DNA of 55,608 bases from Candidatus Wolfebacteria bacterium GW2011_GWE2_44_13. Its GTDB lineage: Bacteria > Patescibacteriota > Minisyncoccia > UBA6257 > UBA9933. Each line of letters starts with the position of its first letter. The stretch's first letter is position 1. The DNA lies in NCBI GenBank assembly GCA_001000675.1, contig LCHW01000001.1:160686-216293 (forward strand). The letters run 5' to 3'. The notes beneath the pieces are model-generated. The model worked only from the letters and a program-made list of their open reading frames with translations. It searched no databases and was not told where the DNA came from. This document shows positions 1 through 55,608 of this stretch, piece by piece. The position numbers and the translations under genes were made by a program.

Positions 1-174
1 ACGCCGGCGGGAAATATTATTGTAGACAAAACAACATTTCAAACATCGGAAAAAGGCGTTTGGGCTGCGGGAGATATTACTGATAGTTCGTACAATCAAA
101 TTAATACCGCAATTGGGGAGGCGATTAAAGCGACGCTCAATATTTACGAAATGCTTAGTAAGAAGGAGATTTAA
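1..174 (+). CDS. trxB: C-terminal fragment of a thioredoxin-disulfide reductase-like FAD oxidoreductase (5' end outside window)
   Basis: Frame 1 from base 1 reads ...TFQTSEKGVWAAGDITDSSYNQINTAIGEAIKATLNIYEMLSKKEI*. The G-x-WAAGD FAD motif and tail are typical of TrxB C-termini. Stop TAA at 172-174. Confidence 0.6.
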   Translation, partial: TPAGNIIVDKTTFQTSEKGVWAAGDITDSSYNQINTAIGEAIKATLNIYEMLSKKEI

Positions 175-219
175 TAGTATTACGGAGTACTCCCTTGTAT
201 ACTAGCTATATAAACTTAT

Positions 220-1224
220 ATGAAAAATAGCATTAAAAATACATACTTTCCGTTAGTCGGTGTCGGAATTTTATTAATTGGATCTGTGGTTGTGGGTACT
301 GTATTTGCATGGACGAATCCATCCGATAATCCACCGGCAGCTACTCCTGTTATTACTACAACCAATGGAAATATTGGCATTGCAAAAGCAACTCCAGCGT
401 ATAGTCTCGATATTTACAATGCATCTGATCCTCGAGTTAGAATAAGTAACGGAACATATAATTATTTCCTTGGCAACGCCAACATGTTTCTTTCGGGAGC
501 GCTCACGAACAGCTTTGGTATTTCGTCGAGCAATGGTATTACGTTTTCTGGGAATAATACAACAGGTTCTCATATGACGTTGGCAACGGATGGGAGTGTT
601 GGTATTGGCACTGCATCTACCGACACTAATTATAAACTCACGATTAGCGGTAAGGGAGTTAAGGCGGAGAGCGCGAACACGCAACCGGCGGGCTATTTCA
701 ATAACACAGGAGGTGGCCCTGCTATTACTGCGGGAACGGGAGGCATTACGCTAGGCGGGGTAAACCAAACTGCTTGGCCGATGCCTGCGCCAGCGGCATT
801 TCGTGGCGCATTAGTATATACGAGTTCGCCGTGGCCTACATTAGGTGCAGCAACATTTACAACAATACCGTATGCGTATGAAAAATATGACACGGATGCC
901 ATTCATAACACAGTGACTAACCCGGCTAGACTTACCGTCCCTGCTGGAGTTAGTAGGGTGCGTCTTGTATTTAAACTAGCGGTAGGTAGCAACCCTACTA
1001 GCGCAGGTTCGCTTAGTGTGCAGATCAAAAAGAATGGGACGACAAACAATACGGATTCTGCGGAAGCGACGTTTCCACTTGCGACCACCTATCGGCCATC
1101 TGTTATGGTGTCATCTCCGGTCACTAATGTTATTCCGGGAGATTATTTTGAAGCGGTTGTGTACAACAGCACTGCCGCATTGACTGGGGTTGTTTCTTGG
1201 TTTGGAATGGAGGTAATTGAATAA
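220..1224 (+). CDS. membrane-anchored surface protein with tail-fibre-like Gly/Thr/Asn-rich middle and C1q/TNF-like C-terminal domain
   Basis: 334-aa ORF with an N-terminal TM helix followed by AWTNPSDNPP. The middle carries G-x-GIGT / KLTISG motifs. The C-terminal ~140 aa (FRGALVY...TTIPY..EKYDTD...LTVPAGVSRVRLVF...KKNGT) follows a C1q-like jelly-roll pattern. Confidence 0.65.
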   Translation: MKNSIKNTYFPLVGVGILLIGSVVVGTVFAWTNPSDNPPAATPVITTTNGNIGIAKATPAYSLDIYNASDPRVRISNGTYNYFLGNANMFLSGALTNSFGISSSNGITFSGNNTTGSHMTLATDGSVGIGTASTDTNYKLTISGKGVKAESANTQPAGYFNNTGGGPAITAGTGGITLGGVNQTAWPMPAPAAFRGALVYTSSPWPTLGAATFTTIPYAYEKYDTDAIHNTVTNPARLTVPAGVSRVRLVFKLAVGSNPTSAGSLSVQIKKNGTTNNTDSAEATFPLATTYRPSVMVSSPVTNVIPGDYFEAVVYNSTAALTGVVSWFGMEVIE

Positions 1225-1356
1225 TTTGCATATAAAATAGGGCATATTTAGAGAGAAAAGCACTATAAAGGCAGGGGCGTTTGGTCCTTGCTTTTTTATA
1301 CCATTTTCAGTACACTATCTGCACGTTCCTTCAAGAAGTAAGGAATTTTATTAATT

Positions 1357-2094
1357 ATGGATAACAAAATAACCACAGAATCAGTCGAAGGAATGATTCA
1401 AAACGACGAAATCGAAGTCGACATAACTCTTATTAAAGAGATGGCCGACAATGGTTTGTTGTATGGACACAAGAAGCAGCGGACTCATCCGCGTTTCAAG
1501 CAGTTCATCTACACCACTCGAAACGGCGTTGAGATCATCGATTTGGCAAAGACGTCGAAAAAAATCGACGAAGCAGTAGCGTTTTTGAACGCACAACTGA
1601 AAGAGAAGAAAACCGTACTCGTGGTCGGGACTCAGGCAGCAAGCTGGGACGCGGTTGAAACATTTGCGACAAAGTTCGGAATGCCGTACGTAAAAAATGG
1701 TTGGATTGGAGGATTAGTCACTAACTTCAAAGTTGTTGGACAGCGCTTGGATTTCTTCCGAACGTCGATGGCAGCTATGGAAAAGGGCGAATTCGAAAAA
1801 TACACCAAAAAAGAGCGCGTCACGATCAATCGAAAGCTTGAGAAGATGAAGCTCATGTTCGAGGGAATGGACACCTTGACCAAAGCTCCGGACGTCATGT
1901 TCGTGATTGACGGTTCACTCCGTAATCACATCACTGCCATCAAGGAAGCTGCTACGTTGAAGATTCCTGTTGTCGCTATCATTGATAGTGATGACAATCC
2001 GGATCTTGTAACCTATCCGATTCCGGCGAACGATCACGCAAAGATGAGCATCACCTGGTTGATGAAGCATTTAGGCGAGAGACTCGACGCATAA
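1357..2094 (+). CDS. rpsB: 30S ribosomal protein S2
   Basis: 245-aa ORF. LLYGHKKQRTHPRFKQFIYTTRNGVEIIDLAKT and VVAIIDSDDNPD are characteristic S2 blocks. It is followed by tsf, the conserved gene order. Confidence 0.95.
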   Translation: MDNKITTESVEGMIQNDEIEVDITLIKEMADNGLLYGHKKQRTHPRFKQFIYTTRNGVEIIDLAKTSKKIDEAVAFLNAQLKEKKTVLVVGTQAASWDAVETFATKFGMPYVKNGWIGGLVTNFKVVGQRLDFFRTSMAAMEKGEFEKYTKKERVTINRKLEKMKLMFEGMDTLTKAPDVMFVIDGSLRNHITAIKEAATLKIPVVAIIDSDDNPDLVTYPIPANDHAKMSITWLMKHLGERLDA

Positions 2095-2097
2095 GTT

Positions 2098-2220
2098 AAA
2101 ATACGTGAGATTTGCGAACTACTTTGTTGCGGGCCCCTGCCGGTGCGGTCGATGTGCGAATAGCACACCTTCCTTGCCGGCATTCCCGCGCCGTGTATTT
2201 CATCAAATCTCACGTATTTT
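2098..2220 (+). repeat. 123-nt imperfect-palindrome intergenic element, copy A (rpsB|tsf)
   Basis: A perfect 17-bp closing stem, AAAATACGTGAGATTTG (2098-2114) with CAAATCTCACGTATTTT (2204-2220), encloses nested helices GCGGG/CCCGC, TGCCGG/CCGGCA and GTGC/GCAC. It is homologous to the copies at 43358-43480 and 51583-51706. Confidence 0.7.
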
Positions 2221-2279
2221 TTAAAATCAATAAAAGGTTATATAATAAATAGGCTATTCACATAATATTTTTTACTAGT

Positions 2280-2723
2280 ATGGCAATGGAAGATATCGCA
2301 AAATTGCGTGAAATGACTGGTGCGGGTGTTGTTGAGTGTAAAAAGGCTTTTGATGAAGCTGAAGGAGATTTTGATAAAGCAAAGGACATTTTGTTCGAGC
2401 GAGGAATCGCGCGTGCTGAAAAAAAGGGAGATCGTGCGACTGGTGCAGGATTATTGCAGACATATTCCCACAATGGACGCGTGTCTGTTATGGTTGAAAT
2501 GCGCTGTGAAACTGATTTCGTTGCACGCAACGAAAAGTTCCAGGCTTTGGCACATGATGTTGCTATGCACATCGCAGCTATGGCCCCTGAGACCGTGGAG
2601 GACTTGTACGGACAACAGTTTGTAAAAGATCCGTCCATGACCGTTGAAGATTTGGTTAAGAGCGCGATCGGCACCATCGGAGAGAATATCAAGGTGGAGA
2701 AGTTTGCTCGATTTGAGATCTAA
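2280..2723 (+). CDS. tsf: translation elongation factor Ts (short form, 147 aa)
   Basis: N-terminal UBA-like block IAKLREMTGAGVVECKKAF..A.GD.DKA, then GRVSVMVEMRCETDFVARNEKFQALAHDVAMHIAA. It lies immediately downstream of rpsB. Confidence 0.9.
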   Translation: MAMEDIAKLREMTGAGVVECKKAFDEAEGDFDKAKDILFERGIARAEKKGDRATGAGLLQTYSHNGRVSVMVEMRCETDFVARNEKFQALAHDVAMHIAAMAPETVEDLYGQQFVKDPSMTVEDLVKSAIGTIGENIKVEKFARFEI

Positions 2724-2760
2724 AATGTGAGGCAAGAGGTGAGAGATGTGAGATACGATA

Positions 2761-2797
2761 AATTCCGAGCGCCCAGGGCGCTCGGAATTTGTTTTTT
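2761..2797 (+). terminator. rho-independent terminator after tsf
   Basis: 13-bp perfect stem AATTCCGAGCGCC / GGCGCTCGGAATT with a 3-nt loop, followed by TGTTTTTT. Confidence 0.85.
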
Positions 2798-2833
2798 GGA
2801 CGAGAATAGCCGTATAATAACAATACATTTACT

Positions 2834-3271
2834 ATGTATCACTTCGTATTACAAATTTTAATAATGCTTTCGTTGGGTGTGCTTGTGTACTTGGCAGCGC
2901 GAAAAATTCCTCAAATTTCCGATACGCTCCCTGAAGATACTACTGGACAGCCGAAGGGTTTTTGGCATCAAATAGAACTTATTCTTGGGCGTTTGCCGTT
3001 GGATAAGTTTGATATCGCAATTAGCCAATTTCTGGAGAAGAACATTCGTAAGATGAAGTTGACCCTTGCGCGTTTTGATAACTATCTTACGCACCACCTA
3101 GAGCAGTTTAAACAGGTTAAGCATCGAACGCATAAAAAACAGCAAAAGAAGTTTGTATTGTTTGAAAACGCTGAAGGTGCTGTTGAGGGTGGAGAAGAGC
3201 AAGGGCGTTCTACAGAAATGCCTGAAATAGTGAAGAAAGAAGAGGAGGATCTTTCGAAGCCTGCTAAATAA
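2834..3271 (+). CDS. hypothetical membrane-anchored protein
   Basis: 145-aa ORF with one N-terminal hydrophobic helix (VLQILIMLSLGVLVYLAA) and a charged Lys/Glu-rich tail. No recognisable motif. Confidence 0.55.
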   Translation: MYHFVLQILIMLSLGVLVYLAARKIPQISDTLPEDTTGQPKGFWHQIELILGRLPLDKFDIAISQFLEKNIRKMKLTLARFDNYLTHHLEQFKQVKHRTHKKQQKKFVLFENAEGAVEGGEEQGRSTEMPEIVKKEEEDLSKPAK

Positions 3272-3329
3272 GGTTGCGAAAGCGTAAACTATTGCAAAAT
3301 TTTTCCCAATAAGGCATTATTGGGAAACT

Positions 3330-3413
3330 GGGTGGGTAGTCCCGTAGGGGCCGGGAGCAGACTGTAAATCTGTCAGGCATGTACTCGCGTGAGTTCGACT
3401 CTCACCTCACCCA
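3330..3413 (+). tRNA. tRNA-Tyr (anticodon GTA), long variable arm
   Basis: Acceptor GGGTGGG/CTCACCC. Anticodon stem CAGAC/GTCTG-like with loop CTGTAAA. T-arm GTGAG-TTCGACT-CTCAC. The layout parallels E. coli tRNA-Tyr. No encoded CCA. Confidence 0.9.
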
Positions 3414-3430
3414 CACTAAGTTCACCCGTC

Positions 3431-3459
3431 TTGCGGATTTCGAATTTGGTGGTTATAAT
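3431..3459 (+). promoter_or_regulatory. sigma70-like promoter upstream of tRNA-Thr
   Basis: TTGCGG (3431-3436), 17-nt spacer, TATAAT (3454-3459). Confidence 0.45.
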
Positions 3460-3485
3460 GCATAAGTTCAATTCGAGTACCTAGC

Positions 3486-3558
3486 GCCGATGTAGCTCAG
3501 TTGGTAGAGCAGCTCCATGGTAAGGAGCAGGTCGAAGGTTCAAATCCTTTCATCGGCT
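3486..3558 (+). tRNA. tRNA-Thr (anticodon GGT)
   Basis: Acceptor GCCGATG/CATCGGC. D-arm TAGCTCAGTTGGTAGAGC. Anticodon loop ATGGTAA. T-loop GGTTCAAATCC. Confidence 0.9.
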
Positions 3559-3576
3559 CATTTTTTTTCAGAATTG

Positions 3577-3649
3577 GCCACCTTAGCTCAGTTGGTAGAG
3601 CAACGGTTTTGTAAACCGTAGGTCCGCGGTCCGAATCCGCGAGGTGGCT
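3577..3649 (+). tRNA. tRNA-Thr (anticodon TGT)
   Basis: Acceptor GCCACCT/AGGTGGC. D-arm TAGCTCAGTTGGTAGAGC. Anticodon stem ACGGT/ACCGT with loop TTTGTAA. T-loop GGTCCGAATCC. Confidence 0.9.
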
Positions 3650-3655
3650 CAAAGG

Positions 3656-3684
3656 TTGCAAAATGTAAAGAACCGTGATATATA
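3656..3684 (+). promoter_or_regulatory. candidate promoter for rpmG
   Basis: TTGCAA (3656-3661), 17-nt spacer, TGaTATATA extended -10 (3676-3684). The predicted +1 is about 3 nt before the rpmG ATG. Confidence 0.4.
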
Positions 3685-3693
3685 ATAAAGACT

Positions 3694-3864
3694 ATGGCGA
3701 AATCAAAGCTGAAAGAACAACTAACCCGACTGCGCTGTGCAACGTGTAAGCACGTTAATTATCACACTCGGAAGAACAAGAAATCTGTTTCCCGCAAGAT
3801 CGAACTGAACAAGTTCTGTGATTGGTGCAGAGTCCACACGACGCACAAGGAAGCAAGAAAATAA
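3694..3864 (+). CDS. rpmG: 50S ribosomal protein L33
   Basis: 56-aa ORF, absent from the ORF track because it is under 60 aa: MAKSKLKEQLTRLRCATCKHVNYHTRKNKKSVSRKIELNKFCDWCRVHTTHKEARK. It has the CxxC...CxxC zinc-ribbon and a basic L33 signature. Its position in a tRNA-Thr/Trp cluster is the classical context. Confidence 0.9.
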   Translation: MAKSKLKEQLTRLRCATCKHVNYHTRKNKKSVSRKIELNKFCDWCRVHTTHKEARK

Positions 3865-3941
3865 GTAAGTTTATTTATTGCATAAACAATGCGCCACAAG
3901 TATACTGTATATGCTTTTGGCGCATTTTTTATAAACATAAC

Positions 3942-4012
3942 GGGGGATTAGTTAAATGGTATAATTTCTCTCTCCAAAAGAGAAGTCGAGGGTCCGATTC
4001 CTTCATCCCCCG
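3942..4012 (+). tRNA. tRNA-Trp (anticodon CCA)
   Basis: Acceptor GGGGGAT/ATCCCCC. Anticodon stem TCTCT/AGAGA with loop CTCCAAA. T-loop GGTCCGATTCC. Confidence 0.9.
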
Positions 4013-4017
4013 CCTAC

Positions 4018-4046
4018 GCCTCGCCGAAGCTAAGCTTCGGCGAGGC
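4018..4046 (+). other. 13-bp perfect hairpin directly 3' of tRNA-Trp
   Basis: GCCTCGCCGAAGC-TAA-GCTTCGGCGAGGC. No U-tract follows. Possibly a processing or stability hairpin. Confidence 0.5.
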
Positions 4047-4063
4047 AAAGCCCTCAAATAAAA

Positions 4064-4092
4064 CAAAAAAAGCCTACGTAGGCTCTTTTTTT
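4064..4092. terminator. bidirectional-looking rho-independent terminator
   Basis: A-run, palindrome AGCCTACGTAGGCT, then CTTTTTTT. Confidence 0.7.
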
Positions 4093-4106
4093 GTTGTAGA
4101 GAGATA

Positions 4107-4135
4107 TTGACAGATTTATATTATTGTGCTATTAT
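4107..4135 (+). promoter_or_regulatory. sigma70-like promoter for the 4181 gene
   Basis: TTGACA (4107-4112), 17-nt spacer, TGcTATTAT extended -10 ending at 4135. An SD-containing leader follows. Confidence 0.55.
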
Positions 4136-4180
4136 TTATTCAGTTCCATTATGTCCACTGGACGTTAAACAGGAGGTTTT

Positions 4181-4543
4181 ATGAAAAAGAAGGGTTTGCT
4201 CATCGCGCTTGCGCTCGTTGCCTGCTTTAGCTGGCTTGCAGTTGTCGTGACATCAGCGATGATACACGATGCGGAAGAAAAGGCCTTTGAAGCTGGTCGG
4301 AGCGCGAGCTTTGGCAAGCTGCGGATCGCTGACGCCAACACGGTCTACGAGCTGAAGCTCGTTGGTATCGCCAAAGACTGGCAAGGGGTCGAGCTGGCGT
4401 ATGATCTTGAAGAGTCCTTTGCCAGTTCGAGAAGTGCTTCGTCTGGGGCGGTGAATTTTAACCTGCCTCCCGAGGCGAAGGATGGAGACAAGATTTTCTT
4501 TGACTCCTTCCCTTCGAAAAAGTTCGTGATCGTGCCGAGATAA
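4181..4543 (+). CDS. small secreted/lipoprotein-like hypothetical protein
   Basis: 120-aa ORF with a strong SD (AGGAGG, 6-11 nt upstream). Signal-like N-terminus MKKKGLLIALALVACFSWLAV contains a Cys. Confidence 0.7.
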   Translation: MKKKGLLIALALVACFSWLAVVVTSAMIHDAEEKAFEAGRSASFGKLRIADANTVYELKLVGIAKDWQGVELAYDLEESFASSRSASSGAVNFNLPPEAKDGDKIFFDSFPSKKFVIVPR

Positions 4544-4567
4544 GGCGCGGTTGCAGCAGGGCTAAGA

Positions 4568-4598
4568 GGGGCGGGATTCATTTCCCGCCCCTTTTTTT
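4568..4598 (+). terminator. rho-independent terminator
   Basis: GGGGCGGGA / TCCCGCCCC stem with a 6-nt loop, then a T7 run. Confidence 0.85.
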
Positions 4599-4614
4599 AT
4601 ACTCCTTTGCCCTA

Positions 4615-4620
4615 TATACT
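4615..4620 (+). promoter_or_regulatory. -10 box placed for a leaderless M3 peptidase mRNA
   Basis: TATACT, then exactly 6 nt (TAACCA), then ATG at 4627. No SD. Confidence 0.45.
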
Positions 4621-4626
4621 TAACCA

Positions 4627-6642
4627 ATGAACCGAAAAGCCTATACATCTGAAGATTTCGCATGGGTCAACTGGACTCCTGAGATAATCAAACAAAAAAT
4701 AAACGAAGCAATCGAAGCGAAAAAAGTTTGCTATGCAGTCATAAAAGCGATCGCGCCGAGCGAGCGAACATTTACCAATACTGTGTTTGCGATTGAATCA
4801 TCCGAGTACGAACATATCGATGCTATTGCGCAGGTAGAGTTTTTGATGCATGTAAGCCCGTTGGCCGAAGTGCGTGACACTGCGCAAGAAATGGTAGATG
4901 TCTTGCAAAAGGCAATAGTGGATATTGAATATGATCCAGATATGTATCGAGCGATGCAGGAGTATGCGGCCAAGGATGACTTATTGGTGGGAGCTGACAA
5001 GGAACTGTTTGATGACATGATGCGTACATATAAACGTATGGGGTTTGTTCTCGAACCTGAAAAGCAGCAAACACTTAAAGACAATCTTAAAGAAATAGCT
5101 GAGCTTGCGACTGGGTTTGAAAAAGCGATCGCCGATCATCAGGACCATATTGTAGTCCGCAAAGAGGAGTTGCGCGGCTTGCCAGAGGCATATATTAATG
5201 GATTGAAACAAGATGAAGAAGGCAATTATATTGTTACCCTTGCCTATCCCGACTATATTCCTTTTTCCGAACGATGTGATTCTGCACCACGAAGAAAGGA
5301 ACTGATTGATAAGTTTAATCGCCGAGGAGGACCGGCAAATATCGAACGCCTTAAGCGTATTCTTGAGTTGCGGACGGAAAATGCAATGGTATTGGGATAT
5401 CCGAATCACGCTGCCTTTAAGCTGGAAGACCGTATGGCAAAAACAGTGGAAATGGTTACGGAATTTTATAAGGATTTACAGAAAATAGTAACGAACCCAG
5501 CAAAGCTCGATTTGCAGCTGCTCGCTGAAATGAAAAAGAAGGAGCTGGGCGATTCATCTGCGCGTCTTGCGTATTATGATATTGGTTACTATATTCAGCG
5601 CGATAAGATGCAGGGATATGCAGTTGATGATGAAGTGACTCGAGAATATTTTCCACTCGAACGAGTGCTCGATACGATGTTCGATTTGTATGCGTCTGTT
5701 TTAGGGCTGCAATTTGTACGTGAGAACTTCCCTGCATGGCACGAGAGCGTATTGTGGTATCGCGTTGACAATGCTAATGGATCTCTTGTCGGCTATTTTT
5801 CGCTCGACCTGTTTCCTCGGGAAGGGAAGTATGGGCATGCAATGATGCATCCCCATGTCCAAGGACGGCGTGCTTCACGGGAGCTTGATGCGCCGTATGT
5901 AACGCCGACGTGCGGAGTGGTTGCGAATTTCAATCCTTCCTCAGGGACTACGCCTTCGTTGTTAAGTCACAACGAAGTGCAAACGCTATTTCATGAATTC
6001 GGCCATGCTATGCATTCGCTTGTAACAACTGCTGTGCATATGTCACAAGCGGGAACAAATACTGCTCGGGATTTTGTTGAAGCCCCTTCGCAAATGTTTG
6101 AATATTGGGTTTGGGAGCGAGAGATCCTTAAAAAAATGTCAAAGCACTATGTGACTAGCGAGCCATTGCCGGACGAGCTTATTGATCGTATGATTCGTTC
6201 AAAAAATCATGCGCAAGGATATTCTATCTTGCGACAGTTGTTTCTTGGTTCGCTGGATATGACGTTTCATACAGCAACGGAGCCAATTGACCCTGTTGCT
6301 GTGTATGCCGATTTATATAAACAGATGTTTGAGCTTGAACCTGCGCAAGATCAGCTATGGCCTGCTGGTTTTGGGCATTTAATGCACTATGACGCGGGCT
6401 ATTACGGCTATTTATGGTCCGAAGTGTATGCTGCTGATATGTTCGCTCGATTCCGCACAGAGGGTGTTATGAGCCCTACAATCGGCATGGAATATCGTAA
6501 GAAAATTCTCGAAGTTGGTTCAAGCAGGGACGAAATGGAATCAGTAAAGGATTTCCTTGGGCGTATGCCAAATCACAAAGCATTTCTTGCGGATATGGGT
6601 TTAGCGTCTCATGATGAGAAGGGAGGAGAGGCAAGTGAATAA
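4627..6642 (+). CDS. M3-family zinc oligopeptidase (thimet oligopeptidase / Dcp / oligopeptidase A-like)
   Basis: 671-aa ORF with the HEFGH zinc motif (TLFHEFGHAMHS), a downstream glutamate region (FVEAPSQMFEYW), and the GYYGYLWS block typical of M3A. Confidence 0.9.
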   Translation: MNRKAYTSEDFAWVNWTPEIIKQKINEAIEAKKVCYAVIKAIAPSERTFTNTVFAIESSEYEHIDAIAQVEFLMHVSPLAEVRDTAQEMVDVLQKAIVDIEYDPDMYRAMQEYAAKDDLLVGADKELFDDMMRTYKRMGFVLEPEKQQTLKDNLKEIAELATGFEKAIADHQDHIVVRKEELRGLPEAYINGLKQDEEGNYIVTLAYPDYIPFSERCDSAPRRKELIDKFNRRGGPANIERLKRILELRTENAMVLGYPNHAAFKLEDRMAKTVEMVTEFYKDLQKIVTNPAKLDLQLLAEMKKKELGDSSARLAYYDIGYYIQRDKMQGYAVDDEVTREYFPLERVLDTMFDLYASVLGLQFVRENFPAWHESVLWYRVDNANGSLVGYFSLDLFPREGKYGHAMMHPHVQGRRASRELDAPYVTPTCGVVANFNPSSGTTPSLLSHNEVQTLFHEFGHAMHSLVTTAVHMSQAGTNTARDFVEAPSQMFEYWVWEREILKKMSKHYVTSEPLPDELIDRMIRSKNHAQGYSILRQLFLGSLDMTFHTATEPIDPVAVYADLYKQMFELEPAQDQLWPAGFGHLMHYDAGYYGYLWSEVYAADMFARFRTEGVMSPTIGMEYRKKILEVGSSRDEMESVKDFLGRMPNHKAFLADMGLASHDEKGGEASE

Positions 6643-6678
6643 AAAACAGCAGGAGATTTTTCTCCTGCTGTTTTTTTA
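6641..6678 (+). terminator. rho-independent terminator
   Basis: ACAGCAGGAGA-TTTT-TCTCCTGCTGT, then a T7 run. Confidence 0.85.
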
Positions 6679-6705
6679 TTCGGAGTACTGTATAATGAAA
6701 TCGAT

Positions 6706-8430
6706 ATGGCATCCCTTAAATATATTTTTGTAACAGGAGGAGTAATGTCGGGAGTTGGCAAGGGCGTTGCTGCTGCATCCATTGCAAAGATTCTTCAAGC
6801 GAAGGGCTTTTCTGTCACCGCTATCAAGATTGACCCGTATGTAAACGTAGACGCGGGGACAATGAACCCCACCGAGCATGGTGAGGTTTTTGTTTTGGAT
6901 GACGGCATGGAGTGCGATCAAGACATGGGGAACTATGAGCGCTTTTTGAATAGAAGTCTCTCAAGTGCCAACTATATGACTACAGGAAGTGTATACTTGT
7001 CGCTTATCAATAGAGAGCGTAGTTTGGAATTTGAAGGAAAATGCGTTGAAGTTGTGCCGCATGTGCCGCTTGAAGTTATTGATCGTATTAATACGGCTGC
7101 GAAAAAAGAAAAAGCAGATATTGTTATTATTGAAGTGGGTGGAACGGTTGGAGAATATCAGAATGTATTGTTTCTCGAAGCAGTGCGTATGATTAAAGCA
7201 AAGCGTCCCGAAGATGTTGCATTGGTATTAGTAAGCTATCTACCGCAACAAGGAGCTGAAGGTGAATTAAAGACAAAGCCAACGCAGTACGCAGTGCGCA
7301 CGCTTAACTCTGCGGGGTTGCAGCCGGATGTTATTTTGGCACGTGCAGGTATTGCGCTTGATAAACCGCGAAAAGAAAAGATTGCATTTAATTGTAATCT
7401 TGATAATGAAGCTGTCATATCTGCGCCTGATGTAAAAAGCATTTATGATGTGCCTTTGAATTTTGAACATGATAACTTGAGCGGCATCTTAATGAAGCGC
7501 TTAAAGTTGAAGCCTAAGAAGCATGACTTGAAAGAGTGGAAAGCGTTTGTTGCAAAAACACATGCCGTTTCTAAGCCAGTGAAAGTTGGCATTGTAGGGA
7601 AGTATTTTGCAAGCGGAGAGTTTGTTCTTGCCGATTCATATATTTCTGTTATTGAAGCGGTAAAACATGCTGCCTATGCAGCGGGGCGCATTCCAGAAAT
7701 TACATGGCTGAATGCAGGAGATTTTGATCCGTTAGGCGTAGGAACGAAAGCGGCAAAAGATAATTTAAAATTATTAAAACGGTACGACGGTATTATCGTA
7801 CCAGGAGGTTTTGGAAATAGAGGTGTTGAGGGAAAGATTTCCGTGATTGGTTATTTACGCGAACATAAAATTCCATTCTTTGGATTGTGCTATGGTATGC
7901 AGTTGGCGACGATAGAATTTGCACGAAATGTTGCAGGTCTGAAAGGCGCACATACAACCGAAGTAGATAAAAAGGCTGTGCATCCCGTTATCGATATTCT
8001 ACCGGAACAGCGTCAAAAAATGGCTCAGAAAGATTATGGTGCAACTATGCGACTTGGAGCGTATCCTGCGGTTGTGGATAAAGGAACACATGCATATGCG
8101 GCGTACAAAGGGAGCCACTTCCAAACCGAGGGAACGAAGCGCAGGAAGGAGCAGAAGTTACAAATACCCGCTGATGAACTTATCGTGTTTGAGCGGCATC
8201 GACATCGATATGAGGTTAACCCCGTATATGTTGAGAAGCTTATCGATAAAGGGCTTGTGTTCTCGGGTATGTCACCCGATCGACGCTTAATGGAAATTGT
8301 TGAATTGCCGAAAGCAAAACATCCATTTTTCGTTGCGGCTCAGTTTCATCCTGAATTTACCGCGCGTCCGTTGGCACCCCATCCATTGTTTGTTGCTTTT
8401 GTAAAAGCAGCAATTGCGAAAAAGAAATAA
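6706..8430 (+). CDS. pyrG: CTP synthase
   Basis: 574-aa ORF. N-terminus KYIFVTGGVMSGVGKG, glutamine amidotransferase GLCYGMQ, and ERHRHRYEVN. Confidence 0.95.
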   Translation: MASLKYIFVTGGVMSGVGKGVAAASIAKILQAKGFSVTAIKIDPYVNVDAGTMNPTEHGEVFVLDDGMECDQDMGNYERFLNRSLSSANYMTTGSVYLSLINRERSLEFEGKCVEVVPHVPLEVIDRINTAAKKEKADIVIIEVGGTVGEYQNVLFLEAVRMIKAKRPEDVALVLVSYLPQQGAEGELKTKPTQYAVRTLNSAGLQPDVILARAGIALDKPRKEKIAFNCNLDNEAVISAPDVKSIYDVPLNFEHDNLSGILMKRLKLKPKKHDLKEWKAFVAKTHAVSKPVKVGIVGKYFASGEFVLADSYISVIEAVKHAAYAAGRIPEITWLNAGDFDPLGVGTKAAKDNLKLLKRYDGIIVPGGFGNRGVEGKISVIGYLREHKIPFFGLCYGMQLATIEFARNVAGLKGAHTTEVDKKAVHPVIDILPEQRQKMAQKDYGATMRLGAYPAVVDKGTHAYAAYKGSHFQTEGTKRRKEQKLQIPADELIVFERHRHRYEVNPVYVEKLIDKGLVFSGMSPDRRLMEIVELPKAKHPFFVAAQFHPEFTARPLAPHPLFVAFVKAAIAKKK

Positions 8431-8465
8431 AAAAGCGCCCACCGGAAAATCTGGTGGGCGTTTGC
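8431..8465. terminator. shared terminator for convergent genes
   Basis: CGCCCACCGG / CTGGTGGGCG stem with one G-U pair. The U-run is stronger when read on the minus strand (GCGCTTTTTT). Confidence 0.7.
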
Positions 8466-8481
8466 TGTTGCGGGGCAGCAC

Positions 8482-9075
8482 TTACGAGCTGAGAATCAGG
8501 TCGAACGTTAGCTTGCCGTCTCGTTTGTCTCTTGCGCGCTCGACAATGGCTATCTCCTTGAATTCTGATAGCTTGTGGCGGGAGACTTCTGTCCAGTCAA
8601 AGTTGCCGCCATGACTCCTTGTTGTCATTGCCAGTAAGTTCGAGAAGCGTTGTCCAGGCTCCCCAAGGTAATCGCCTGTACGCGCCATATCGCTTCCGGC
8701 TCTGGAGCAAGCTTCACTTAGCGCACGCTCGATGGGGTCTTTTTTATGCGGCCCCACATTTCGTTCAACGATAATCTCATCGTCAACGCCGAATTGCATG
8801 CGCACGCGACACATACCTTCGGGCGTTTTGTTTTCGAGCGGGTTGTCTGCAAACTTGGACATGCACCCGCTTTCACCGACGTATGCCCGCACTCCTGCGA
8901 TGTGCTGGACTTCGTTGATCGTAACAGTTCTGAGCAGGGGGTTTTGTAGTGCGGAAAGCACTATGTCGGGCAGTAAATGCTTCTCCCCTGTATTCGCTAA
9001 TTCCGCGAGCGTTCTCGACGCTTGCATTGATAGCAGCCATTTCTTAAGTCCTTCTTCCGACGGCTCTATGCCCAT
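8482..9075 (-). CDS. hypothetical protein, no motif recognised
   Basis: 197-aa ORF with SD AGGAAAGGA upstream. It appears more GC-rich than its neighbours. It is convergent with pyrG and divergent from the Cys-rich sORF. Confidence 0.6.
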   Translation of the reverse strand: MGIEPSEEGLKKWLLSMQASRTLAELANTGEKHLLPDIVLSALQNPLLRTVTINEVQHIAGVRAYVGESGCMSKFADNPLENKTPEGMCRVRMQFGVDDEIIVERNVGPHKKDPIERALSEACSRAGSDMARTGDYLGEPGQRFSNLLAMTTRSHGGNFDWTEVSRHKLSEFKEIAIVERARDKRDGKLTFDLILSS

Positions 9076-9160
9076 GCCCGTATTCCTTTCCTGAGGTTGT
9101 TAATGTAGGTTGCTAATTCGATACTAGTACACCTGGACAATATTGTAAAGTAATGGTGTA

Positions 9161-9189
9161 TTGACTTGCGAGGACAGGAGAAGTATAGT
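9161..9189 (+). promoter_or_regulatory. near-consensus sigma70 promoter for the Cys-rich sORF
   Basis: TTGACT (9161-9166), 17-nt spacer, TATAGT (9184-9189). Confidence 0.55.
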
Positions 9190-9232
9190 TTCTTCAGCTC
9201 GTATCCTATTTGGGAAAGAAAGGAAAAAGACT

Positions 9233-9289
9233 ATGTTTTGCATCGAAATGTGTGACCCCTGCACTGGTTGTGGGGCGTGCGGTAAGTAG
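9233..9289 (+). CDS. 18-codon cysteine-rich small ORF (MFCIEMCDPCTGCGACGK)
   Basis: ATG 9233, TAG 9287-9289. AGGA lies 9 nt upstream. 5 of 18 codons are Cys, with spacing C-x3-C-x2-C-x2-C-x2-C. It is bracketed by a promoter (9161-9189) and a hairpin plus U-run (9312-9338). Confidence 0.4.
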   Translation: MFCIEMCDPCTGCGACGK

Positions 9290-9311
9290 GTGCCGCCTTT
9301 CTGTTTACGAA

Positions 9312-9338
9312 CCCCCGGTTTATCCGGGGCTTTTTCTT
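9312..9338 (+). terminator. terminator/attenuator hairpin between the sORF and the cysteine desulfurase
   Basis: CCCCGG (9313-9318) pairs with CCGGGG (9324-9329), followed by CTTTTTCTT. Confidence 0.5.
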
Positions 9339-9380
9339 ACCTTGACCTTTTGTACTATAATGGCTATATAACACATACAT

Positions 9381-10625
9381 ATGCAGCGTATTTATTTGGA
9401 CAATGCGGCGACTACACCGCTCGATAAGGAAGTGAAACAGGCTATGGAGCCTTATTTTGGTGATACCTATGGAAATCCAAGTTCGTTGCATTGGTTTGGA
9501 CAGCAGGCACGTGCAGCAGTTGATGCATCGCGAGAAACGATTGCTAATGCAATCGGTGCACAATTCCGAGAGGTTGTCTTTACCGGTTCTGCGACCGAGG
9601 CAAATAATCTGGCGCTTCGTGGAGCGATACAACATGCACGGGACATCTTTACTTCATTGCACGATGGGCTTCCGATGAAGATAATTATTTCTACTATTGA
9701 ACATGATTCAATTTTAGACACGGCACGCGAGTTGGAAAAAGAAGGGGTTGAGGTGGCTCGCATTCCGGTTGCTACAGATGGTACTGTTGATGTGCAACAA
9801 ATAGAAGCCGCGCTCGATGAACGGACAGTATTGGTTTCGATTATGTATGCGAATAATGAAATTGGAACAATACAGCCGATTAAAGAAATCGCGAATAGTA
9901 TTAAAAGATTTCGAGCACGTGAGAATGCATTGCCGTACTATCCGTTGTTTCATACGGATGCGGTGCAGGCATTTCAATTTTTAGATTGTGCTGTTGATGC
10001 ACTGGGCGTTGATTTGATGACACTCTCGGCGCATAAACTATATGGACCTAAGGGGGTTGGTGCATTGTATGTACGCACTATGAATAGTGTAGCGCATACA
10101 CAAGGAGATCGTACGAGTATAATTCGTCCCCGCGTTTCTGGTGGTGGGCAAGAATTTGGAATGCGTTCGGGCACAGAAAATGTTGCCGCGATTGCGGGCT
10201 TTGCGAAAGCAGTTACCTTAATCGCTGAACGTAAAGAAAGTGAATACGAACGATTGCAATTATTGCGCGAACGTTTGTGGAACGGAATTCAGGATGTATG
10301 TCCAAAAGCGATCGTAAATGGAAAGGAAATGGATTCCCGCGTTCGCGGGAATGACAAACCCACGCTTCCGAATATCCTCAACGTATATTTTCCTGAGCGA
10401 AAAGGAGGAGACTTGCTTATTGCATTTGATATGCATGGGATTGCGGTTTCGAGTGGTTCGGCTTGCGCAGCATTTTCCGCAAAGCCATCCCATGTGCTTG
10501 TGGCGCTTGGGTTTGATGATGGCCGGGCTGGGGGAAGCTTACGCTTTAGTATGGGGCGACATACAACGGAGGACGAAATTGATGGGGCTATCGATGCATT
10601 GCGATTAGTTCTGACGGCGCAATAA
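9381..10625 (+). CDS. cysteine desulfurase (class V aminotransferase, IscS/NifS type)
   Basis: 414-aa ORF. IYLDNAATTP N-terminus, PLP-lysine block SAHKLYGPKG, and catalytic loop SSGSACAA. Confidence 0.9.
   Translation: MQRIYLDNAATTPLDKEVKQAMEPYFGDTYGNPSSLHWFGQQARAAVDASRETIANAIGAQFREVVFTGSATEANNLALRGAIQHARDIFTSLHDGLPMKIIISTIEHDSILDTARELEKEGVEVARIPVATDGTVDVQQIEAALDERTVLVSIMYANNEIGTIQPIKEIANSIKRFRARENALPYYPLFHTDAVQAFQFLDCAVDALGVDLMTLSAHKLYGPKGVGALYVRTMNSVAHTQGDRTSIIRPRVSGGGQEFGMRSGTENVAAIAGFAKAVTLIAERKESEYERLQLLRERLWNGIQDVCPKAIVNGKEMDSRVRGNDKPTLPNILNVYFPERKGGDLLIAFDMHGIAVSSGSACAAFSAKPSHVLVALGFDDGRAGGSLRFSMGRHTTEDEIDGAIDALRLVLTAQ
10331..10356 (+). repeat. GGATTCCCGCG..CGCGGGAATGACA palindromic repeat inserted in frame in the cysteine desulfurase CDS
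   Basis: It is the reverse-complement form of the GTCATTCCCGCG...GGAATCC unit also seen at 49581-49642 and 54176-54200. It is translated as DSRVRGNDK. Confidence 0.75.
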
Positions 10626-10682
10626 ACTTGTCGTCTTGCGATTCCGTGTAATCAGTGGTATGTTTGCGAAGCTGTTTTTGGC

Positions 10683-10703
10683 ATAGCACTGATGTGCTAT
10701 AGT
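10683..10703 (+). promoter_or_regulatory. inverted repeat overlapping an extended -10 upstream of clpB (candidate operator)
   Basis: ATAGCAC-TGAT-GTGCTAT (10683-10700) overlaps TGcTATAGT (10695-10703). Confidence 0.35.
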
Positions 10704-10745
10704 ATAGATATACCTAATAACACTCTATTGATATTTTTGTTTTAA

Positions 10746-13409
10746 ATGAATAATTTCAACCGATTTACAATTAAGGCACAGGAAGCGCTGCAAAACGCAC
10801 AAGAGCTCGCCGCACGAGGAAATCACGGCGAATTAAAGGCGTTGCATTTGTTGGTTGCATTGGTCAGTGATGAAAGTACGCTTGTGCGTCCATTGCTTGC
10901 AAAAGCGGGGGTCAGTGCAGACGAAATACATTCTTCAGCTACTGAGCAACTATTGAATGAACCAAAAAGCGCCGGAAGCGTTAGCTTGTCGCAACTCTAT
11001 TTATCTCAGGAATTAATGAACATTCTTGATAAAGCAGGGAAAATTGCACAGCACCAGAAAGACGAATATATTTCGTGTGAGCATTTATTGCTCGCCATTC
11101 TTGAGGCGGGCTCTTCGAAGGCTTCGCGTATTCTTGTTGAGCTTGGCTTAAAGCGCGATGCGGCAATCCGTATCTTGGCGCAGCTTCGTGGTTCATCGCG
11201 GGTTACGGACGAAACGCCAGAAACGAAATTTCAGGTGCTTGAAAAATATGGCATCAACCTTACGGACATGGCGCGCGATGGCAAGCTGGATCCGGTTATT
11301 GGGCGTGATGAAGAATTGCGTCGCGTGATGCAGGTATTAAGTCGTCGCACGAAAAATAATCCTGTTTTGATTGGTGAACCAGGTGTTGGAAAGACGGCGG
11401 TTGTTGAAGGGCTTGCACAGCGAATTGTTTCGGGTGATGTGCCGGAGCCATTAAAGGATAAGGAAATAATTATGCTTGACCTTGGTTCTTTGATTGCGGG
11501 GACAAAATTCCGTGGTGAATTTGAAGACCGCCTTAAAGCCTTTATGCGCGAGGTGCAGAATTCTGCCGGACGCATTATTTTATTTATTGATGAAATCCAC
11601 ATGATCGTCGGTGCGGGTGCCGCAGAGGGCGCTATTGATGCATCGAATTTATTGAAACCGCCACTAGCACGCGGTGAGTTGCATGCCATTGGTGCAACGA
11701 CAATTAGTGAGTATCAAAAGCATATCGAAAAGGACATGGCGCTTGAACGCCGCTTCCAGCCGATTATGGTGGAAGAGCCTTCTATTGACGATAGCATCAC
11801 TATTCTTCGTGGGTTGAAAGGAAAATATGAATTGCATCATGGTATTCGCATTAGCGATGAAGCCATCGTGTCTGCGGTGAATTTGTCCGCGCGATATTTA
11901 ACGGATCGTTTCTTGCCGGATAAAGCAATCGACTTAATCGATGAAGCAGCTGCAGCGCGTAGACTTGAATCGGAAAGCTTGCCATCTGAAATTGATAAAG
12001 TACGACACGAAATTATTAAGTTGGAGATTGAAAAATCTGCGCTTTCTTCAGAGACTGCGGAAAAGGCAAAAGATCGTCTTAAGGCAATTGAAAAGGAACT
12101 TAACGCGTTTAAAGATCGCAATGATGAATTATCTGCAAAGTGGCATGCCGAGAAACTTACCTTCGAAGAATTCCATAATCTAAAAAAGAAAATCGAAGAC
12201 TTAAAGCGACAAGCAGAACTTGCAGAGCGTGAAGGGTCACTTGATAAGGTTGCGAAAATTTTGTACGGCGAATTACCACAGGCAGAAAAAGATCTTAAGG
12301 TTTTTGAAAAGAAGTTTATTGATGGCGGCTTAACAAAAGGCAAAAAGAAAATAGGGGATGAGAAATTTATCAAAGAAGCAATCGACGAACACGACGTTGC
12401 GGCTGTTGTTTCCAAGTGGACACATATCCCCGTTACAAAGATGATTGAGTCTGAAGCGAATAAGCTTTCGACGATTGAGGACCAGCTTCGTGCGCGCGTT
12501 GTTGGGCAGGAGGATGCGGTTAAGGCCATTGCCAATGCCCTTAGGCGTGCCCGTACGGGCCTTTCAGACGAGAAACGACCCTTTGGTTCTTTTATGTTTC
12601 TTGGACCTACGGGGGTTGGAAAGACGGAGCTTGCGAAAGCACTCGCCGAAATTATGTTCAATGATGAAAAGGCATTGATTCGCGTGGATATGTCTGAATA
12701 TATGGAACGACATTCCGTCTCTCGATTGATTGGCTCTCCTCCGGGATACGTCGGACACGAAGAGGGGGGTAAGCTGACGGAAGCGATGCGTCATCGTCCA
12801 TACAGTTTAATTTTGTTTGATGAAATTGAAAAAGCGCATCCTGATGTATTTAACATTTTGTTGCAGGTGCTTGATAACGGACGATTGACCGATAGCAAAG
12901 GAAAGAGTGTGAACTTTAGAAACTCGATCATCATTCTTACTTCAAACGTGGGTAGTGAATTCTTCCACGAAATGTCTAAGCTTGGCTTTGAGACAACGAA
13001 GGAAGAGGATATTAGTGGGCAACAGGAAGAACTTTTCAAGGAGCGCGTCAATGCCTCATTGAAAGAGACATTCCGCCCTGAGTTCTTGAATCGATTGGAT
13101 GAGATTATCGTATTCAATCCACTAACACCGAAAGAGATTGAGCAGATTATCGAGATTCAGATTAACGAAGTATTGCAACGGCTTGCCTTGCGCAACATGA
13201 ACGTTACGATAGATGCTTCTGTGAAGAAGTATATCGCTGAACATGGATTTAACCCTGACTATGGCGCACGTCCTATTAAGCGATTGATCCAAAAAACTAT
13301 CTTAGATCAGTTAGCAGACAGAATCATTAAAGGTGAATTCAACAATGTTAAAAAGATTAAAATCAGCTTTAAAGATCAGCATCTCAACATCGTTTCCACT
13401 CGCGCTTAA
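10746..13409 (+). CDS. clpB: ATP-dependent chaperone ClpB
   Basis: 887-aa ORF with a Clp N-domain, two Walker A sites ([16 protein letters not shown]), a long middle coiled-coil, and [10 protein letters not shown] near the C-terminus. Confidence 0.95.
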
Positions 13410-13410
13410 G

Positions 13411-14220
13411 GTGGGGCGATTTCTTGGAAGAAAAGTCGTCGCGGAAGCTACCCAGCTTGCGCGACGATTACGTCTTCCTGCACTAATGCCTTCAGTAGGA
13501 AAGGCGCTGTTATTCTCCACCGTCCTTTCGATTGCGATTATCGAAGGCGGATTCTTTTGGGGGTTGGTATTCTTTGGCGTTGCCTTCTATTGGTATTTCC
13601 GATCCATGTTCGAGTGGAATACATTTTTGTATTCGTTTTTTGTATTGACGTTGTATGCATATCTTTCGACTTCGTTTCTTGACCATGCAACGGATCTTGG
13701 GGGGTTGTCGGGGAATACCCCAGTTGTAATTGCTTCACTTGTGTTTGGAGTACTATTCTTTCTTCTGCTTGGCATTAAGGAGTATGTATTTTTGTGGCGT
13801 CAGGCAATTTTTAATTTTATTTCAGGTTCGCTGTACTTTTTTATCAGTATTACGTTTTTCATCGCTGATAAAGATTCCGCATGGGCATTTTTCTCATACT
13901 TCCTTCTATCCTTTTTCGCGCTATATTTACTTATAAAAGAATCGATTGACTTCTTTATGGAGGATGCGCCAAAGCGAAAGAAAGAGTTGCTGATTGTTGG
14001 GTCAACGCTTTTGGTTATTGAATTTTTGAGTGTGGTAAGTATCTTGCCGATTGGATTTTTAAATGCAGCTGCGCTTATTGTATTGATTGTCTTTATCCTT
14101 GAGGATCTAGTGTATCACCACTTGAAAGGCGATTTAGATCGCCCGATTGTATTAAATAACGTCACCATCCTCGTTATTTGTTTGTTGTTTATATTTGCTA
14201 CTTCGAAGTTGACGTTATAA
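13411..14220 (+). CDS. polytopic membrane protein, unknown function
   Basis: The ORF track starts at 13333, overlapping clpB by 77 nt. In-frame GTG 13411 sits just after the clpB stop, and ATG 13486 is another option. At least 6 hydrophobic segments. Confidence 0.55.
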   Translation: MGRFLGRKVVAEATQLARRLRLPALMPSVGKALLFSTVLSIAIIEGGFFWGLVFFGVAFYWYFRSMFEWNTFLYSFFVLTLYAYLSTSFLDHATDLGGLSGNTPVVIASLVFGVLFFLLLGIKEYVFLWRQAIFNFISGSLYFFISITFFIADKDSAWAFFSYFLLSFFALYLLIKESIDFFMEDAPKRKKELLIVGSTLLVIEFLSVVSILPIGFLNAAALIVLIVFILEDLVYHHLKGDLDRPIVLNNVTILVICLLFIFATSKLTL

Positions 14221-14233
14221 GGGCTGGTAATAA

Positions 14234-14262
14234 TTGACACGATAAATCCTGTGCGGTATAAG
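14234..14262 (+). promoter_or_regulatory. promoter of paralog 1
   Basis: TTGACA (14234-14239), 17-nt spacer, TATAAG (14257-14262). Confidence 0.5.
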
Positions 14263-14304
14263 TTGGTTAGGTGCTTCACAAATCAACCTAGAGGAGAGAA
14301 GGTT

Positions 14305-14802
14305 ATGAGCGAGAATGCGAACGGCGCAAAAGATATGCCGAGGCCCTGGTATGAGATTTTGTTGAAAAGGCTTGACTTGCTTGCGAGGAATTGTTGCTCC
14401 CTTGAGCGCTTGATGGAATCTGGGGAGGCATTTATGCGCACTGGGCTGAGCCTGGCGATGCGTCACCTGATTATACGTGCGTTACAGGAGCTGTTGATTA
14501 AGAATGCGCGAAATTATGAGCAGGGTGCAATTACGTACTTTAAGTTGCTTATACGTCAGCTGGGGCAAGGAGATCTGTGGTACATGGTTGCCCTAGGCCG
14601 CATACATGAATATGCGATGCGGGATGACGCTATGCAAGCGCTTCGTGAAGAGGTGAGCGATCTCCTTGCCTCCGAGATTACCCAAACCGAGCGCGCATGG
14701 ATCATCCGCGAGCTCGACAGAATGCTGTGCGAAGAATCCGCCGGTTACCACCAGAATGCTGTTGCGTACTTGAAGACGCTTCGGCAATGGATGGCAGAAT
14801 AA
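14305..14802 (+). CDS. helical two-repeat protein, paralog 1 of a tandem triad
   Basis: SD GAGGAG at 14291-14296 favours ATG 14305 over the track start 14251. 165 aa with two WY-x2-L-x-R ... Y-x2-(N/G)A-x2-Y repeats. CC pair in ARNCCSLE. Confidence 0.7.
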   Translation: MSENANGAKDMPRPWYEILLKRLDLLARNCCSLERLMESGEAFMRTGLSLAMRHLIIRALQELLIKNARNYEQGAITYFKLLIRQLGQGDLWYMVALGRIHEYAMRDDAMQALREEVSDLLASEITQTERAWIIRELDRMLCEESAGYHQNAVAYLKTLRQWMAE

Positions 14803-14828
14803 CGCTTAAGCGCATTCATTTCAGTATG

Positions 14829-14856
14829 ATGCCCCTTCCGAGGGGCATTTGTTTTA
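14829..14856 (+). terminator. terminator of paralog 1
   Basis: ATGCCCCT-TCCG-AGGGGCAT, then TTGTTTTA. Nearly identical to the hairpin at 15462. Confidence 0.8.
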
Positions 14857-14879
14857 TATAGAGGAGTTCGAGTAAATTC

Positions 14880-14909
14880 TTAACATGAATTAACTGCGCG
14901 TGGTATAGG
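14880..14909 (+). promoter_or_regulatory. candidate promoter of paralog 2
   Basis: TTAACA, 18-nt spacer, TGgTATAGG. Confidence 0.35.
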
Positions 14910-14952
14910 TAAGTCAGACGTTTCACAATTTTCCCAGAGGAGGATTACGCGC

Positions 14953-15444
14953 ATGAGTGAAGTTACGAGTATTGGGAGTAAGAAGTGGTACAGAGTGTTG
15001 CTGGAGCGGATAGATCAAAAAGCTCGGTGCCTGTGCTCGTTGGAATTTTTACAGGAGCTCGGCAGGGACATTCGCTCGATGGATTTGCTCGAAAGAGAAC
15101 GTGATGCGATCAGAGCGGGACTTTCTTGCTTGCTGCGCGATAACGCTGGCAGCTATGAGCAGAGTGCTATCACGTACCTCAGGGCACTTGAGAAGCAACT
15201 CGAGCAGAAGCAGTGGTACATGTTTCTGTTGGAACGTATGGCACTTCATGCGCATGGGGGTGGCTCCATGCAAGCAGTAATCGAGGCGGGTGAAGATCTG
15301 AAAATGTCGGAGCTCGAAGAAAATGATCGGTATTCGATTATTGCCGAACTCGAGCGCATGTTGCGCGAGGATTCAGAAATGTACTCGTCTAATGCGGAAC
15401 AATACTTCGAAATGTTGTTGTCGCAAATTCGTGGATACAATTAA
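14953..15444 (+). CDS. helical two-repeat protein, paralog 2
   Basis: 163 aa with SD AGAGGAGGA upstream. It aligns with paralog 1: KKWYRVLLERIDQKARCLCSLE / WYMFLLERM ... YSSNAEQYFEML. Confidence 0.75.
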   Translation: MSEVTSIGSKKWYRVLLERIDQKARCLCSLEFLQELGRDIRSMDLLERERDAIRAGLSCLLRDNAGSYEQSAITYLRALEKQLEQKQWYMFLLERMALHAHGGGSMQAVIEAGEDLKMSELEENDRYSIIAELERMLREDSEMYSSNAEQYFEMLLSQIRGYN

Positions 15445-15461
15445 CCTCCTTTTGTTTTGCA

Positions 15462-15489
15462 ATGCCCCTTTCGAGGGGCATTTGTTTTA
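15462..15489 (+). terminator. terminator of paralog 2
   Basis: ATGCCCCT-TTCG-AGGGGCAT, then TTGTTTTA. Confidence 0.8.
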
Positions 15490-15494
15490 TGTGG

Positions 15495-15523
15495 TTGCAA
15501 AATTATTTTTGTGGTGCTATTTT
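15495..15523 (+). promoter_or_regulatory. candidate promoter of paralog 3
   Basis: TTGCAA (15495-15500), 17-nt spacer, TGcTATTTT (ending at 15523). Confidence 0.45.
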
Positions 15524-15560
15524 ATCTGCAGCAACTATTTTATGAATACGGGAGGATTAA

Positions 15561-15815
15561 GTGAGAAACAGAAAGCCACTCATAGTTCTTATCCTGGAGC
15601 GCATCGCCCTAAAGGCTCGGTGTGAATGTTCGACGCAAATTTTCGCCGAATTGTGTGACGACCTATTGTCGGCCGAAGAATTGACTGACGGGACTATTCG
15701 AGCCGATGCGGTTATACGGCTTGAGCGCATGATTAGTGAACTCAATCACCCGAGTGAGCAGATTGCAAAGACCCATTTGGAAAAAATCCGAAGGGAGATT
15801 GTCGATTTTTCGTAA
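15561..15815 (+). CDS. single-repeat member (paralog 3) of the same family
   Basis: GTG start with SD GGAGGA at 15551-15556. 84 aa: LILERIALKARCECST ... IRLERMISELNHPSEQIAKTHLEKI matches one repeat unit of paralogs 1 and 2. Confidence 0.6.
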   Translation: MRNRKPLIVLILERIALKARCECSTQIFAELCDDLLSAEELTDGTIRADAVIRLERMISELNHPSEQIAKTHLEKIRREIVDFS

Positions 15816-15836
15816 AAACCGCGCATTCTTGCGGAA

Positions 15837-15863
15837 AGCCCCTATCCTAGGGGCTTTTGTTTT
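15837..15863 (+). terminator. terminator of paralog 3
   Basis: AGCCCCT-ATCCT-AGGGGCT, then TTTGTTTT. Confidence 0.75.
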
Positions 15864-15891
15864 CGGACTTTATTCTTTGGGGCGGATGCAC

Positions 15892-15897
15892 TATACT
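15892..15897 (+). promoter_or_regulatory. -10 box placed for a leaderless parA mRNA
   Basis: TATACT, 6 nt (AAGCGC), then ATG at 15904. Confidence 0.4.
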
Positions 15898-15903
15898 AAG
15901 CGC

Positions 15904-16917
15904 ATGAGCAGGGTTATTGCGGTGTACAACCAGAAGGGGGGAGTTGCTAAAACGACGACGTGCGTTAACTTGTCCGCTTATTTAGCCTTAGAAGGAAAGA
16001 AGGTTTTGTTAATCGATTTTGATCCACAAGCCAATGCGAGCTCTGGACTCGGACACCCTGCAAAATTGAATGAAGGAAGTATCTATCACGGACTATTTGG
16101 CCTTGCTGAACCGGAGGCGCTTACAAAGCCGACTATTTTTTATAACTTCCATCTTATTCCATCGAGTCAGCATCTTGCGGGAGCGCTTATTGAATTAGTG
16201 AATATTCCTGAACGGGAATATAAGTTAAAACAGTTTATCGACAAGGTGCGTGATAAATATGATTATATTTTTATCGATATGCCGCCTTCTTTGAGTTTGC
16301 TCACAATCAATGGGCTTGTTGCTGCTGATGAAATTGTTATCCCTGTACAGAGCCATTACTTTAGTATGGAAGGGCTAAGCCAGTTACTTGAAATCATTGA
16401 ATTGGTCCATAAAAATATTTCAGAAAAGGGGTTAAAGATTGCAGGGGCGGTAATGACAATGTTCGATGAAAATGAACCGCTGTCCCATAAAATCGCTGAT
16501 GATATTGCAACTAATTTTCCGCATACTATTTTTAAAACACGCATCCCGCGATCCGCTGCACTTTCTGAGGCGCCGAGCTATGGACGTCCTGTTATTTTGC
16601 ATGATCCAAATTCTACCGGAGCACGTGCGTATGAACACCTTGCAAAAGAATTGATTGCGCAGGAAACAACGAGACAATTTCAAATGCCAAGCCAGATGAT
16701 GTCTGCGGCGCAAGCGGTACATAATGTGACTAGCGAGCAAGTACATCCATTACCAAACGAAGCCGATATTCTTATCGATATCAAAGTACCCACTCCACAG
16801 CCAGCTGCTCAACCGCAACCAGTAGCTAGTGGAGAAGAACCCGTTCGGCAAGCTCCCTTCGGCTCCGCTCAGGACAAGCAGGAAGAACCAATACACGACG
16901 ACGCTTTTTATTTTTAA
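15904..16917 (+). CDS. parA: ParA/Soj chromosome-partitioning ATPase with ~85-aa Pro/Gln-rich C-terminal extension
   Basis: MSRVIAVYNQKGGVAKTTT deviant Walker A, and DYIFIDMPPSL. The track ORF start 15736 overlaps the upstream gene and its terminator. ATG 15886 is an alternative start. Confidence 0.9.
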   Translation: MSRVIAVYNQKGGVAKTTTCVNLSAYLALEGKKVLLIDFDPQANASSGLGHPAKLNEGSIYHGLFGLAEPEALTKPTIFYNFHLIPSSQHLAGALIELVNIPEREYKLKQFIDKVRDKYDYIFIDMPPSLSLLTINGLVAADEIVIPVQSHYFSMEGLSQLLEIIELVHKNISEKGLKIAGAVMTMFDENEPLSHKIADDIATNFPHTIFKTRIPRSAALSEAPSYGRPVILHDPNSTGARAYEHLAKELIAQETTRQFQMPSQMMSAAQAVHNVTSEQVHPLPNEADILIDIKVPTPQPAAQPQPVASGEEPVRQAPFGSAQDKQEEPIHDDAFYF

Positions 16918-16920
16918 ACT

Positions 16921-18213
16921 ATGATAGGACACGGACTTAACTCATTGATACCGCCACGCGAGCCGCAAAAGCCAGCACCGGCAGAACCACAGACGGTTAA
17001 TCAGGCGCAGCAAGCGCCTATTCAACCTGTACCGCAAGCGCCTTCGGTTGTTGAGGTAATTCATGTAGATCGCGAACAACTGCGTGGCGATGAGCATTCA
17101 GAAATTGTTATTAAATCGATTAATGAAGCGACAGAGCATCCTCATGTTGTAGGTATTCAAGTTACTCCCGAAGAGCGTGAAGCGTTTTTACAAGAAGAAC
17201 GACGTGCGAATATTGTTGTTGATTCTGCGTATGACGTTGAGCAGCCTGATGTTGCTAGTATTGCTATATCGAGCCAGGATAGGGCTGACATTGCGCGTGA
17301 CGTCGCATATCATTCATTTGTGCATGATGAAGCAGAACTTGCTGCAACAAAGCGTGCCGTTGGGTTCTCGAAAAAGACAGCATTGCATGATGCCATTTTT
17401 CATATTGAAGTAGAAAAAATTAAACCAAATCCGTATCAGCCACGTAAGCATTTTGATGAAGATGCACTACGCGACCTTGCGCATTCTATTCGTGAATTCG
17501 GTATTTTGCAGCCACTCGTTGTTTCGAAAATAGAGACCGAATCGGAAAGTGGGACAAAAGTAGAATATCAGCTTATTGCAGGCGAGCGTCGATTAATGGC
17601 GTCAAAGCGTGCGGGGTTAGAGCGTGTGCCGGTTATTATCCGTCAGGCTGCGGAACGTGCTGAACAACTTGAACTTGCGATTATTGAAAACTTACAACGC
17701 GAAGATCTTGATACTATCGAAATGGCGCGTTCGTATGCGCGACTGCAGGATGAATTTGGTATGACGCAGCGTGAAATTGCTGCTCGCCTTGGGAAGAGCC
17801 GTGAAGTAATCGGTAACGCGTTGCGTTTGTTGAGTTTGCCAGTAGAGATTCAAGATTCGTTGTCCCACAATCAGATCAATGAGAGCCAAGCGCGATTGCT
17901 ATTGTCTATTCCTAATGTAACCGTACAAAAGCAACTGTTCGGAGACTTGCTTGCAAAAAGTTTCAGTGTGCGTGAGTTAAAGGCGAAGATTAAAAATATT
18001 CACAACCCACCGGAGATGCGGGAGCGTCCGACGTTTGGCGGACAGCAACAGACTGAAGATGCGGAAACGCGTGATCTACAGGGGAGGCTAAAAGATGTGC
18101 TAGGTACTGATGTAAAAATTGAACGTCGCGGAGAAAGTGGAAAAATTATCATCAACTTCTATTCTCCAGAAGAATTGTATGGAGTTGTGCGAAAGATAAA
18201 CCCGAGGGATTGA
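16921..18213 (+). CDS. parB: ParB/Spo0J with ~165-aa low-complexity N-terminal extension
   Basis: Carries KPNPYQPRKHFDEDALRDLAHSIREFGILQPLVV, LIAGERRLMASKRAGL (GERR box), and an HTH at MTQREIAARLGKSREVIGNALRLL. Confidence 0.9.
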   Translation: MIGHGLNSLIPPREPQKPAPAEPQTVNQAQQAPIQPVPQAPSVVEVIHVDREQLRGDEHSEIVIKSINEATEHPHVVGIQVTPEEREAFLQEERRANIVVDSAYDVEQPDVASIAISSQDRADIARDVAYHSFVHDEAELAATKRAVGFSKKTALHDAIFHIEVEKIKPNPYQPRKHFDEDALRDLAHSIREFGILQPLVVSKIETESESGTKVEYQLIAGERRLMASKRAGLERVPVIIRQAAERAEQLELAIIENLQREDLDTIEMARSYARLQDEFGMTQREIAARLGKSREVIGNALRLLSLPVEIQDSLSHNQINESQARLLLSIPNVTVQKQLFGDLLAKSFSVRELKAKIKNIHNPPEMRERPTFGGQQQTEDAETRDLQGRLKDVLGTDVKIERRGESGKIIINFYSPEELYGVVRKINPRD

Positions 18214-18299
18214 GGCTATTAGCAGTGATGTTTGTCGGGGGGGGTATTATGAGACACCTTAAATACTTAAATTAAAATTCGATTTATATATAGGTTTAA

Positions 18300-18308
18300 T
18301 GGTATTAT
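18300..18308 (+). promoter_or_regulatory. extended -10 placed for a leaderless transcript of the AT-rich cassette
   Basis: TGgTATTAT, 6 nt (AATTGC), then ATG at 18315. Confidence 0.4.
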
Positions 18309-18314
18309 AATTGC

Positions 18315-19058
18315 ATGGAACAAGTTAAATATTTAAAATCTCCTATTCGCGAAGCCATTTTCGATGTAAGGCTTAAATTTAGTAAACAACCTGAAATGAG
18401 CGTTTTTGAGGAGATTTATGAACAGATAAAATTGGAATACCCAACAAAACAGCTTATCACTAGGCGTTCGGTATCTTTGGAAGTAAGCGGAGAAGAATCT
18501 CCTAAAGTTAACTCCGGCCAAGAGCCTTGGGGAGTACGTTTTATATCGCAAGATGGAACTAAAGTTGCGCAATTTCGCCTAGATGGCTTTACTTTTAGTA
18601 AATTAAAGCCATATGATAGTTGGGAATCTTTTTTTGAGGAGGCAGAAAAAATATTCGATGCGTATCTTAGGGAATATAAACCCGATTATATTGAGAGGAT
18701 TGCATTAAGATATATTAATGCAATAGAGATACCAGAGAGTAGTTTTGAGATTGAAGAATATTTCGCTACTAGTCCAAAGATATCCATTAGTATCCCCCAA
18801 ACTTTGCGGCAGTTTTTTCTCAGGGTAGTTATACAGGATGATGCAAGTGAGAGTATCGGAATAATAAATCAAACTATCGAGGGTAGTGATAGGCAAAATC
18901 AAACCACTATTGTTTTTGATATTGATGTATTTGAAGAAAACACTAGGATTGAGCCCAGAACGAATTCTTTTAAAGATAAAGTTCTGGCCTTAAAAGAATT
19001 TAGAACAAGAATTTTTGAAGGGAGTCTTACTGAGAAAACAAAATCATTATTTAAGTAA
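18315..19058 (+). CDS. uncharacterised protein resembling the TIGR04255 family
   Basis: 247 aa. The N-terminus YLKSPIREAIFDVRLKF resembles, from memory, the TIGR04255 signature (Y..aPl.Evv.e.rF). AT-rich codon usage. Confidence 0.6.
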   Translation: MEQVKYLKSPIREAIFDVRLKFSKQPEMSVFEEIYEQIKLEYPTKQLITRRSVSLEVSGEESPKVNSGQEPWGVRFISQDGTKVAQFRLDGFTFSKLKPYDSWESFFEEAEKIFDAYLREYKPDYIERIALRYINAIEIPESSFEIEEYFATSPKISISIPQTLRQFFLRVVIQDDASESIGIINQTIEGSDRQNQTTIVFDIDVFEENTRIEPRTNSFKDKVLALKEFRTRIFEGSLTEKTKSLFK

Positions 19059-19060
19059 CT

Positions 19061-19495
19061 ATGTTAACAGCAACTCCTCCAATTGAATATATTCATTTTC
19101 CTTTTCATGAAAATGAAACTATTGGGTTCGGCCCTGAGGCTGAGGAGGTAAGGAAAAATCTTTTCGAGGCCGCTATTCATATGGCTCACCCTATCTCTAG
19201 GCAGAGTAAAATGGAAAGATTTTCTATCTTATCTGATACTTGGGAGAATGATTCAAAGTATTCCTCTTCGGCTAATGATTTATTACGGAATCCTTCATAT
19301 TTAGAAATTATTTCTATGGGTAAGGATGCATTACCATTTATTTTTGAGGATCTTAGAAAATATCCAAGGCATTGGTTTGTCGCGCTAAGAATTATTACTG
19401 GCTTTGATCCCGTTCCTTATGATAAAAAAGGTAATGTTGCTGAAATGACCAGGATTTGGTTGATTTGGGCTAAACAAAATGGCTATATTTCCTAA
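19061..19495 (+). CDS. small hypothetical protein (helical), cassette gene 2
   Basis: 144-aa ORF starting 3 nt after gene 1 and overlapping gene 3 by 17 nt. Conserved-looking block HWFVALRIITGFDPVP ... WLIWAKQNGY. Confidence 0.6.
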   Translation: MLTATPPIEYIHFPFHENETIGFGPEAEEVRKNLFEAAIHMAHPISRQSKMERFSILSDTWENDSKYSSSANDLLRNPSYLEIISMGKDALPFIFEDLRKYPRHWFVALRIITGFDPVPYDKKGNVAEMTRIWLIWAKQNGYIS

Positions 19496-19934
19496 TCGCA
19501 TCCCTGATCTTGAGGTTATCTTTCCTAAATTGGCTTTTACTGATTATAAGGTGACGAGTCCTCGTGATCAAAATTATAATTGTATTGCTTGGGCTGCGGG
19601 CATAAATCAGCAGTGGTGGGAGCCAGATTTTATGGGACAATATTTTTGGCCAGCTGAGGTTCCTAGAATCTATACCTTAGATGCATATGTGCAAGCATAT
19701 TCTGTTTTGGGATATAAAATCTGCGATTCCTTTGATTATGAGCAAGGATTTGAAAAAATTGTTATATATGTGAATATGAGTAATGAGCCGACTCATGCGG
19801 CGAGGCAATTGCAGAGCGGAAAGTGGACTAGTAAATTAGGAAGAGAATATGATATAAGTCACGACTTTGAAAGTTTAAATGGAGATATTTACGGCATGCC
19901 TGCGGTTTGCATGAAAAGACCCTCAGTTGATTAA
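19479..19934 (+). CDS. putative papain-fold (NlpC/P60- or CHAP-like) Cys-His hydrolase, cassette gene 3
   Basis: 151 aa. YNCIAWAAG is the candidate nucleophile Cys. A later THAARQLQSGKWTSKLG...DISHD supplies candidate His and polar residues in Cys-then-His order. Confidence 0.5.
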   Translation: MAIFPNRIPDLEVIFPKLAFTDYKVTSPRDQNYNCIAWAAGINQQWWEPDFMGQYFWPAEVPRIYTLDAYVQAYSVLGYKICDSFDYEQGFEKIVIYVNMSNEPTHAARQLQSGKWTSKLGREYDISHDFESLNGDIYGMPAVCMKRPSVD

Positions 19935-19950
19935 AATTTGAGTATTACTT

Positions 19951-20541
19951 ATGAGCGTTTTCTACCGCACAATTGAAGAAATGATCGAAATGATCCCCGA
20001 GCCGAATCGGGGAGTTTGTGTGCGAATTCTTGCGGATAATCGAATATTATTTCAGACCGTACAAGGAGCGAGCCATAACCACCAGGCATGGCCAGGAGGA
20101 TATTTTGATCATGTGCAAGAAACGATGAATATTGCAATCGTTTTATATGAAACACTGCATACATTGCGACCGTTACATTTTACACTCGCAGACGCGTTGC
20201 TAGTCAATTTTTTTCACGATATTGAGAAGCCATGGAAATATGAGATGGGTGAGAATGGGGAGTTGTATTATCGGGAGGAACTAAAAGATAAAATGGCACA
20301 ACGTATTTTTCGCACACAGAAGTTGCACGAATACGGCATTCAGCTAACCGAAGAACAGGACAACGCTATACGATATATAGAAGGAGAGTTTGACGACTAC
20401 ACTAATGAGCGACGCGTGATGGGGCCCTTGGCTGCATTTTGTCATATGTGTGATGTGGCGAGTGCACGTATTTGGTTTGATCATCCGCGAGCACATCACG
20501 ATCCTCTTCATGGAGCGGAACGAATGCGAGATATTATATAA
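19951..20541 (+). CDS. HD-domain metal-dependent phosphohydrolase
   Basis: 196 aa. H...HD pattern: GYFDHVQET then NFFHDIEKPW. Confidence 0.65.
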   Translation: MSVFYRTIEEMIEMIPEPNRGVCVRILADNRILFQTVQGASHNHQAWPGGYFDHVQETMNIAIVLYETLHTLRPLHFTLADALLVNFFHDIEKPWKYEMGENGELYYREELKDKMAQRIFRTQKLHEYGIQLTEEQDNAIRYIEGEFDDYTNERRVMGPLAAFCHMCDVASARIWFDHPRAHHDPLHGAERMRDII

Positions 20542-20574
20542 ATATAATCTTAATTCTTTTGACCGATTTGTATT

Positions 20575-21159
20575 ATGAAACAGCATAAAGGAAAAAGATT
20601 ATATATAACAGGCATTCCTACTGCGGGGAAATCGTACCTTGCACAGAAGCTTGCAGAAGAGGTCGGTGGTATTGCAGTATCTCTGGATGATTTTCGCGAA
20701 GCGCTTGTATTTGATGAACGCTATAAAAAATGGGTTGAATTTTATTTAGATCAAGACGAAGAGTTATATCTTAAGACAACAAGCCCAGAGCAGATGTGGG
20801 CAAATCTTGTTGCGCAGTCCGAGGCAGTGTGGCCTGCCTTTATGGAACAAATTAATTCCTATGCAGATGAAGAATCGCCGGTTATTTTCGAATGCGTAAA
20901 TATTCTTCCTCATCTTGCACATAAGGACCTTTCGTTTCCCGGTGTTTGTATGATTGGAGCATCATACGAAGAAATACTTGCGCGCAATATTGAAGAGCCG
21001 CGATGGGGAGATACAAAAGAGTTGCAAGAACAAGAGGCGAAAATGACTTTTACTATTGAACGACCCTACTATAAAAGTGAAGCAGAAAAATACGGAATTC
21101 CCGTTTTTGATAATTTTGACGAAGCATTAAAGACGGCGCTTGTATTGCTGAGTAAATAA
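20575..21159 (+). CDS. P-loop NTPase/kinase-like protein
   Basis: 194 aa with Walker A ITGIPTAGKSYLA near the N-terminus. Small kinase-like size. Confidence 0.65.
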   Translation: MKQHKGKRLYITGIPTAGKSYLAQKLAEEVGGIAVSLDDFREALVFDERYKKWVEFYLDQDEELYLKTTSPEQMWANLVAQSEAVWPAFMEQINSYADEESPVIFECVNILPHLAHKDLSFPGVCMIGASYEEILARNIEEPRWGDTKELQEQEAKMTFTIERPYYKSEAEKYGIPVFDNFDEALKTALVLLSK

Positions 21160-21229
21160 AGCCTTTCCTTGCAAAATTTCTGTTTTGCGAGGGATGGAAT
21201 AGTATTATCAGACGGGAATGGGTTAAAAG

Positions 21230-21238
21230 TGATATACT
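21230..21238 (+). promoter_or_regulatory. extended -10 placed for a leaderless polX mRNA
   Basis: TGaTATACT, 6 nt (ATAGGT), then ATG at 21245. Confidence 0.45.
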
Positions 21239-21244
21239 ATAGGT

Positions 21245-22990
21245 ATGAGGATTACCAACGCGGAGATTGCAGCCATATTAGGTGAAATAGCAGAATATCT
21301 TGAAATGGACGATGTGCCATTTAAGCCGCGTGCCTATCAAAAGGTTGCGGATGTTATCGGCTCGCTCGAAGAAGAAGTCGTCGAGATTTATAAAAAAGGT
21401 GGATTGAAGGCAATCGAAAAGATTCCGGGTGTTGGCGTTTCTATTGCAGAAAAAATTGAAGAATATATAAAAACAGGGCGCATACAGCATTACGAAGAAT
21501 TAAAGAAAAAGATTCCTGTAGATTTGCGCACCTTGTCTGCGGTGGAAGGGCTTGGTCCAAAGAAAATTAAAAAGTTGTATTGGGAATTGGATATAAAAAC
21601 ACTTGCCGATCTAGAGCAAGCGGCTCTTTCTGGCGCACTAAATAAGGTTGACGGGTTTGGTCCAAAATCCACGGAAAATATTATAAAAGGAATCGAGTTT
21701 GTTAAGACATCTGGTGGGCGGCTTGTGCTTGGAAATGTATTCCCTGCAATCGCACACATTAAATCAGAACTCGAAGGCATTAAGGGAGTTGAGAAGGTTT
21801 CTATCGTTGGCTCAGCACGACGTAAAAAAGAAACCGTGGGAGATTTCGATCTGCTTGTTGTTGCGAAAGATGCGCAACCTGTTATGGATTTCTTTGTAAA
21901 GATGCGCGAAGTTATACGCGTACATGCCCATGGAGCTACAAAATCATCCGTGCGTATTAAGAGTGGCATTGATGTTGATATTCGCGTTGTTTCAAAAGAA
22001 TCCTATGGCGCTGCGTTGGTTTATTTTACTGGGTCAAAAGCACATAATGTTTTACTGCGACAATTGGCTATTAAAAAGGGATTAAAGTTGAATGAATATG
22101 GTTTGTTTAGAATGAAAGGAGGGAAGGAAGAGAAAATGGTCGCAGGAGATACGGAAGAAGGAATTTATAATACATTAGGGTTGGAATATATAGAGCCGGA
22201 GATGCGGGAGGATGTCGGTGAAATGGAACTCGCACAAAATCATAAACTACCCTCACTTATCCAATACGATGCTATTAAGGGCGATTTGCAAATCCAAACA
22301 AATTGGAGTGATGGCGCAAATACCATTGAAGAATATGTCGACGCAGCTATGCGTCTTGGATTGGAATACATCGTTATAACTGACCATACAAAACGATTAA
22401 CCGTTGCTAACGGGCTGGATGAAACTCGATTATTGGAGCAGATGAAAGTAATTGATGGTGTTAATGCAAAATTAAAGAAAGAAGGGAAGAAATTCACCGT
22501 TCTTAAAGGAAGCGAAGTAGATATCTTAAAAGATGGAACACTTGATATCGCTGATGAGGTACTGAAACAGCTTGATGTTGTGGGAGCTTCAGTGCATTCG
22601 TATTTTAATTTATCGCGCGAAGCGCAGACAAAACGCATTATTGCGGCGATGGAAAATCCCCATGTGGATATTATTTTTCATCCAACGGGGCGGGTTATTA
22701 ATCGACGTCCTGCATATGACATTGATATAGATGCGATTATTGATGCAGCAAAGCGAACAAAGACCGTGCTTGAGATCAATGCATTTCCTGATCGACTTGA
22801 TCTAAAAGATGAGTATGTACGTAAGTGTATAAAAGCAGGAGTGAAATTATCTATTGATACCGATGCACATGCTGTCGCGCACCTGCCATTTCTTGTGTGG
22901 GGGATAGGGCAAGCGCGGAGGGGCTGGGCTGAGACAAGTGATATTATCAATGCATGGCCTGTTGAGAAAATGAAGAAAATGTTAAAATAA
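21245..22990 (+). CDS. polX: family X DNA polymerase with C-terminal PHP domain
   Basis: 581 aa. N-terminus ITNAEIAAILGEIAEYLEM..VPFKPRAYQKVA, HhH motifs (IPGVGVSIAEKI, VEGLGPKKIKKL), GSARRKKETVGDFDLLV, and PHP histidines (ITDHT..., SVHS, FHPTG, DTDAH). Confidence 0.92.
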   Translation: MRITNAEIAAILGEIAEYLEMDDVPFKPRAYQKVADVIGSLEEEVVEIYKKGGLKAIEKIPGVGVSIAEKIEEYIKTGRIQHYEELKKKIPVDLRTLSAVEGLGPKKIKKLYWELDIKTLADLEQAALSGALNKVDGFGPKSTENIIKGIEFVKTSGGRLVLGNVFPAIAHIKSELEGIKGVEKVSIVGSARRKKETVGDFDLLVVAKDAQPVMDFFVKMREVIRVHAHGATKSSVRIKSGIDVDIRVVSKESYGAALVYFTGSKAHNVLLRQLAIKKGLKLNEYGLFRMKGGKEEKMVAGDTEEGIYNTLGLEYIEPEMREDVGEMELAQNHKLPSLIQYDAIKGDLQIQTNWSDGANTIEEYVDAAMRLGLEYIVITDHTKRLTVANGLDETRLLEQMKVIDGVNAKLKKEGKKFTVLKGSEVDILKDGTLDIADEVLKQLDVVGASVHSYFNLSREAQTKRIIAAMENPHVDIIFHPTGRVINRRPAYDIDIDAIIDAAKRTKTVLEINAFPDRLDLKDEYVRKCIKAGVKLSIDTDAHAVAHLPFLVWGIGQARRGWAETSDIINAWPVEKMKKMLK

Positions 22991-23015
22991 AGGCATTAAT
23001 TTAAAATTTATTTTT

Positions 23016-23492
23016 ATGGAGGGAAAAAAAGTTTTTAAAACCGTTTTAATACTATTAGCCTTTGTATTCAGTATTTTAATTGGGCTGGGCATTTATTTTT
23101 TGAATAAAGCCGATGTATCTAGTATCGAGGGTATTTCTGCGGAAGAGGTTCAATCCTTAAACATGGAACAGGTAATAGATTGTGGTTCAGTGGTATCCCC
23201 AGAAACCATTGATTGCAGCGAGAAAAATTTAAAAACTTGCTCTCCCGCAAAAGGAATTATTACACGATATAGTTCTGATGTGGAATTAGAACTTATTGTT
23301 GATGGTTATAATAAGGATAATCTGTGTTCTTACCGCGTTACCGCTCTGCCTTTTCTTGAAGTCGGCGGGATGTATATCAACTGTCTTGTTCCTAGGGCTG
23401 AATTTTCTCAGGTTGTGCAATCTGAGGGTGGTATAAGTAATGTATATTGCCAGGGTACGTTGATTGATTTTATGAACAAAAAAGAGAAGTAA
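23016..23492 (+). CDS. membrane-anchored Cys-rich extracytoplasmic protein (paralog a)
   Basis: 158 aa with an N-terminal TM. Its Cys pattern (DCGS..DCSEKNLKTCSPAKGI...CSYR...INCLVP...YCQGTLIDF) is shared with the next gene. Confidence 0.65.
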   Translation: MEGKKVFKTVLILLAFVFSILIGLGIYFLNKADVSSIEGISAEEVQSLNMEQVIDCGSVVSPETIDCSEKNLKTCSPAKGIITRYSSDVELELIVDGYNKDNLCSYRVTALPFLEVGGMYINCLVPRAEFSQVVQSEGGISNVYCQGTLIDFMNKKEK

Positions 23493-23562
23493 GAGGTGCT
23501 TTTGAATCTAGTAACGTTTAAGGTATGGGAAAAATGCTTAACATAATGCTAAAATAAAAAAC

Positions 23563-24255
23563 ATGAAACACCCACATTGTAATCGTTCCCATGCAGCTCA
23601 CTTGTTTTGGTGTCGCGGGTTTGCCCCTGTATTTTTTATTGTCGCTGTCGCGCTTATCGTTGTTGCGGTTGGAAGTGGACTTTATTTTACCGTACAAAAA
23701 AGTCCTGTGGAAAATGTCGCCTTGCCTGTTATGGATGAAGTGATTGATACTATCGCCACAAGTACCGACATTATCGCTACAACTTCAGTTGAGGTAAGTA
23801 GTACTGTTCCTATTGCACAAACAAATACTAAGCCAATAGTTACAACACCTGCTCCGGAAATAAAGAAAGAAGTTCCCGTTCCTACTGCGCCAAAGATTGT
23901 ACCGAGTAAGCCTGTTGATTGCGGAGAGGGGGCTACCGCTGAAACGTGTATGTTTGATCATATTGCTTCGTGTACTGCTGCGAAAGCGATTTTTTCAGAT
24001 GAAGGCACTGGTGTTCGCGTAGAACATACTGTTGATGGATTGGTGGGGGGGGAGTGTCCGTATCGCTCAACAATTATCGCAGCGCCAGAACAATATGCTA
24101 TTCTCGAAGGCCTGAACGTTCAGTGTAACCTTCCGAAGGATCAGCTGCTAAAAGTAATGCAGGCATCTAATGAAACGGAATTGCTACAACTTTGCACTGG
24201 ATCGTATATCGATATCTTACGCCAAGCACGAGGCATGACCGCACCTACTGAATAA
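23563..24255 (+). CDS. membrane-anchored Cys-rich extracytoplasmic protein (paralog b) with Thr/Pro-rich linker
   Basis: 230 aa. TM, then a linker, then the same domain (DCGEG..ETCMFDHIASCTAAKAI...CPYR...VQCNLP...LCTGSYIDI). It contains a G8 run at 24045-24052. Confidence 0.65.
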   Translation: MKHPHCNRSHAAHLFWCRGFAPVFFIVAVALIVVAVGSGLYFTVQKSPVENVALPVMDEVIDTIATSTDIIATTSVEVSSTVPIAQTNTKPIVTTPAPEIKKEVPVPTAPKIVPSKPVDCGEGATAETCMFDHIASCTAAKAIFSDEGTGVRVEHTVDGLVGGECPYRSTIIAAPEQYAILEGLNVQCNLPKDQLLKVMQASNETELLQLCTGSYIDILRQARGMTAPTE

Positions 24256-24267
24256 GAGAATACTATT

Positions 24268-25434
24268 ATGAAAAAACTTTCTGCATTATACGATCGAAAT
24301 CTTTCCGAAGAAATAGTTATCGTTCGCGTTGATCTTAATATCAATAACAAAACCCTTAAAGAGAAAAAGGCTAACTTACGGGTTACCTCGATTATCCCTA
24401 CGATTCAATTTTTAACAAAGCGAGGAGCAAAAGTCGTATTAGTCAGCCATCGAGGAAGACCCGAAGCAATTAATACTGATGTAAAAGAATTAACACTTAA
24501 GCCGTTTGCTCTGCTCATTGGAAAATTGCTTAAAAAGCCTGTTCAATTTATCCCGCTCGATGCGAAGAACGAAAGGATTATTTCAGAAAAGGATGGTGAA
24601 AAAATTAAGAAAGCTCCTAAAGGGTCCGTGTTTTTATTAGAGAACATGCGATTTTTGGCCGGCGAGGATAAGAATGAAACGAGCACTATTAAACCGCTTG
24701 CCGAGCTGGGCACTTTTTATGTGAACGATGCGTTTGCATTTAGTCATAGAAAGACGGCCTCAATGGTTGCTATTACTAAACTCCTTCCTTCTTGTGCGGG
24801 ATTATTACTTGAAAGCGAGTTGCTCCATCTTGATAGGGCGATGCACAATCACGAGCATCCGCTCGTTGTTATCCTTGGTGGCGCAAAGATGACCGATAAA
24901 ATGGGTTTGATTAAAGGCTTTATCGGGAAGGCAGATTATTTTCTTGCGGGTGGTGGTGTTGCAAATACGTTTATGGCTGCAGATGGCTTACCGATCGGGG
25001 ATTCGATTTATGAAAAGCATATGATTTCGACTGCAAAGAAGATTATGAAATCAAATAAAGTCATCGTACCGTTTGATGTGGTGGTTTCTGAAAGAAGAAT
25101 TGTTGATAATGGCGTCGGGACGACTGATGAGTGGATTGAAATTATTAAATCAGCAAAGACGATTATTTGGAATGGGCCATTGGGCGTTATCGAGGACAAA
25201 CGATTTGCAAAAGGTTCTATTGCCATTGCTAAGGCAATAGCAAAAAGTAAGGCATTTTCTGTTGTGGGTGGAGGAGAAACTTCCCTTGCCTTTGCGGGTA
25301 TTCCGTTAAAGAAAAATACGTTTCTTTCAACAGGCGGTGGTGCTATGTTGGAATATCTTTCCGGTATTAAGTTGCCAGGCATTACCGCATTGCGCATAAA
25401 CGAAAAGAAAAATGAAAAAAGAAAAACAAAGTAA
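24268..25434 (+). CDS. pgk: phosphoglycerate kinase
   Basis: 388 aa. VRVDLNI, VSHRGRP, ENMRF..GE, NDAFAFSHR and GGGAML blocks. Confidence 0.92.
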   Translation: MKKLSALYDRNLSEEIVIVRVDLNINNKTLKEKKANLRVTSIIPTIQFLTKRGAKVVLVSHRGRPEAINTDVKELTLKPFALLIGKLLKKPVQFIPLDAKNERIISEKDGEKIKKAPKGSVFLLENMRFLAGEDKNETSTIKPLAELGTFYVNDAFAFSHRKTASMVAITKLLPSCAGLLLESELLHLDRAMHNHEHPLVVILGGAKMTDKMGLIKGFIGKADYFLAGGGVANTFMAADGLPIGDSIYEKHMISTAKKIMKSNKVIVPFDVVVSERRIVDNGVGTTDEWIEIIKSAKTIIWNGPLGVIEDKRFAKGSIAIAKAIAKSKAFSVVGGGETSLAFAGIPLKKNTFLSTGGGAMLEYLSGIKLPGITALRINEKKNEKRKTK

Positions 25435-26299
25435 GAATAGTATAGAGCAGGATATTGTTGTGCTCTATCATAATGGCTGCCACGATGGGTTTGGTGGAGC
25501 ATGGGCAGCGTGGAAAAAATTTAAAAACAAGGCGCTCTATGTTGGCGTTGAACATGGGAAAGATATTCCTGCAGGGCTTGTAGATAAAGATATCTATTGT
25601 ATTGATTTTTGCTATAACGAGGAGGTGATGAGCTCCTTGCTCGCAGTTAATAACAAGGTGGTCGTACTTGACCACCATTTTAGCCAACGCGATGTTGTGG
25701 GAATTTCAACTGAGCATGTGTATGATAATGATCGTTCTGGGTCTGTTATTGCGTGGCAATATTTTTTCCCGAAGGAAGCGGTGCCTAAATTGCTAAAACA
25801 TATCCAAGATGTAGATCTTTGGAAATTTAACGTTCCGCATACAAAGGAGTTGATGTCAGCACTTGATGAATATGAGTTTGATTTTAAGGTATGGAATAAA
25901 ATAGCAGCAGCGTTTGAAGATAAGGAGTTAATCAAAAAATATCTTGAAGCAGGCAGGACAATTTTGAAATATAATGAACGAATTATTGAACGATTAGTTC
26001 GCCATGCTGAACATGTTGTGTTTGAGGGTGTAGATGCCTATGCGATAAATGTGCCGTTACTTGAGTCAGAGATTGGGAATTGGATCGTAGAGCATAAAAA
26101 AGCAGTTGCAATTATGTGGGCATACAAAGGTGGGGGGGTAAAAGTTTCCTTACGATCGGATGGGAAAACAGATGTTTCAGCGCTTGCGCAACGATACGGT
26201 GGGGGAGGACATAAAGCAGCGGCCGGCTTTGCTTTTGATGTGAATGTAACGTTCCCTTGGGTAAAGCAGGTTACTAAAAAGAAAAGTCCTATCGTTTGA
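25412..26299 (+). CDS. DHH/DHHA1-family phosphoesterase (NrnB/COG2404-like)
   Basis: 295 aa. LYHNGCHDGFGGAWAAW N-terminal motif, VLDHH, and C-terminal GGGGHKAAAGF (DHHA1). It overlaps the pgk end by 23 nt. Confidence 0.8.
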   Translation: MKKEKQSKNSIEQDIVVLYHNGCHDGFGGAWAAWKKFKNKALYVGVEHGKDIPAGLVDKDIYCIDFCYNEEVMSSLLAVNNKVVVLDHHFSQRDVVGISTEHVYDNDRSGSVIAWQYFFPKEAVPKLLKHIQDVDLWKFNVPHTKELMSALDEYEFDFKVWNKIAAAFEDKELIKKYLEAGRTILKYNERIIERLVRHAEHVVFEGVDAYAINVPLLESEIGNWIVEHKKAVAIMWAYKGGGVKVSLRSDGKTDVSALAQRYGGGGHKAAAGFAFDVNVTFPWVKQVTKKKSPIV

Positions 26300-26344
26300 C
26301 ACAATAACCGTTCTCGTGTATGACTGGTAGCAGTTGTGTGGAGT

Positions 26345-26770
26345 GATAAGTCGGTAGAGGGGCGATTACTCTTTTGCTTCGGCAAAGGGGAGGAAGGTCC
26401 GGACACTCATTCGTCCCATCAATTAAATCAATGTCTTGTGGTGACGGTTGAAGCAACCGCGCTACCGCTTCGTGTTGCTATGAGATGTTGGTTTAATTGG
26501 TGGGAGGTCTAACAAGGTAGCGGCTAACAGCCGTCGGGAGCAATCCCCGAGGTGCGAGCAGAGACGTCGTAATTCGAAAGGGTTACGAGCTCCGCAAGGA
26601 GTAGCTCTTATGGAAACATAGGAGGTGAAACGGCTAAATCCTTACCGAGTGCAAGGTCGTACTCCAATAGCAATATTGGTGGGTACCGCACGAACTCTTG
26701 GAGTAATCCAGGGTCCAGATAAATTATCGTCGAGACACAGAATCCGGCCTATTATCTACCGATTTATTCT
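26345..26770 (+). ncRNA. rnpB: RNase P RNA (bacterial)
   Basis: P4 strands GGAGGAAGGTCCGGACAC (5') and ACACAGAATCCGGCCTAT (3'), plus an internal GGTGAAACGG motif. P1-like pairing is GATAAGTCGGTAG / CTACCGATTTATT. The ends are approximate (+/-15 nt). Confidence 0.88.
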
Positions 26771-26795
26771 TCTATATAACTAATGCCGTTTAAAT

Positions 26796-26828
26796 AAAAA
26801 CAGCTTATCAATTGATAAGCTGTTTTTT
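26796..26828. terminator. bidirectional terminator
   Basis: A-run, 22-nt perfect palindrome CAGCTTATCAATTGATAAGCTG, then a T6 run. It lies between rnpB (+) and the transporter gene (-). Confidence 0.85.
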
Positions 26829-26830
26829 AT

Positions 26831-28186
26831 TTAGATAAATGATGCGAGCAATGCGATGGCAAAACCGCTCATAACTACAAATGCGATACCGAGCAATGTT
26901 TTTGAGAGAGGGCCGCTTTTGTATTCGCCCATAACATCTTCGCGACCTGCAATCCGCATAATAAGAAAAATGAGTGGGACCGCGGCGATGCCATTAAACA
27001 CGGCGGTGAACACAAGCGCCTTAATGGGGTTGAATCCCAAAAAATTGAATAGGAGCCCCGCGATTGTTCCAAAGACAATGACCAGGTAAAAGTTTCTCGA
27101 TTGCTTAAACTTGCGGTATAGCCCTTCGCGCCAGTTAAATGTTTCTGCTACCGCATAGGCTGATGACCCGGCAAGCACAGGAATGCTTTGTAGACCGATG
27201 CCGATAATGCCAACGGCGAAGATCATTTTTGCTAAGAAGCCGGCATTGGGAAATGTTTGTACGAGCGGCTCTAGTGCCTTTGCCGCATCGGCTGCCGTTT
27301 CGATATTCAGAGTGCCTGCTTGATGAAACACAACCGCACCCACCACGATGATAAACCATGCGGTGACGTTGGAGAACAGCATACCAATAAATGTGTCGAT
27401 ACGCAGGTACTTCAGATAGGCCTTTGATATTTTCGGAACGCCACCTCGTTGTGGCAAACGTTTGCTTGCAATCTCATCTTCTACAACGTTGCTTGTCTGC
27501 CAGAAAAATAGATAGGGAGAAATCGTTGTTCCGAAGATAGCAACGATGATGTAGAGAAACGATTTACTGAGCTCGATGCGGGGAGTGAAAGTTGCCTTAA
27601 TCGCTTCCCACCAGGGGACATTGATCATGAACGCTGTGATAAAATAAGCGAACAGCGCCAAGGATAGCCACTTGAGAATACGGATGTAGGTGCGATAGGA
27701 GATTAACACTTCTAGGAGGATGATGAGCAACGCAAAGATTACCGCCAACAATGAAAAGGGAAGTGTGGGAAAGATTAACTTAGTACTGGCAGCCATCGCA
27801 CCGATATCGGATCCAATGTTGAGCGTGTTTGCCGCTACAACTAAAAACACTACGGGATAGAGGATCTTTTTTGGATAGTGTTCCCGAACTACGGCAGCAA
27901 GTCCTTTACCGGTGACCGCACCGATACGCATACACGCTTCCTGTACCGCGGTCATTAACGGCAGCGTAAAAAGCATTGTCCAGGGAATGGTAAATCCGAA
28001 CTGTGCTCCTGCCTGTGAGTAGGTCGCGATGCCCGATGGGTCGTCATCGGCTGCACCAGTCACGATACCTGGTCCAAGGAGGCGTAGTAGGCGACTAATC
28101 TTTTTGGGACGTTTCTTCTTGACCGTTGTGCCTAGTTCTTTTTGCTGCTCTGCTTCGTGAATTATTTCATCGGGGAACTGAACCAT
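26831..28186 (-). CDS. NRAMP-family metal ion transporter (non-canonical site motifs)
   Basis: 451 aa with ~11 TM segments. GPGIVTGAADDDPSGIATYSQAGAQFG is NRAMP-like TM1, and FGTTISPYLFFWQ is TM6-like. Confidence 0.8.
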   Translation of the reverse strand: MVQFPDEIIHEAEQQKELGTTVKKKRPKKISRLLRLLGPGIVTGAADDDPSGIATYSQAGAQFGFTIPWTMLFTLPLMTAVQEACMRIGAVTGKGLAAVVREHYPKKILYPVVFLVVAANTLNIGSDIGAMAASTKLIFPTLPFSLLAVIFALLIILLEVLISYRTYIRILKWLSLALFAYFITAFMINVPWWEAIKATFTPRIELSKSFLYIIVAIFGTTISPYLFFWQTSNVVEDEIASKRLPQRGGVPKISKAYLKYLRIDTFIGMLFSNVTAWFIIVVGAVVFHQAGTLNIETAADAAKALEPLVQTFPNAGFLAKMIFAVGIIGIGLQSIPVLAGSSAYAVAETFNWREGLYRKFKQSRNFYLVIVFGTIAGLLFNFLGFNPIKALVFTAVFNGIAAVPLIFLIMRIAGREDVMGEYKSGPLSKTLLGIAFVVMSGFAIALLASFI

Positions 28187-28251
28187 AGTATAAAATGTGT
28201 TGTTGCTTGAATGCGTTGTTATATATGGAACAAGTATACAGGGAAATTAAA

Positions 28252-28281
28252 TAAAAAAATACCGATTCTTGCGAATCGGTA
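28252..28281 (-). terminator. terminator of the RRM-protein gene
   Basis: On the minus strand: TACCGATTC-GCAA-GAATCGGTA, followed by a T7 run. Confidence 0.8.
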
Positions 28282-28295
28282 CCTTTCCGGTTTAC

Positions 28296-28631
28296 TTAGT
28301 AACCTCCACGGTTTCCACCGCCGAAGCCTCCTCGTCCACCACGATCACCACCACGATCGAAGTCACGGCGCGGTGCGCGTTCCTCCATCGGGCGAGCAAC
28401 GTTTACAGTCAAAGAACGTCCTTCGAAGTCCTTTCCGTTAAACATGTCGATCGCTTTCTCAGCTTCATCATCTGAAGCCATTTCTACGAAGCCGAAACCC
28501 TTTGAGCGGCCAGTCATCTTATCGATGATGATCATAGCTGATTCAACGGTTCCTGCCTGTGAAAACAAGTCATTCAATGCGTCCTGAGTTGTCGAGTACG
28601 GCAACCCACCTACGTATAATTTTTTGCCCAT
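28296..28631 (-). CDS. RRM-type RNA-binding protein with Arg/Gly-rich tail
   Basis: 111 aa. RNP2 KLYVGGL and RNP1 KGFGFVEM, with C-terminal DRGGDRGGRGGFGGGNRGGY. Confidence 0.9.
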   Translation of the reverse strand: MGKKLYVGGLPYSTTQDALNDLFSQAGTVESAMIIIDKMTGRSKGFGFVEMASDDEAEKAIDMFNGKDFEGRSLTVNVARPMEERAPRRDFDRGGDRGGRGGFGGGNRGGY

Positions 28632-28777
28632 TTTTTTGAGATAGTATATTTAATTCCGTAAGTCGACCCTTCTCGTAGGCCTCGAGAGCGCATAAAACAA
28701 AAACGTTTTACCTTCATTATCCACATCCGCTACAGCAGTTCGGGATTGGAAGCAAACTGAGAAAACTTACTGAGAAC

Positions 28778-28806
28778 AGTATACTACATACCTTTTAAAA
28801 GCACAA
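28778..28806 (-). promoter_or_regulatory. candidate promoter of the RRM-protein gene (implies a ~140-nt 5' UTR)
   Basis: On the minus strand: TTGTGC, 17-nt spacer, TATACT. Confidence 0.4.
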
Positions 28807-28831
28807 TAGCCATGCCATAACCTTCAGTTTC

Positions 28832-28859
28832 TTGCAAATCCACAGAAATACAGTATGCT
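28832..28859 (+). promoter_or_regulatory. candidate promoter giving a leaderless pseudouridine synthase mRNA
   Basis: TTGCAA (28832-28837), 16-nt spacer, TATGCT (28854-28859), then 7 nt to ATG 28867. Confidence 0.4.
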
Positions 28860-28866
28860 TCGGTAT

Positions 28867-29589
28867 ATGGAATCCATTGAATATCCCATTCGTATCAATA
28901 AGTATCTTGCACTAAAGCAGATTGCCAGCAGGCGCGAAGCTGACCGGCTTATTCAGGATAAGCAAATCCGTATCAATGGCAAAGTTGCTATTGTAGGGGA
29001 TAAGGTGCAAAAAGGAGATTCTGTGGAGGTTGGCAGCGGCGCAAAGGCACTTGCGAAAAAACGCATCTACCTCGCTTTTTGTAAGCCGGAGGGTATCGTG
29101 ACGCATAGTCCAGAACGAGGACAACGAAGCATTGCTGATATCTTTGATTTTGGTGAGCGTATATTTCCAATCGGTCGTCTCGACAAAGATTCTCGCGGGT
29201 TAATTATTCTTACGAATGACGGACGTATTACGGATAAGTTGTTAAACCCTGATAGTGGACATGAGAAAGAATATATCATTCGCGTTGATAAAACGGTTAA
29301 CCCAGAGTTTATTGATGCTATGCGAAAAGGCGTAAAGCTTGATGATGGCTATGTAACAAAAAAATGTGTTGTTGAATCAACGGGTGCAAAGCAGTTTCGC
29401 ATTATCTTGAAAGAAGGAAAAAAACGACAAATTCGTCGTATGTGCGAAGCACTCGGATACGAGGTGACGGATCTGTTGCGTATCCGCATTATGGATGTCC
29501 GATTGCGTGATTTACGTGCGGGTGAGTTTCGCCAATTGAAAGGCGCCGAACTGCAAACATTTTTGCAGGGGATTGGGATGAAAGAATAA
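28867..29589 (+). CDS. RsuA/RluB/RluF-family pseudouridine synthase with S4 domain
   Basis: RINKYLA...SRREADRLI (S4 domain) and catalytic GRLDKDSRGLIILTNDG. The track start 28855 lies inside the predicted -10, so ATG 28867 is preferred. Both starts are in frame. Confidence 0.88.
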   Translation: MESIEYPIRINKYLALKQIASRREADRLIQDKQIRINGKVAIVGDKVQKGDSVEVGSGAKALAKKRIYLAFCKPEGIVTHSPERGQRSIADIFDFGERIFPIGRLDKDSRGLIILTNDGRITDKLLNPDSGHEKEYIIRVDKTVNPEFIDAMRKGVKLDDGYVTKKCVVESTGAKQFRIILKEGKKRQIRRMCEALGYEVTDLLRIRIMDVRLRDLRAGEFRQLKGAELQTFLQGIGMKE

Positions 29590-29596
29590 TATCTAT

Positions 29597-29631
29597 AAAA
29601 AGCCCTGCACTTATTTGGTGCAGGGCTTTTT
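29597..29631. terminator. bidirectional terminator
   Basis: AAAAAGCCCTGCAC-TTATTTG-GTGCAGGGCTTTTT. Confidence 0.85.
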
Positions 29632-29643
29632 ATAGCGAATACC

Positions 29644-30369
29644 TTACTTACATTTAATGAATTTATCGTGATAGCGCAGCATCATGATATTAATAGCGAT
29701 GAATGCGAGGAGCGTTATTGGTCCGACAAAGATAAGCGCGATTAATATCCATGGCTCGAGATTAAGAACGAGCAGCGTTATTAAAAGCAATGTAATGATA
29801 ATCGATAAAAGTATGCTGAAATTGATCGCTGAATGGAGTGGAGCAGGGGCCTTCTTTTCATACTTATACGTCAAATATGAATGGGGCATGCTGAAGCAGA
29901 GAGCACTCGTTATAATGAAGAATGTTATAAAAAGAGGGAATGATGAAATAGTTTGTGTGATTACATCAGCAATCGGCATGTAATCCATAAAACGAACGAT
30001 TCCAGGGTATTCCATCGCTGTGTATTTGTGTGCTATCGCATAAAAGTATGCAATAGCGGGGAATATAATCAAAAGAAATGCGAGTGCGATTGCTTCGTAT
30101 GCAAGAATTAATTTTTGCGTCTCAACAGTTCTTGGGGTGAACTGTTTCGGCAAGCAGATAATTCGTTCTCGTATGGTTCGAAAATTAATAAGCGCAAAAA
30201 AGAGTATGGTTATGATATATGCCCATGTTGGATGGAATGCGATTACATCAACGAGCGGAGCGATTGCCTGAATAGGGGAAAGCTCCCGTATTAAAACGGC
30301 TGCGCTGTGAATAATCATTGCGGCAAGAATGCCGAGGAGAAGTGGGTTTATTTTTGAGTTACTGTACAT
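29644..30369 (-). CDS. polytopic membrane protein, unknown function
   Basis: 241-aa ORF with ~7 hydrophobic segments. No motif recognised. Confidence 0.6.
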   Translation of the reverse strand: MYSNSKINPLLLGILAAMIIHSAAVLIRELSPIQAIAPLVDVIAFHPTWAYIITILFFALINFRTIRERIICLPKQFTPRTVETQKLILAYEAIALAFLLIIFPAIAYFYAIAHKYTAMEYPGIVRFMDYMPIADVITQTISSFPLFITFFIITSALCFSMPHSYLTYKYEKKAPAPLHSAINFSILLSIIITLLLITLLVLNLEPWILIALIFVGPITLLAFIAINIMMLRYHDKFIKCK

Positions 30370-30381
30370 GCCTATATTCGT

Positions 30382-30897
30382 CTACGTGTTATTAAATAAT
30401 GATATCGTTTTTGCGACCTCGTCCGCAATACCTTCGATACAATTGTACGCTTGTATCTCCTGTTCGTCGACCCATGCGTAATCGGTAAACGCGCCTTTTT
30501 CTAGTACTACGTCCCCACTCTTGTATTTTGCAGCGAATTTTACTAATACTACGGGTATCTCGTCGGGACGCACAAAGGAAACGCTGTTGATATATGAGAG
30601 GGTTGGTTCGATTTCAATACCTGCTTCTTCAAATACTTCTCGACACAGTAAGCTCTCGACAGAGTTTTCAAAATCAATAACATCCCCATTCATGCGCGTC
30701 GGGTTGGTTATGTCGAGATCATTCCACTCAAGCTTTCCTCCTGGGACAGCGTATTTCCCCGGATGTACTTTTTCTCGCTCGTCACGTTTTAGAATAAGAC
30801 ATTTACCATCTGCTTCGCGAAACACAACAACGTTTGCTACAAAGTAGAAAAGTTTATCTTGCTTTGCATTTGTTATGCTAATTTTTTCTGCCTTCAT
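30382..30897 (-). CDS. Nudix hydrolase
   Basis: 171 aa. Nudix-box remnants PGGKLEW ... REVFEEAGI, with an unusually long insert between the Gly and REx2EE parts. Confidence 0.75.
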   Translation of the reverse strand: MKAEKISITNAKQDKLFYFVANVVVFREADGKCLILKRDEREKVHPGKYAVPGGKLEWNDLDITNPTRMNGDVIDFENSVESLLCREVFEEAGIEIEPTLSYINSVSFVRPDEIPVVLVKFAAKYKSGDVVLEKGAFTDYAWVDEQEIQAYNCIEGIADEVAKTISLFNNT

Positions 30898-31529
30898 ACG
30901 GTTTCTTTTTTAGGGAATTTAAGAGTGATAAGGAATATTCCAAATACTTTATCATGGAGATATTGCCAGAACCGTTTTGCACGACGATACATAAGAACGG
31001 CAATTGCGATTGAGAGTATCCATACTGCAAGCATTGCATGTGTATATGAAAATACGAGGAAGTAACTTAAGAAGAGTGTTTCGATGAGAAGCGTGGTAAA
31101 CCATCCTCTATAGAGATTATAATATGCGCTAAATGTTTCTACTTGGCTTGTTGTATCTTTTGCTGTTGCGAATATATAACAAAGGCTCCATAGATGATCG
31201 GGTTTCTTTTCCTGATAGGGTTGTTCGAAATATGACTCAGCTTCTTTTAAGAGTAATGCTTCATGAGGAAGATATGCCAACTTCGATTCCCAGTCGAGCA
31301 GGGGGATTATCGGGATATCGCGTATTGCGTTTGAAATACCATGGATAACGTGCCCGAGAAAATAAGAAATTACGAGCCACACGAGCGCCGAGCCGAGGTC
31401 TACGGTAGGGATGGGCATCGTGAAAAAATAAACCATGTTGAATACGATAACAATAGTTGCAATCGCTCCAACCATAAGAAAACTAATTTGATCGAATAAG
31501 CTTGTTTTGGGGAATGTTTTTGTATCCAT
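30894..31529 (-). CDS. membrane protein, unknown function
   Basis: 211-aa ORF with 4-5 TM segments. ATGA start/stop overlap with the downstream Nudix gene. Confidence 0.6.
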   Translation of the reverse strand: MDTKTFPKTSLFDQISFLMVGAIATIVIVFNMVYFFTMPIPTVDLGSALVWLVISYFLGHVIHGISNAIRDIPIIPLLDWESKLAYLPHEALLLKEAESYFEQPYQEKKPDHLWSLCYIFATAKDTTSQVETFSAYYNLYRGWFTTLLIETLFLSYFLVFSYTHAMLAVWILSIAIAVLMYRRAKRFWQYLHDKVFGIFLITLKFPKKETV

Positions 31530-31603
31530 AGATGTATATAGTATACCATGCCTGAAAAATTTTAGGACTTTTATGGATATGCTAGGGGGCGCTGTGATAT
31601 ACT

Positions 31604-31828
31604 ATGCATATGAATACGCAAAAATTTATCATTGGATTGATTATTGGATTAGTGTTAGCGGGAGCAGTTTGGTATGGTCTGCATAATGAGGGGAGCACAG
31701 AAGAAATGCTAAATGAGCAGGCATCGACAACTGTAACGCCAACAGGTATGGCAGGTTCGACACCATTTGCTTTGCCGACAGATGGACCACGTACGACACC
31801 ACCAACATCACCTCCACCACAAGAATAA
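31604..31828 (+). CDS. small membrane-anchored Pro/Thr-rich protein
   Basis: 74 aa (possible start at ATG 31610). One TM (FIIGLIIGLVLAGAVWY) and a TTPPTSPPPQE tail. A terminator follows. Confidence 0.5.
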   Translation: MHMNTQKFIIGLIIGLVLAGAVWYGLHNEGSTEEMLNEQASTTVTPTGMAGSTPFALPTDGPRTTPPTSPPPQE

Positions 31829-31835
31829 AAAACAA

Positions 31836-31858
31836 GCGCCTTATGAGGCGCCTTTTTT
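31836..31858 (+). terminator. rho-independent terminator
   Basis: GCGCCT-TATG-AGGCGC, then CTTTTTT. Confidence 0.8.
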
Positions 31859-31910
31859 ATTAGTATGTGTGAATTCGTTTTTATGACTAGTTGGTATGTG
31901 TAGTGCTATT

Positions 31911-31919
31911 TGGTATCAT
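31911..31919 (+). promoter_or_regulatory. extended -10 placed for a leaderless glucan-synthase mRNA
   Basis: TGgTATCAT, 6 nt (GGTTCT), then ATG at 31926. Confidence 0.45.
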
Positions 31920-31925
31920 GGTTCT

Positions 31926-34900
31926 ATGAGCGGCAAGCGTATTGAACAATCACAGCTTCGCACGATCGATCGGTTAGCTAAAGAACTTTCATCAGTTACG
32001 CAACTTTCGTTCGATGGGCGAACGGCGCATGCCTTTTCTCGAGACGCAAAAGCGACCATCATCCGCATTCGGGCGATGTATCGATCGTTGACGGATAATT
32101 TTTCAAAAAATATTTATTTTACCCAGAGTATCGAATTGCTCCTGGATAATTTTCCGTACGTTATTGATAGCGCACTTACCGAGTTGCTTGAGCGATGGCA
32201 AGATCGCGAGACGATGCATATTCCACAAATGGTTGATCGCAATGGTAAAAAACGGCCGCGTGCATATTTGATTGCACACGCGCTGACGAGTGCTACCGAT
32301 GCAAATATTAATCGCGAATCCGTGCTTGCGTTTCTTGATAGTTATCAGCGAATGGCCCCGCTTTCTATTCGTGAACTCGATATTTTCCCGGACATGTTGC
32401 GATTTGTTCTGCTCGAAGAGACGCTACGAGTTATGCAAGCGACTCTTGATGCGTATCAGGAAATTGCTAATGCGGAAAAGTGGTTTATTCGTGTACTTAA
32501 TGCGGTGGATCGGCGGGAAAGTGATGAGCGGCTTACGCAACTCACAATCATGCTCGCGAAACAGTACACCGTTATCCCATTACATTTCAGCTTTCATTTA
32601 TTGCAACGTATCTCCCAGTCTGGCAAAGAAAAGGAGTTGCGTATTATGAGTAAGTGGCTCAAGTTAACGCTTGCGCGGCGTGGGTTTGGATATGCACGTC
32701 TCTCAAACTTAATTGTCCGCACTGATCGTGAACAGGCAGCTACGTTTAGCGCCGCTATTAATGCATTGCGTTGGCTCGCACAGATGCGATGGGATCGAGT
32801 CTCCGCGCCATTGAATGTTGTCGACGCAGTGTTGCGCCGTGACCCTGCGGAATGTTTTGAGCAGTTGTCTGATGAAACACTTGGACAGTATCGACGAGCC
32901 GTTGTGCGTATTGCTGGTAAAACGGGCGTGCATGATGTTGAAGTTGCTCGAGAAGCAGTGCGTTTTGCACGGCTCGCACAGGAGGATAGCGGGCAGCCAA
33001 AGCGACAATCCCATGTTGGGTATTTTCTTATTGACGAAGGCGTTATGGCGCTTGAACGAGCATTCGGATATCGTCCTACGATACGGGAACGGTTGCGGCG
33101 GTTCGTTCGTGCGCATGCGACACAGTTGTATTTAGGAGGGATTGCGTTCGTTACTGCATTGGTTGTATGTATTGTATTCCTATTGGGCGGAGGAGCGAGA
33201 ACACCGTGGTTCGTAGATCTACTATTATTCCTTGCAACAGTAGTGCTTGCTTCGGAAGTGGGGAGTGTGTGTATGCACTATCTTGCGGTACGTCTCTTGG
33301 AGCCGCGTGTACTTCCTTGTCTTAATCTTGAATCAGGCGTTGGGCCCGATCGACGAACACTGGTTGTTATGCCATCGATGTTGCGCAATTCGGAGTCAAC
33401 GCAACGGTTATTACGGAGACTTGAAACTAATTGTATCGCCAATGTCGATCCTGATGTGTTTTTTGTTGCGTTAATGGATTTTCGCGATTCGGTTGAAGAA
33501 TTTTCGGAGACAGACACAGCACTGGTTGCTGAATTTGCAGCGGGCATTGAGGAACTTAATGCGCGATACCCGTCCACCATTCCGCGTTTCGCGCTGTTTC
33601 ATCGCTATCGCAAATGGAATGTGGCGGAAAAAGTTTATATGGGGTGGGAGCGCAAGCGAGGGAAGCTGCGCGAGTTTAACGAGCTGTTGCGCGGAAAAGA
33701 AACGTCGTACGTGGAGGGGTCGCTTGAACGAGCAGCCCAGTTTGGCCATGTGCAGTATATTGTGACAATCGATGAAGATACCGAGCTCGTGCGTGATAGT
33801 GCAAGTATACTTATTGGTACAATCGACCATCCGTTGAATCGTCCGGTTATCGATCCTGATCGACGCGTGGTTACTCAGGGATATGGCATTATCGAACCAC
33901 GCCTTGCTGTGCGATTTAGCGAAGGAACCTCGTCGCTGTTTGCGCGTCTTTTTGGCGGTTTTCCAGGCATTGAAGCTTATTCGTCCTTCATATCCGACTT
34001 ACATCAAGACCTATTTGGCGAAGGTATTTTTCATGGAAAAGGAATCTATGATATCGACGCTGTTGAAGCGACGATGCGCGATCGTATTCCGGAGAACACG
34101 ATATTAAGCCATGACTTATTAGAGGGGCTCTATGCACGGGTTGGTCTTGCAAGCGGCGCACATATTCTTGAAGGGTTTCCTCAGGGCTACCATGAATATA
34201 TGAAGCGTGCTCATCGGTGGACGCGCGGCGATTGGCAAATCGCGCAGTGGGCGTTCACGCGCCGTGGTTGTGTATTTTCTGCAATTGGACGATGGAAGAT
34301 TTTTGATAATTTGCGCAGAAATATGCTTCCTATCGCACTTGTCGCTGTAGTTATGGCGACGCTGTTTTCTCACGCAGATGTATTTATATGGAGTGTTGTT
34401 GCACTCGGTTCACTTGGGTTTGGACAATTATTTCCGGCGTTAATTCATGCAATCATAACGGCAACTTCGCTTGATCGACGAACTGGTTTGTATTATCGGT
34501 TGCGAATCACGGGGGCTGCAATTGGTGTCGCGTTCATTAAGACGATCTTGTTGGGCGTATTTGCTTTGCACGCAACAGTTATTACACTCGACGCAATCAC
34601 GCGGAGTATGTGGCGTTTATTCATTTCGAAACGTAAATTGCTTGAGTGGCAGACGGCTTATGAAACTGCTGCTCGAGCACGAAAAGGTATTATGCATTTT
34701 ATTGGGTTTATGTGGCGCAGCACCACCATTTCATTTGTATTAATGATGCTCGTATTGTTTGCTCCGCATCCTGTGCTTGAACCGGTTACGTTGCTCTGGG
34801 CGATTGCGTGGCTTTCTGCACCTTTTGTTGCTCGCTTGATGAGCTACCGATTTATTCGATCAACTCGATTGCGTGCAAGCGATGCGCAGTACTTACGGGC

Positions 34901-37900
34901 CATCGCGGCGCGAACCTATTGGTTTTTTTCCGATATGGCGACAAAGGAAAGCCAATGGCTTATGCCCGATCATTTTCAGGAAGAACCGGTTGCAAAGCGG
35001 CATATGTTTGGACTTGGGCTATCGCCGACAAATCTTGGTATGTACCTGCTCTCCCTTTCGGCTGGACGCGCGATGGGGTTCGTCGATATGAAACGTTATG
35101 CGGAGCGCATTGAGAATGCATTTCGTAGTATTGATCGTCTTGAACGATACAGGGGGCATTTTTTCAATTGGTATGAACTGAAAGGACTTTCCGCGTTGCG
35201 ACCAAAGTACGTTTCTAGTGTTGATAGCGCTAATCTTGCGTTGTCGCTTGTTGCGTTGCGCGGTGCTATTGGGGAGGCGCTTCGTGCCCCGCTTGTTTCG
35301 ATCGAAATGATTACAGGAGCTGATGCTAGCCTCGCGGTTCTTTTTGATGCGTGCCAACAGGCCCTGCGTGTAAACGGTCTTGATATTGAAGATAAGAATA
35401 TGATATTGGCAATCCGTACTACTACTGTCGAAGCGCGTGCAACACTTGCACGCACAGGCGCATTTCCATTGACCGTACAACTATGCGAAAAGACGCTCGC
35501 TACTGTATCGAGAGAGCTTTCTTCTGTTGGGAGTATGGTGGATACGCTTCACACACGCGGAAGAGGTGATGTGTACGGTGATGTTTTTTTTGCTGCGCGC
35601 CATAGTATGGAATCTATTATTGCAATGCATGATGCTGTTGAGCTCTATTGTGGCTATATGGTAGCCCCTGTGATTTCTTGCGTTGATTCAATCCCTTCAT
35701 TACGTGTTCCGTACGCACAGTTATTGGAAGCGATTGCTCATATTCCAACTATTCAAACATTGTCAGATGGCACAATACGCGAACAGCTTGATCGTATTGG
35801 ATTTGCGAAAATACTTACTACTGTTGATGCGTCTACTAAAGATATTGCATTGGTGTATGCGTGGCATAATGAATTTTTGGCTCGACTTGCGCGATCTGAA
35901 GAGGCTGCACGCACAGTACAGCGACAACTCTCTGTGGCAAAACGCTTAGCTGATGGGTATGTCGATACGATGGACTTCACGTTTTTGTATGATGCTGAGC
36001 GAGGATTATTTCATAGTGGATTTAACGCTACAACCGAACATCTTGATGATGCATTTTACGACCTCCTGGCATCGGAGGCGAACTCGGCGAGTATTTTTGG
36101 TATTGCAAAGCGCGCTGTACCAGCACGTCACTGGACGTACCTTGGACGGAAGTTAATCAAAGGAAGGGGCGGTAAGGCACTGGTTGCTTCGTGGGCAGGT
36201 TCGTTATTTGAGTATCTTGGCACATTGATTTATTTCGACGTTCCCCGTAAAAGTTTTTGGGGCATTTCTGCGCGTCGTGCAATCGATTCGCATCGGCGTT
36301 TTGCACACCGGTTTGGTATTCCGTGGGGAATGGGCGAGTCGGCTTCTGCGGATCTCGATATCGAGCATAACTATCATTACCAGGCATTTGGCGATCCATC
36401 GCTTGGGTACAAACGGGGACTATCTGAATTTGCTGTGGTTGCGCCTTATGCGACAGCGCTCGCACTTCCGTTTAATCCTTCGCTTGCGATTAATAATTTT
36501 CGTGCATTGATGCGTGCAGGTGCATTTGGAGGATATGGATTTTATGACGCGATTGATTATACCGGCATCGAAAAAAATAAGCGTATGCACGGGCGACCGG
36601 CGCGTATCTATTTCGCACATCACCAAGGGTTTATTTTAACGTCGATTGCTAACGCATTGATGAATGGGTGGGTTCGTCGTTTGGTTGCGGAAGATCCTGC
36701 TATGGTAGTTGCGACGCAACTGTTTGAAGAAAAGATGCCGGATGTTCCTACAGTGGAGCCGGTTTCAGCTGTTGCCCCTGCTGTTGAGCGCGTCTCTCTT
36801 CGGTCAGTAGAACAAGATGCACCGCGGCGGTATATTCCTGTGCGCACAAAGGAGGCACAGCTTCGTGTATTATCTAACGGCTCATATCACGTTTCTATTA
36901 CGAGCACTGGTGCGGGTAGTAGTCGATATGATAATTTGCGCATCACCGAGAAATGCGACAACATGCTCGAAGAATCGCAGGGAACATTCTTTTACCTTTT
37001 CGATAAAAAGCGAAACGCATTGTGGTCTCCAACATTTATGCCAACGAAGACGCCTGGTGCGCGTAGTAATGTTTCTGTGGGCGAAGAAGTTATTTCGTTC
37101 GAAAAAATATATGAAGGAATTACGAGCCGCATGACGGTTGCCGTTGACCCTCATTCTCCGGTCGAAGTGCGTGAACTTTCTTTACTAAATCGGCGTACCG
37201 AACCAGTAACGCTTACGATTGGTGTGTGTGCTGACATTGCACTTTCTCGCGGAAGTGCAGAAGCGGCTCATCCAAATTATGAGCGATTATTTATTGCGTC
37301 AACGACGGCATTTGATGGAGCGGCTTCCTTGTTTTCTCGCCCCGATCCTCGTGATCGCGAAAAAACGGTTAGTGCTGGAGCTATGATTGTGTCTTCGGAT
37401 TCGATTAGCGAGCTTGCGGCAGTGCGAGGCCGAGAAGTATTTTTCGGATCCCCTATGTACAAACGCGAGCCTGCAATTATGCGTGATCCGTCCCGCGCAG
37501 CCACTGAACTTCCCCAGTATACACTCGACAGTGCAGCTGGGTTCGTATGGACAATGACTATTAAGCCAGGGGAGACACAAAACGTTGCGTTTGTTCTTGC
37601 AGCCGGAGATTCCAATACGTCTGTAGAGCACACGCTCGAGCCCTTTCGCTCATATTCGGCGATTGAACGACTCATACACAATGCGGATAAGGCGGGAGGG
37701 TATCTACTCGATTCTCTTGCGATTTCCTCTTCGCAAGCTGAAACATTTTCTGCACTCGCATCGTTGTTAAGTGTCCGTTCTCGGTATACGAGTACAGTTG
37801 AGGCTCCAGAGATACCTGCAATTGGCTCGGTGTGGAAGTGTGGCATTTCTGGAACGCGTCCTATTTTTGTGCTTGCGGTATCTGCGGTTACCCATCTCTC

Positions 37901-40694
37901 AATTATTCGACAGGTAATCTCGTGCCATACTTATTTTATTAAAAAAGGTATCAAGGCTGACATTGTTATTTTTAATGAACATGCAGGGGGATATTTAAAA
38001 ACATTTGAAGATGAGATCGACTTCTTGTTGTATACATCTACGCACGGTGCCGTTTCTGAGACGAGTAATATTGTGCATGTGCGGGGTGACCAATTTTCTC
38101 CCGATGAGCAAATTTTATTACGATCCGTTACGCCGGTTTGGATTGATGCACGTAAACAGACGCTTGCCGATGCTGTTTCTGCATTGATGCGTATGCCTGA
38201 ACCTCTAATTCCTTCTAAGCTTATCACGAGCGAGCAGACACAAAAACGTATTAAGAATATTGCTCCCATAGAAGATGCACCCAGTTCTCTTATGTTTGAA
38301 AATGGATTTGGTGGATTTGATGTTGATACGCATGACTATGTTATTCGTATGACTAAGGAGCGACGTCCTCCTGTGCCATGGACGAACGTTGTTGCCAACC
38401 CGCACTTCGGCTTTCTTGCGACTGATCGGGGCATGTCTTTCACGTGGGGACTTAATAGTGTTGAAAACAAATTAACCGTACCCTACAATGATCCGCTTGC
38501 TTCACTCACCGGAGAGGCAATCTACGTGCGTGATAATCGTACGGGAGAATTCTGGAGCCCGTTGCCGGTTATCGGAGATCGTACCGCTTCGTATGAGGTT
38601 CGTCACGGACAAGGCTATTCTTTGTACAACACATTGCAAGGAGGGCTTGCGCTTGCTTTGCGCATGACCATTGATCCTGATCATCCGATTAAGTATCTTT
38701 CGCTGTCTGTGCGTAATACTGCATCGACCGATCGTGACCTTTCAGTACTTGGCTATTTCGAGTTACTCCTTGGTAATACGATTAAAGAAACCGGGAAGCA
38801 TCTTTCATTTTTTTTACTGTCGGGAAACTGTATCGTTGCACGACAATCGCGTTCGAATGCATTTCCAGACCTTCGTACCGTTGTGGGCATTGCGGGAGGG
38901 GCTGATCATTTTACGTTGAGCAAAAAAGAGTTTGTTGGGCGGTTCAATGACCTCCGTACTCCCGATGCGATTGCGTCCGCGCAGCTTTCTTCTGATGTGT
39001 TATTTAGCGGTGAGCCATGTGCTGCGTTATCCCATTCAATTCTTGTACAAGCGGGAGAAGAAGTGACTGTCGATTTCTTTATGGGCGAGACGGATCAGAA
39101 TTCCGTTACTGCATTATATGAACGAGCGAACACGGCGGGCGCTGCGTCTGCTGCGTTTGACGCAAGTCGAAATCAGTGGGATCAATTGCCGCGCGTTTCG
39201 TTTGACCTTCCTGATGCATCTCTTGCGCTGTTATGTAATCGTCTTCTTCCCTATCAGACATTAACTTCACGTATTTATGGACGCACTGGGTTTGCACAGA
39301 TCGGCGGTGCATTTGGATTTCGCGACCAACTGCAGGATGCACTTGCATTACTGTGGATTGATTCGCAATGGGTGAGAAGCCATATTCTTGCGTCTGCTGC
39401 GCACCAGTTCATTGAAGGCGATGTGTTGTCGTGGTGGCATCCACATAATAATTTTGGTGCGAGAACCCGATTGTCCGATCCGCATCTTTGGTTGCCGTAT
39501 GTTGTTGCGCGCTATATTCGATTTACGGGAGACACGTCTATTCTTGATGAAAAGATTCCTTATCTTGTTGGTGATATTCCTGACGCTGAAACGCAGAGTG
39601 TTGTAGGAATATTTTCTGCAGGAACGAACAACGAATCATTGTACGATCACTGTGTTCGAGCGATTGAGCATGCATTAACAGTTGGTCCGAACGGGTTGCC
39701 GTTGATGGGTGCCGCGGATTGGAATGATGGATTGAATAATGTGGGTCCCGAGGGGCGTGGAGAAAGTGTATGGCTCGCGTGGTTTACCATCGCAGTATTA
39801 CGCGATATGCGTGCAATGACCGATGCCCGCGGCGATCATGATCGTGCTGAGCGATATGCTAAACAAGAGCACGCGTATCACGATGCGATTATGCGACACG
39901 GATGGGACGGAAAGTGGTTTCGCCGCGCGTATACTGATACTGGCATTCCGATTGGAGCTGCAACTGCTAAGGAATTTCGCATCGATTCCGTTGTGCAATC
40001 ATGGGCGCAGTTTATTGATGGCAATACGCCTGAAGTGTTGCAGGCACTGCAATCGGCAAAAGAAGAATTACACATTTGGGATGGTATTGTTTCGCTCGCT
40101 TGGCCACCATCAACACGCGACGAGCTTGATCTTGGTACTATTTCTGACTATGCCCCTGGCATTCGTGAAAATGGAGCCCAATATAATCATGCGGCACTGT
40201 GGTTTGCTCGCGCCTTGTTCGAGGCAGGGGATCCAGATAGTGCTATGGTGATTATCGATGCGGTAAATCCTATTAAGCGAAGCGAAACGCCAGAGCGTGC
40301 CACGCTGTATCGCGGGGAGCCGTATGCGGTTGCTGCTGATATTTATGCAAAACCTACCTATGAAGGGCGCGCGGGATGGACATGGTACACTGCTTCTTCG
40401 GGATTGTTTTATCGGACTGTAATTGAGCAATTGTTGGGGCTGCGACGCACGGGGGAGTGGTTGTCATTTGTGCCTGTGTTCCCATCCGACTGGAGTGAGG
40501 CTTCTGTAATAATTCCGTTTGGAGCTACGTCCTATCATATTCGGTACGAAGTTGTTGATGTTGGGTCTGTGGAAGCGCCTGGGGTTGTACTTGACGGTGT
40601 GCGTGCTGTTGAAAACAAAATATTACTTGTTGATGATAAGCGCGAACACGTAGTGATTGTGCGATTTGTGCGCCGTGCCCCGCAGGCAAAATAA
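31926..40694 (+). CDS. ndvB: cyclic beta-1,2-glucan synthase-like giant protein (NdvB/ChvB/Cgs architecture: GT84-like + TM region + glucoamylase-like + GH94 phosphorylase-like)
   Basis: Continuous ~2.9k-aa ORF (track start 31896; ATG 31926 is preferred from the promoter geometry). Motifs: GWERKRGKLREFN, IDEDTEL, AHRWTRGDWQ, multiple TM helices, LSPTNLGMYL, FGFRDQLQD, GDVLSWWHP and ADWNDGLN. Confidence 0.85.
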   Translation: MSGKRIEQSQLRTIDRLAKELSSVTQLSFDGRTAHAFSRDAKATIIRIRAMYRSLTDNFSKNIYFTQSIELLLDNFPYVIDSALTELLERWQDRETMHIPQMVDRNGKKRPRAYLIAHALTSATDANINRESVLAFLDSYQRMAPLSIRELDIFPDMLRFVLLEETLRVMQATLDAYQEIANAEKWFIRVLNAVDRRESDERLTQLTIMLAKQYTVIPLHFSFHLLQRISQSGKEKELRIMSKWLKLTLARRGFGYARLSNLIVRTDREQAATFSAAINALRWLAQMRWDRVSAPLNVVDAVLRRDPAECFEQLSDETLGQYRRAVVRIAGKTGVHDVEVAREAVRFARLAQEDSGQPKRQSHVGYFLIDEGVMALERAFGYRPTIRERLRRFVRAHATQLYLGGIAFVTALVVCIVFLLGGGARTPWFVDLLLFLATVVLASEVGSVCMHYLAVRLLEPRVLPCLNLESGVGPDRRTLVVMPSMLRNSESTQRLLRRLETNCIANVDPDVFFVALMDFRDSVEEFSETDTALVAEFAAGIEELNARYPSTIPRFALFHRYRKWNVAEKVYMGWERKRGKLREFNELLRGKETSYVEGSLERAAQFGHVQYIVTIDEDTELVRDSASILIGTIDHPLNRPVIDPDRRVVTQGYGIIEPRLAVRFSEGTSSLFARLFGGFPGIEAYSSFISDLHQDLFGEGIFHGKGIYDIDAVEATMRDRIPENTILSHDLLEGLYARVGLASGAHILEGFPQGYHEYMKRAHRWTRGDWQIAQWAFTRRGCVFSAIGRWKIFDNLRRNMLPIALVAVVMATLFSHADVFIWSVVALGSLGFGQLFPALIHAIITATSLDRRTGLYYRLRITGAAIGVAFIKTILLGVFALHATVITLDAITRSMWRLFISKRKLLEWQTAYETAARARKGIMHFIGFMWRSTTISFVLMMLVLFAPHPVLEPVTLLWAIAWLSAPFVARLMSYRFIRSTRLRASDAQYLRAIAARTYWFFSDMATKESQWLMPDHFQEEPVAKRHMFGLGLSPTNLGMYLLSLSAGRAMGFVDMKRYAERIENAFRSIDRLERYRGHFFNWYELKGLSALRPKYVSSVDSANLALSLVALRGAIGEALRAPLVSIEMITGADASLAVLFDACQQALRVNGLDIEDKNMILAIRTTTVEARATLARTGAFPLTVQLCEKTLATVSRELSSVGSMVDTLHTRGRGDVYGDVFFAARHSMESIIAMHDAVELYCGYMVAPVISCVDSIPSLRVPYAQLLEAIAHIPTIQTLSDGTIREQLDRIGFAKILTTVDASTKDIALVYAWHNEFLARLARSEEAARTVQRQLSVAKRLADGYVDTMDFTFLYDAERGLFHSGFNATTEHLDDAFYDLLASEANSASIFGIAKRAVPARHWTYLGRKLIKGRGGKALVASWAGSLFEYLGTLIYFDVPRKSFWGISARRAIDSHRRFAHRFGIPWGMGESASADLDIEHNYHYQAFGDPSLGYKRGLSEFAVVAPYATALALPFNPSLAINNFRALMRAGAFGGYGFYDAIDYTGIEKNKRMHGRPARIYFAHHQGFILTSIANALMNGWVRRLVAEDPAMVVATQLFEEKMPDVPTVEPVSAVAPAVERVSLRSVEQDAPRRYIPVRTKEAQLRVLSNGSYHVSITSTGAGSSRYDNLRITEKCDNMLEESQGTFFYLFDKKRNALWSPTFMPTKTPGARSNVSVGEEVISFEKIYEGITSRMTVAVDPHSPVEVRELSLLNRRTEPVTLTIGVCADIALSRGSAEAAHPNYERLFIASTTAFDGAASLFSRPDPRDREKTVSAGAMIVSSDSISELAAVRGREVFFGSPMYKREPAIMRDPSRAATELPQYTLDSAAGFVWTMTIKPGETQNVAFVLAAGDSNTSVEHTLEPFRSYSAIERLIHNADKAGGYLLDSLAISSSQAETFSALASLLSVRSRYTSTVEAPEIPAIGSVWKCGISGTRPIFVLAVSAVTHLSIIRQVISCHTYFIKKGIKADIVIFNEHAGGYLKTFEDEIDFLLYTSTHGAVSETSNIVHVRGDQFSPDEQILLRSVTPVWIDARKQTLADAVSALMRMPEPLIPSKLITSEQTQKRIKNIAPIEDAPSSLMFENGFGGFDVDTHDYVIRMTKERRPPVPWTNVVANPHFGFLATDRGMSFTWGLNSVENKLTVPYNDPLASLTGEAIYVRDNRTGEFWSPLPVIGDRTASYEVRHGQGYSLYNTLQGGLALALRMTIDPDHPIKYLSLSVRNTASTDRDLSVLGYFELLLGNTIKETGKHLSFFLLSGNCIVARQSRSNAFPDLRTVVGIAGGADHFTLSKKEFVGRFNDLRTPDAIASAQLSSDVLFSGEPCAALSHSILVQAGEEVTVDFFMGETDQNSVTALYERANTAGAASAAFDASRNQWDQLPRVSFDLPDASLALLCNRLLPYQTLTSRIYGRTGFAQIGGAFGFRDQLQDALALLWIDSQWVRSHILASAAHQFIEGDVLSWWHPHNNFGARTRLSDPHLWLPYVVARYIRFTGDTSILDEKIPYLVGDIPDAETQSVVGIFSAGTNNESLYDHCVRAIEHALTVGPNGLPLMGAADWNDGLNNVGPEGRGESVWLAWFTIAVLRDMRAMTDARGDHDRAERYAKQEHAYHDAIMRHGWDGKWFRRAYTDTGIPIGAATAKEFRIDSVVQSWAQFIDGNTPEVLQALQSAKEELHIWDGIVSLAWPPSTRDELDLGTISDYAPGIRENGAQYNHAALWFARALFEAGDPDSAMVIIDAVNPIKRSETPERATLYRGEPYAVAADIYAKPTYEGRAGWTWYTASSGLFYRTVIEQLLGLRRTGEWLSFVPVFPSDWSEASVIIPFGATSYHIRYEVVDVGSVEAPGVVLDGVRAVENKILLVDDKREHVVIVRFVRRAPQAK

Positions 40695-40697
40695 AAA

Positions 40698-40722
40698 GCG
40701 TGCACGTTATTCATGTGCACGC
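40698..40722. terminator. hairpin shared by the convergent glucan-synthase and GIY-YIG genes
   Basis: GCGTGCAC-9 nt-GTGCACGC. It overlaps the last codons of the minus-strand gene. Confidence 0.5.
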
Positions 40723-40964
40723 ACAAGTTCTAGTTTCTTATTTCGTGGGAGACGCTTTATGGCAATCTCCCGCTTAAGTGCCGTTCCCTTATCGGGGCAT
40801 TGTTCGGAATAGATAATGCGCTTTGCTCCACGAGCAAACACATATTTAGATCCCTTGCCCGATGCGTGTTCAGTAAAGCGACGGGCAATGTCTGTTGCGA
40901 TGCCGGTATACAGTGTGCCATCGGCGCATTCGAGAATGTATACAAAGTAGGGAGTAGGGATCAT
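40707..40964 (-). CDS. GIY-YIG domain protein (UPF0213/YhbQ-like)
   Basis: 85 aa. YFVYILEC.DGTLYTGIATDIARRFTEH ... ALKREIAIKRL. Confidence 0.88.
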   Translation of the reverse strand: MIPTPYFVYILECADGTLYTGIATDIARRFTEHASGKGSKYVFARGAKRIIYSEQCPDKGTALKREIAIKRLPRNKKLELVRAHE

Positions 40965-41031
40965 AGCGGGTTATACTGTTAGTATATCAGGAATATTGTG
41001 TAATTTCTCAATGGAATGCGGCTGTATTTCA

Positions 41032-41040
41032 TGCTATACT
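41032..41040 (+). promoter_or_regulatory. extended -10 upstream of pilB (near-leaderless)
   Basis: TGcTATACT, 8 nt, then ATG at 41049. Confidence 0.4.
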
Positions 41041-41048
41041 ACTGTAGT

Positions 41049-42278
41049 ATGGCCGCACTAGATAAAGAATCGATTGAAAAATTACTGAAACAGCCGGAAG
41101 GCCAAGTTTCTATTATTGAACTTGTAAAAGGTATTATTGAGTTTGCGTATGTTTCTCGCGCATCTGATATTCACCTCGATCCGTTCGAAGATAAGCTTGT
41201 TGTGCGATTTCGTATCGATGGAGTTATGCACGATACGTTTCATATTCCGAAAAGTATCCATCCGGAGGTTATTAGTCGTATTAAGGTCCTTTCAGGATTG
41301 CGCACCGATGAACATCAAGTGCCGCAAGATGGACGATTGCAATTCATTACCTCAGATTCAGTGAAGTTCGATATTCGCGTTTCTATCGTGCCAACGTATC
41401 ATGAAGAAAACACGGTAATGCGTTTGTTGATTCAAGAAGGGCAGGCTGCTCGTGAACTCGAAACCATGGGTTTTTCAGAGCGTGATCTTAAGGTTGTTAA
41501 AAATGCTATCGCAAAACCGTACGGCATGTTGTTGGTTACTGGTCCGACCGGTTCAGGAAAAACAACAACGCTTTATACATTGCTGAAGAAATTAAATCAA
41601 CCGGAGGTGTCTATTATTACTATTGAAGATCCCGTTGAGTTCTCGCTTGAGGGAGTTGATCAGATACAGGTAAACCAACAAACAGGGCTTACGTTTGCTA
41701 CGGGGTTGCGTGCTATTTTGCGACAAGACCCAAACATTATCATGGTAGGAGAAATCCGCGATGAAGAAACAGCCGCTATCGCCGTTAACGCTGCGCTTAC
41801 AGGGCATTTACTCCTCTCAACGCTCCATACCAACGATGCAGCAACAACGTTGCCTCGATTACTGGATATGGGTATCGAGCCATTTTTGATTGCATCAACC
41901 GTTAATATCGCAGTTGGTCAGCGCTTGGTTCGTAAGATCTGTCCGGTATGTAAAGAAGAGAAAAAATATTCCGTTTCTGCTTTGGAAACATTGGGCTCCG
42001 CATTCCCCCCAGGGACGATTACCGCCGACGTTGCTTTCTATGAAGGAAAAGGATGTAAAACATGTAATAACACAGGGTATCTTGGACGTCTTCCTATCTA
42101 TGAGATTATGGATGCGTCTGATGCAATTCGCGAGGCCATCATTGCTCGCGCAAGTGCGGCCGATTTAAAAGCGATCGCTGTTCACGAAGGTATGACTACC
42201 ATGCTCGAAGATGGTATTCGCAAAGCAACACAAGGGCTTACTACATTAGAAGAAATTCTTCGCGTTATTCATGGCTAA
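41049..42278 (+). CDS. pilB: type IV pilus / type II secretion assembly ATPase (GspE/PilB family)
   Basis: ASDIHL, Walker A GPTGSGKTTT, IMVGEIRD, and a tetracysteine CPVC...CKTC. The track start is 41016; ATG 41049 is preferred. Confidence 0.9.
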   Translation: MAALDKESIEKLLKQPEGQVSIIELVKGIIEFAYVSRASDIHLDPFEDKLVVRFRIDGVMHDTFHIPKSIHPEVISRIKVLSGLRTDEHQVPQDGRLQFITSDSVKFDIRVSIVPTYHEENTVMRLLIQEGQAARELETMGFSERDLKVVKNAIAKPYGMLLVTGPTGSGKTTTLYTLLKKLNQPEVSIITIEDPVEFSLEGVDQIQVNQQTGLTFATGLRAILRQDPNIIMVGEIRDEETAAIAVNAALTGHLLLSTLHTNDAATTLPRLLDMGIEPFLIASTVNIAVGQRLVRKICPVCKEEKKYSVSALETLGSAFPPGTITADVAFYEGKGCKTCNNTGYLGRLPIYEIMDASDAIREAIIARASAADLKAIAVHEGMTTMLEDGIRKATQGLTTLEEILRVIHG

Positions 42279-43362
42279 AATCATCGACTCAATTAATCAG
42301 GAGTTTGCAACCATGTTTACGAGCGTTTCGCTCGCTGAACGTATTATGTTTGTGAAGCATATGTCCATGATGATCCACTCGGGCATGACCGAAGTGGAGA
42401 GCCTGCGCCTTATTCAAAGCCAAATTAAAAGCAAAGGGTTTTTGAAAATTCTCAATGAAGTTATTGTGGGTGTAGAAAACGGACAAGCACTCTCCACATC
42501 GCTCGCTCGGTATCGCGGCGTGTTCGGCGATCTTTTTATCAATATTATTAAGATTGGAGAAATCAGCGGAACGTTGTCCGAGAATCTTGATTATCTCGCA
42601 TTGGAAATGAAAAAGAATCAGTCGTTGCGATCAAAGGTTCGTGGGGCACTTATTTATCCGGCGGTTATTCTTGTCGCCACAGTAGGCGTTGTGGGTGGGT
42701 TGATTTTCTTTATACTTCCGAAAATCTTACCGATCTTCATTAATTTAAATGTAACGCTTCCTATTACAACTCGTATTCTTATTGCGTCGTCTGATGCATT
42801 GCGCGCGCATTACTTGCTTATTGGGCTTGCGTTCCTTGCACTTGTGGGTACGTTGCTTTTATTACGGCGTATTCCGGTAACAAAATATATTCTGCATCGC
42901 ATACTCCTTACGTTGCCCATCTTTGGTTCTATTTCTGTTGGGTTTAATATGGCAAACATGACTCGCATTTTGGGGATGCTTTTAAAGAGTGGAGAAAAGA
43001 TTGTACAAGCTGTTTCGATTACCGCCGATGCTTCGTCTAATATGGTGTACCGAAAAGCACTCCAAGAAGCTGTTGTTGAAATTCAAAAAGGGAAAACACT
43101 CTATGCGTATTTTGAAGAACATGAACGATTATTTCCGCCTACGGTTGGGCGCATGATTGAGGTAGGGGAGAAGACAGGAAACTTGGATAACAACCTCGCA
43201 TACCTTGCTGAATTTTATGAAAATGAAGTTGATGAAGTAACAAAGAATCTCTCGGGTATTCTCGAGCCGATTCTTTTGGTTGTTATGGGTGTTGCGGTTG
43301 GGTTTGTTGCGTTGGCTATTATTACGCCGATATATGGGATTACGCAGGGCCTTAACAAATAA
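42271..43362 (+). CDS. pilC: type IV pilus / T2SS platform protein (GspF/PilC family)
   Basis: 363 aa with two GspF-type repeats (GEISGTL, GEKTGNL) and 3 TM segments. It overlaps the pilB stop by 8 nt. Confidence 0.9.
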   Translation: MAKIIDSINQEFATMFTSVSLAERIMFVKHMSMMIHSGMTEVESLRLIQSQIKSKGFLKILNEVIVGVENGQALSTSLARYRGVFGDLFINIIKIGEISGTLSENLDYLALEMKKNQSLRSKVRGALIYPAVILVATVGVVGGLIFFILPKILPIFINLNVTLPITTRILIASSDALRAHYLLIGLAFLALVGTLLLLRRIPVTKYILHRILLTLPIFGSISVGFNMANMTRILGMLLKSGEKIVQAVSITADASSNMVYRKALQEAVVEIQKGKTLYAYFEEHERLFPPTVGRMIEVGEKTGNLDNNLAYLAEFYENEVDEVTKNLSGILEPILLVVMGVAVGFVALAIITPIYGITQGLNK

Positions 43363-43480
43363 TGTGTGAGTTGGCGAATCGGTGTGTTGTGGGTCCCCGT
43401 TGGCTCGGTCGCTGTATCATATATACAGTTCACTCGCCAACGTTCCCACGCCTTCCGCTTCATCCAACTCACGTATTATT
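43358..43480 (+). repeat. 123-nt imperfect-palindrome intergenic element, copy B (pilC|pseudopilin)
   Basis: 17-bp closing stem AATAATGTGTGAGTTGG / CCAACTCACGTATTATT with two G-U pairs. Nested helices are GTGGG/CCCAC, CGTTGGC/GCCAACG and CTGTAT/ATACAG. It overlaps the pilC stop codon. Confidence 0.7.
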
Positions 43481-43492
43481 TAATCGTTATGT

Positions 43493-45271
43493 ATGATAAA
43501 GAGTAAAAAAAATTCACAACGAAATAGGGGCTTCACCATCGTTGAAATTCTCATTTCCTCAGCGCTTTTTATGATTATTGGCACGTCGACGTATCTTGCA
43601 TTCCAGAATGTGTTAGAGGCAATTTCAAAAAGTCAGGTACGCAGCGACGCCATTTCGCTGATCAAGGGAGAAATAGAAACAGCGCGGAACATGCCGTATA
43701 CCGATGTTGGTATTTTAGGGGGCTATCCTGCGGGGAAATTGTTGGCGAGCAAGACACTCTCTTTTGGTGGAAATTCGTTTTCGCTCACTACAACGGTGCG
43801 CAATATTGATGATGTGTTCGATGGGGTGTTGGGCGGTACGCCAAACGACACTGCTCCTGCGGATTATAAAATAGTAGAATACGAAATCGACTGCACTACC
43901 TGTGGCCCCTTTACTCCGATTGCCATGACCACAACTATTTCCGCAAAAGGTCTTGAAAGCGCAAGTACCAACGGTTCGTTATTTATTAATGTACGTGATG
44001 CGAGCGGCGCGCCGGTTCCTGAGGCATCTGTGCAAATTGTAAATACAAAACTCAATCCATCTATTACCATTAACGACGAAACGAATAATAGTGGTGTGCT
44101 ACAGCTGGTGGATATCCCCCCGAGTGTTAACGGCTATCAAGTTACTGTTAGTAAGACTGGATACTCTACGGACAAAACGTACGACTTAAATATCCCTGGA
44201 AATCCTAATCCACTTTTGCCGCATGCAACTGTTGCAACGCAACAGGTAACGTCGATTACGTTGTTTATTGATAAGGTGGGGACGCTTACCGTTACTGCAC
44301 AAGATCCGCAATGCGCCCCTATTGTTGGGCTTGGTTTTGCGCTGAGCGGCGCAAAACTTATTGGAATTAATCCTGATGTAGTAAAATATCCCGCAACTAA
44401 TTTTACAACCAATAGTGCAGGGGAAAAGACTATCACTAACCTTGAATGGGACAGTTACAATATTGCCAGCGTTGGAGCGCTTGAATTTACCGGAACCGTT
44501 CCGTTTGTTCCGTTTGTGTTAAATCCAGACGCAACGATGGCGGTAAAATTATTATTTGAACCAAAAGTTCCTAAATCGCTTTTAACGTACGTTATTGATT
44601 CCGCAGGGCAACCGATTGATGGTGCAAGTGTGCGATTAGTAAAAACAGGTTCGTATGATCAAACGCGCTATACGTCACGACGCACTATTGGCCAAACTGA
44701 TTGGGGCGGCGCTGATTATGATGCACAAAGTGGAAATGTGAAGTACGACAATCCGACCACAGAATTACAAATACAAACAGCGGGGGATGGAGCAACGAGT
44801 ACCGAATGGGTTATTTCGAATACGTATGATATGGGGGTGACGAATACAACGTTTTATCACCTTCGTTTTGATGCACAATTACAACCGGCACATTCCAGCC
44901 CCGATGCATTGCGTATTCAAGTTGCGACAAACAATGATAATGCAACGTGGAATTTTGTTGGTCCTGATGGAACTGACAACACCTACTTTACTGCAAGCGA
45001 CACGCTCTTGCCGACCGTGCTTGATGGAAAGCGATACCTTCGCTACAAGATTTATTTTTATCTCGATGGCACCACAACCATCTCATCGTTTAAGGATATT
45101 GCGATTGATTTTACTTCGAGCTGTGTTCCCGCAGGACAAGCGTTGTTTAATGATCTTGGACCAGGAACATATACGATAACGATCAGTAAATCGGGATATC
45201 AAACGCTTGTCGACGATGCCGTTTCTATTAGTAACGATTGGCATCAGTATAAAGCCACGCTTACGCAATGA
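43493..45271 (+). CDS. 592-aa pilin-like protein (prepilin-type N-terminus) with carboxypeptidase-regulatory-like beta-sandwich repeats
   Basis: N-terminus NRG|FTIVEILISSALFMIIG is a class III signal with Glu at +5. Repeats of the type RDASGAPVPEASVQIVNT and DSAGQPIDGASVRLVKTG, and ISKSGYQT. Confidence 0.8.
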   Translation: MIKSKKNSQRNRGFTIVEILISSALFMIIGTSTYLAFQNVLEAISKSQVRSDAISLIKGEIETARNMPYTDVGILGGYPAGKLLASKTLSFGGNSFSLTTTVRNIDDVFDGVLGGTPNDTAPADYKIVEYEIDCTTCGPFTPIAMTTTISAKGLESASTNGSLFINVRDASGAPVPEASVQIVNTKLNPSITINDETNNSGVLQLVDIPPSVNGYQVTVSKTGYSTDKTYDLNIPGNPNPLLPHATVATQQVTSITLFIDKVGTLTVTAQDPQCAPIVGLGFALSGAKLIGINPDVVKYPATNFTTNSAGEKTITNLEWDSYNIASVGALEFTGTVPFVPFVLNPDATMAVKLLFEPKVPKSLLTYVIDSAGQPIDGASVRLVKTGSYDQTRYTSRRTIGQTDWGGADYDAQSGNVKYDNPTTELQIQTAGDGATSTEWVISNTYDMGVTNTTFYHLRFDAQLQPAHSSPDALRIQVATNNDNATWNFVGPDGTDNTYFTASDTLLPTVLDGKRYLRYKIYFYLDGTTTISSFKDIAIDFTSSCVPAGQALFNDLGPGTYTITISKSGYQTLVDDAVSISNDWHQYKATLTQ

Positions 45272-46884
45272 AGAAATTAATCCTCGCTTTTGCAATAGGA
45301 ATACTTAGTGCGATGCCATCGCTTTCTTTTGCAATTGAGGAAAAATTCTTTGAATTTGCGACCGATGTTGGTGTCCCTATCGCAGTCCCAACTAACTCTG
45401 TTGCGGTGCAAGTATTTACGGTGCATAACGATTCTATTCACGCGGTTGACGTGTGGTTTGATAATGTAGGCTCATCAGGAAGTGCTACGGTTGCCTTATT
45501 AAGCTCTACAAATGCTGTACTTGCTTCGCGAACAGTTACTGTTAGTCATGCAGATCCGTTTTATGCGGGGGAGCGATTGCACGTAAATTTTAATAAAACA
45601 ATTGGGGTTACCTCTGGCGCATTATATAAGATACGCATAACCAGTGCGACGCCTTCACTTCGTCTGTATGGTGTTAAGCGCGTCGAGTTTATTGAACATA
45701 ATGCTCCGTATGTGTTAAGCGATTCGGTTGGCGCGTCATTATTAAACGATGAGGTGCAAGTGGCCGTGTTTAAATTTGCACTGTATGAAGAAAATGATAT
45801 CGAACCGCCAATTATTACGAATGCAACTTCGACCATCGCGGGCCCTGATGCAATACGCATTTCGTTTAATGCAAACGAGCTTGTTGATAAGCGTATCGAG
45901 TATACGCTTACGGGTTCGGGTGATGTTTCTGCGGTTGATTTTACAGGGAATTATGCTATTTGTTTCGAAGATACGTACTCATGTCCAACCACAATTCCTA
46001 CGCAACGTGATTCGGTATATACCTATCGATTAACCGTGCGGGATAGTATGGGGAACGAGTCGTTTTTCGATGGTTCGTTTATGAGCTGGAAACCAGGGAC
46101 GCCAACACCAATCGACGAACCTGTACCAGAAGACGCTTCTCCTGCAACACCAACCGAGCCTATTGTTGAGCCCCTTGTGATTTCTCAGGCGCAAGTAGTT
46201 TCTACGGATACGCATTCTGCGAAGATTACATGGGAAACAAACCGTGCCGCGGATAGCGTTTTGATTATTAGTACGGATTCATTAGGAGTGAATGATATTG
46301 CTACCGTGCGTGATGATACTCACGAGCTGGTGCATACGCTTACTGCAAATGTTGCACTTGTTGCGAACGCAAATTATTACGCGACTGTACTTTCTCGGGA
46401 TGCGCAAGCAGTATTGGGAGTGCAGGCGCTTTCATTTTTAATACCAGCGTCATCAACGGAAATAATTTCTGAACAGCCCTCCTCGGGTGTGGTTGTTTTT
46501 GCCTCGACTGCAAACGGTACACAAGCCCCCGTGCTCACATGGCAAGCTTCATCACTCGGCGAGCCTCGCAATGGATATCGTGTTGATGTGATTGATGCGC
46601 AAGGAAATCTTGTACGTTCAATTACTGTTGCTGCGGGCAATCATTCTGTAGCAATTGATGAGTTAGAGGGGGGAGCGTATCAAGCAATTGTGTATGCAAA
46701 TAACGACGGTGTTTTAGAAAAAATTGCCAAGCCTGTTGCGGTTGTTGTGAAAAAACCGGTTATTGATACCTATGCATTGATTAAAAAACCAATCGTATAT
46801 ATTCCATCTACCCTTTTTGTTATGCTTATTGCAGGATTGTTCGTCTATAGTCGCCGACAACGTAAAGTAAAAACTGCATTATGA
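45268..46884 (+). CDS. secreted multi-domain (Ig/FN3-like) protein with C-terminal TM anchor
   Basis: Signal peptide MKKLILAFAIGILSAMPSLSFA. C-terminal hydrophobic helix plus basic tail (LFVMLIAGLFVYSRRQRKVK). ATGA coupling to both neighbours. Confidence 0.7.
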   Translation: MKKLILAFAIGILSAMPSLSFAIEEKFFEFATDVGVPIAVPTNSVAVQVFTVHNDSIHAVDVWFDNVGSSGSATVALLSSTNAVLASRTVTVSHADPFYAGERLHVNFNKTIGVTSGALYKIRITSATPSLRLYGVKRVEFIEHNAPYVLSDSVGASLLNDEVQVAVFKFALYEENDIEPPIITNATSTIAGPDAIRISFNANELVDKRIEYTLTGSGDVSAVDFTGNYAICFEDTYSCPTTIPTQRDSVYTYRLTVRDSMGNESFFDGSFMSWKPGTPTPIDEPVPEDASPATPTEPIVEPLVISQAQVVSTDTHSAKITWETNRAADSVLIISTDSLGVNDIATVRDDTHELVHTLTANVALVANANYYATVLSRDAQAVLGVQALSFLIPASSTEIISEQPSSGVVVFASTANGTQAPVLTWQASSLGEPRNGYRVDVIDAQGNLVRSITVAAGNHSVAIDELEGGAYQAIVYANNDGVLEKIAKPVAVVVKKPVIDTYALIKKPIVYIPSTLFVMLIAGLFVYSRRQRKVKTAL

Positions 46885-47492
46885 TTATTCCGCAACCATT
46901 GCACCGCAATTCAGGCTTTACGTTAGTGGAGGTACTTATTAGCATCACTCTTTTTGTCGGTATCGCGTTTATCATCGGAACCTTTATCAAGAGCGTTTTA
47001 GATTATGAGCTCTTGTTTACACAACAGCTCACTGCACAACAAGAAATCGAGACTACGTTTGCGACGGTGTTGCCGGAAATGCGATCCATGGTGCCCTCTG
47101 CGTTAGGTAGCTATCCTATTGGCCAAGTGGCAACAAGTTCAATTACTTTTTTTGTAGATATTGATGGAGACACGATTTCTGATCAGGTGCGGTATTTTCT
47201 GAGCGGAACAGTATTGAAAAAAGGAATAACACGGCCAAGTGGAAGTCCACTTTCATATAATAGTGCCAATGAGATTGTGAATGACGTTGTCCGTAATGTT
47301 GTTATGACTGCACCTGTCTTTACGTTTTATGATGAAAATTATACGGGCAGTGAGCCTGCTATGACGAGCCCCGTTGTTATTTCTGACATTCGTCTTATCA
47401 AGATATTGCTTACCGTAAAAGATCCGAATGAAACCGTGCCCCTTTCTGCAAGTATCGACATTGTGCCAAGAAACTTAAGAACTAATTTATGA
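46881..47492 (+). CDS. minor pilin / pseudopilin
   Basis: RNSG|FTLVEVLISITLFVGIAF prepilin-type N-terminus. 203 aa. Confidence 0.8.
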   Translation: MIIPQPLHRNSGFTLVEVLISITLFVGIAFIIGTFIKSVLDYELLFTQQLTAQQEIETTFATVLPEMRSMVPSALGSYPIGQVATSSITFFVDIDGDTISDQVRYFLSGTVLKKGITRPSGSPLSYNSANEIVNDVVRNVVMTAPVFTFYDENYTGSEPAMTSPVVISDIRLIKILLTVKDPNETVPLSASIDIVPRNLRTNL

Positions 47493-48982
47493 GCACTTAC
47501 TTCTATAATCAATTGCGACGTAGCGGGCAGCTTTCTGTGCAGGTATTGCTGTACGGATCAATTGTCATCATTGCGCTTACGGGGTTTTTGACGTGGACGG
47601 ATGCAGTTATTACTTCGGTGTATCGTGAATCTGACCGCGCACAAGCGCTTGCTATCGCAGAAGCGGGTATTGAATATTATCGTTGGCACCTTGCGCATGC
47701 ACCACAAGATTTTCAAGATGGCACAGGACAGCCAGGGCCGTATGTGCATGAATATACAGATAAATCTGGCACAGTGGTCGGTACGTATACGCTTACTATT
47801 ACACCCCCTGTGTCTGGCTCTACTATTATTACGATTGAATCAGCGGGCAAGCTAACTACGAATCCCGATTTGGAAAAGGTTATCCGGGTACGTATGGGTA
47901 TCCCATCGTTTGCAAAATATGCCGCAGTGCTCAATGCGAATGTGCGGTTTGGACAAGGAACAGAAGTGTTTGGAGAAATCCATTCCAACGGTGGCGTGCG
48001 GTTTGATGGCATTGCGCATAATCTTGTTACCAGTGCACAAGATCAATATGATGATCCCGACCATACTGGGCAGAAAGAATTTGGTGTGCATACCCATGTT
48101 AATGTGCCACCGGCAACGGGTGTTACCGATACAGCTCGTCCACTCGAATCTCCTCCTGATGCAGTGCAGGATCGTTCGGATGTGTTTTTGGTGGGGCGTC
48201 AGTTTCCTGTGCCTGCGGTTGATTTTGCTGGCATCACCTCGAATCTTTCTGAGATGCGAATCGATGCTATTGCGGGTGGGTTTTATCGGCCTACATCAAC
48301 AACTGCTTTGGGGTATGAAATTGTATTAAAAACAAACGATACGTTTGATTTCTATGTAGTGAATTCGCTCGTACCCGTGCCGAGTAATTGTTCAAACGTA
48401 AATAATCAAGATGGGTGGGGGACATGGAGTGTTAATACAAAGACATTGCTGGGTAATTATCCGATGCCAGCAAATAATTTGATATTTATTGAAGACAATG
48501 TTTGGGTGAGTGGTACTATCGATGGATCGCGCGTTACTATTGCCGCCGCGCGATTTCCGGATAATGCGTCAACACGCCCAAGTATTACAGTTAATAACGA
48601 CCTGCTCTACACAAGTTATACGGGGAGCGATGTTATTGCGCTCATTGCGCAAAAAAATATTAACATCGGCTTAGTAAGCGCGGACACCATTCGTATTGAT
48701 GCTGCTTTGATGGCGCAAAACGGACGTGTGGGGCGCTATTACTATCAAGGACCAACAACGAGTCCTACGCGAGCCCGTTGCTCGCCGTACCATGCGCGCA
48801 CACTCATTACGTCATATGGTATGCTCGGTTCGAACCAACGGTATGGATTTGCCTATACCGACAACACGGGATATGTGACGCGCAATTTAGCATATGATAG
48901 TAATTTACTGTATGGTCCACCGCCAAGCTTTCCTATCACAACCGATGCGTATAAAATAATTTCATGGGATGAAATTAAATAA
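47489..48982 (+). CDS. pilus-associated protein with PilX-like hydrophobic N-terminus
   Basis: 497 aa. N-terminal SGQLSVQVLLYGSIVIIALTGFLTW lacks Glu+5. It is translationally coupled within the pilin operon. Confidence 0.65.
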   Translation: MSTYFYNQLRRSGQLSVQVLLYGSIVIIALTGFLTWTDAVITSVYRESDRAQALAIAEAGIEYYRWHLAHAPQDFQDGTGQPGPYVHEYTDKSGTVVGTYTLTITPPVSGSTIITIESAGKLTTNPDLEKVIRVRMGIPSFAKYAAVLNANVRFGQGTEVFGEIHSNGGVRFDGIAHNLVTSAQDQYDDPDHTGQKEFGVHTHVNVPPATGVTDTARPLESPPDAVQDRSDVFLVGRQFPVPAVDFAGITSNLSEMRIDAIAGGFYRPTSTTALGYEIVLKTNDTFDFYVVNSLVPVPSNCSNVNNQDGWGTWSVNTKTLLGNYPMPANNLIFIEDNVWVSGTIDGSRVTIAAARFPDNASTRPSITVNNDLLYTSYTGSDVIALIAQKNINIGLVSADTIRIDAALMAQNGRVGRYYYQGPTTSPTRARCSPYHARTLITSYGMLGSNQRYGFAYTDNTGYVTRNLAYDSNLLYGPPPSFPITTDAYKIISWDEIK

Positions 48983-48988
48983 GTGATA

Positions 48989-49017
48989 TTGCTGATATAC
49001 ACGACATAGCGTATAAT
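48989..49017 (+). promoter_or_regulatory. dedicated promoter of the major pilin gene
   Basis: TTGCTG (48989-48994), 17-nt spacer, TATAAT (49012-49017). Confidence 0.55.
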
Positions 49018-49067
49018 AAACAGTAAGTTAAAAAGGTCGAGGATTATTTTAATAATTTTCAAAACCA

Positions 49068-49511
<444 letters not shown>

Positions 49512-49529
49512 GGTACATTGTTTTATATA

Positions 49530-49560
49530 AAAATCAGCCTGTGAGGGGCTGATTTTTATT
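49530..49560 (+). terminator. rho-independent terminator after the pilin gene
   Basis: AATCAGCC-loop-GGCTGATT, then TTTAT. Confidence 0.8.
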
Positions 49561-49580
49561 TCCAATATAAAATTTAGTTT

Positions 49581-49642
49581 GTCATTCCCGCGGAGGCGGG
49601 AATCCAGTATCCCATAGATTCCCGCCTCCGCGGGAATGACAC
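49581..49642. repeat. two inverted copies of the GTCATTCCCGCGGAGGCGGGAATC unit
   Basis: The 24-nt unit at 49581-49604 and its exact reverse complement at 49618-49641 are separated by 13 nt. Each unit is itself a small hairpin. Confidence 0.8.
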
Positions 49643-49766
49643 GCAGAAGGAAGCCTGCTATATGCGCGTGCGTGCTACCTGCATTTCTTGACATTGTGTG
49701 CTAAGAGGTGCATTTTATTGATAGTATTTTGTGAACGCATACTAAAAAGAGAGGAGGTGCATACGT

Positions 49767-50030
49767 ATGGCACGTCGGCGGTGTTCCAAGACGAAGGCCC
49801 TTAAAGGGCATGCAAAAAGTCGCTCTTTCCAGCGTTACGACGGCGTAACGCTGAGTAACAGGGATTTGCGTGCAATCGTGCATAAAATCCAAACGAGGGA
49901 CGGTGAATTTGTTGAGAAAAAGTCGAATCGAGTAACCGAGTGGAAGATTTCTTACAACGAAACTCTTTGGCGGGTGCGCTACGATAAAACTCGAGGGGTT
50001 ATCATTACCTTCTTACCCGTAGATTCGTAA
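49767..50030 (+). CDS. small basic protein, possibly DUF4258-like (toxin-like) fold
   Basis: 87 aa with a strong SD GAGGAGG at 49751-49757. HAKSRSFQRYDGVTLS...VIITFLP loosely matches the H-x3-R-x3-R ... ITv pattern. A terminator follows. Confidence 0.55.
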   Translation: MARRRCSKTKALKGHAKSRSFQRYDGVTLSNRDLRAIVHKIQTRDGEFVEKKSNRVTEWKISYNETLWRVRYDKTRGVIITFLPVDS

Positions 50031-50041
50031 TACCTCGCAAT

Positions 50042-50066
50042 GCCCGAATTATATTCGGGCTTTTTT
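50042..50066 (+). terminator. rho-independent terminator
   Basis: GCCCGAAT-TAT-ATTCGGGC, then a T6 run. Confidence 0.85.
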
Positions 50067-50124
50067 ATTATTATTTATGTGCATAAAATTGACTTTTCCT
50101 CGTAATTGCGTGAAAATAGATACC

Positions 50125-50424
50125 GTGGCTATAGAAAAAGAGAGTGAGACTCGTTCAACTTCGCCCTCATGGCAACCAGGAATACAGCTGTTTTTACGGC
50201 TGAGTGGTTGGATTGGCGGTCCGGTTCTTATCGCGGTGGTTATTGGTAAGGCATTGGATGCACGCTACCACACTGACCCGTGGCTTTTTTTATTAAGCGT
50301 GGGTATTGCATTCGTTGTTTCTACGTTTGCAATTATTCACTATGGACTTAAAGAAATGAAACGCATTGATGCAGAAATGTCTGCGACGCGTCCGAAAACC
50401 CAGAACAATGACAACACAGCCTGA
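50125..50424 (+). CDS. AtpZ/AtpI-like small membrane protein preceding the ATP synthase genes
   Basis: Two TM helices with the G-x-ALD motif (VIGKALDARYHTDPWLFLL). The start is uncertain: ATG 50077 or GTG 50125. Confidence 0.6.
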   Translation: MAIEKESETRSTSPSWQPGIQLFLRLSGWIGGPVLIAVVIGKALDARYHTDPWLFLLSVGIAFVVSTFAIIHYGLKEMKRIDAEMSATRPKTQNNDNTA

Positions 50425-51244
50425 ATTAACAACACAACAAGAAGTTTCGCACGAAGCGACGCTCTTTGCTGAGCCGATTGCGCATATCGGATCATTTACG
50501 ATTACCAACTCGTTGATTATGAGTTGGGTGACGGTGGTGATGCTTGTTGTTGGTTTTGCCTTGATTTATAAAAAAATAAAGCACGTGCCGAATGGCTTGC
50601 AGAATATATTTGAAATTCTGTTAGAGCAGGCGTTTACACTGGCTGATACGGTGACGGGGAGTCGTCATAAGAGTGAAAAGTTTCTTCCCATTGTGCTTGC
50701 GTTGTTCCTATTCATTCTGGTAAATAACTGGCTCGGTCTTCTTCCGGGGATTGGAACTATCGGGTTTATAGAAACCGAGGGAACACACTCAGCGTTTGTA
50801 CCGCTCTTGCGAGGAGGCACGGCAGATGTAAATACGACACTCGCGATTTCCCTGTTTGCAGTTATCATGTCCCATTTATTCGGTGTTCTCACGCTGGGCA
50901 TCTGGAAGCACTTAAACAAGTTTGTGAACTTCCATGCATTTATGGAAATTCCGAAGAAAATGCGTAAAGACCCGATGATTATTCTGGTCAATCCGATAAA
51001 GGCATTCGTAGGGTTAATCGAAATGGTGGGGGAGCTTGCAAAGGTTGCATCACTCTCGCTTCGATTATTCGGGAATATCTTTGCCGGTGAAGTATTGCTC
51101 GCTTCGATGATGGCAATATTCGCATTTATCTTGCCCTTGCCCTTTATGTTTATGGAGCTTATTGTAGGGATTGTGCAGGCGTTGGTGTTTTCTATTTTGA
51201 CTTTGGCGTTCTTCGGCATTGCATCAAGTGCAGAGGAACATTAA
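50408..51244 (+). CDS. atpB: F-type ATP synthase subunit a
   Basis: LSLRLFGNIFAGE contains the essential Arg motif. Multiple TM segments. ATG 50408 is preferred over the track start 50366, which lies deep in the upstream gene. Confidence 0.9.
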   Translation: MTTQPELTTQQEVSHEATLFAEPIAHIGSFTITNSLIMSWVTVVMLVVGFALIYKKIKHVPNGLQNIFEILLEQAFTLADTVTGSRHKSEKFLPIVLALFLFILVNNWLGLLPGIGTIGFIETEGTHSAFVPLLRGGTADVNTTLAISLFAVIMSHLFGVLTLGIWKHLNKFVNFHAFMEIPKKMRKDPMIILVNPIKAFVGLIEMVGELAKVASLSLRLFGNIFAGEVLLASMMAIFAFILPLPFMFMELIVGIVQALVFSILTLAFFGIASSAEEH

Positions 51245-51335
51245 CCATAGTAAATTAAAAAAATAATTAATAATTAAAAATAAAACAAAAATAGGGACGT
51301 AAAAGCACTATCCATTCCAAATATGTAATGACTAG

Positions 51336-51581
<246 letters not shown>

Positions 51582-51582
51582 T

Positions 51583-51706
51583 CAGAATTTGTGAATCTGG
51601 CGAGCTGCTATGTTGCCGACTACGTTTGCTTCCGCGAAGGAGGTTTACTCCATCTTGGTCGCAAGCCTCGTCGGCGCCTTGCATCTCATCCAGCTTCGCA
51701 AATCTG
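51583..51706 (+). repeat. 124-nt imperfect-palindrome intergenic element, copy C (atpE|atpF)
   Basis: Closing stem CAGAATTTGTGAATCTGG / CCAGCTTCGCAAATCTG (one bulge, one mismatch, G-U pairs). Nested helices are GCCGAC/GTCGGC, GTTTGC/GCAAGC and GGAG/CTCC. It shares the GTGA..GGCGA, TGTTG and GCGCCTT..CTCATCC motifs with copies A and B. Confidence 0.6.
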
Positions 51707-51764
51707 ATAGCCTCCGTATTTCATCTAAATACAGAAGTTTTAACAACGATAAATTACTACACGA

Positions 51765-52256
51765 ATGGAAGAACTCATAAAAACATTTCACATCGATTGG
51801 AAACTCATCATCGCGCAGTTGATTAACTTTGCGATTGTTTTGTTTGTGCTAAAGCGCTACGCCTATGGTCCGGTATTGAAAATGATGACCGAGCGCAGCG
51901 ATAAAATCGAAAAAGGAATCAAAGATGCAGAGCACGCACATAAACGTCTTGCAGAAATAACTGAAAAAGAAAAAGAAGTATTGGTTGAAGCAAAAAAGCA
52001 GGCCGGTGAAATTATTGCACATGCGGAAGCAGCTGCGATAAAAAACAAAGAAATAATCGTTGCAGAATCAAAGAAACAGGCAGAAAAAATACTTGCAGAC
52101 GCTACAAAGAAGATGGAAATGGAAAAAAACCAGATGATGCAAGAAATCCGAACGCAGGTTACCGATTTAGTAGTAGCTGCAACGGGTAAGGTTATTGATG
52201 AAAAAATGGATAGCGAAAAAGACCGAGCCATTATTAACAAAGCGATCAACGAATGA
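51765..52256 (+). CDS. atpF: F-type ATP synthase subunit b
   Basis: 163 aa. N-terminal TM (LIIAQLINFAIVLFVL), then a long charged helix (ERSDKIEKGIKDAE...). Confidence 0.88.
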   Translation: MEELIKTFHIDWKLIIAQLINFAIVLFVLKRYAYGPVLKMMTERSDKIEKGIKDAEHAHKRLAEITEKEKEVLVEAKKQAGEIIAHAEAAAIKNKEIIVAESKKQAEKILADATKKMEMEKNQMMQEIRTQVTDLVVAATGKVIDEKMDSEKDRAIINKAINE

Positions 52257-52657
52257 AGACAACACCGGTACAATATGCAAAGGCATTGCTTGAGGCTACG
52301 GAGCACAAGAATGAGCAAGAAACCAACGATGTTATTGCTCGTTTTGCAAAACGCTTACGCAGTGACGGGCAAAGTTCGCGCCTCGCGGCCATTAGTAGCG
52401 CCTTTTCTGTGCTGTGGAACACAGCGCATGGCGTAACTGATGCGCAGGTAACAAGCCGAGAGCAGTTAGACGAAGCTGCACTTACCACATTGAAGCAATT
52501 CATTGCTAAGCGGTATGGATCGAAAGAAGTGATTATCACAAACATCATCGACCCATCGATTGGTGGAGGAGTAGTGATTCGCGTAGGAGATGAATTGATA
52601 GACGGAAGCGTTGCAACGCAATTGAAGAAATTAAAAAACAATCTTGCCGGTAAATAA
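52253..52657 (+). CDS. atpH: F-type ATP synthase subunit delta (short, 134 aa)
   Basis: OSCP-like C-terminus [33 protein letters not shown] overlap with atpF. Confidence 0.85.
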
Positions 52658-52671
52658 CCGCTCGCACATGT

Positions 52672-54168
52672 ATGAACAAAGATCACATCATTGAACAATT
52701 AAAAAAGCAGATTGGAGAATTCTCTACAAGTACCGATGTTGAGCAGGTGGGTACGGTTATTGAAGTTGGAGACGGTATCGCACGCGTGAGTGGACTAGCG
52801 AATATTATGGCATCTGAGATGGTTGAGTTTGCGAACGGCGAAACAGGCGTAGCGCTTAACTTGGAAGAAGATCGCGTTGGTATTATGGTTCTCGGCGATT
52901 ATTTACATATCAAAGAAGGAGACACCGTTAAAGCGACTGGAAAGATTCTTTCCATCCCTGTTGCAGATTCTATGATTGGGCGTGTTATCGATCCACTTGG
53001 AAACCCCGTGGATGGCAAGGGTGATATTGTTGCCGATGCGTATTATCCGGTAGAAAAAATTGCTCCAGGTGTTATTACGCGAAAATCTGTACACCAGCCA
53101 GTGCAAACGGGTATTAAGGCTATTGATGCCATGATACCGATTGGCCGTGGACAGCGCGAATTGATCATTGGCGATCGTCAGACAGGAAAGACCGCTATTG
53201 CAATCGACACGATCATCAATCAGAAAGGGCAGAATATGAAGTGTGTGTATGTTGCAATCGGACAGAAGGAGTCAAAGATTGCACGTATTGTAGGCGAGCT
53301 TGAAAAGCGAGGCGCAATGGAATACACCACCGTTGTCGTTGCAGGTGCTTCTGACAGCGCTGCGCTTTCGTTTATTTCTCCGTACTCAGGATGTGCATTG
53401 GGAGAATATTTTATGGACAAGGGCGAGGACGTACTTGTTGTATTTGACGATCTTTCTCGTCACGCATGGGCATATCGACAGATTTCACTTATTTTAAAGC
53501 GACCACCAGGACGCGAAGCATATCCAGGAGATGTGTTCTATTTGCATTCCCGATTATTGGAGCGCAGTGCAAAATTGAATGAAGACTTTGGCGGAGGTTC
53601 GATGACTGCACTTCCTATTATTGAAACACAAGCAGGCGACGTATCGGCATATATCCCGACAAACGTTATTTCCATCACAGATGGACAGATCTTCCTTGAA
53701 TCCGATTTGTTTTACAAAGGTATTCGTCCGGCGTTGAACGTCGGCATCTCGGTATCGCGCGTTGGATCGAGCGCCCAAATTAAGGCAATGAAAAAGGTTG
53801 CTGGAAAGTTGCGCTTAGACCTTGCGCAGTTCCGCGAACTTGAATCGTTTGCACAGTTTGGCTCTGACCTTGATGAAAAGACGCGCGCACAGATTGAGCG
53901 CGGTCGCCGCACTGTTGAAGTGTTGAAGCAGGGACAATACGAGCCAATGGCTGTTGAGCATCAAGTGGCTATTCTGTATGCGCTTACCAATGGATTTATG
54001 GATGACGTTGCCGTTGAACAAGTTATGACTTGGGAAAAAGCATTCCATACCTATCTTGACCAGCAAGCAAAAGATGTTATTACGCTTATCGCAACAAAGA
54101 AAGAACTTTCTGAAGATGTGGTAACGGCACTCGAAAAAGCAATCAAAGATTTTAAAGACACTCAGTAA
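52672..54168 (+). CDS. atpA: F-type ATP synthase subunit alpha
   Basis: 498 aa. Walker A GDRQTGKT, and [29 protein letters not shown]. Confidence 0.95.
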
Positions 54169-54175
54169 TGTGTAT

Positions 54176-54200
54176 GTCATTCCCGTGAAAACGGGAATCC
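54176..54200 (+). repeat. single copy of the GTCATTCCCG..CGGGAATCC palindromic unit (atpA|atpG spacer)
   Basis: GTCATTCCCGTGAAAACGGGAATCC, with stem ATTCCCG/CGGGAAT. Same family as 49581-49642 and 10331-10356. Confidence 0.75.
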
Positions 54201-54212
54201 ACTCCCTAATTT

Positions 54213-55175
54213 ATGGCAAGTTCACTCGATATAAAAAGACGAATACGTTCCATTAATAGCACGAAGAAAATTACTCGTGCTATGGAAATGGTAAGTGCCG
54301 CAAAAATGCGTCGCGCTGTTTCGAGTGTCTTGGGCGTTCGCCCGTATGCGCATAATGCATGGCATATCTTGACCAATTTGGCGCGCGCCTTTGAAACCTA
54401 TCAAGAAAATCGCTATCTCGTAGTACGCGATGTGAAGCGAGTGCTTATCGTGGTCGTGTCGTCGGATCGTGGCCTCTGTGGATCGTTTAACACACAGATT
54501 GAAAAAAAGATTCGTGATATGGTTGCGCACCCGAATAAATTGACCGTGCGACGCGTAGGGAGAAAGCATGTTGAATCGACGGTGCACGAAGATGCGGTTG
54601 CAATCGATTTTATCACAGTGGGCAAGAAGGGGGAGCTGATGGTTCGCAAATTAAAAAAAGAAATCATTGCTGCTTTTCCTAATGGTGCGCAATTCTCTGT
54701 ATTAGGAGATATTAAACCGCTATCTTCTATTGTTATGGAAGAATATGCTGCGCAGCGTTATGACAAGGTCGTCGTTGCGTATACGGATTATGTATCGGCC
54801 GTTACCCAGCAAACGCGCATTCGACAAATACTGCCAATTTCAAAAATAGATATCGAAGAACAGATTGCCGAGATAGATATGCTTGCAAAGGAATACGGCA
54901 TTGAAGAAACAAAGATGGAGTATAAGGTTGAGCCAAGCCCTGCGGAGCTTATGGAATTCCTTATCCCGCGACTGATTGCGATGCAGCTGTTTCACGCAAT
55001 ACTTGAATCGCAAGCATCTGAACATGCTGCCCGTATGGTGGCGATGCGCAATGCAACTGATGCAGCGGCAGAAATGTCTGAAGATTTAACATTGCGTTAT
55101 AACCAAATTAGACAAGGTAAGATAACACAAGAAATAGCCGAAATCAGCGCAGGAAGCGCCGCACTCGGAAACTAA
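54213..55175 (+). CDS. atpG: F-type ATP synthase subunit gamma
   Basis: 320 aa. [30 protein letters not shown]-terminus, and C-terminal [11 protein letters not shown]. Confidence 0.93.
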
Positions 55176-55183
55176 CCAAACAT

Positions 55184-55608
55184 ATGAGCAACACAGGAAA
55201 AATAATTCAAATCATAGGACCCGTTGTCGATGTAGAATTTAGCGATGCATTGCCGGAGATCTATAACGCATTGGAAGTAACAAGCGAAGGTTCGAATTCT
55301 CGAATCGTTTTAGAGGCGCATCAACACCTCGGCGCAAATAAAGTACGCGCCGTGGCTATGGGAGCGACTGACGGATTACGCCGTGGTATGGTGGTGACCG
55401 ACACCGGTGCACCAATCAAAGTACCTGTTGGACAAGAAACCCTTGGCCGCATGTTTAACTTGCTCGGAGAGCCAGTTGACGGCAAGCCAGCAGTGCAGGT
55501 AAAGCAGTGCGACCCGATTCACCGTGCAGCACCGAAGTTTAAAGATCAATCTACGAAAGCAGAAATTTTTGAAACGGGTATTAAAGTTATCGACCTCATT
55601 TGCCCATT
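55184..55608 (+). CDS. atpD: F-type ATP synthase subunit beta (N-terminal part; continues beyond window)
   Basis: [19 protein letters not shown] ... [13 protein letters not shown] ... [12 protein letters not shown] are typical beta-subunit N-terminal blocks. The ORF is open to the window end. Confidence 0.92.

Follow-up and report, generated by a model that had tools for sequence, protein, structure and literature searches.

Three palindromes at stop codons in a Candidatus Wolfebacteria genome belong to a small palindromic mobile-element family of many bacterial phyla

Three intergenic segments of a Candidatus Wolfebacteria genome, here called copies A, B and C, begin at or within a few nucleotides of the stop codon of the upstream gene, run in the direction of transcription and fold on themselves over their whole length. 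The question raised by this locus is what such an element is, how it came to lie between rpsB and tsf, and whether it acts on the operons in which it is found. The window (the whole stretch of DNA that was analysed, 55.6 kb) was searched with a covariance model built on the three copies (filters off), which matched only copies A, B and C, and a two-island pattern yielded three matches vs 0 expected. As described below, copies A, B and C are members of a small palindromic mobile-element family of many bacterial phyla.

Position and fold of the copies in the window

The coordinates of the copies, of the parts of copy A and of two empty sites are summarized in Table 1. The initial annotation had described three homologous segments of 123-124 nt, and its coordinates and lengths were reproduced: the three co-oriented copies measure 123, 123 and 124 nt (A, B and C, respectively), with a column identity of 77%. 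The flanking products are S2 and EF-Ts (copy A), T2SS-F and an N-methyl pilin-like protein (copy B), and ATP-synt_C and ATP-synt_B (copy C). The distance from the last base of the stop codon to the start of the element is +2 (A), -5 (B) and +1 nt (C), as measured from the covariance-model match starts 2097, 43358 and 51583.

Each copy is predicted to form a single long rod, with minimum free energies (MFE) of -59.7 (A), -53.2 (B) and -56.8 (C) kcal/mol. Compared with shuffled sequences the z-scores were -9.0 (A), -7.8 (B) and -6.9 (C), and equal stability was reached in 0/200 shuffles. The helices listed in the initial annotation (GCGGG/CCCGC, GTGGG/CCCAC, GCCGAC/GTCGGC and others) are present in the predicted folds, and its 17-bp closing stem is perfect in copy A; the terminal arms are complementary at 16/18 positions in copy B, and copy C is paired to its ends. 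The compensatory pairing that it had pointed out was also found, with double-sided changes at 20/42 consensus pairs among the three copies.

The copies are short and non-coding, no reading frame being conserved; this agrees with the size (~50-500 bp) and non-coding nature of MITEs, as do the complementary arms with their terminal inverted repeats. A hidden reverse-strand peptide (ATGAAGCGCAAGGCG start, 'MKRKA...') is open in copies A and B; it was rejected because copy C has a stop after 14 codons and the substitutions are patterned as in a stem. The rod is followed by a six-T run (A), by TTATTT (B) or by no T-run (C). None of the rods was called by a terminator scan that accepts only loops of 3-8 nt and is unfit for ~120-nt stems, for which a simple promoter/terminator scan is uninformative.

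Table 1. Coordinates of the palindromic copies, of the parts of copy A and of empty sites in the window
Feature	Coordinates	Strand	Remarks
Copy A	2098..2220	+	123-nt rod; rpsB stop codon 2092-2094 upstream, tsf start 2280 downstream
Copy A, outer stem, 5' arm AAAATACGTGAGATTTG	2098..2114	+	17/17 complementary to 2204-2220
Copy A, conserved 5' core block GCGAACTACTTTGTTGCGGG	2114..2133	+	Two-island pattern match; conserved across phyla, 48 copies
Copy A, variable apical helices and loop	2134..2184	+	Predicted fold, alignment
Copy A, conserved 3' core block CCCGCGCCGTGTATTTCATC	2185..2204	+	Contains G of invariant U.G pair
Copy A, outer stem, 3' arm	2204..2220	+	Terminal TTTT, then TT (six-T run)
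Copy B	43358..43480	+	Overlaps T2SS-F/pilC-like stop codon (43360-43362); ends 12 nt before prepilin-like ATG 43493
Copy C	51583..51706	+	Starts 1 nt past atpE stop codon (51579-51581); atpF start 51765
Empty site, rpmG stop codon and following bases	3862..3876	+	rpmG (bL33) 3694-3864
Empty site, atpB|atpE spacer	51245..51356	+	Family member in L243, L245, L247

Family anatomy, distribution and mobility

A covariance-model search, which the initial annotation had proposed, and a pattern scan revealed full-length relatives (model positions 1-124) in at least nine taxonomic groups, i.e., Wolfebacteria, Saccharibacteria, Zambryskibacteria, Methylophilaceae, Gallionellaceae, Nitrosomonas, Halomonadaceae, Opitutales and Porphyromonas; the family ranges over CPR, Bacteroidota, Proteobacteria and Verrucomicrobiota. 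Common to all copies is an asymmetric core of ~45 nt (5' GCGAAyyGCUGUGUUGC, 3' GCGCCUUGCryUUCAUC), in which the helices GG/CC, GAA/UUC, yGC/GCr and G-U/G-C are separated by fixed small internal loops. Columns 36/108 form a U.G pair in 48/48 copies, and the asymmetries of the core (bulges, a 3x3 loop and the U.G pair) are fixed across phyla. Sequence changes are frequent in the apical hairpin and in the outer stem, which nevertheless keep their pairing, the outer stem being the most variable segment of the family (21-64% identity among the Wolfebacteria copies, each still paired). Across phyla, the sequence islands that had been noted as conserved are better delimited as GCGAAyyGCTGTGTTGC and GCGCCTTGCryTTCATC; GTGAG is part of the variable outer stem and lacks conservation in the family as a whole.

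Pairing statistics were determined from a structure-blind MAFFT alignment of 48 copies. Paired cells amounted to 93.5% vs 71.6% in shuffles (the value was reached in 0/500) and to 33-50% when the partners were slid. The covariation score was 0.58 vs 0.17, and double changes were seen at 15/20 pairs; columns 29/115 hold CG in 24 copies, UA in 20, AU in 3 and GC in 1, with none broken. The rod architecture recurs in folds computed independently for separate copies, and the core was found on at least three different end types. Since the Wolfebacteria copies are mosaics of one another, some of the compensatory changes may stem from recombination and not from stepwise selection. The Rfam scan that had likewise been suggested matched no family: Rfam 15 at gathering score had no match in the window or in the loci of ten relatives, and a permissive search found nothing relevant for copy A (to E = 10) or for six loci (to E = 1), the best hit being sX9 with E = 0.27. 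No common neighbouring gene was found in the single-copy genomes, in which an ABC transporter, cobW, FAD monooxygenases and uvrC/pgsA were seen.

Related Wolfebacteria differ in the presence or absence of the element at eight loci (rpsB, rpmG, pilC, two pilins, atpB, atpE and one unnamed), with filled and empty sites between genomes whose proteins are 87-100% identical; dispersed multiple copies that are present or absent between related genomes are a feature of MITEs. Copy A has an ortholog at the same locus of Ca. Wolfebacteria CP011209 (L040 3357-3479), from which it shows ~11 differences (~91% identity in the element, with flanking genes ~80% identical); these are located in loops or represent one G-C to A-U double change and one wobble, and no Watson-Crick stem pair is lost. 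The rpsB copy is absent from the sister genomes L125/L127. An ortholog of copy B is found behind pilC (L245 703-825) and orthologs of copy C behind atpE in L243, L244, L245 and L246, and the atpE junction is empty in L247 (spacer 13 nt). The rpmG site, empty in the window, is filled at the exact point in L040 (5998-6121), L125 (7511-7634) and L127 (7383-7506), with an identical L33 protein. The atpB|atpE spacer of L244 holds an internally deleted remnant of a family member. The idea that the outer stem was an older gene terminator which received the core was rejected; no matching hairpin occurs at the empty sites (rpmG and atpB ends of the window; L246, L247), and the outer stem therefore arrives with the element.

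Close structural relatives in Porphyromonas and in the MAG binchicken_co117_2 are textbook MITEs. In 53 Porphyromonas-group copies the rod lies inside a 175-bp unit which starts with GAGACTGTTGCA, ends with TGCAACAGTCTC and is bordered by clean 5-bp direct repeats of varied sequence. These inverted ends of the rod-carrying Porphyromonas MITE are of the ISPg4 type (IS5 family) and equal those tabulated for ISPg4 and MITE464 (PMC4596501, Table 2). The unit in binchicken_co117_2 has 13-bp inverted ends and 5-bp duplications. Given the inverted ends and 5-bp target duplications of the Porphyromonas MITE, the family is mobile. The earlier argument that covariation speaks against a MITE fails on these relatives, and on copies that come and go and are mosaic.

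The ISPg4-type 12-bp ends (GAGACTGTTGCA / (C/T)GCAACAGTCTC) are absent from the window copies and were found only in the Porphyromonas-group relatives; the terminal sequences of the window copies are AAAATACGTGAG..., AATAATGTGTGAG... and CAGAATTTGTGAA.... Around bare rods, including the window copies, no consistent direct repeat of 2-5 bp was detected, the one clean case being TAAA in L243; other duplication candidates are self-complementary tetramers inside stems, and TA/TAA flanks are indistinguishable from extra stem pairs. As had been noted initially for the window, no transposase domain was recognisable among the window ORFs scanned. In a search of ~1 Mb of loci for a parent insertion sequence bounded by the two halves of the core, no split halves around an ORF were found. 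In viral contigs most single-half matches were at chance level and whole rods occurred only in L180 and L211. The plasmid collection contributed one copy, from Nitrosomonas, which sits in an unannotated gap and has no transposase ORF beside it. Among Proteobacteria, copies that end in GGGAARCGCTG are found in both orientations and have TTAA or CTAR at either flank.

Position rule and candidate role at the cistron boundary

In several lineages the rod obeys a near-absolute rule: it follows a stop codon directly and points the same way as the gene. This agrees with the siting described initially for the window: in Wolfebacteria all loci (8/8) are in gene orientation and -6 to +9 nt from the stop codon, even where 60-500 nt of free spacer are present. 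A long co-oriented ORF ends at most ~20 nt from the 5' end of 26 copies (most at -9 to +2), and ~5 copies show the opposite arrangement of ORF and rod. Two copies of Saccharibacteria L077 are oppositely oriented beside same-strand genes, and both orientations are seen in Proteobacteria and Porphyromonas. Immediately 5' of the rod stands TAA (or TGA/TAG), including cases in which the triplet is no real stop codon, as in copy A (after TAAGTTAA) and in the L245 atpB copy (after TAAGTGTAA). The genes preceding the Wolfebacteria copies mostly code for abundant products (S2, L33, ATP synthase a and c, pilins). The suggestion that the copies separate genes with different expression levels fits such abundant upstream products (rpsB, atpE, atpB, rpmG and the pilins); pilC does not obviously conform.

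The reading preferred here, with a probability of about 0.5, is that of a MITE-like element which carries a conserved, structured cargo and is kept as an intercistronic hairpin. The element consists of a variable paired outer stem, the conserved asymmetric core and a variable apical hairpin. In some lineages the rod is carried inside transposase-driven MITE shells (ISPg4/IS5-type ends in Porphyromonas, other ends elsewhere); in Wolfebacteria and a number of further lineages it is found bare, and then nearly always directly 3' of a stop codon and oriented with the gene, a position that may be reached through target choice or through selection. Copies A, B and C would be insertions behind rpsB, pilC and atpE, and are probably co-transcribed with their operons. 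The long hairpin could act on the transcript in one or several ways, as a 3'-end barrier to exonucleases, as an RNase III-type processing site or as a structure opened by the terminating ribosome, and each of these actions would uncouple the fates of the upstream and downstream cistrons. From the sequences we infer a role at the RNA level at the cistron boundary, with the conserved core probably shaping the mRNA between the genes. Correia and ERIC repeats are co-transcribed and change mRNA processing and stability, and REP hairpins up to 15 nt from a stop codon are said to affect translation, as reportedly seen by Liang, Rudd and Deutscher in 2015.

Covariation for a conserved fold, as expected of a cis-acting structured RNA feature, was found in the 48-copy alignment. 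A strand-specific wobble signature (G.U tolerated and A.C avoided on the transcribed strand) was not found in 56 copies. The antisense folds are more stable by a mean of 3.6 kcal/mol, and are the more stable ones in 40/56 copies. The MFE folds contain 178 G.U pairs in the sense vs 140 in the antisense strand, and the invariant U.G, at one pair for each copy, should account for 56 of those in the sense strand; with this pair set aside, G.U is no commoner on the sense strand. Asymmetric features are limited to the fixed U.G pair and the orientation rule. As there is no sense bias in wobble or stability, the pairing constraint looks strand-symmetric, as for a DNA-level palindrome or templated inter-arm repair.

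Wobble usage without strand bias would suit DNA that is selfish throughout, devoid of a function for the host or as RNA, in which the rod would be the cis part of a transposon, i.e., a hairpin (ssDNA or cruciform) needed by the mobilising enzyme; pairing would be kept by this need or by intra-strand template switching between the arms, and the stop-codon sites would result from a TA/TAA-type target and from genes being left intact. The clear MITE behaviour of the relatives, presence/absence and mosaicism in sister genomes, the TAA-type 5' flank even at triplets that are no actual stop, the Proteobacterial copies with GGGAARCGCTG ends and TTAA/CTAR flanks in both orientations, and the L244 remnant, which resembles a shortened, 'perfected' palindrome, argue in the same direction. 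However, arm-to-arm copying would erase the core asymmetries that are fixed across phyla, a conserved core with wholly different termini (at least three end types) is the reverse of transposase end recognition, and a symmetric TA/TNA target cannot give 8/8 co-orientation. Neutral 123-nt inserts in the rpsB-tsf and atp operons, with stems spared by divergence, are moreover unexpected in streamlined CPR genomes, and selfish DNA without a function is regarded as possible, if doubtful.

Extrahelical bases and a G.T pair in a folded single strand are what HUH- or recombinase-type enzymes recognise, and the folded strand of the rod would suit such enzymes. A strand-specific element moved as ssDNA, in the manner of IS200/IS605-PATE, REP-RAYT or attC, would insert 3' of a T-R-A target with no duplication, and it would run with the genes only because it runs with replication. 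This is consistent with bare rods that have no detectable target duplication, with the constant TAA/TGA/TAG 5' flank and with the fixed orientation; genes lie nearly all on one strand in the window and in L245, and parAB is located in the window, so that the directions of replication and transcription are inseparable here. Movement of this kind is nevertheless held to be improbable: none of the ORFs scanned in the window was recognisable as an HUH, RAYT or integrase gene, the known kinds have two short subterminal hairpins or palindromes of 20-40 nt and not one 120-nt rod, the relatives with inverted ends and 5-bp duplications use a different chemistry, and the two opposite copies of Saccharibacteria L077 lie beside same-strand genes. 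Conservation of core sequence and loops across phyla, helices that covary between invariant nucleotides, the invariant U.G pair, sense orientation as the rule in Wolfebacteria and the occurrence of one core in different mobile shells could also be accounted for by a structured RNA class in its own right, either a self-cleaving ribozyme or a site bound by some universally conserved factor, which would be the primary functional unit and would have been captured by MITEs only secondarily. This is judged very improbable in view of the Rfam result, the wobble pairs without strand bias, the two orientations in Proteobacteria and Porphyromonas, the lack of a recognisable catalytic-core motif and of a common neighbouring gene.

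A more far-reaching reading appears unlikely. In it, the core would be a portable cross-phylum RNA/ssDNA module that interacts with universal host machinery, e.g., RNase III, the terminating ribosome or RNA polymerase; bare rods would be targeted to the nucleotide next to a stop codon, oriented with the gene, through a mechanism so far undescribed for bacterial mobile DNA, and the core would have been captured repeatedly by different transposons for neutralising polar damage in operons.

Comparison with known systems

A literature search by keywords and literal sequences, with incomplete coverage, found no description of the palindrome family, and an earlier description is possible. Integron attC sites (e.g., the 123-126-bp Vibrio cholerae repeats) are imperfect palindromes at, or overlapping, the stop of the preceding ORF and in its orientation; their structure is conserved over sequence, and they work as a folded single strand. 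The rods resemble them in length, stop-codon abutment and gene orientation. An assignment to attC was rejected, as the rods have no RYYYAAC / GTTRRRY end sites and are found in core operons (rpsB-tsf, atp, pil) instead of cassettes; among the ORFs scanned in the window, an integrase was not seen.

The Correia elements (CREE/NEMIS) of Neisseria are palindromic MITEs of 100-155 bp that lie between genes and are transcribed together with them; the resulting hairpin RNAs serve as substrates of RNase III and change mRNA stability. By description they are set apart by conserved 26-bp inverted ends, a TA duplication and restriction to one genus, whereas the rods have variable ends and a conserved interior. 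ERIC/IRU elements of Enterobacteriaceae and Yersinia are ~127-bp imperfect palindromes, transcribed and intergenic, with orientation-dependent effects on flanking mRNA. The likeness to ERIC mentioned in the initial annotation is an analogy only; neither copy A nor the gammaproteobacterial Halomonas relative had a match in 5,426 complete E. coli genomes (blastn, word size 11), and membership was rejected on this lack of enterobacterial similarity. E. coli REPs past stop codons are said, after Stern in 1988 and Liang, Rudd and Deutscher in 2015, to protect upstream mRNA and, at up to 15 nt, to hinder terminating ribosomes. REPs are described as 20-40 nt long, with a GTAG or CGTC tag, and as moved by RAYT transposases (PMC3733652). 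The rods share with REP/BIME the location of palindromes a few nucleotides beyond stop codons; they were not assigned to this group, as they measure 123 nt, have no GTAG/CGTC tag at their ends and have no E. coli match.

The unit of the Porphyromonas uenonis group has the same 12-bp ends (GAGACTGTTGCA / TGCAAC(A/G)GTCTC) as MITE464/MITEPgRS and ISPg4 of P. gingivalis, whereas the window copies are without these ends. The bcr1 element of the Bacillus cereus group is a non-coding repeat of ~155 bp with 5-bp direct repeats, which is variable between close strains, is transcribed and keeps its RNA-level fold via compensatory base changes (PMC3184786). The present family is likewise a non-coding repeat whose presence varies between close relatives and whose fold is kept by compensatory changes; it differs in its range, from CPR to Bacteroidota, Proteobacteria and Verrucomicrobiota instead of one species group, and in its sequence-conserved core. 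To our knowledge, no stop-codon or orientation rule has been reported for bcr1.

If the core is RNA-active, it would offer a ready-made, host-independent 'cistron separator' for the study of uncultured CPR operons and as a synthetic-biology part, and if the position rule is mechanistic, it would point toward an unknown form of gene-end targeting. Most small palindromic repeats, such as REP, ERIC, Correia and bcr1, are confined to one lineage and characterised by their ends, whereas the present family is defined by a sequence-conserved structured interior which is found from CPR bacteria to Porphyromonas and Proteobacteria on at least three kinds of ends.

Rods of the window and the conserved core of the family

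The three intergenic repeats of the window (copies A, B and C; 123, 123 and 124 nt), described in the initial annotation as homologous rods at stop codons, proved real: column identity in their alignment was 77%, and a single long rod was predicted for each, with minimum free energies of -59.7, -53.2 and -56.8 kcal/mol and z-scores of -9.0, -7.8 and -6.9, respectively (equally good folds in 0 of 200 dinucleotide shuffles). The helices listed in that annotation were those of the predicted folds, and its compensatory changes held, with 20 of 42 consensus pairs altered on both sides and still paired. The flanking genes were confirmed by Pfam as S2 and EF-Ts (A), T2SS-F and N-methyl pilin-like (B), and ATP synthase c and b (C). 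By covariance-model starts, the rods begin at +2 (A), -5 (B) and +1 nt (C) relative to the final base of the preceding stop codon. A search of the window with the covariance model built from the three copies (filters off) returned only these rods, other weak matches being ordinary short hairpins.

A pattern built from two conserved islands matched the window three times (0 expected) and, over GTDB with one genome per species, gave more than 119 loci among the matches listed; among the pattern loci tested, 17 were chance matches and the remainder were real. The covariance model aligned end to end (positions 1-124) in CPR (Ca. Wolfebacteria, Saccharibacteria, Zambryskibacteria), one deltaproteobacterial MAG, Methylophilaceae, Gallionellaceae, Nitrosomonas (plasmid included), Burkholderiaceae, Comamonas, Halomonas, Billgrantia, Salinicola, Opitutales, many genomes of the Porphyromonas uenonis group, Hallella bergensis and Bacteroidales KA00251. 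The scope of the family is wider than was visible from the window sequence alone. The Rfam scan proposed earlier gave no matching family in Rfam 15 at any threshold tried, and a description of the family was not found in the literature searched by keyword and literal sequence.

Common to the family is an interior core, not the termini: the 5' half G-CGAAyyGCUGUGUUGC and the 3' half GCGCCUUGCryUUCAUC, forming four short helices with fixed small loops between them and a U.G pair in 48/48 copies. The apical hairpin and outer stem vary in sequence among copies and keep their pairing. In a MAFFT alignment built without structure information, 93.5% of cells were paired, compared with 71.6% after shuffling and 33-50% with partners slid by 1-3 columns, and clean covariation was seen at positions flanked by invariant nucleotides (e.g., CG 24, UA 20, AU 3, GC 1; 0 broken). 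Covariation at tolerated positions shows the functional state of the rod to be a hairpin, of RNA or of DNA, and not a pair of separate protein-binding sites.

Two IMG/VR 'viral' contigs have both core halves at normal spacing and therefore probably contain whole rods. A Methylotenera rod gave a sub-threshold Rfam match to the Xanthomonas sRNA sX9 (26.8 bits, E = 0.27), probably a likeness at the hairpin level only.

Coordinates of rods and other features (L-numbers are loci of related genomes; L040 is CP011209)
Feature	Locus	Position
Copy A, rpsB-tsf	window	2098-2220
Copy B, pilC-prepilin-like gene	window	43358-43480
Copy C, atpE-atpF	window	51583-51706
tRNAs around rpmG	window	3330-4012
rpmG	window	3694-3864
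Hairpin after rpmG	window	3882-3932
Gene-end hairpins	window	6641-6676, 26796-26827, 29593-29635
ParA- and ParB-like genes	window	15736-18213
2,932-codon ORF	window	31896-40694
N-methyl pilin-like gene	window	49068-49511
Perfect palindrome	window	49580-49641
rpsB-tsf spacer	L125	4739-5127
Hairpins of second family	L125	4746-5050
Mosaic rods	L127, L040, L125	7383-7506, 3357-3479, 7511-7634
Rod remnant, atpB-atpE	L244	1008-1090
Three tandem rods	L088	3897-4261
Probable rods in 'viral' contigs	L180, L211	~8249-8340, ~6491-6582 (minus strand)
sX9 match within a rod	L071	878-932
'Ends-only' unit	L020	1718-1737
'Ends-only' unit	L027	194-213
'Ends-only' unit	L044	4497-4516
'Ends-only' unit	L076	1340-1359
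'Ends-only' unit	L108	1167-1186

Placement and turnover among Wolfebacteria

Counted as loci, not copies, the Wolfebacteria rods occupy eight independent sites, all gene-oriented (8/8), their 5' ends falling between -6 and +9 nt of a stop codon; this rule is kept even where the spacer offers ~60 to ~500 nt of other room. The upstream genes are mostly those of abundant products (S2, L33, ATP synthase a and c, pilins). Of the bare or extended rods of all phyla, among the matches listed, 26 had a long co-oriented ORF ending at the 5' foot, vs ~5 with the opposite arrangement. In copy A (TAAGTTAA) and in L245, a CP011209-like locus (TAAGTGTAA), the real stop codon is followed a few nt later by a second TAA and then by the rod, which hints that the triplet itself, rather than translation termination, marks the insertion spot. 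Ordinary gene-end hairpins of this genome, three of which were noted in the window, have bidirectional-terminator shape (A-run, stem, loop, stem, T-run) and also begin at or on the stop codon; thus, stop-codon-abutting structures are the norm in this genome and not confined to rods. The type IV pilus/T2SS gene cluster is preceded by a single 2,932-codon ORF.

The window belongs to a 541-kb contig from Rifle groundwater. The closest named relative, Ca. Wolfebacteria GW2011_GWB1_47_1 (CP011209), with ~80% nucleotide identity over rpsB-tsf, has the copy A ortholog at the same site with ~91% identity within the element; the ~11 differences lie in loops, give one G-C to A-U double change or produce one U.G pair, without loss of any Watson-Crick stem pair. 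Copy A is missing from two sister genomes (L125 and L127) whose S2 proteins are 87-89% identical. Their rpsB-tsf spacer (~390 nt in L125) has at least five different, rod-unrelated hairpins, so palindromic inserts of various kinds appear to be drawn to this junction or tolerated there. The spacer of sister genomes (coordinates for L125) is filled by TGTCATTCCCG...GGGAATGACA-type hairpins, related to a perfect palindrome (arms of 25 nt, TGTCATTCCCGCGGAGGCGGGAATC / GATTCCCGCCTCCGCGGGAATGACA) downstream of an N-methyl pilin-like gene in the window; these are a second palindromic repeat family in Wolfebacteria, unrelated to rods, and their ATTCCC-N-GGGAAT layout recalls Neisseria dRS3 repeats.

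The rpmG (bL33) stop codon is immediately followed by a rod in three relatives, and the window site is empty despite an identical L33 protein. The window rpmG (56 codons, below the 60-aa ORF listing threshold) lies inside a tRNA cluster and is followed by a hairpin with 23-nt arms. Among the loci located through AtpF homologues (L243-L248), the 20-kb L245 has five rods, after pilC (copy B ortholog), two pilin genes, atpB and atpE (copy C ortholog); L243 has rods after atpB and atpE, L244 and L246 a full rod after atpE only, and L247 one after atpB only, with an atpE-atpF spacer of 13 nt. L248, from a more distant Parcubacteria genome, has no rod. After atpB, L244 also has a shortened, internally deleted remnant that the covariance model misses. 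The outer stem is retained, along with ~10 nt from the start of the 5' core, and the 3' side of the remnant has become exactly complementary to the 5' side, as expected for palindrome 'perfection' by template switching.

Wolfebacteria rods are mosaics in the multi-copy alignment. The L127 rpmG rod is closest to the CP011209 rpsB copy in its apical part (88%) and to the L125 rpmG copy in its core, and outer stems at one locus share only 45-55% identity, each still paired. Such patchwork suggests either that copies have recombined or converted one another, or that insertion has recurred at a given site.

Mobility, strand and proposed explanations

The rod family is mobile. In the Porphyromonas group, a 175-bp unit has the rod as its first 124 nt; 53 copies start with GAGACTGTTGCA, end with TGCAACAGTCTC and are flanked by varied 5-bp direct repeats, and the 12-bp ends are those that Table 2 of PMC4596501 gives for ISPg4 (IS5 family) and for MITE464/MITEPgRS of P. 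gingivalis. The MAG binchicken_co117_2 has six near-identical ~205-bp units with 13-bp inverted ends (CCCGGATCCGTCA) and 5-bp duplications. Rods of Nitrosomonas, Gallionella and Halomonas are extended by GGGAARCGCTG inverted ends with TTAA or CTAR flanks and are found both with and against the direction of adjacent genes. The same core is thus carried by at least three kinds of ends. The rods agree with MITEs in being short, non-coding, multi-copy sequences with inverted ends, present in some related genomes and absent from others, and the earlier argument against a MITE was wrong, given the inverted ends and 5-bp duplications of relatives. Around bare rods (copies without longer mobile-element ends), the TA/TAA flanks that might mark target duplications are equally readable as 2-3 extra stem pairs. 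A full-length insertion sequence with the core halves as its two ends was not found in the loci examined. The 20-bp 'ends-only' units of Porphyromonas (GAGACTGTTGCAAAAGTCTC) are two ISPg4-type inverted ends fused, some bordered by near-identical repeats of 5 bp; minimal MITEs and footprints of excision or deletion are both possible readings.

When both strands of 56 copies were folded, the antisense RNA was more stable in 40, and G.U pairs were not enriched on the sense strand once the invariant U.G was removed; a count of 93 vs 58 in favour of G.U is biased, since it came from a model-fitted alignment. Apart from the orientation rule, asymmetry is confined to the core, in its fixed internal loops and its U.G. 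Nearly all genes of the window and L245 are on one strand and parAB lies within the window, so co-orientation with transcription is inseparable from co-orientation with replication; the adjacent ParA- and ParB-like genes indicate that the window may be near the replication origin, which matters for telling the two directions apart.

Copies A-C are read, with a probability of about 0.5, as MITE-like elements with the conserved interior as cargo and a putative action of the rod, presumed to be co-transcribed, at the cistron boundary. The interior would behave like cargo carried by different mobile shells, and the Wolfebacteria copies persist only as sense-oriented, stop-codon-abutting inserts inside operons. 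At the boundary the rod might act as a barrier to 3' exonucleases, as a processing site of RNase III type, or as a structure with its foot within the region covered by a terminating ribosome. An RNA-level role is plausible by analogy, and a partner common to all hosts, for instance RNase III, might speculatively account for the cross-phylum core conservation. Purely selfish DNA landing on TA/TAA, its hairpin needed for movement or maintained by arm-to-arm template switching, would account for the symmetric wobble usage and the mosaic copies and leaves the conserved core asymmetries, the variable termini and the 8/8 co-orientation unexplained; it is the less likely reading. A DNA element moved as a single strand, with T-R-A as its target and without duplication, is distinctly improbable, and a primary structured RNA or ribozyme later acquired by MITEs even more so.

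Relation to known repeats

A cross-phylum conserved core on interchangeable ends, together with a strict stop-codon and orientation rule, is unusual and directly testable. The ends of ISPg4 are absent from the window copies. E. coli genomes carry ERIC and REP, and no similarity to the rods was found in 5,426 of them, which rules out membership in either; the earlier label of 'ERIC-like transcribed palindrome' was right in kind. REP membership is also ruled out by the lack of a GTAG or CGTC tag, and integron attC membership by the lack of attC core sites and cassette context. Effects of the proposed kind (exonuclease block, RNase III-type processing, interference with the terminating ribosome) are known from Correia, ERIC and REP elements. 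The bcr1 element is a transcribed repeat with a fold preserved by compensatory changes (PMC3184786). The tandem rods of an Opitutales MAG, three head to tail and 3 nt apart, resemble BIME-type clusters. The rod family belongs to none of bcr1, Correia, ERIC, REP and integron attC; it is like the transcribed palindromic repeats bcr1, Correia and ERIC in build and, by analogy, in putative working, and like REP hairpins and integron attC sites in its placement at stop codons.

What the first reader, a model, noticed from the sequence alone, without database searches (positions are those of the whole stretch)
9161..9338. Stand-alone 18-codon, 5-cysteine small ORF with promoter, SD and terminator just upstream of the cysteine desulfurase
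A near-consensus promoter (TTGACT-17-TATAGT) and an AGGA ribosome-binding site precede the ORF MFCIEMCDPCTGCGACGK at 9233-9289. Its Cys spacing is C-x3-C-x2-C-x2-C-x2-C. A GC hairpin plus U-run lies at 9312-9338, 43 nt before the cysteine desulfurase ATG.

No other + strand gene lies upstream that could need this terminator, so the unit looks like a real transcript. Three readings are possible:
1. A Cys-codon-rich leader peptide giving cysteine-responsive attenuation. Polycysteine uORF attenuators are described in mycobacteria. The downstream enzyme here consumes cysteine, so the logic would have to be inverted.
2. A metal- or Fe-S-binding micropeptide working with the desulfurase. The first three Cys match the Cx3Cx2C spacing.
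3. A small Cys-rich RiPP-like precursor.

I could not find a convincing antiterminator by eye.
Basis: partly seen in the sequence, partly recalled or inferred. Interest (0 to 1): 0.7.

Follow-up and report, generated by a model that had tools for sequence, protein, structure and literature searches.

The report
Conserved four-cysteine micropeptide gene in Wolfebacteria
The 18-codon cysteine-rich ORF is a real, conserved gene of its own in a small group of uncultured groundwater bacteria, not a cysteine-sensing leader; its invariant core resembles the shortest synthetic peptides that hold an iron-sulfur cluster, so it may be the smallest natural metal-cluster protein, but this is untested.

Summary
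Promoter, SD, ORF MFCIEMCDPCTGCGACGK and terminator are at the stated coordinates. The window is from a Candidatus Wolfebacteria genome (CPR, Rifle groundwater).

Five other lineages, with 67-93% identical desulfurase, carry the same sORF of 18-39 codons. The N-terminus varies; the core CDPCT(G/N)CG(G/A)C is invariant. In the 10 core codons all 10 third positions vary but only 3 of 20 first or second positions do (Fisher p ~1e-5). That indicates selection on the peptide.

Each copy has a strong SD and a terminator. Five of six have their own TTGAC(T/G)-17-TATAnT promoter.

The attenuator reading is not supported:
- The desulfurase has its own conserved promoter (TTGACC-17-TATATA) ending 6-10 nt before an SD-less ATG, also in relatives without the sORF.
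- No antiterminator is conserved.
- In one lineage two genes separate the sORF from the desulfurase. In another it is the last gene of an operon.

No RiPP enzymes are nearby. No Pfam, NCBIfam or protein-database match exists. The only weak sequence resemblance is to the D-x-C-x-x-C-G-x-C cluster motif of clostridial ferredoxins. The window peptide shares the Cys spacing of a synthetic [4Fe-4S] maquette.

Best reading, inferred only: a stand-alone metal- or Fe-S-binding micropeptide.

The parts
9161..9189 (+). Promoter of the sORF: TTGACT (9161-9166), 17 nt, TATAGT (9184-9189)
   Evidence: One search gives 10 of 12 matches. The same -35 and -10 pair (TTGAC[TG]-17-TATAGT, TATAAT or TATATT) stands before the sORF in L092, L096, L098 and L148, although their upstream neighbours differ.
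9220..9224 (+). Shine-Dalgarno AAGGA, 8 nt before the ATG
   Evidence: All six lineages have AAGGA(G) or GGAGG 4-8 nt before the sORF ATG.
9233..9289 (+). sORF of 18 codons plus stop: MFCIEMCDPCTGCGACGK
   Evidence: Orthologues: L087 3848-3904, L092 3844-3906, L096 1283-1345, L098 2975-3094, L148 2813-2887, plus strain variants L109 and L115.
9251..9280 (+). Conserved core of 10 codons, CDPCTGCGAC (family: C-D-P-C-T-[GN]-C-G-[GAR]-C)
   Evidence: All 10 third positions vary; 3 of 20 first or second positions vary; Fisher p = 9.5e-6. Pairwise, 69 synonymous against 10 non-synonymous codon differences. The weak PDB hits align this core with D-x-C-x-x-C-G-x-C of 2[4Fe-4S] ferredoxins.
9313..9338 (+). 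Intrinsic terminator of the sORF unit: CCCCGG-TTTAT-CCGGGG plus CTTTTTCTT
   Evidence: hairpin alone is -11.5 kcal/mol. A terminator is present after the sORF in all six lineages, with different stem and loop sequences.
9342..9370 (+). The desulfurase's own promoter-like element: TTGACC (9342-9347), 17 nt, TATATA (9365-9370), with an embedded TATAAT at 9356-9361. It is not part of the sORF unit but decides the attenuator question.
   Evidence: Conserved in window, L087, L092, L148, L096, L098 and in the sORF-less L001. The -10 ends 6-10 nt before the ATG and there is no SD.
9381..10625 (+). NifS/IscS-type (class V aminotransferase) cysteine desulfurase, the downstream neighbour
   Evidence: Pfam Aminotran_5 at 1.2e-70. 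Best NCBIfam hits are NifS and IscS, below their equivalog cut-offs.
8482..9075 (-). Divergent neighbour: a 197-aa lineage-specific protein of unknown function
   Evidence: No Pfam, NCBIfam or PDB match. Homologues of 32-55% identity in L087, L098 and L093, and a gene in the same position in L148. It is present with and without the sORF.

Best explanation
The sORF is an independent, probably well-expressed micro-gene with its own promoter, SD and terminator. It encodes an 18-24-residue peptide (39 residues in one lineage). The functional part is the invariant four-cysteine core C-D-P-C-T-G-C-G-G-C near the C-terminus.

The most likely mechanism is that the four thiolates, spaced C-x2-C-x2-C-x2-C, ligate a metal centre. 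The preferred candidate is an iron-sulfur cluster, held in the manner of the C-x-x-C-G-x-C motif of bacterial ferredoxins and of synthetic [4Fe-4S] peptide maquettes. The peptide could act as a monomer or as a cluster-bridged dimer. It would then serve as a tiny cluster or metal carrier.

Its persistent position beside a NifS/IscS-type cysteine desulfurase, which in this clade has no adjacent IscU scaffold gene, suggests a link to sulfur and Fe-S trafficking. It does not prove one.

Shown: the gene is real, conserved, under peptide-level selection and transcriptionally insulated from the desulfurase.
Inferred: translation, metal or Fe-S binding, and any partnership with the desulfurase.
For: Gene reality:
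- Six lineages carry the sORF with an invariant core.
- Every third codon position varies, but only 3 of 20 first or second positions do.
- The SD and terminator are conserved in all six. An own promoter is conserved in five.
- In the L098, L109 and L115 population the tail after the core is polymorphic and includes a premature stop, while the core is kept.

Metal or Fe-S reading:
- There are four invariant Cys in 10 residues, and G14 is invariant, giving C-x-x-C-G-x-C preceded by D-x.
- The only PDB similarities (E 0.1-1.2, not significant) are to exactly this motif in clostridial 2[4Fe-4S] ferredoxins. The only Pfam trace is Fer4_2 at E 0.4.
- The synthetic 16-mer KLCEGGCIACGACGGW and the 11-mer CGGGCGGCGGC assemble [4Fe-4S] clusters (PMC10946529).
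- The window peptide has Cys at 3, 7, 10 and 13, the same Cx3Cx2Cx2C spacing, and shares CGACG with the 16-mer.

Context:
- The sORF is directly upstream of the desulfurase in 5 of 6 lineages, despite heavy rearrangement of everything further upstream.
- An iscU gene follows the desulfurase in most other loci, including other Patescibacteria, but in none of this clade.
Against: - There is no experimental or expression evidence.
- The ferredoxin similarity is statistically insignificant and is expected for any Cys/Gly-rich string.
- The paper read states that Cys spacing is critical for maquette cluster formation. Five of six family members lack the Cx3C step and have only C-x2-C-x2-C-x2-C, which has not been tested.
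- Adjacency to the desulfurase could be inherited synteny within a narrow clade (at least 67% identity).
- At least five related lineages (L001/L091, L093/L094, L095, L147, L149) have the desulfurase without a nearby sORF, so the enzyme does not need the peptide in cis.
- The whole genomes could not be searched for iscU, nifU or suf genes, or for distant sORF copies.
Confidence: 0.45

Rival explanations
1. Cysteine-responsive leader peptide. Ribosome speed over the Cys codons would decide whether the terminator at 9313-9338 forms, and so whether transcription reads into the desulfurase.
For: The sORF has 4-5 Cys codons. A terminator follows it and the desulfurase is next in 5 of 6 lineages. 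Polycysteine sORF attenuators exist in mycobacteria (10.1101/834739).
Against: - The desulfurase has its own conserved TTGACC-17-TATATA promoter after the terminator, also in the sORF-less L001.
- The desulfurase ATG has no SD, so read-through RNA would be poorly translated (inference).
- In truncated-RNA folds the 5' arm of the terminator has no conserved alternative partner.
- The RNAalifold covariation term is about zero apart from the terminator.
- The Cys codons are never consecutive.
- The non-Cys residues D, P, T and G are equally invariant.
- In L096 the sORF is followed by other genes. In L087 it is the last cistron after murD-like and a 110-aa gene.
- The regulatory logic would be inverted for an enzyme that consumes cysteine.
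Confidence: 0.04
2. Metallothionein-like buffer for soft metals (Cu(I), Zn, Cd) rather than Fe-S. This would be a thiolate-cluster peptide protecting a groundwater bacterium from metal stress.
For: The composition is rich in Cys and Gly and ends in C-G-x-C-(G)-K. From my own knowledge, this resembles 25-residue fungal Cu-metallothioneins such as ...CSGCGK. The source is a metal-contaminated aquifer (Rifle records).
Against: Four Cys give little capacity. No metal-resistance genes are adjacent. No match to any metallothionein family in Pfam or NCBIfam. The strictly conserved D-P, T-G and G spacing is unusual for metallothioneins, which tolerate spacer variation (own knowledge).
Confidence: 0.15
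3. Precursor of a modified peptide (RiPP), for example thiazole or thioether formation on the Cys-Gly core. The variable N-terminus would act as a short leader.
For: The layout is a variable N-terminus plus an invariant Cys/Gly/Thr core at the C-terminus. The core resembles Gly-Cys-rich azole peptides (own knowledge).
Against: The leader would be only 6-11 residues. No radical-SAM, YcaO, lanthionine synthetase, protease or exporter gene was found in the 55-kb window or in any related locus. No hit to SCIFF or other precursor models in NCBIfam.
Confidence: 0.1
4. Thiol or persulfide carrier, or a redox peptide. It would accept sulfane sulfur from the desulfurase, like a miniature SufE, TusA or SufU acceptor, or act as a low-molecular-weight dithiol buffer, without a bound metal.
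For: It is adjacent to the desulfurase, and no iscU is adjacent in this clade. It contains several CxxC pairs.
Against: There is no similarity to known acceptors. Adjacency may be only synteny. Several relatives lack the sORF at the locus.
Confidence: 0.1

Closest known systems
Synthetic ferredoxin maquettes (FdM1 Ac-KLCEGGCIACGACGGW-NH2; Mq3 CGGGCGGCGGC) and the C-x-x-C-G-x-C motif of bacterial 2[4Fe-4S] ferredoxins
   Same: The length is similar (11-16 against 18-24 residues). There are four Cys with Gly-rich spacers. The window copy has the identical Cx3Cx2Cx2C spacing and the CGACG string. The family core has D-x-C-x-x-C-G-x-C as in clostridial ferredoxins.
   Different: The sORF peptide is natural and genetically encoded. 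Most family members have C-x2-C-x2-C-x2-C, with the fourth ligand at -3 rather than -4 or distal. They lack the x3-C-P continuation and the ferredoxin fold. Cluster binding is untested.
Mycobacterial polycysteine leaderless sORF attenuators (Canestrari et al., bioRxiv 10.1101/834739)
   Same: Both are short Cys-rich ORFs upstream of a cysteine-related gene.
   Different: The sORF here is SD-led rather than leaderless. Its Cys codons are spaced rather than consecutive. The downstream gene has its own promoter and no RBS to sequester. The peptide sequence itself is conserved, and the downstream enzyme consumes cysteine.
Small metallothioneins (for example 25-residue fungal Cu-MTs; bacterial SmtA/BmtA, MymT). 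This comparison is from my own knowledge.
   Same: Both are very small and rich in Cys and Gly, with a C-x-x-C-G-K-like C-terminus.
   Different: The sORF peptide has only 4-5 Cys. No family model matched. Its spacers are strictly conserved.
SCIFF/ranthipeptide and other Cys-rich RiPP precursors
   Same: Both are short Cys-rich ORFs with a conserved C-terminal core.
   Different: There is no neighbouring radical-SAM maturase, no NCBIfam hit, and a much shorter leader.

Membership tests
Leader-peptide transcription attenuator (trpL/hisL type) | Mutually exclusive terminator and antiterminator structures coupled to the sORF | tested here: not met
   Truncated-RNA folds show no conserved partner for the 5' arm of the terminator. 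RNAalifold finds only the terminator and a codon-driven hairpin, with a covariation term of -0.16.
Leader-peptide transcription attenuator (trpL/hisL type) | The regulated gene depends on read-through from the leader promoter | tested here: not met
   A conserved TTGACC-17-TATATA element lies between the terminator and the desulfurase ATG, also in the sORF-less L001. In L096 two other genes intervene. Promoter activity itself was not measured.
Mycobacterial polycysteine LL-sORF attenuators | Leaderless sORF with at least 2 consecutive Cys codons | tested here: not met
   The sORF has a 37-nt predicted leader and an SD. No two Cys codons are adjacent in any of the six lineages. The criteria are taken from 10.1101/834739.
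Mycobacterial polycysteine LL-sORF attenuators | An RNA duplex sequesters the RBS of the downstream gene | tested here: not met
   The desulfurase has no SD to sequester.
Bacterial-type ferredoxin (Pfam Fer4 families) | Significant match to a Fer4 model, with C-x2-C-x2-C-x3-C-P | tested here: not met
   Only Fer4_2 at E 0.4, 11 bits against a cut-off of 24.5. PDB ferredoxin hits have E 0.1-1.2. There is no x3-C-P. The peptide resembles the motif but is not a family member.
Bacterial-type ferredoxin (Pfam Fer4 families) | Binds a [4Fe-4S] cluster | not testable with these tools
   This needs anaerobic reconstitution, UV-vis and EPR.
Metallothionein | Match to a metallothionein family model; several metal-thiolate clusters | tested here: not met
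   No Pfam or NCBIfam hit. Metal binding is not testable here.
RiPP precursor (SCIFF/ranthipeptide, TOMM, lanthipeptide) | A cognate maturase (radical SAM, YcaO, LanM or similar) is encoded nearby | tested here: not met
   None was found among the ORFs of the 55-kb window or in the related loci. The rest of the genomes was not searched.
Bona fide protein-coding small gene | Purifying selection at the amino-acid level, with conserved translation signals across lineages | tested here: met
   10 of 10 third positions vary against 3 of 20 first or second positions, p = 9.5e-6. An SD lies 4-8 nt upstream in all six lineages.

The most novel reading that the evidence does not exclude
The peptide is a naturally encoded 'ferredoxin maquette'. 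An 18-24-residue, four-cysteine peptide would assemble a [4Fe-4S] or [2Fe-2S] cluster, alone or as a dimer, using sulfur from the neighbouring cysteine desulfurase. It would serve as the cluster scaffold or carrier in Wolfebacteria, whose desulfurase lacks an adjacent IscU. That would make it the smallest genetically encoded Fe-S protein and a living analogue of the short Cys peptides proposed for early Fe-S biochemistry.
Probability: 0.12. Interest if true: 0.9.

Novelty: new variant of a known kind. Interest (0 to 1): 0.6.

Why it matters
Genes this short are invisible to gene callers. None of the source records calls it, and an alignment of the peptides found nothing among 5.8 billion predicted proteins.

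This one shows clear peptide-level selection in ultra-small CPR genomes, where every retained gene is informative. If it binds an Fe-S cluster or a metal, it would sit at or below the size of the smallest known natural metalloproteins. It would also link origin-of-life maquette chemistry to an extant organism.

The hypothesis can be tested directly with synthetic peptide, without culturing the organism.

The analysis also corrects a tempting but wrong regulatory reading, and it suggests that the desulfurase is expressed from a leaderless mRNA.

Tried and rejected
- Rfam, at gathering thresholds on the whole window and at permissive thresholds on 9050-9420: tRNAs elsewhere only, and chance-level hits at the locus.
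- Folding of 9196-9345: z-score -1.09, not unusually structured.
- Scan of 80 GTDB loci that encode desulfurase relatives, looking for Cys-rich sORFs within 700 nt upstream: none outside the close clade.
- Word-index protein search with the 197-aa neighbour: it found only itself. Local blastp later found 32-55% homologues.
- AlphaFold2 of the 197-aa protein without an alignment: pLDDT 38, unusable, so no fold search was run. The PDB sequence search was empty.
An alignment headed by the 42-codon extended frame gave no hit.
- Degenerate DNA pattern for CDPCTxCGxC:
  - In JGI metagenomes there were 48 stretches. Only L109 and L115 belong to the family. The rest are DeoC N-terminal extensions, P-x-C repeat frames and chance matches.
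  - In IMG/VR there were 5 stretches, all unrelated repeat frames.
- Literature searches for Cys-rich small proteins beside cysteine desulfurases, or for Fe-S assembly in Patescibacteria: nothing relevant.
- The same-population contigs L081-L086 are 100% identical across the intergenic region and add nothing.

Full report
**1. What is in the sequence**

- Promoter: TTGACT at 9161-9166, a 17-nt spacer, then TATAGT at 9184-9189. This is the best-scoring promoter-like site in 8400-10800.
- SD: AAGGA at 9220-9224.
- ORF: 9233-9289, encoding MFCIEMCDPCTGCGACGK.
- Terminator: a six-G:C-pair hairpin at 9313-9329, followed by CTTTTTCTT.
- Desulfurase: ATG at 9381.

Neighbouring genes:
- M3 peptidase, 4627-6642, + strand.
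- pyrG, 6706-8430, + strand.
- A 197-aa protein of unknown function, 8482-9075, minus strand, divergent from the sORF.
- The sORF.
- A NifS/IscS-type cysteine desulfurase, 9381-10625.
- clpB, 10746-13409.

The closest desulfurases are from Candidatus Wolfebacteria (Parcubacteria, CPR). Identical contigs come from Rifle groundwater metagenomes.

Cys-richness alone is not remarkable. In the window, 3 of 319 ATG-started ORFs of 15-25 codons have five Cys.

**2. The sORF is conserved**

I fetched loci around desulfurases of graded similarity. Five further lineages carry an orthologous sORF.

| Locus | Desulfurase identity | Peptide |
|---|---|---|
| window | - | MFCIEMCDPCTGCGACGK |
| L087 (GW2011_GWC2_39_22) | 93% | MERAIWSCDPCTNCGGCK |
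| L092 | 75% | MEKISWYMLCDPCTGCGGCK |
| L148 | 69% | MELIFSADQTLCDPCTGCGGCGSK |
| L096 | 69% | MQRATDSSVCDPCTGCGGCG |
| L098 | 67% | MRHDSSYSLCDPCTGCGGCGSGGSRPGSSWVVYPTDSCI |

L109 and L115 are strain variants of L098.

The N-terminus varies in length and sequence. The core C-D-P-C-T-(G/N)-C-G-(G/A)-C is invariant at eight of ten positions.

At the DNA level, every one of the ten third-codon positions varies among lineages. Only 3 of 20 first or second positions vary (Fisher p = 9.5e-6). Pairwise there are 69 synonymous and 10 non-synonymous codon differences.

Selection therefore acts on the amino-acid sequence, including the non-Cys residues D, P, T and G. It does not act on an RNA structure or merely on Cys codon content.

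In the L098, L109 and L115 population the tail beyond CGSGGSR is polymorphic and includes a premature stop. The core is kept apart from a single G-to-R change in L115.

All six lineages have a strong SD 4-8 nt before the ATG and an intrinsic terminator after the sORF, with different stems and loops.

Five have their own TTGAC(T/G)-17-TATA(G/A/T)T promoter, even though the DNA further upstream is unrelated. In L087 the sORF instead follows a murD-like gene and a 110-aa gene as the last cistron.

The multiple alignment shows three conserved islands: the promoter, the core and the desulfurase promoter. Unconserved UTR and spacer lie between them.

**3. It is not an attenuator of the desulfurase**

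- *Separate promoter.* Between the terminator and the desulfurase ATG lies cTTGACC-17-TATATA. It is conserved in all six sORF lineages and in L001, which has no sORF.
- *No SD on the desulfurase.* The -10 ends 6-10 nt before the ATG and no SD is present. The desulfurase is probably made from a leaderless or near-leaderless mRNA (inference). A read-through transcript would carry an internal, SD-less AUG.
- *Insulation is general.* In every clade member shown except L001, the DNA just upstream of the desulfurase promoter carries a terminator-like hairpin and T-run, whatever gene lies upstream (by eye, not scanned).
- *No antiterminator.* When each RNA is folded without the 3' arm of the terminator, the 5' arm has no conserved alternative partner.
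- *No covariation.* RNAalifold finds only the terminator and a hairpin produced by Cys and Gly codon complementarity. The covariation term is -0.16 kcal/mol. The region folds no better than shuffles (z = -1.09). Rfam has nothing.
- *Variable position.* In L096 the sORF lies 1.7 kb upstream of the desulfurase. It has its own terminator, and two other genes with their own promoter follow it.
- *Known criteria not met.* The mycobacterial polycysteine attenuators are leaderless, have consecutive Cys codons and rely on an RBS-sequestering duplex (10.1101/834739). None of these holds here.

**4. What the peptide could be**

No Pfam or NCBIfam family matches. A peptide alignment found nothing among 5.8 billion predicted proteins. 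Gene callers do not call the sORF in any source record. In L098 an over-extended desulfurase call masks it.

A degenerate DNA pattern for the core found only the L098-type variants in JGI metagenomes and nothing related in IMG/VR. The family therefore looks confined to one Wolfebacteria subclade.

No RiPP maturase, exporter or protease gene is present in the 55-kb window or in the related loci.

The only sequence resemblances are weak. They are Fer4_2 at E 0.4 and, in the PDB, three clostridial 2[4Fe-4S] ferredoxins at E 0.1-1.2. Their cluster motif D-x-C-x-x-C-G-x-C aligns with D-P-C-T-G-C-G-G-C. These values are not significant and count only as a lead.

Independently, synthetic ferredoxin maquettes of 11-16 residues assemble [4Fe-4S] clusters: Ac-KLCEGGCIACGACGGW-NH2 and CGGGCGGCGGC (PMC10946529). 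The window peptide has Cys at positions 3, 7, 10 and 13, the same Cx3Cx2Cx2C spacing, and shares the string CGACG.

The other family members lack the first Cys and carry C-x2-C-x2-C-x2-C. That spacing has not been tested, and the same paper stresses that spacing matters.

**5. Context**

The sORF is immediately upstream of the desulfurase in five of six lineages, although the DNA further upstream is heavily rearranged. pyrG, the 197-aa family, a murD-like gene with a 110/128-aa gene, and hydrolase-like and secreted 202/205-aa genes come and go.

Several relatives of 69-76% identity (L001/L091, L093/L094, L095, L147, L149) have the desulfurase without a nearby sORF.

These include Woese-, Uhr-, Magasanik-, Staskawicz- and Moranii-bacteria. 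None is found in the Wolfebacteria clade, where clpB follows. I could not examine the rest of these genomes.

**6. Verdict**

This is a real, unannotated, conserved micro-gene.
- Attenuator reading: rejected, about 4%.
- Best-supported mechanism: a stand-alone four-cysteine peptide that ligates a metal centre, most plausibly an Fe-S cluster, and possibly linked to the neighbouring desulfurase. I put this at about 45%. It rests on motif logic and context, not on measurement.
- Still open: metallothionein-like metal buffering (about 15%), a RiPP precursor (about 10%) and a persulfide or redox carrier (about 10%).

The most novel reading not excluded is a natural ferredoxin-maquette peptide acting as an Fe-S scaffold or carrier. 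I give it about 12%.

I rate the finding a new variant of a known kind, namely tiny Cys-rich metal-binding proteins, with no detectable homology to any of them. It is of moderate to high interest because it can be tested directly with synthetic peptide.

Noticed in passing
window 9342-9383; also L001 3962-4003, L087, L092, L096, L098, L148: The desulfurase ATG has no Shine-Dalgarno. A conserved TTGACC-17-TATATA element, with an embedded TATAAT, ends 6-10 nt before the ATG. This suggests a leaderless or near-leaderless mRNA in these Wolfebacteria, whereas neighbouring genes use strong SDs.
   Followed up: partly
window 8482-9075 (-): The 197-aa protein looked like an ORFan in the word-index search, which found only itself. 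It in fact belongs to a fast-evolving clade-specific family, with 55%, 37% and 32% identity to genes in L087, L098 and L093. It has conserved NPLLR, DNPLEN and FDLxLSS motifs. There is no Pfam, NCBIfam or PDB match, and the single-sequence AlphaFold model has pLDDT 38.
   Followed up: partly
window 10626-13409 and loci L001, L087-L098, L147-L149 versus L006-L080: In this Wolfebacteria clade the NifS/IscS-type desulfurase is followed by clpB and has no adjacent iscU or nifU. In most other fetched loci, including other Patescibacteria, an IscU homologue lies directly downstream.
   Followed up: partly
L098 3030-3094; L109 9020-9046; L115 6080-6145 (-): Strain variants of one population differ in the C-terminal tail of the long (39-aa) form of the peptide. 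One has a premature TGA that gives a 26-aa product, and one has a G-to-R change inside the core. The tail seems dispensable.
   Followed up: partly
L098 3001-4380; also P0003, P0006, P0008, P0009: Automated gene calls extend the desulfurase N-terminus upstream, giving 447-485 aa against 414. In L098 the extension runs over the sORF and hides it from annotation.
   Followed up: no
L101, L121, L123, L127, L130, L136, L138, L140, L141: Deoxyribose-phosphate aldolase (DeoC-like) proteins in JGI metagenomes carry an N-terminal extension with the near-identical motif CDPCTACGLCVEK. I recognised the aldolase by eye from MIDHTLLKP...GADFVKTSTGF and did not check it against Pfam. The role of the motif is unknown.
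   Followed up: no
L001 3680-3847 (-), L091 3760-3927 (-), L098 24-218 (-): A small Lys/Thr-rich gene of 55-64 aa (…TNGECTRIQHTNNRTGK…) takes the place of the sORF upstream of the desulfurase in L001 and L091. It occurs elsewhere in L098. Gene callers called the wrong strand in L091.
   Followed up: no
L087 2002-3832; L096 1-1181: A murD-like Mur ligase gene and a conserved 110/128-aa gene of unknown function (55% identity between the two lineages) directly precede the sORF in two lineages. Both are absent from the 55-kb window.
   Followed up: partly
window 31896-40694 (+): A 2932-aa protein with GH94 supersandwich and catalytic domains plus a glucoamylase-like domain. That is very large for a genome of roughly 0.6 Mb.
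   Followed up: no
window 3330-4012: A cluster of four tRNA genes. The first (3330-3413, 84 nt) scores only 35 bits against Rfam tRNA.
   Followed up: no
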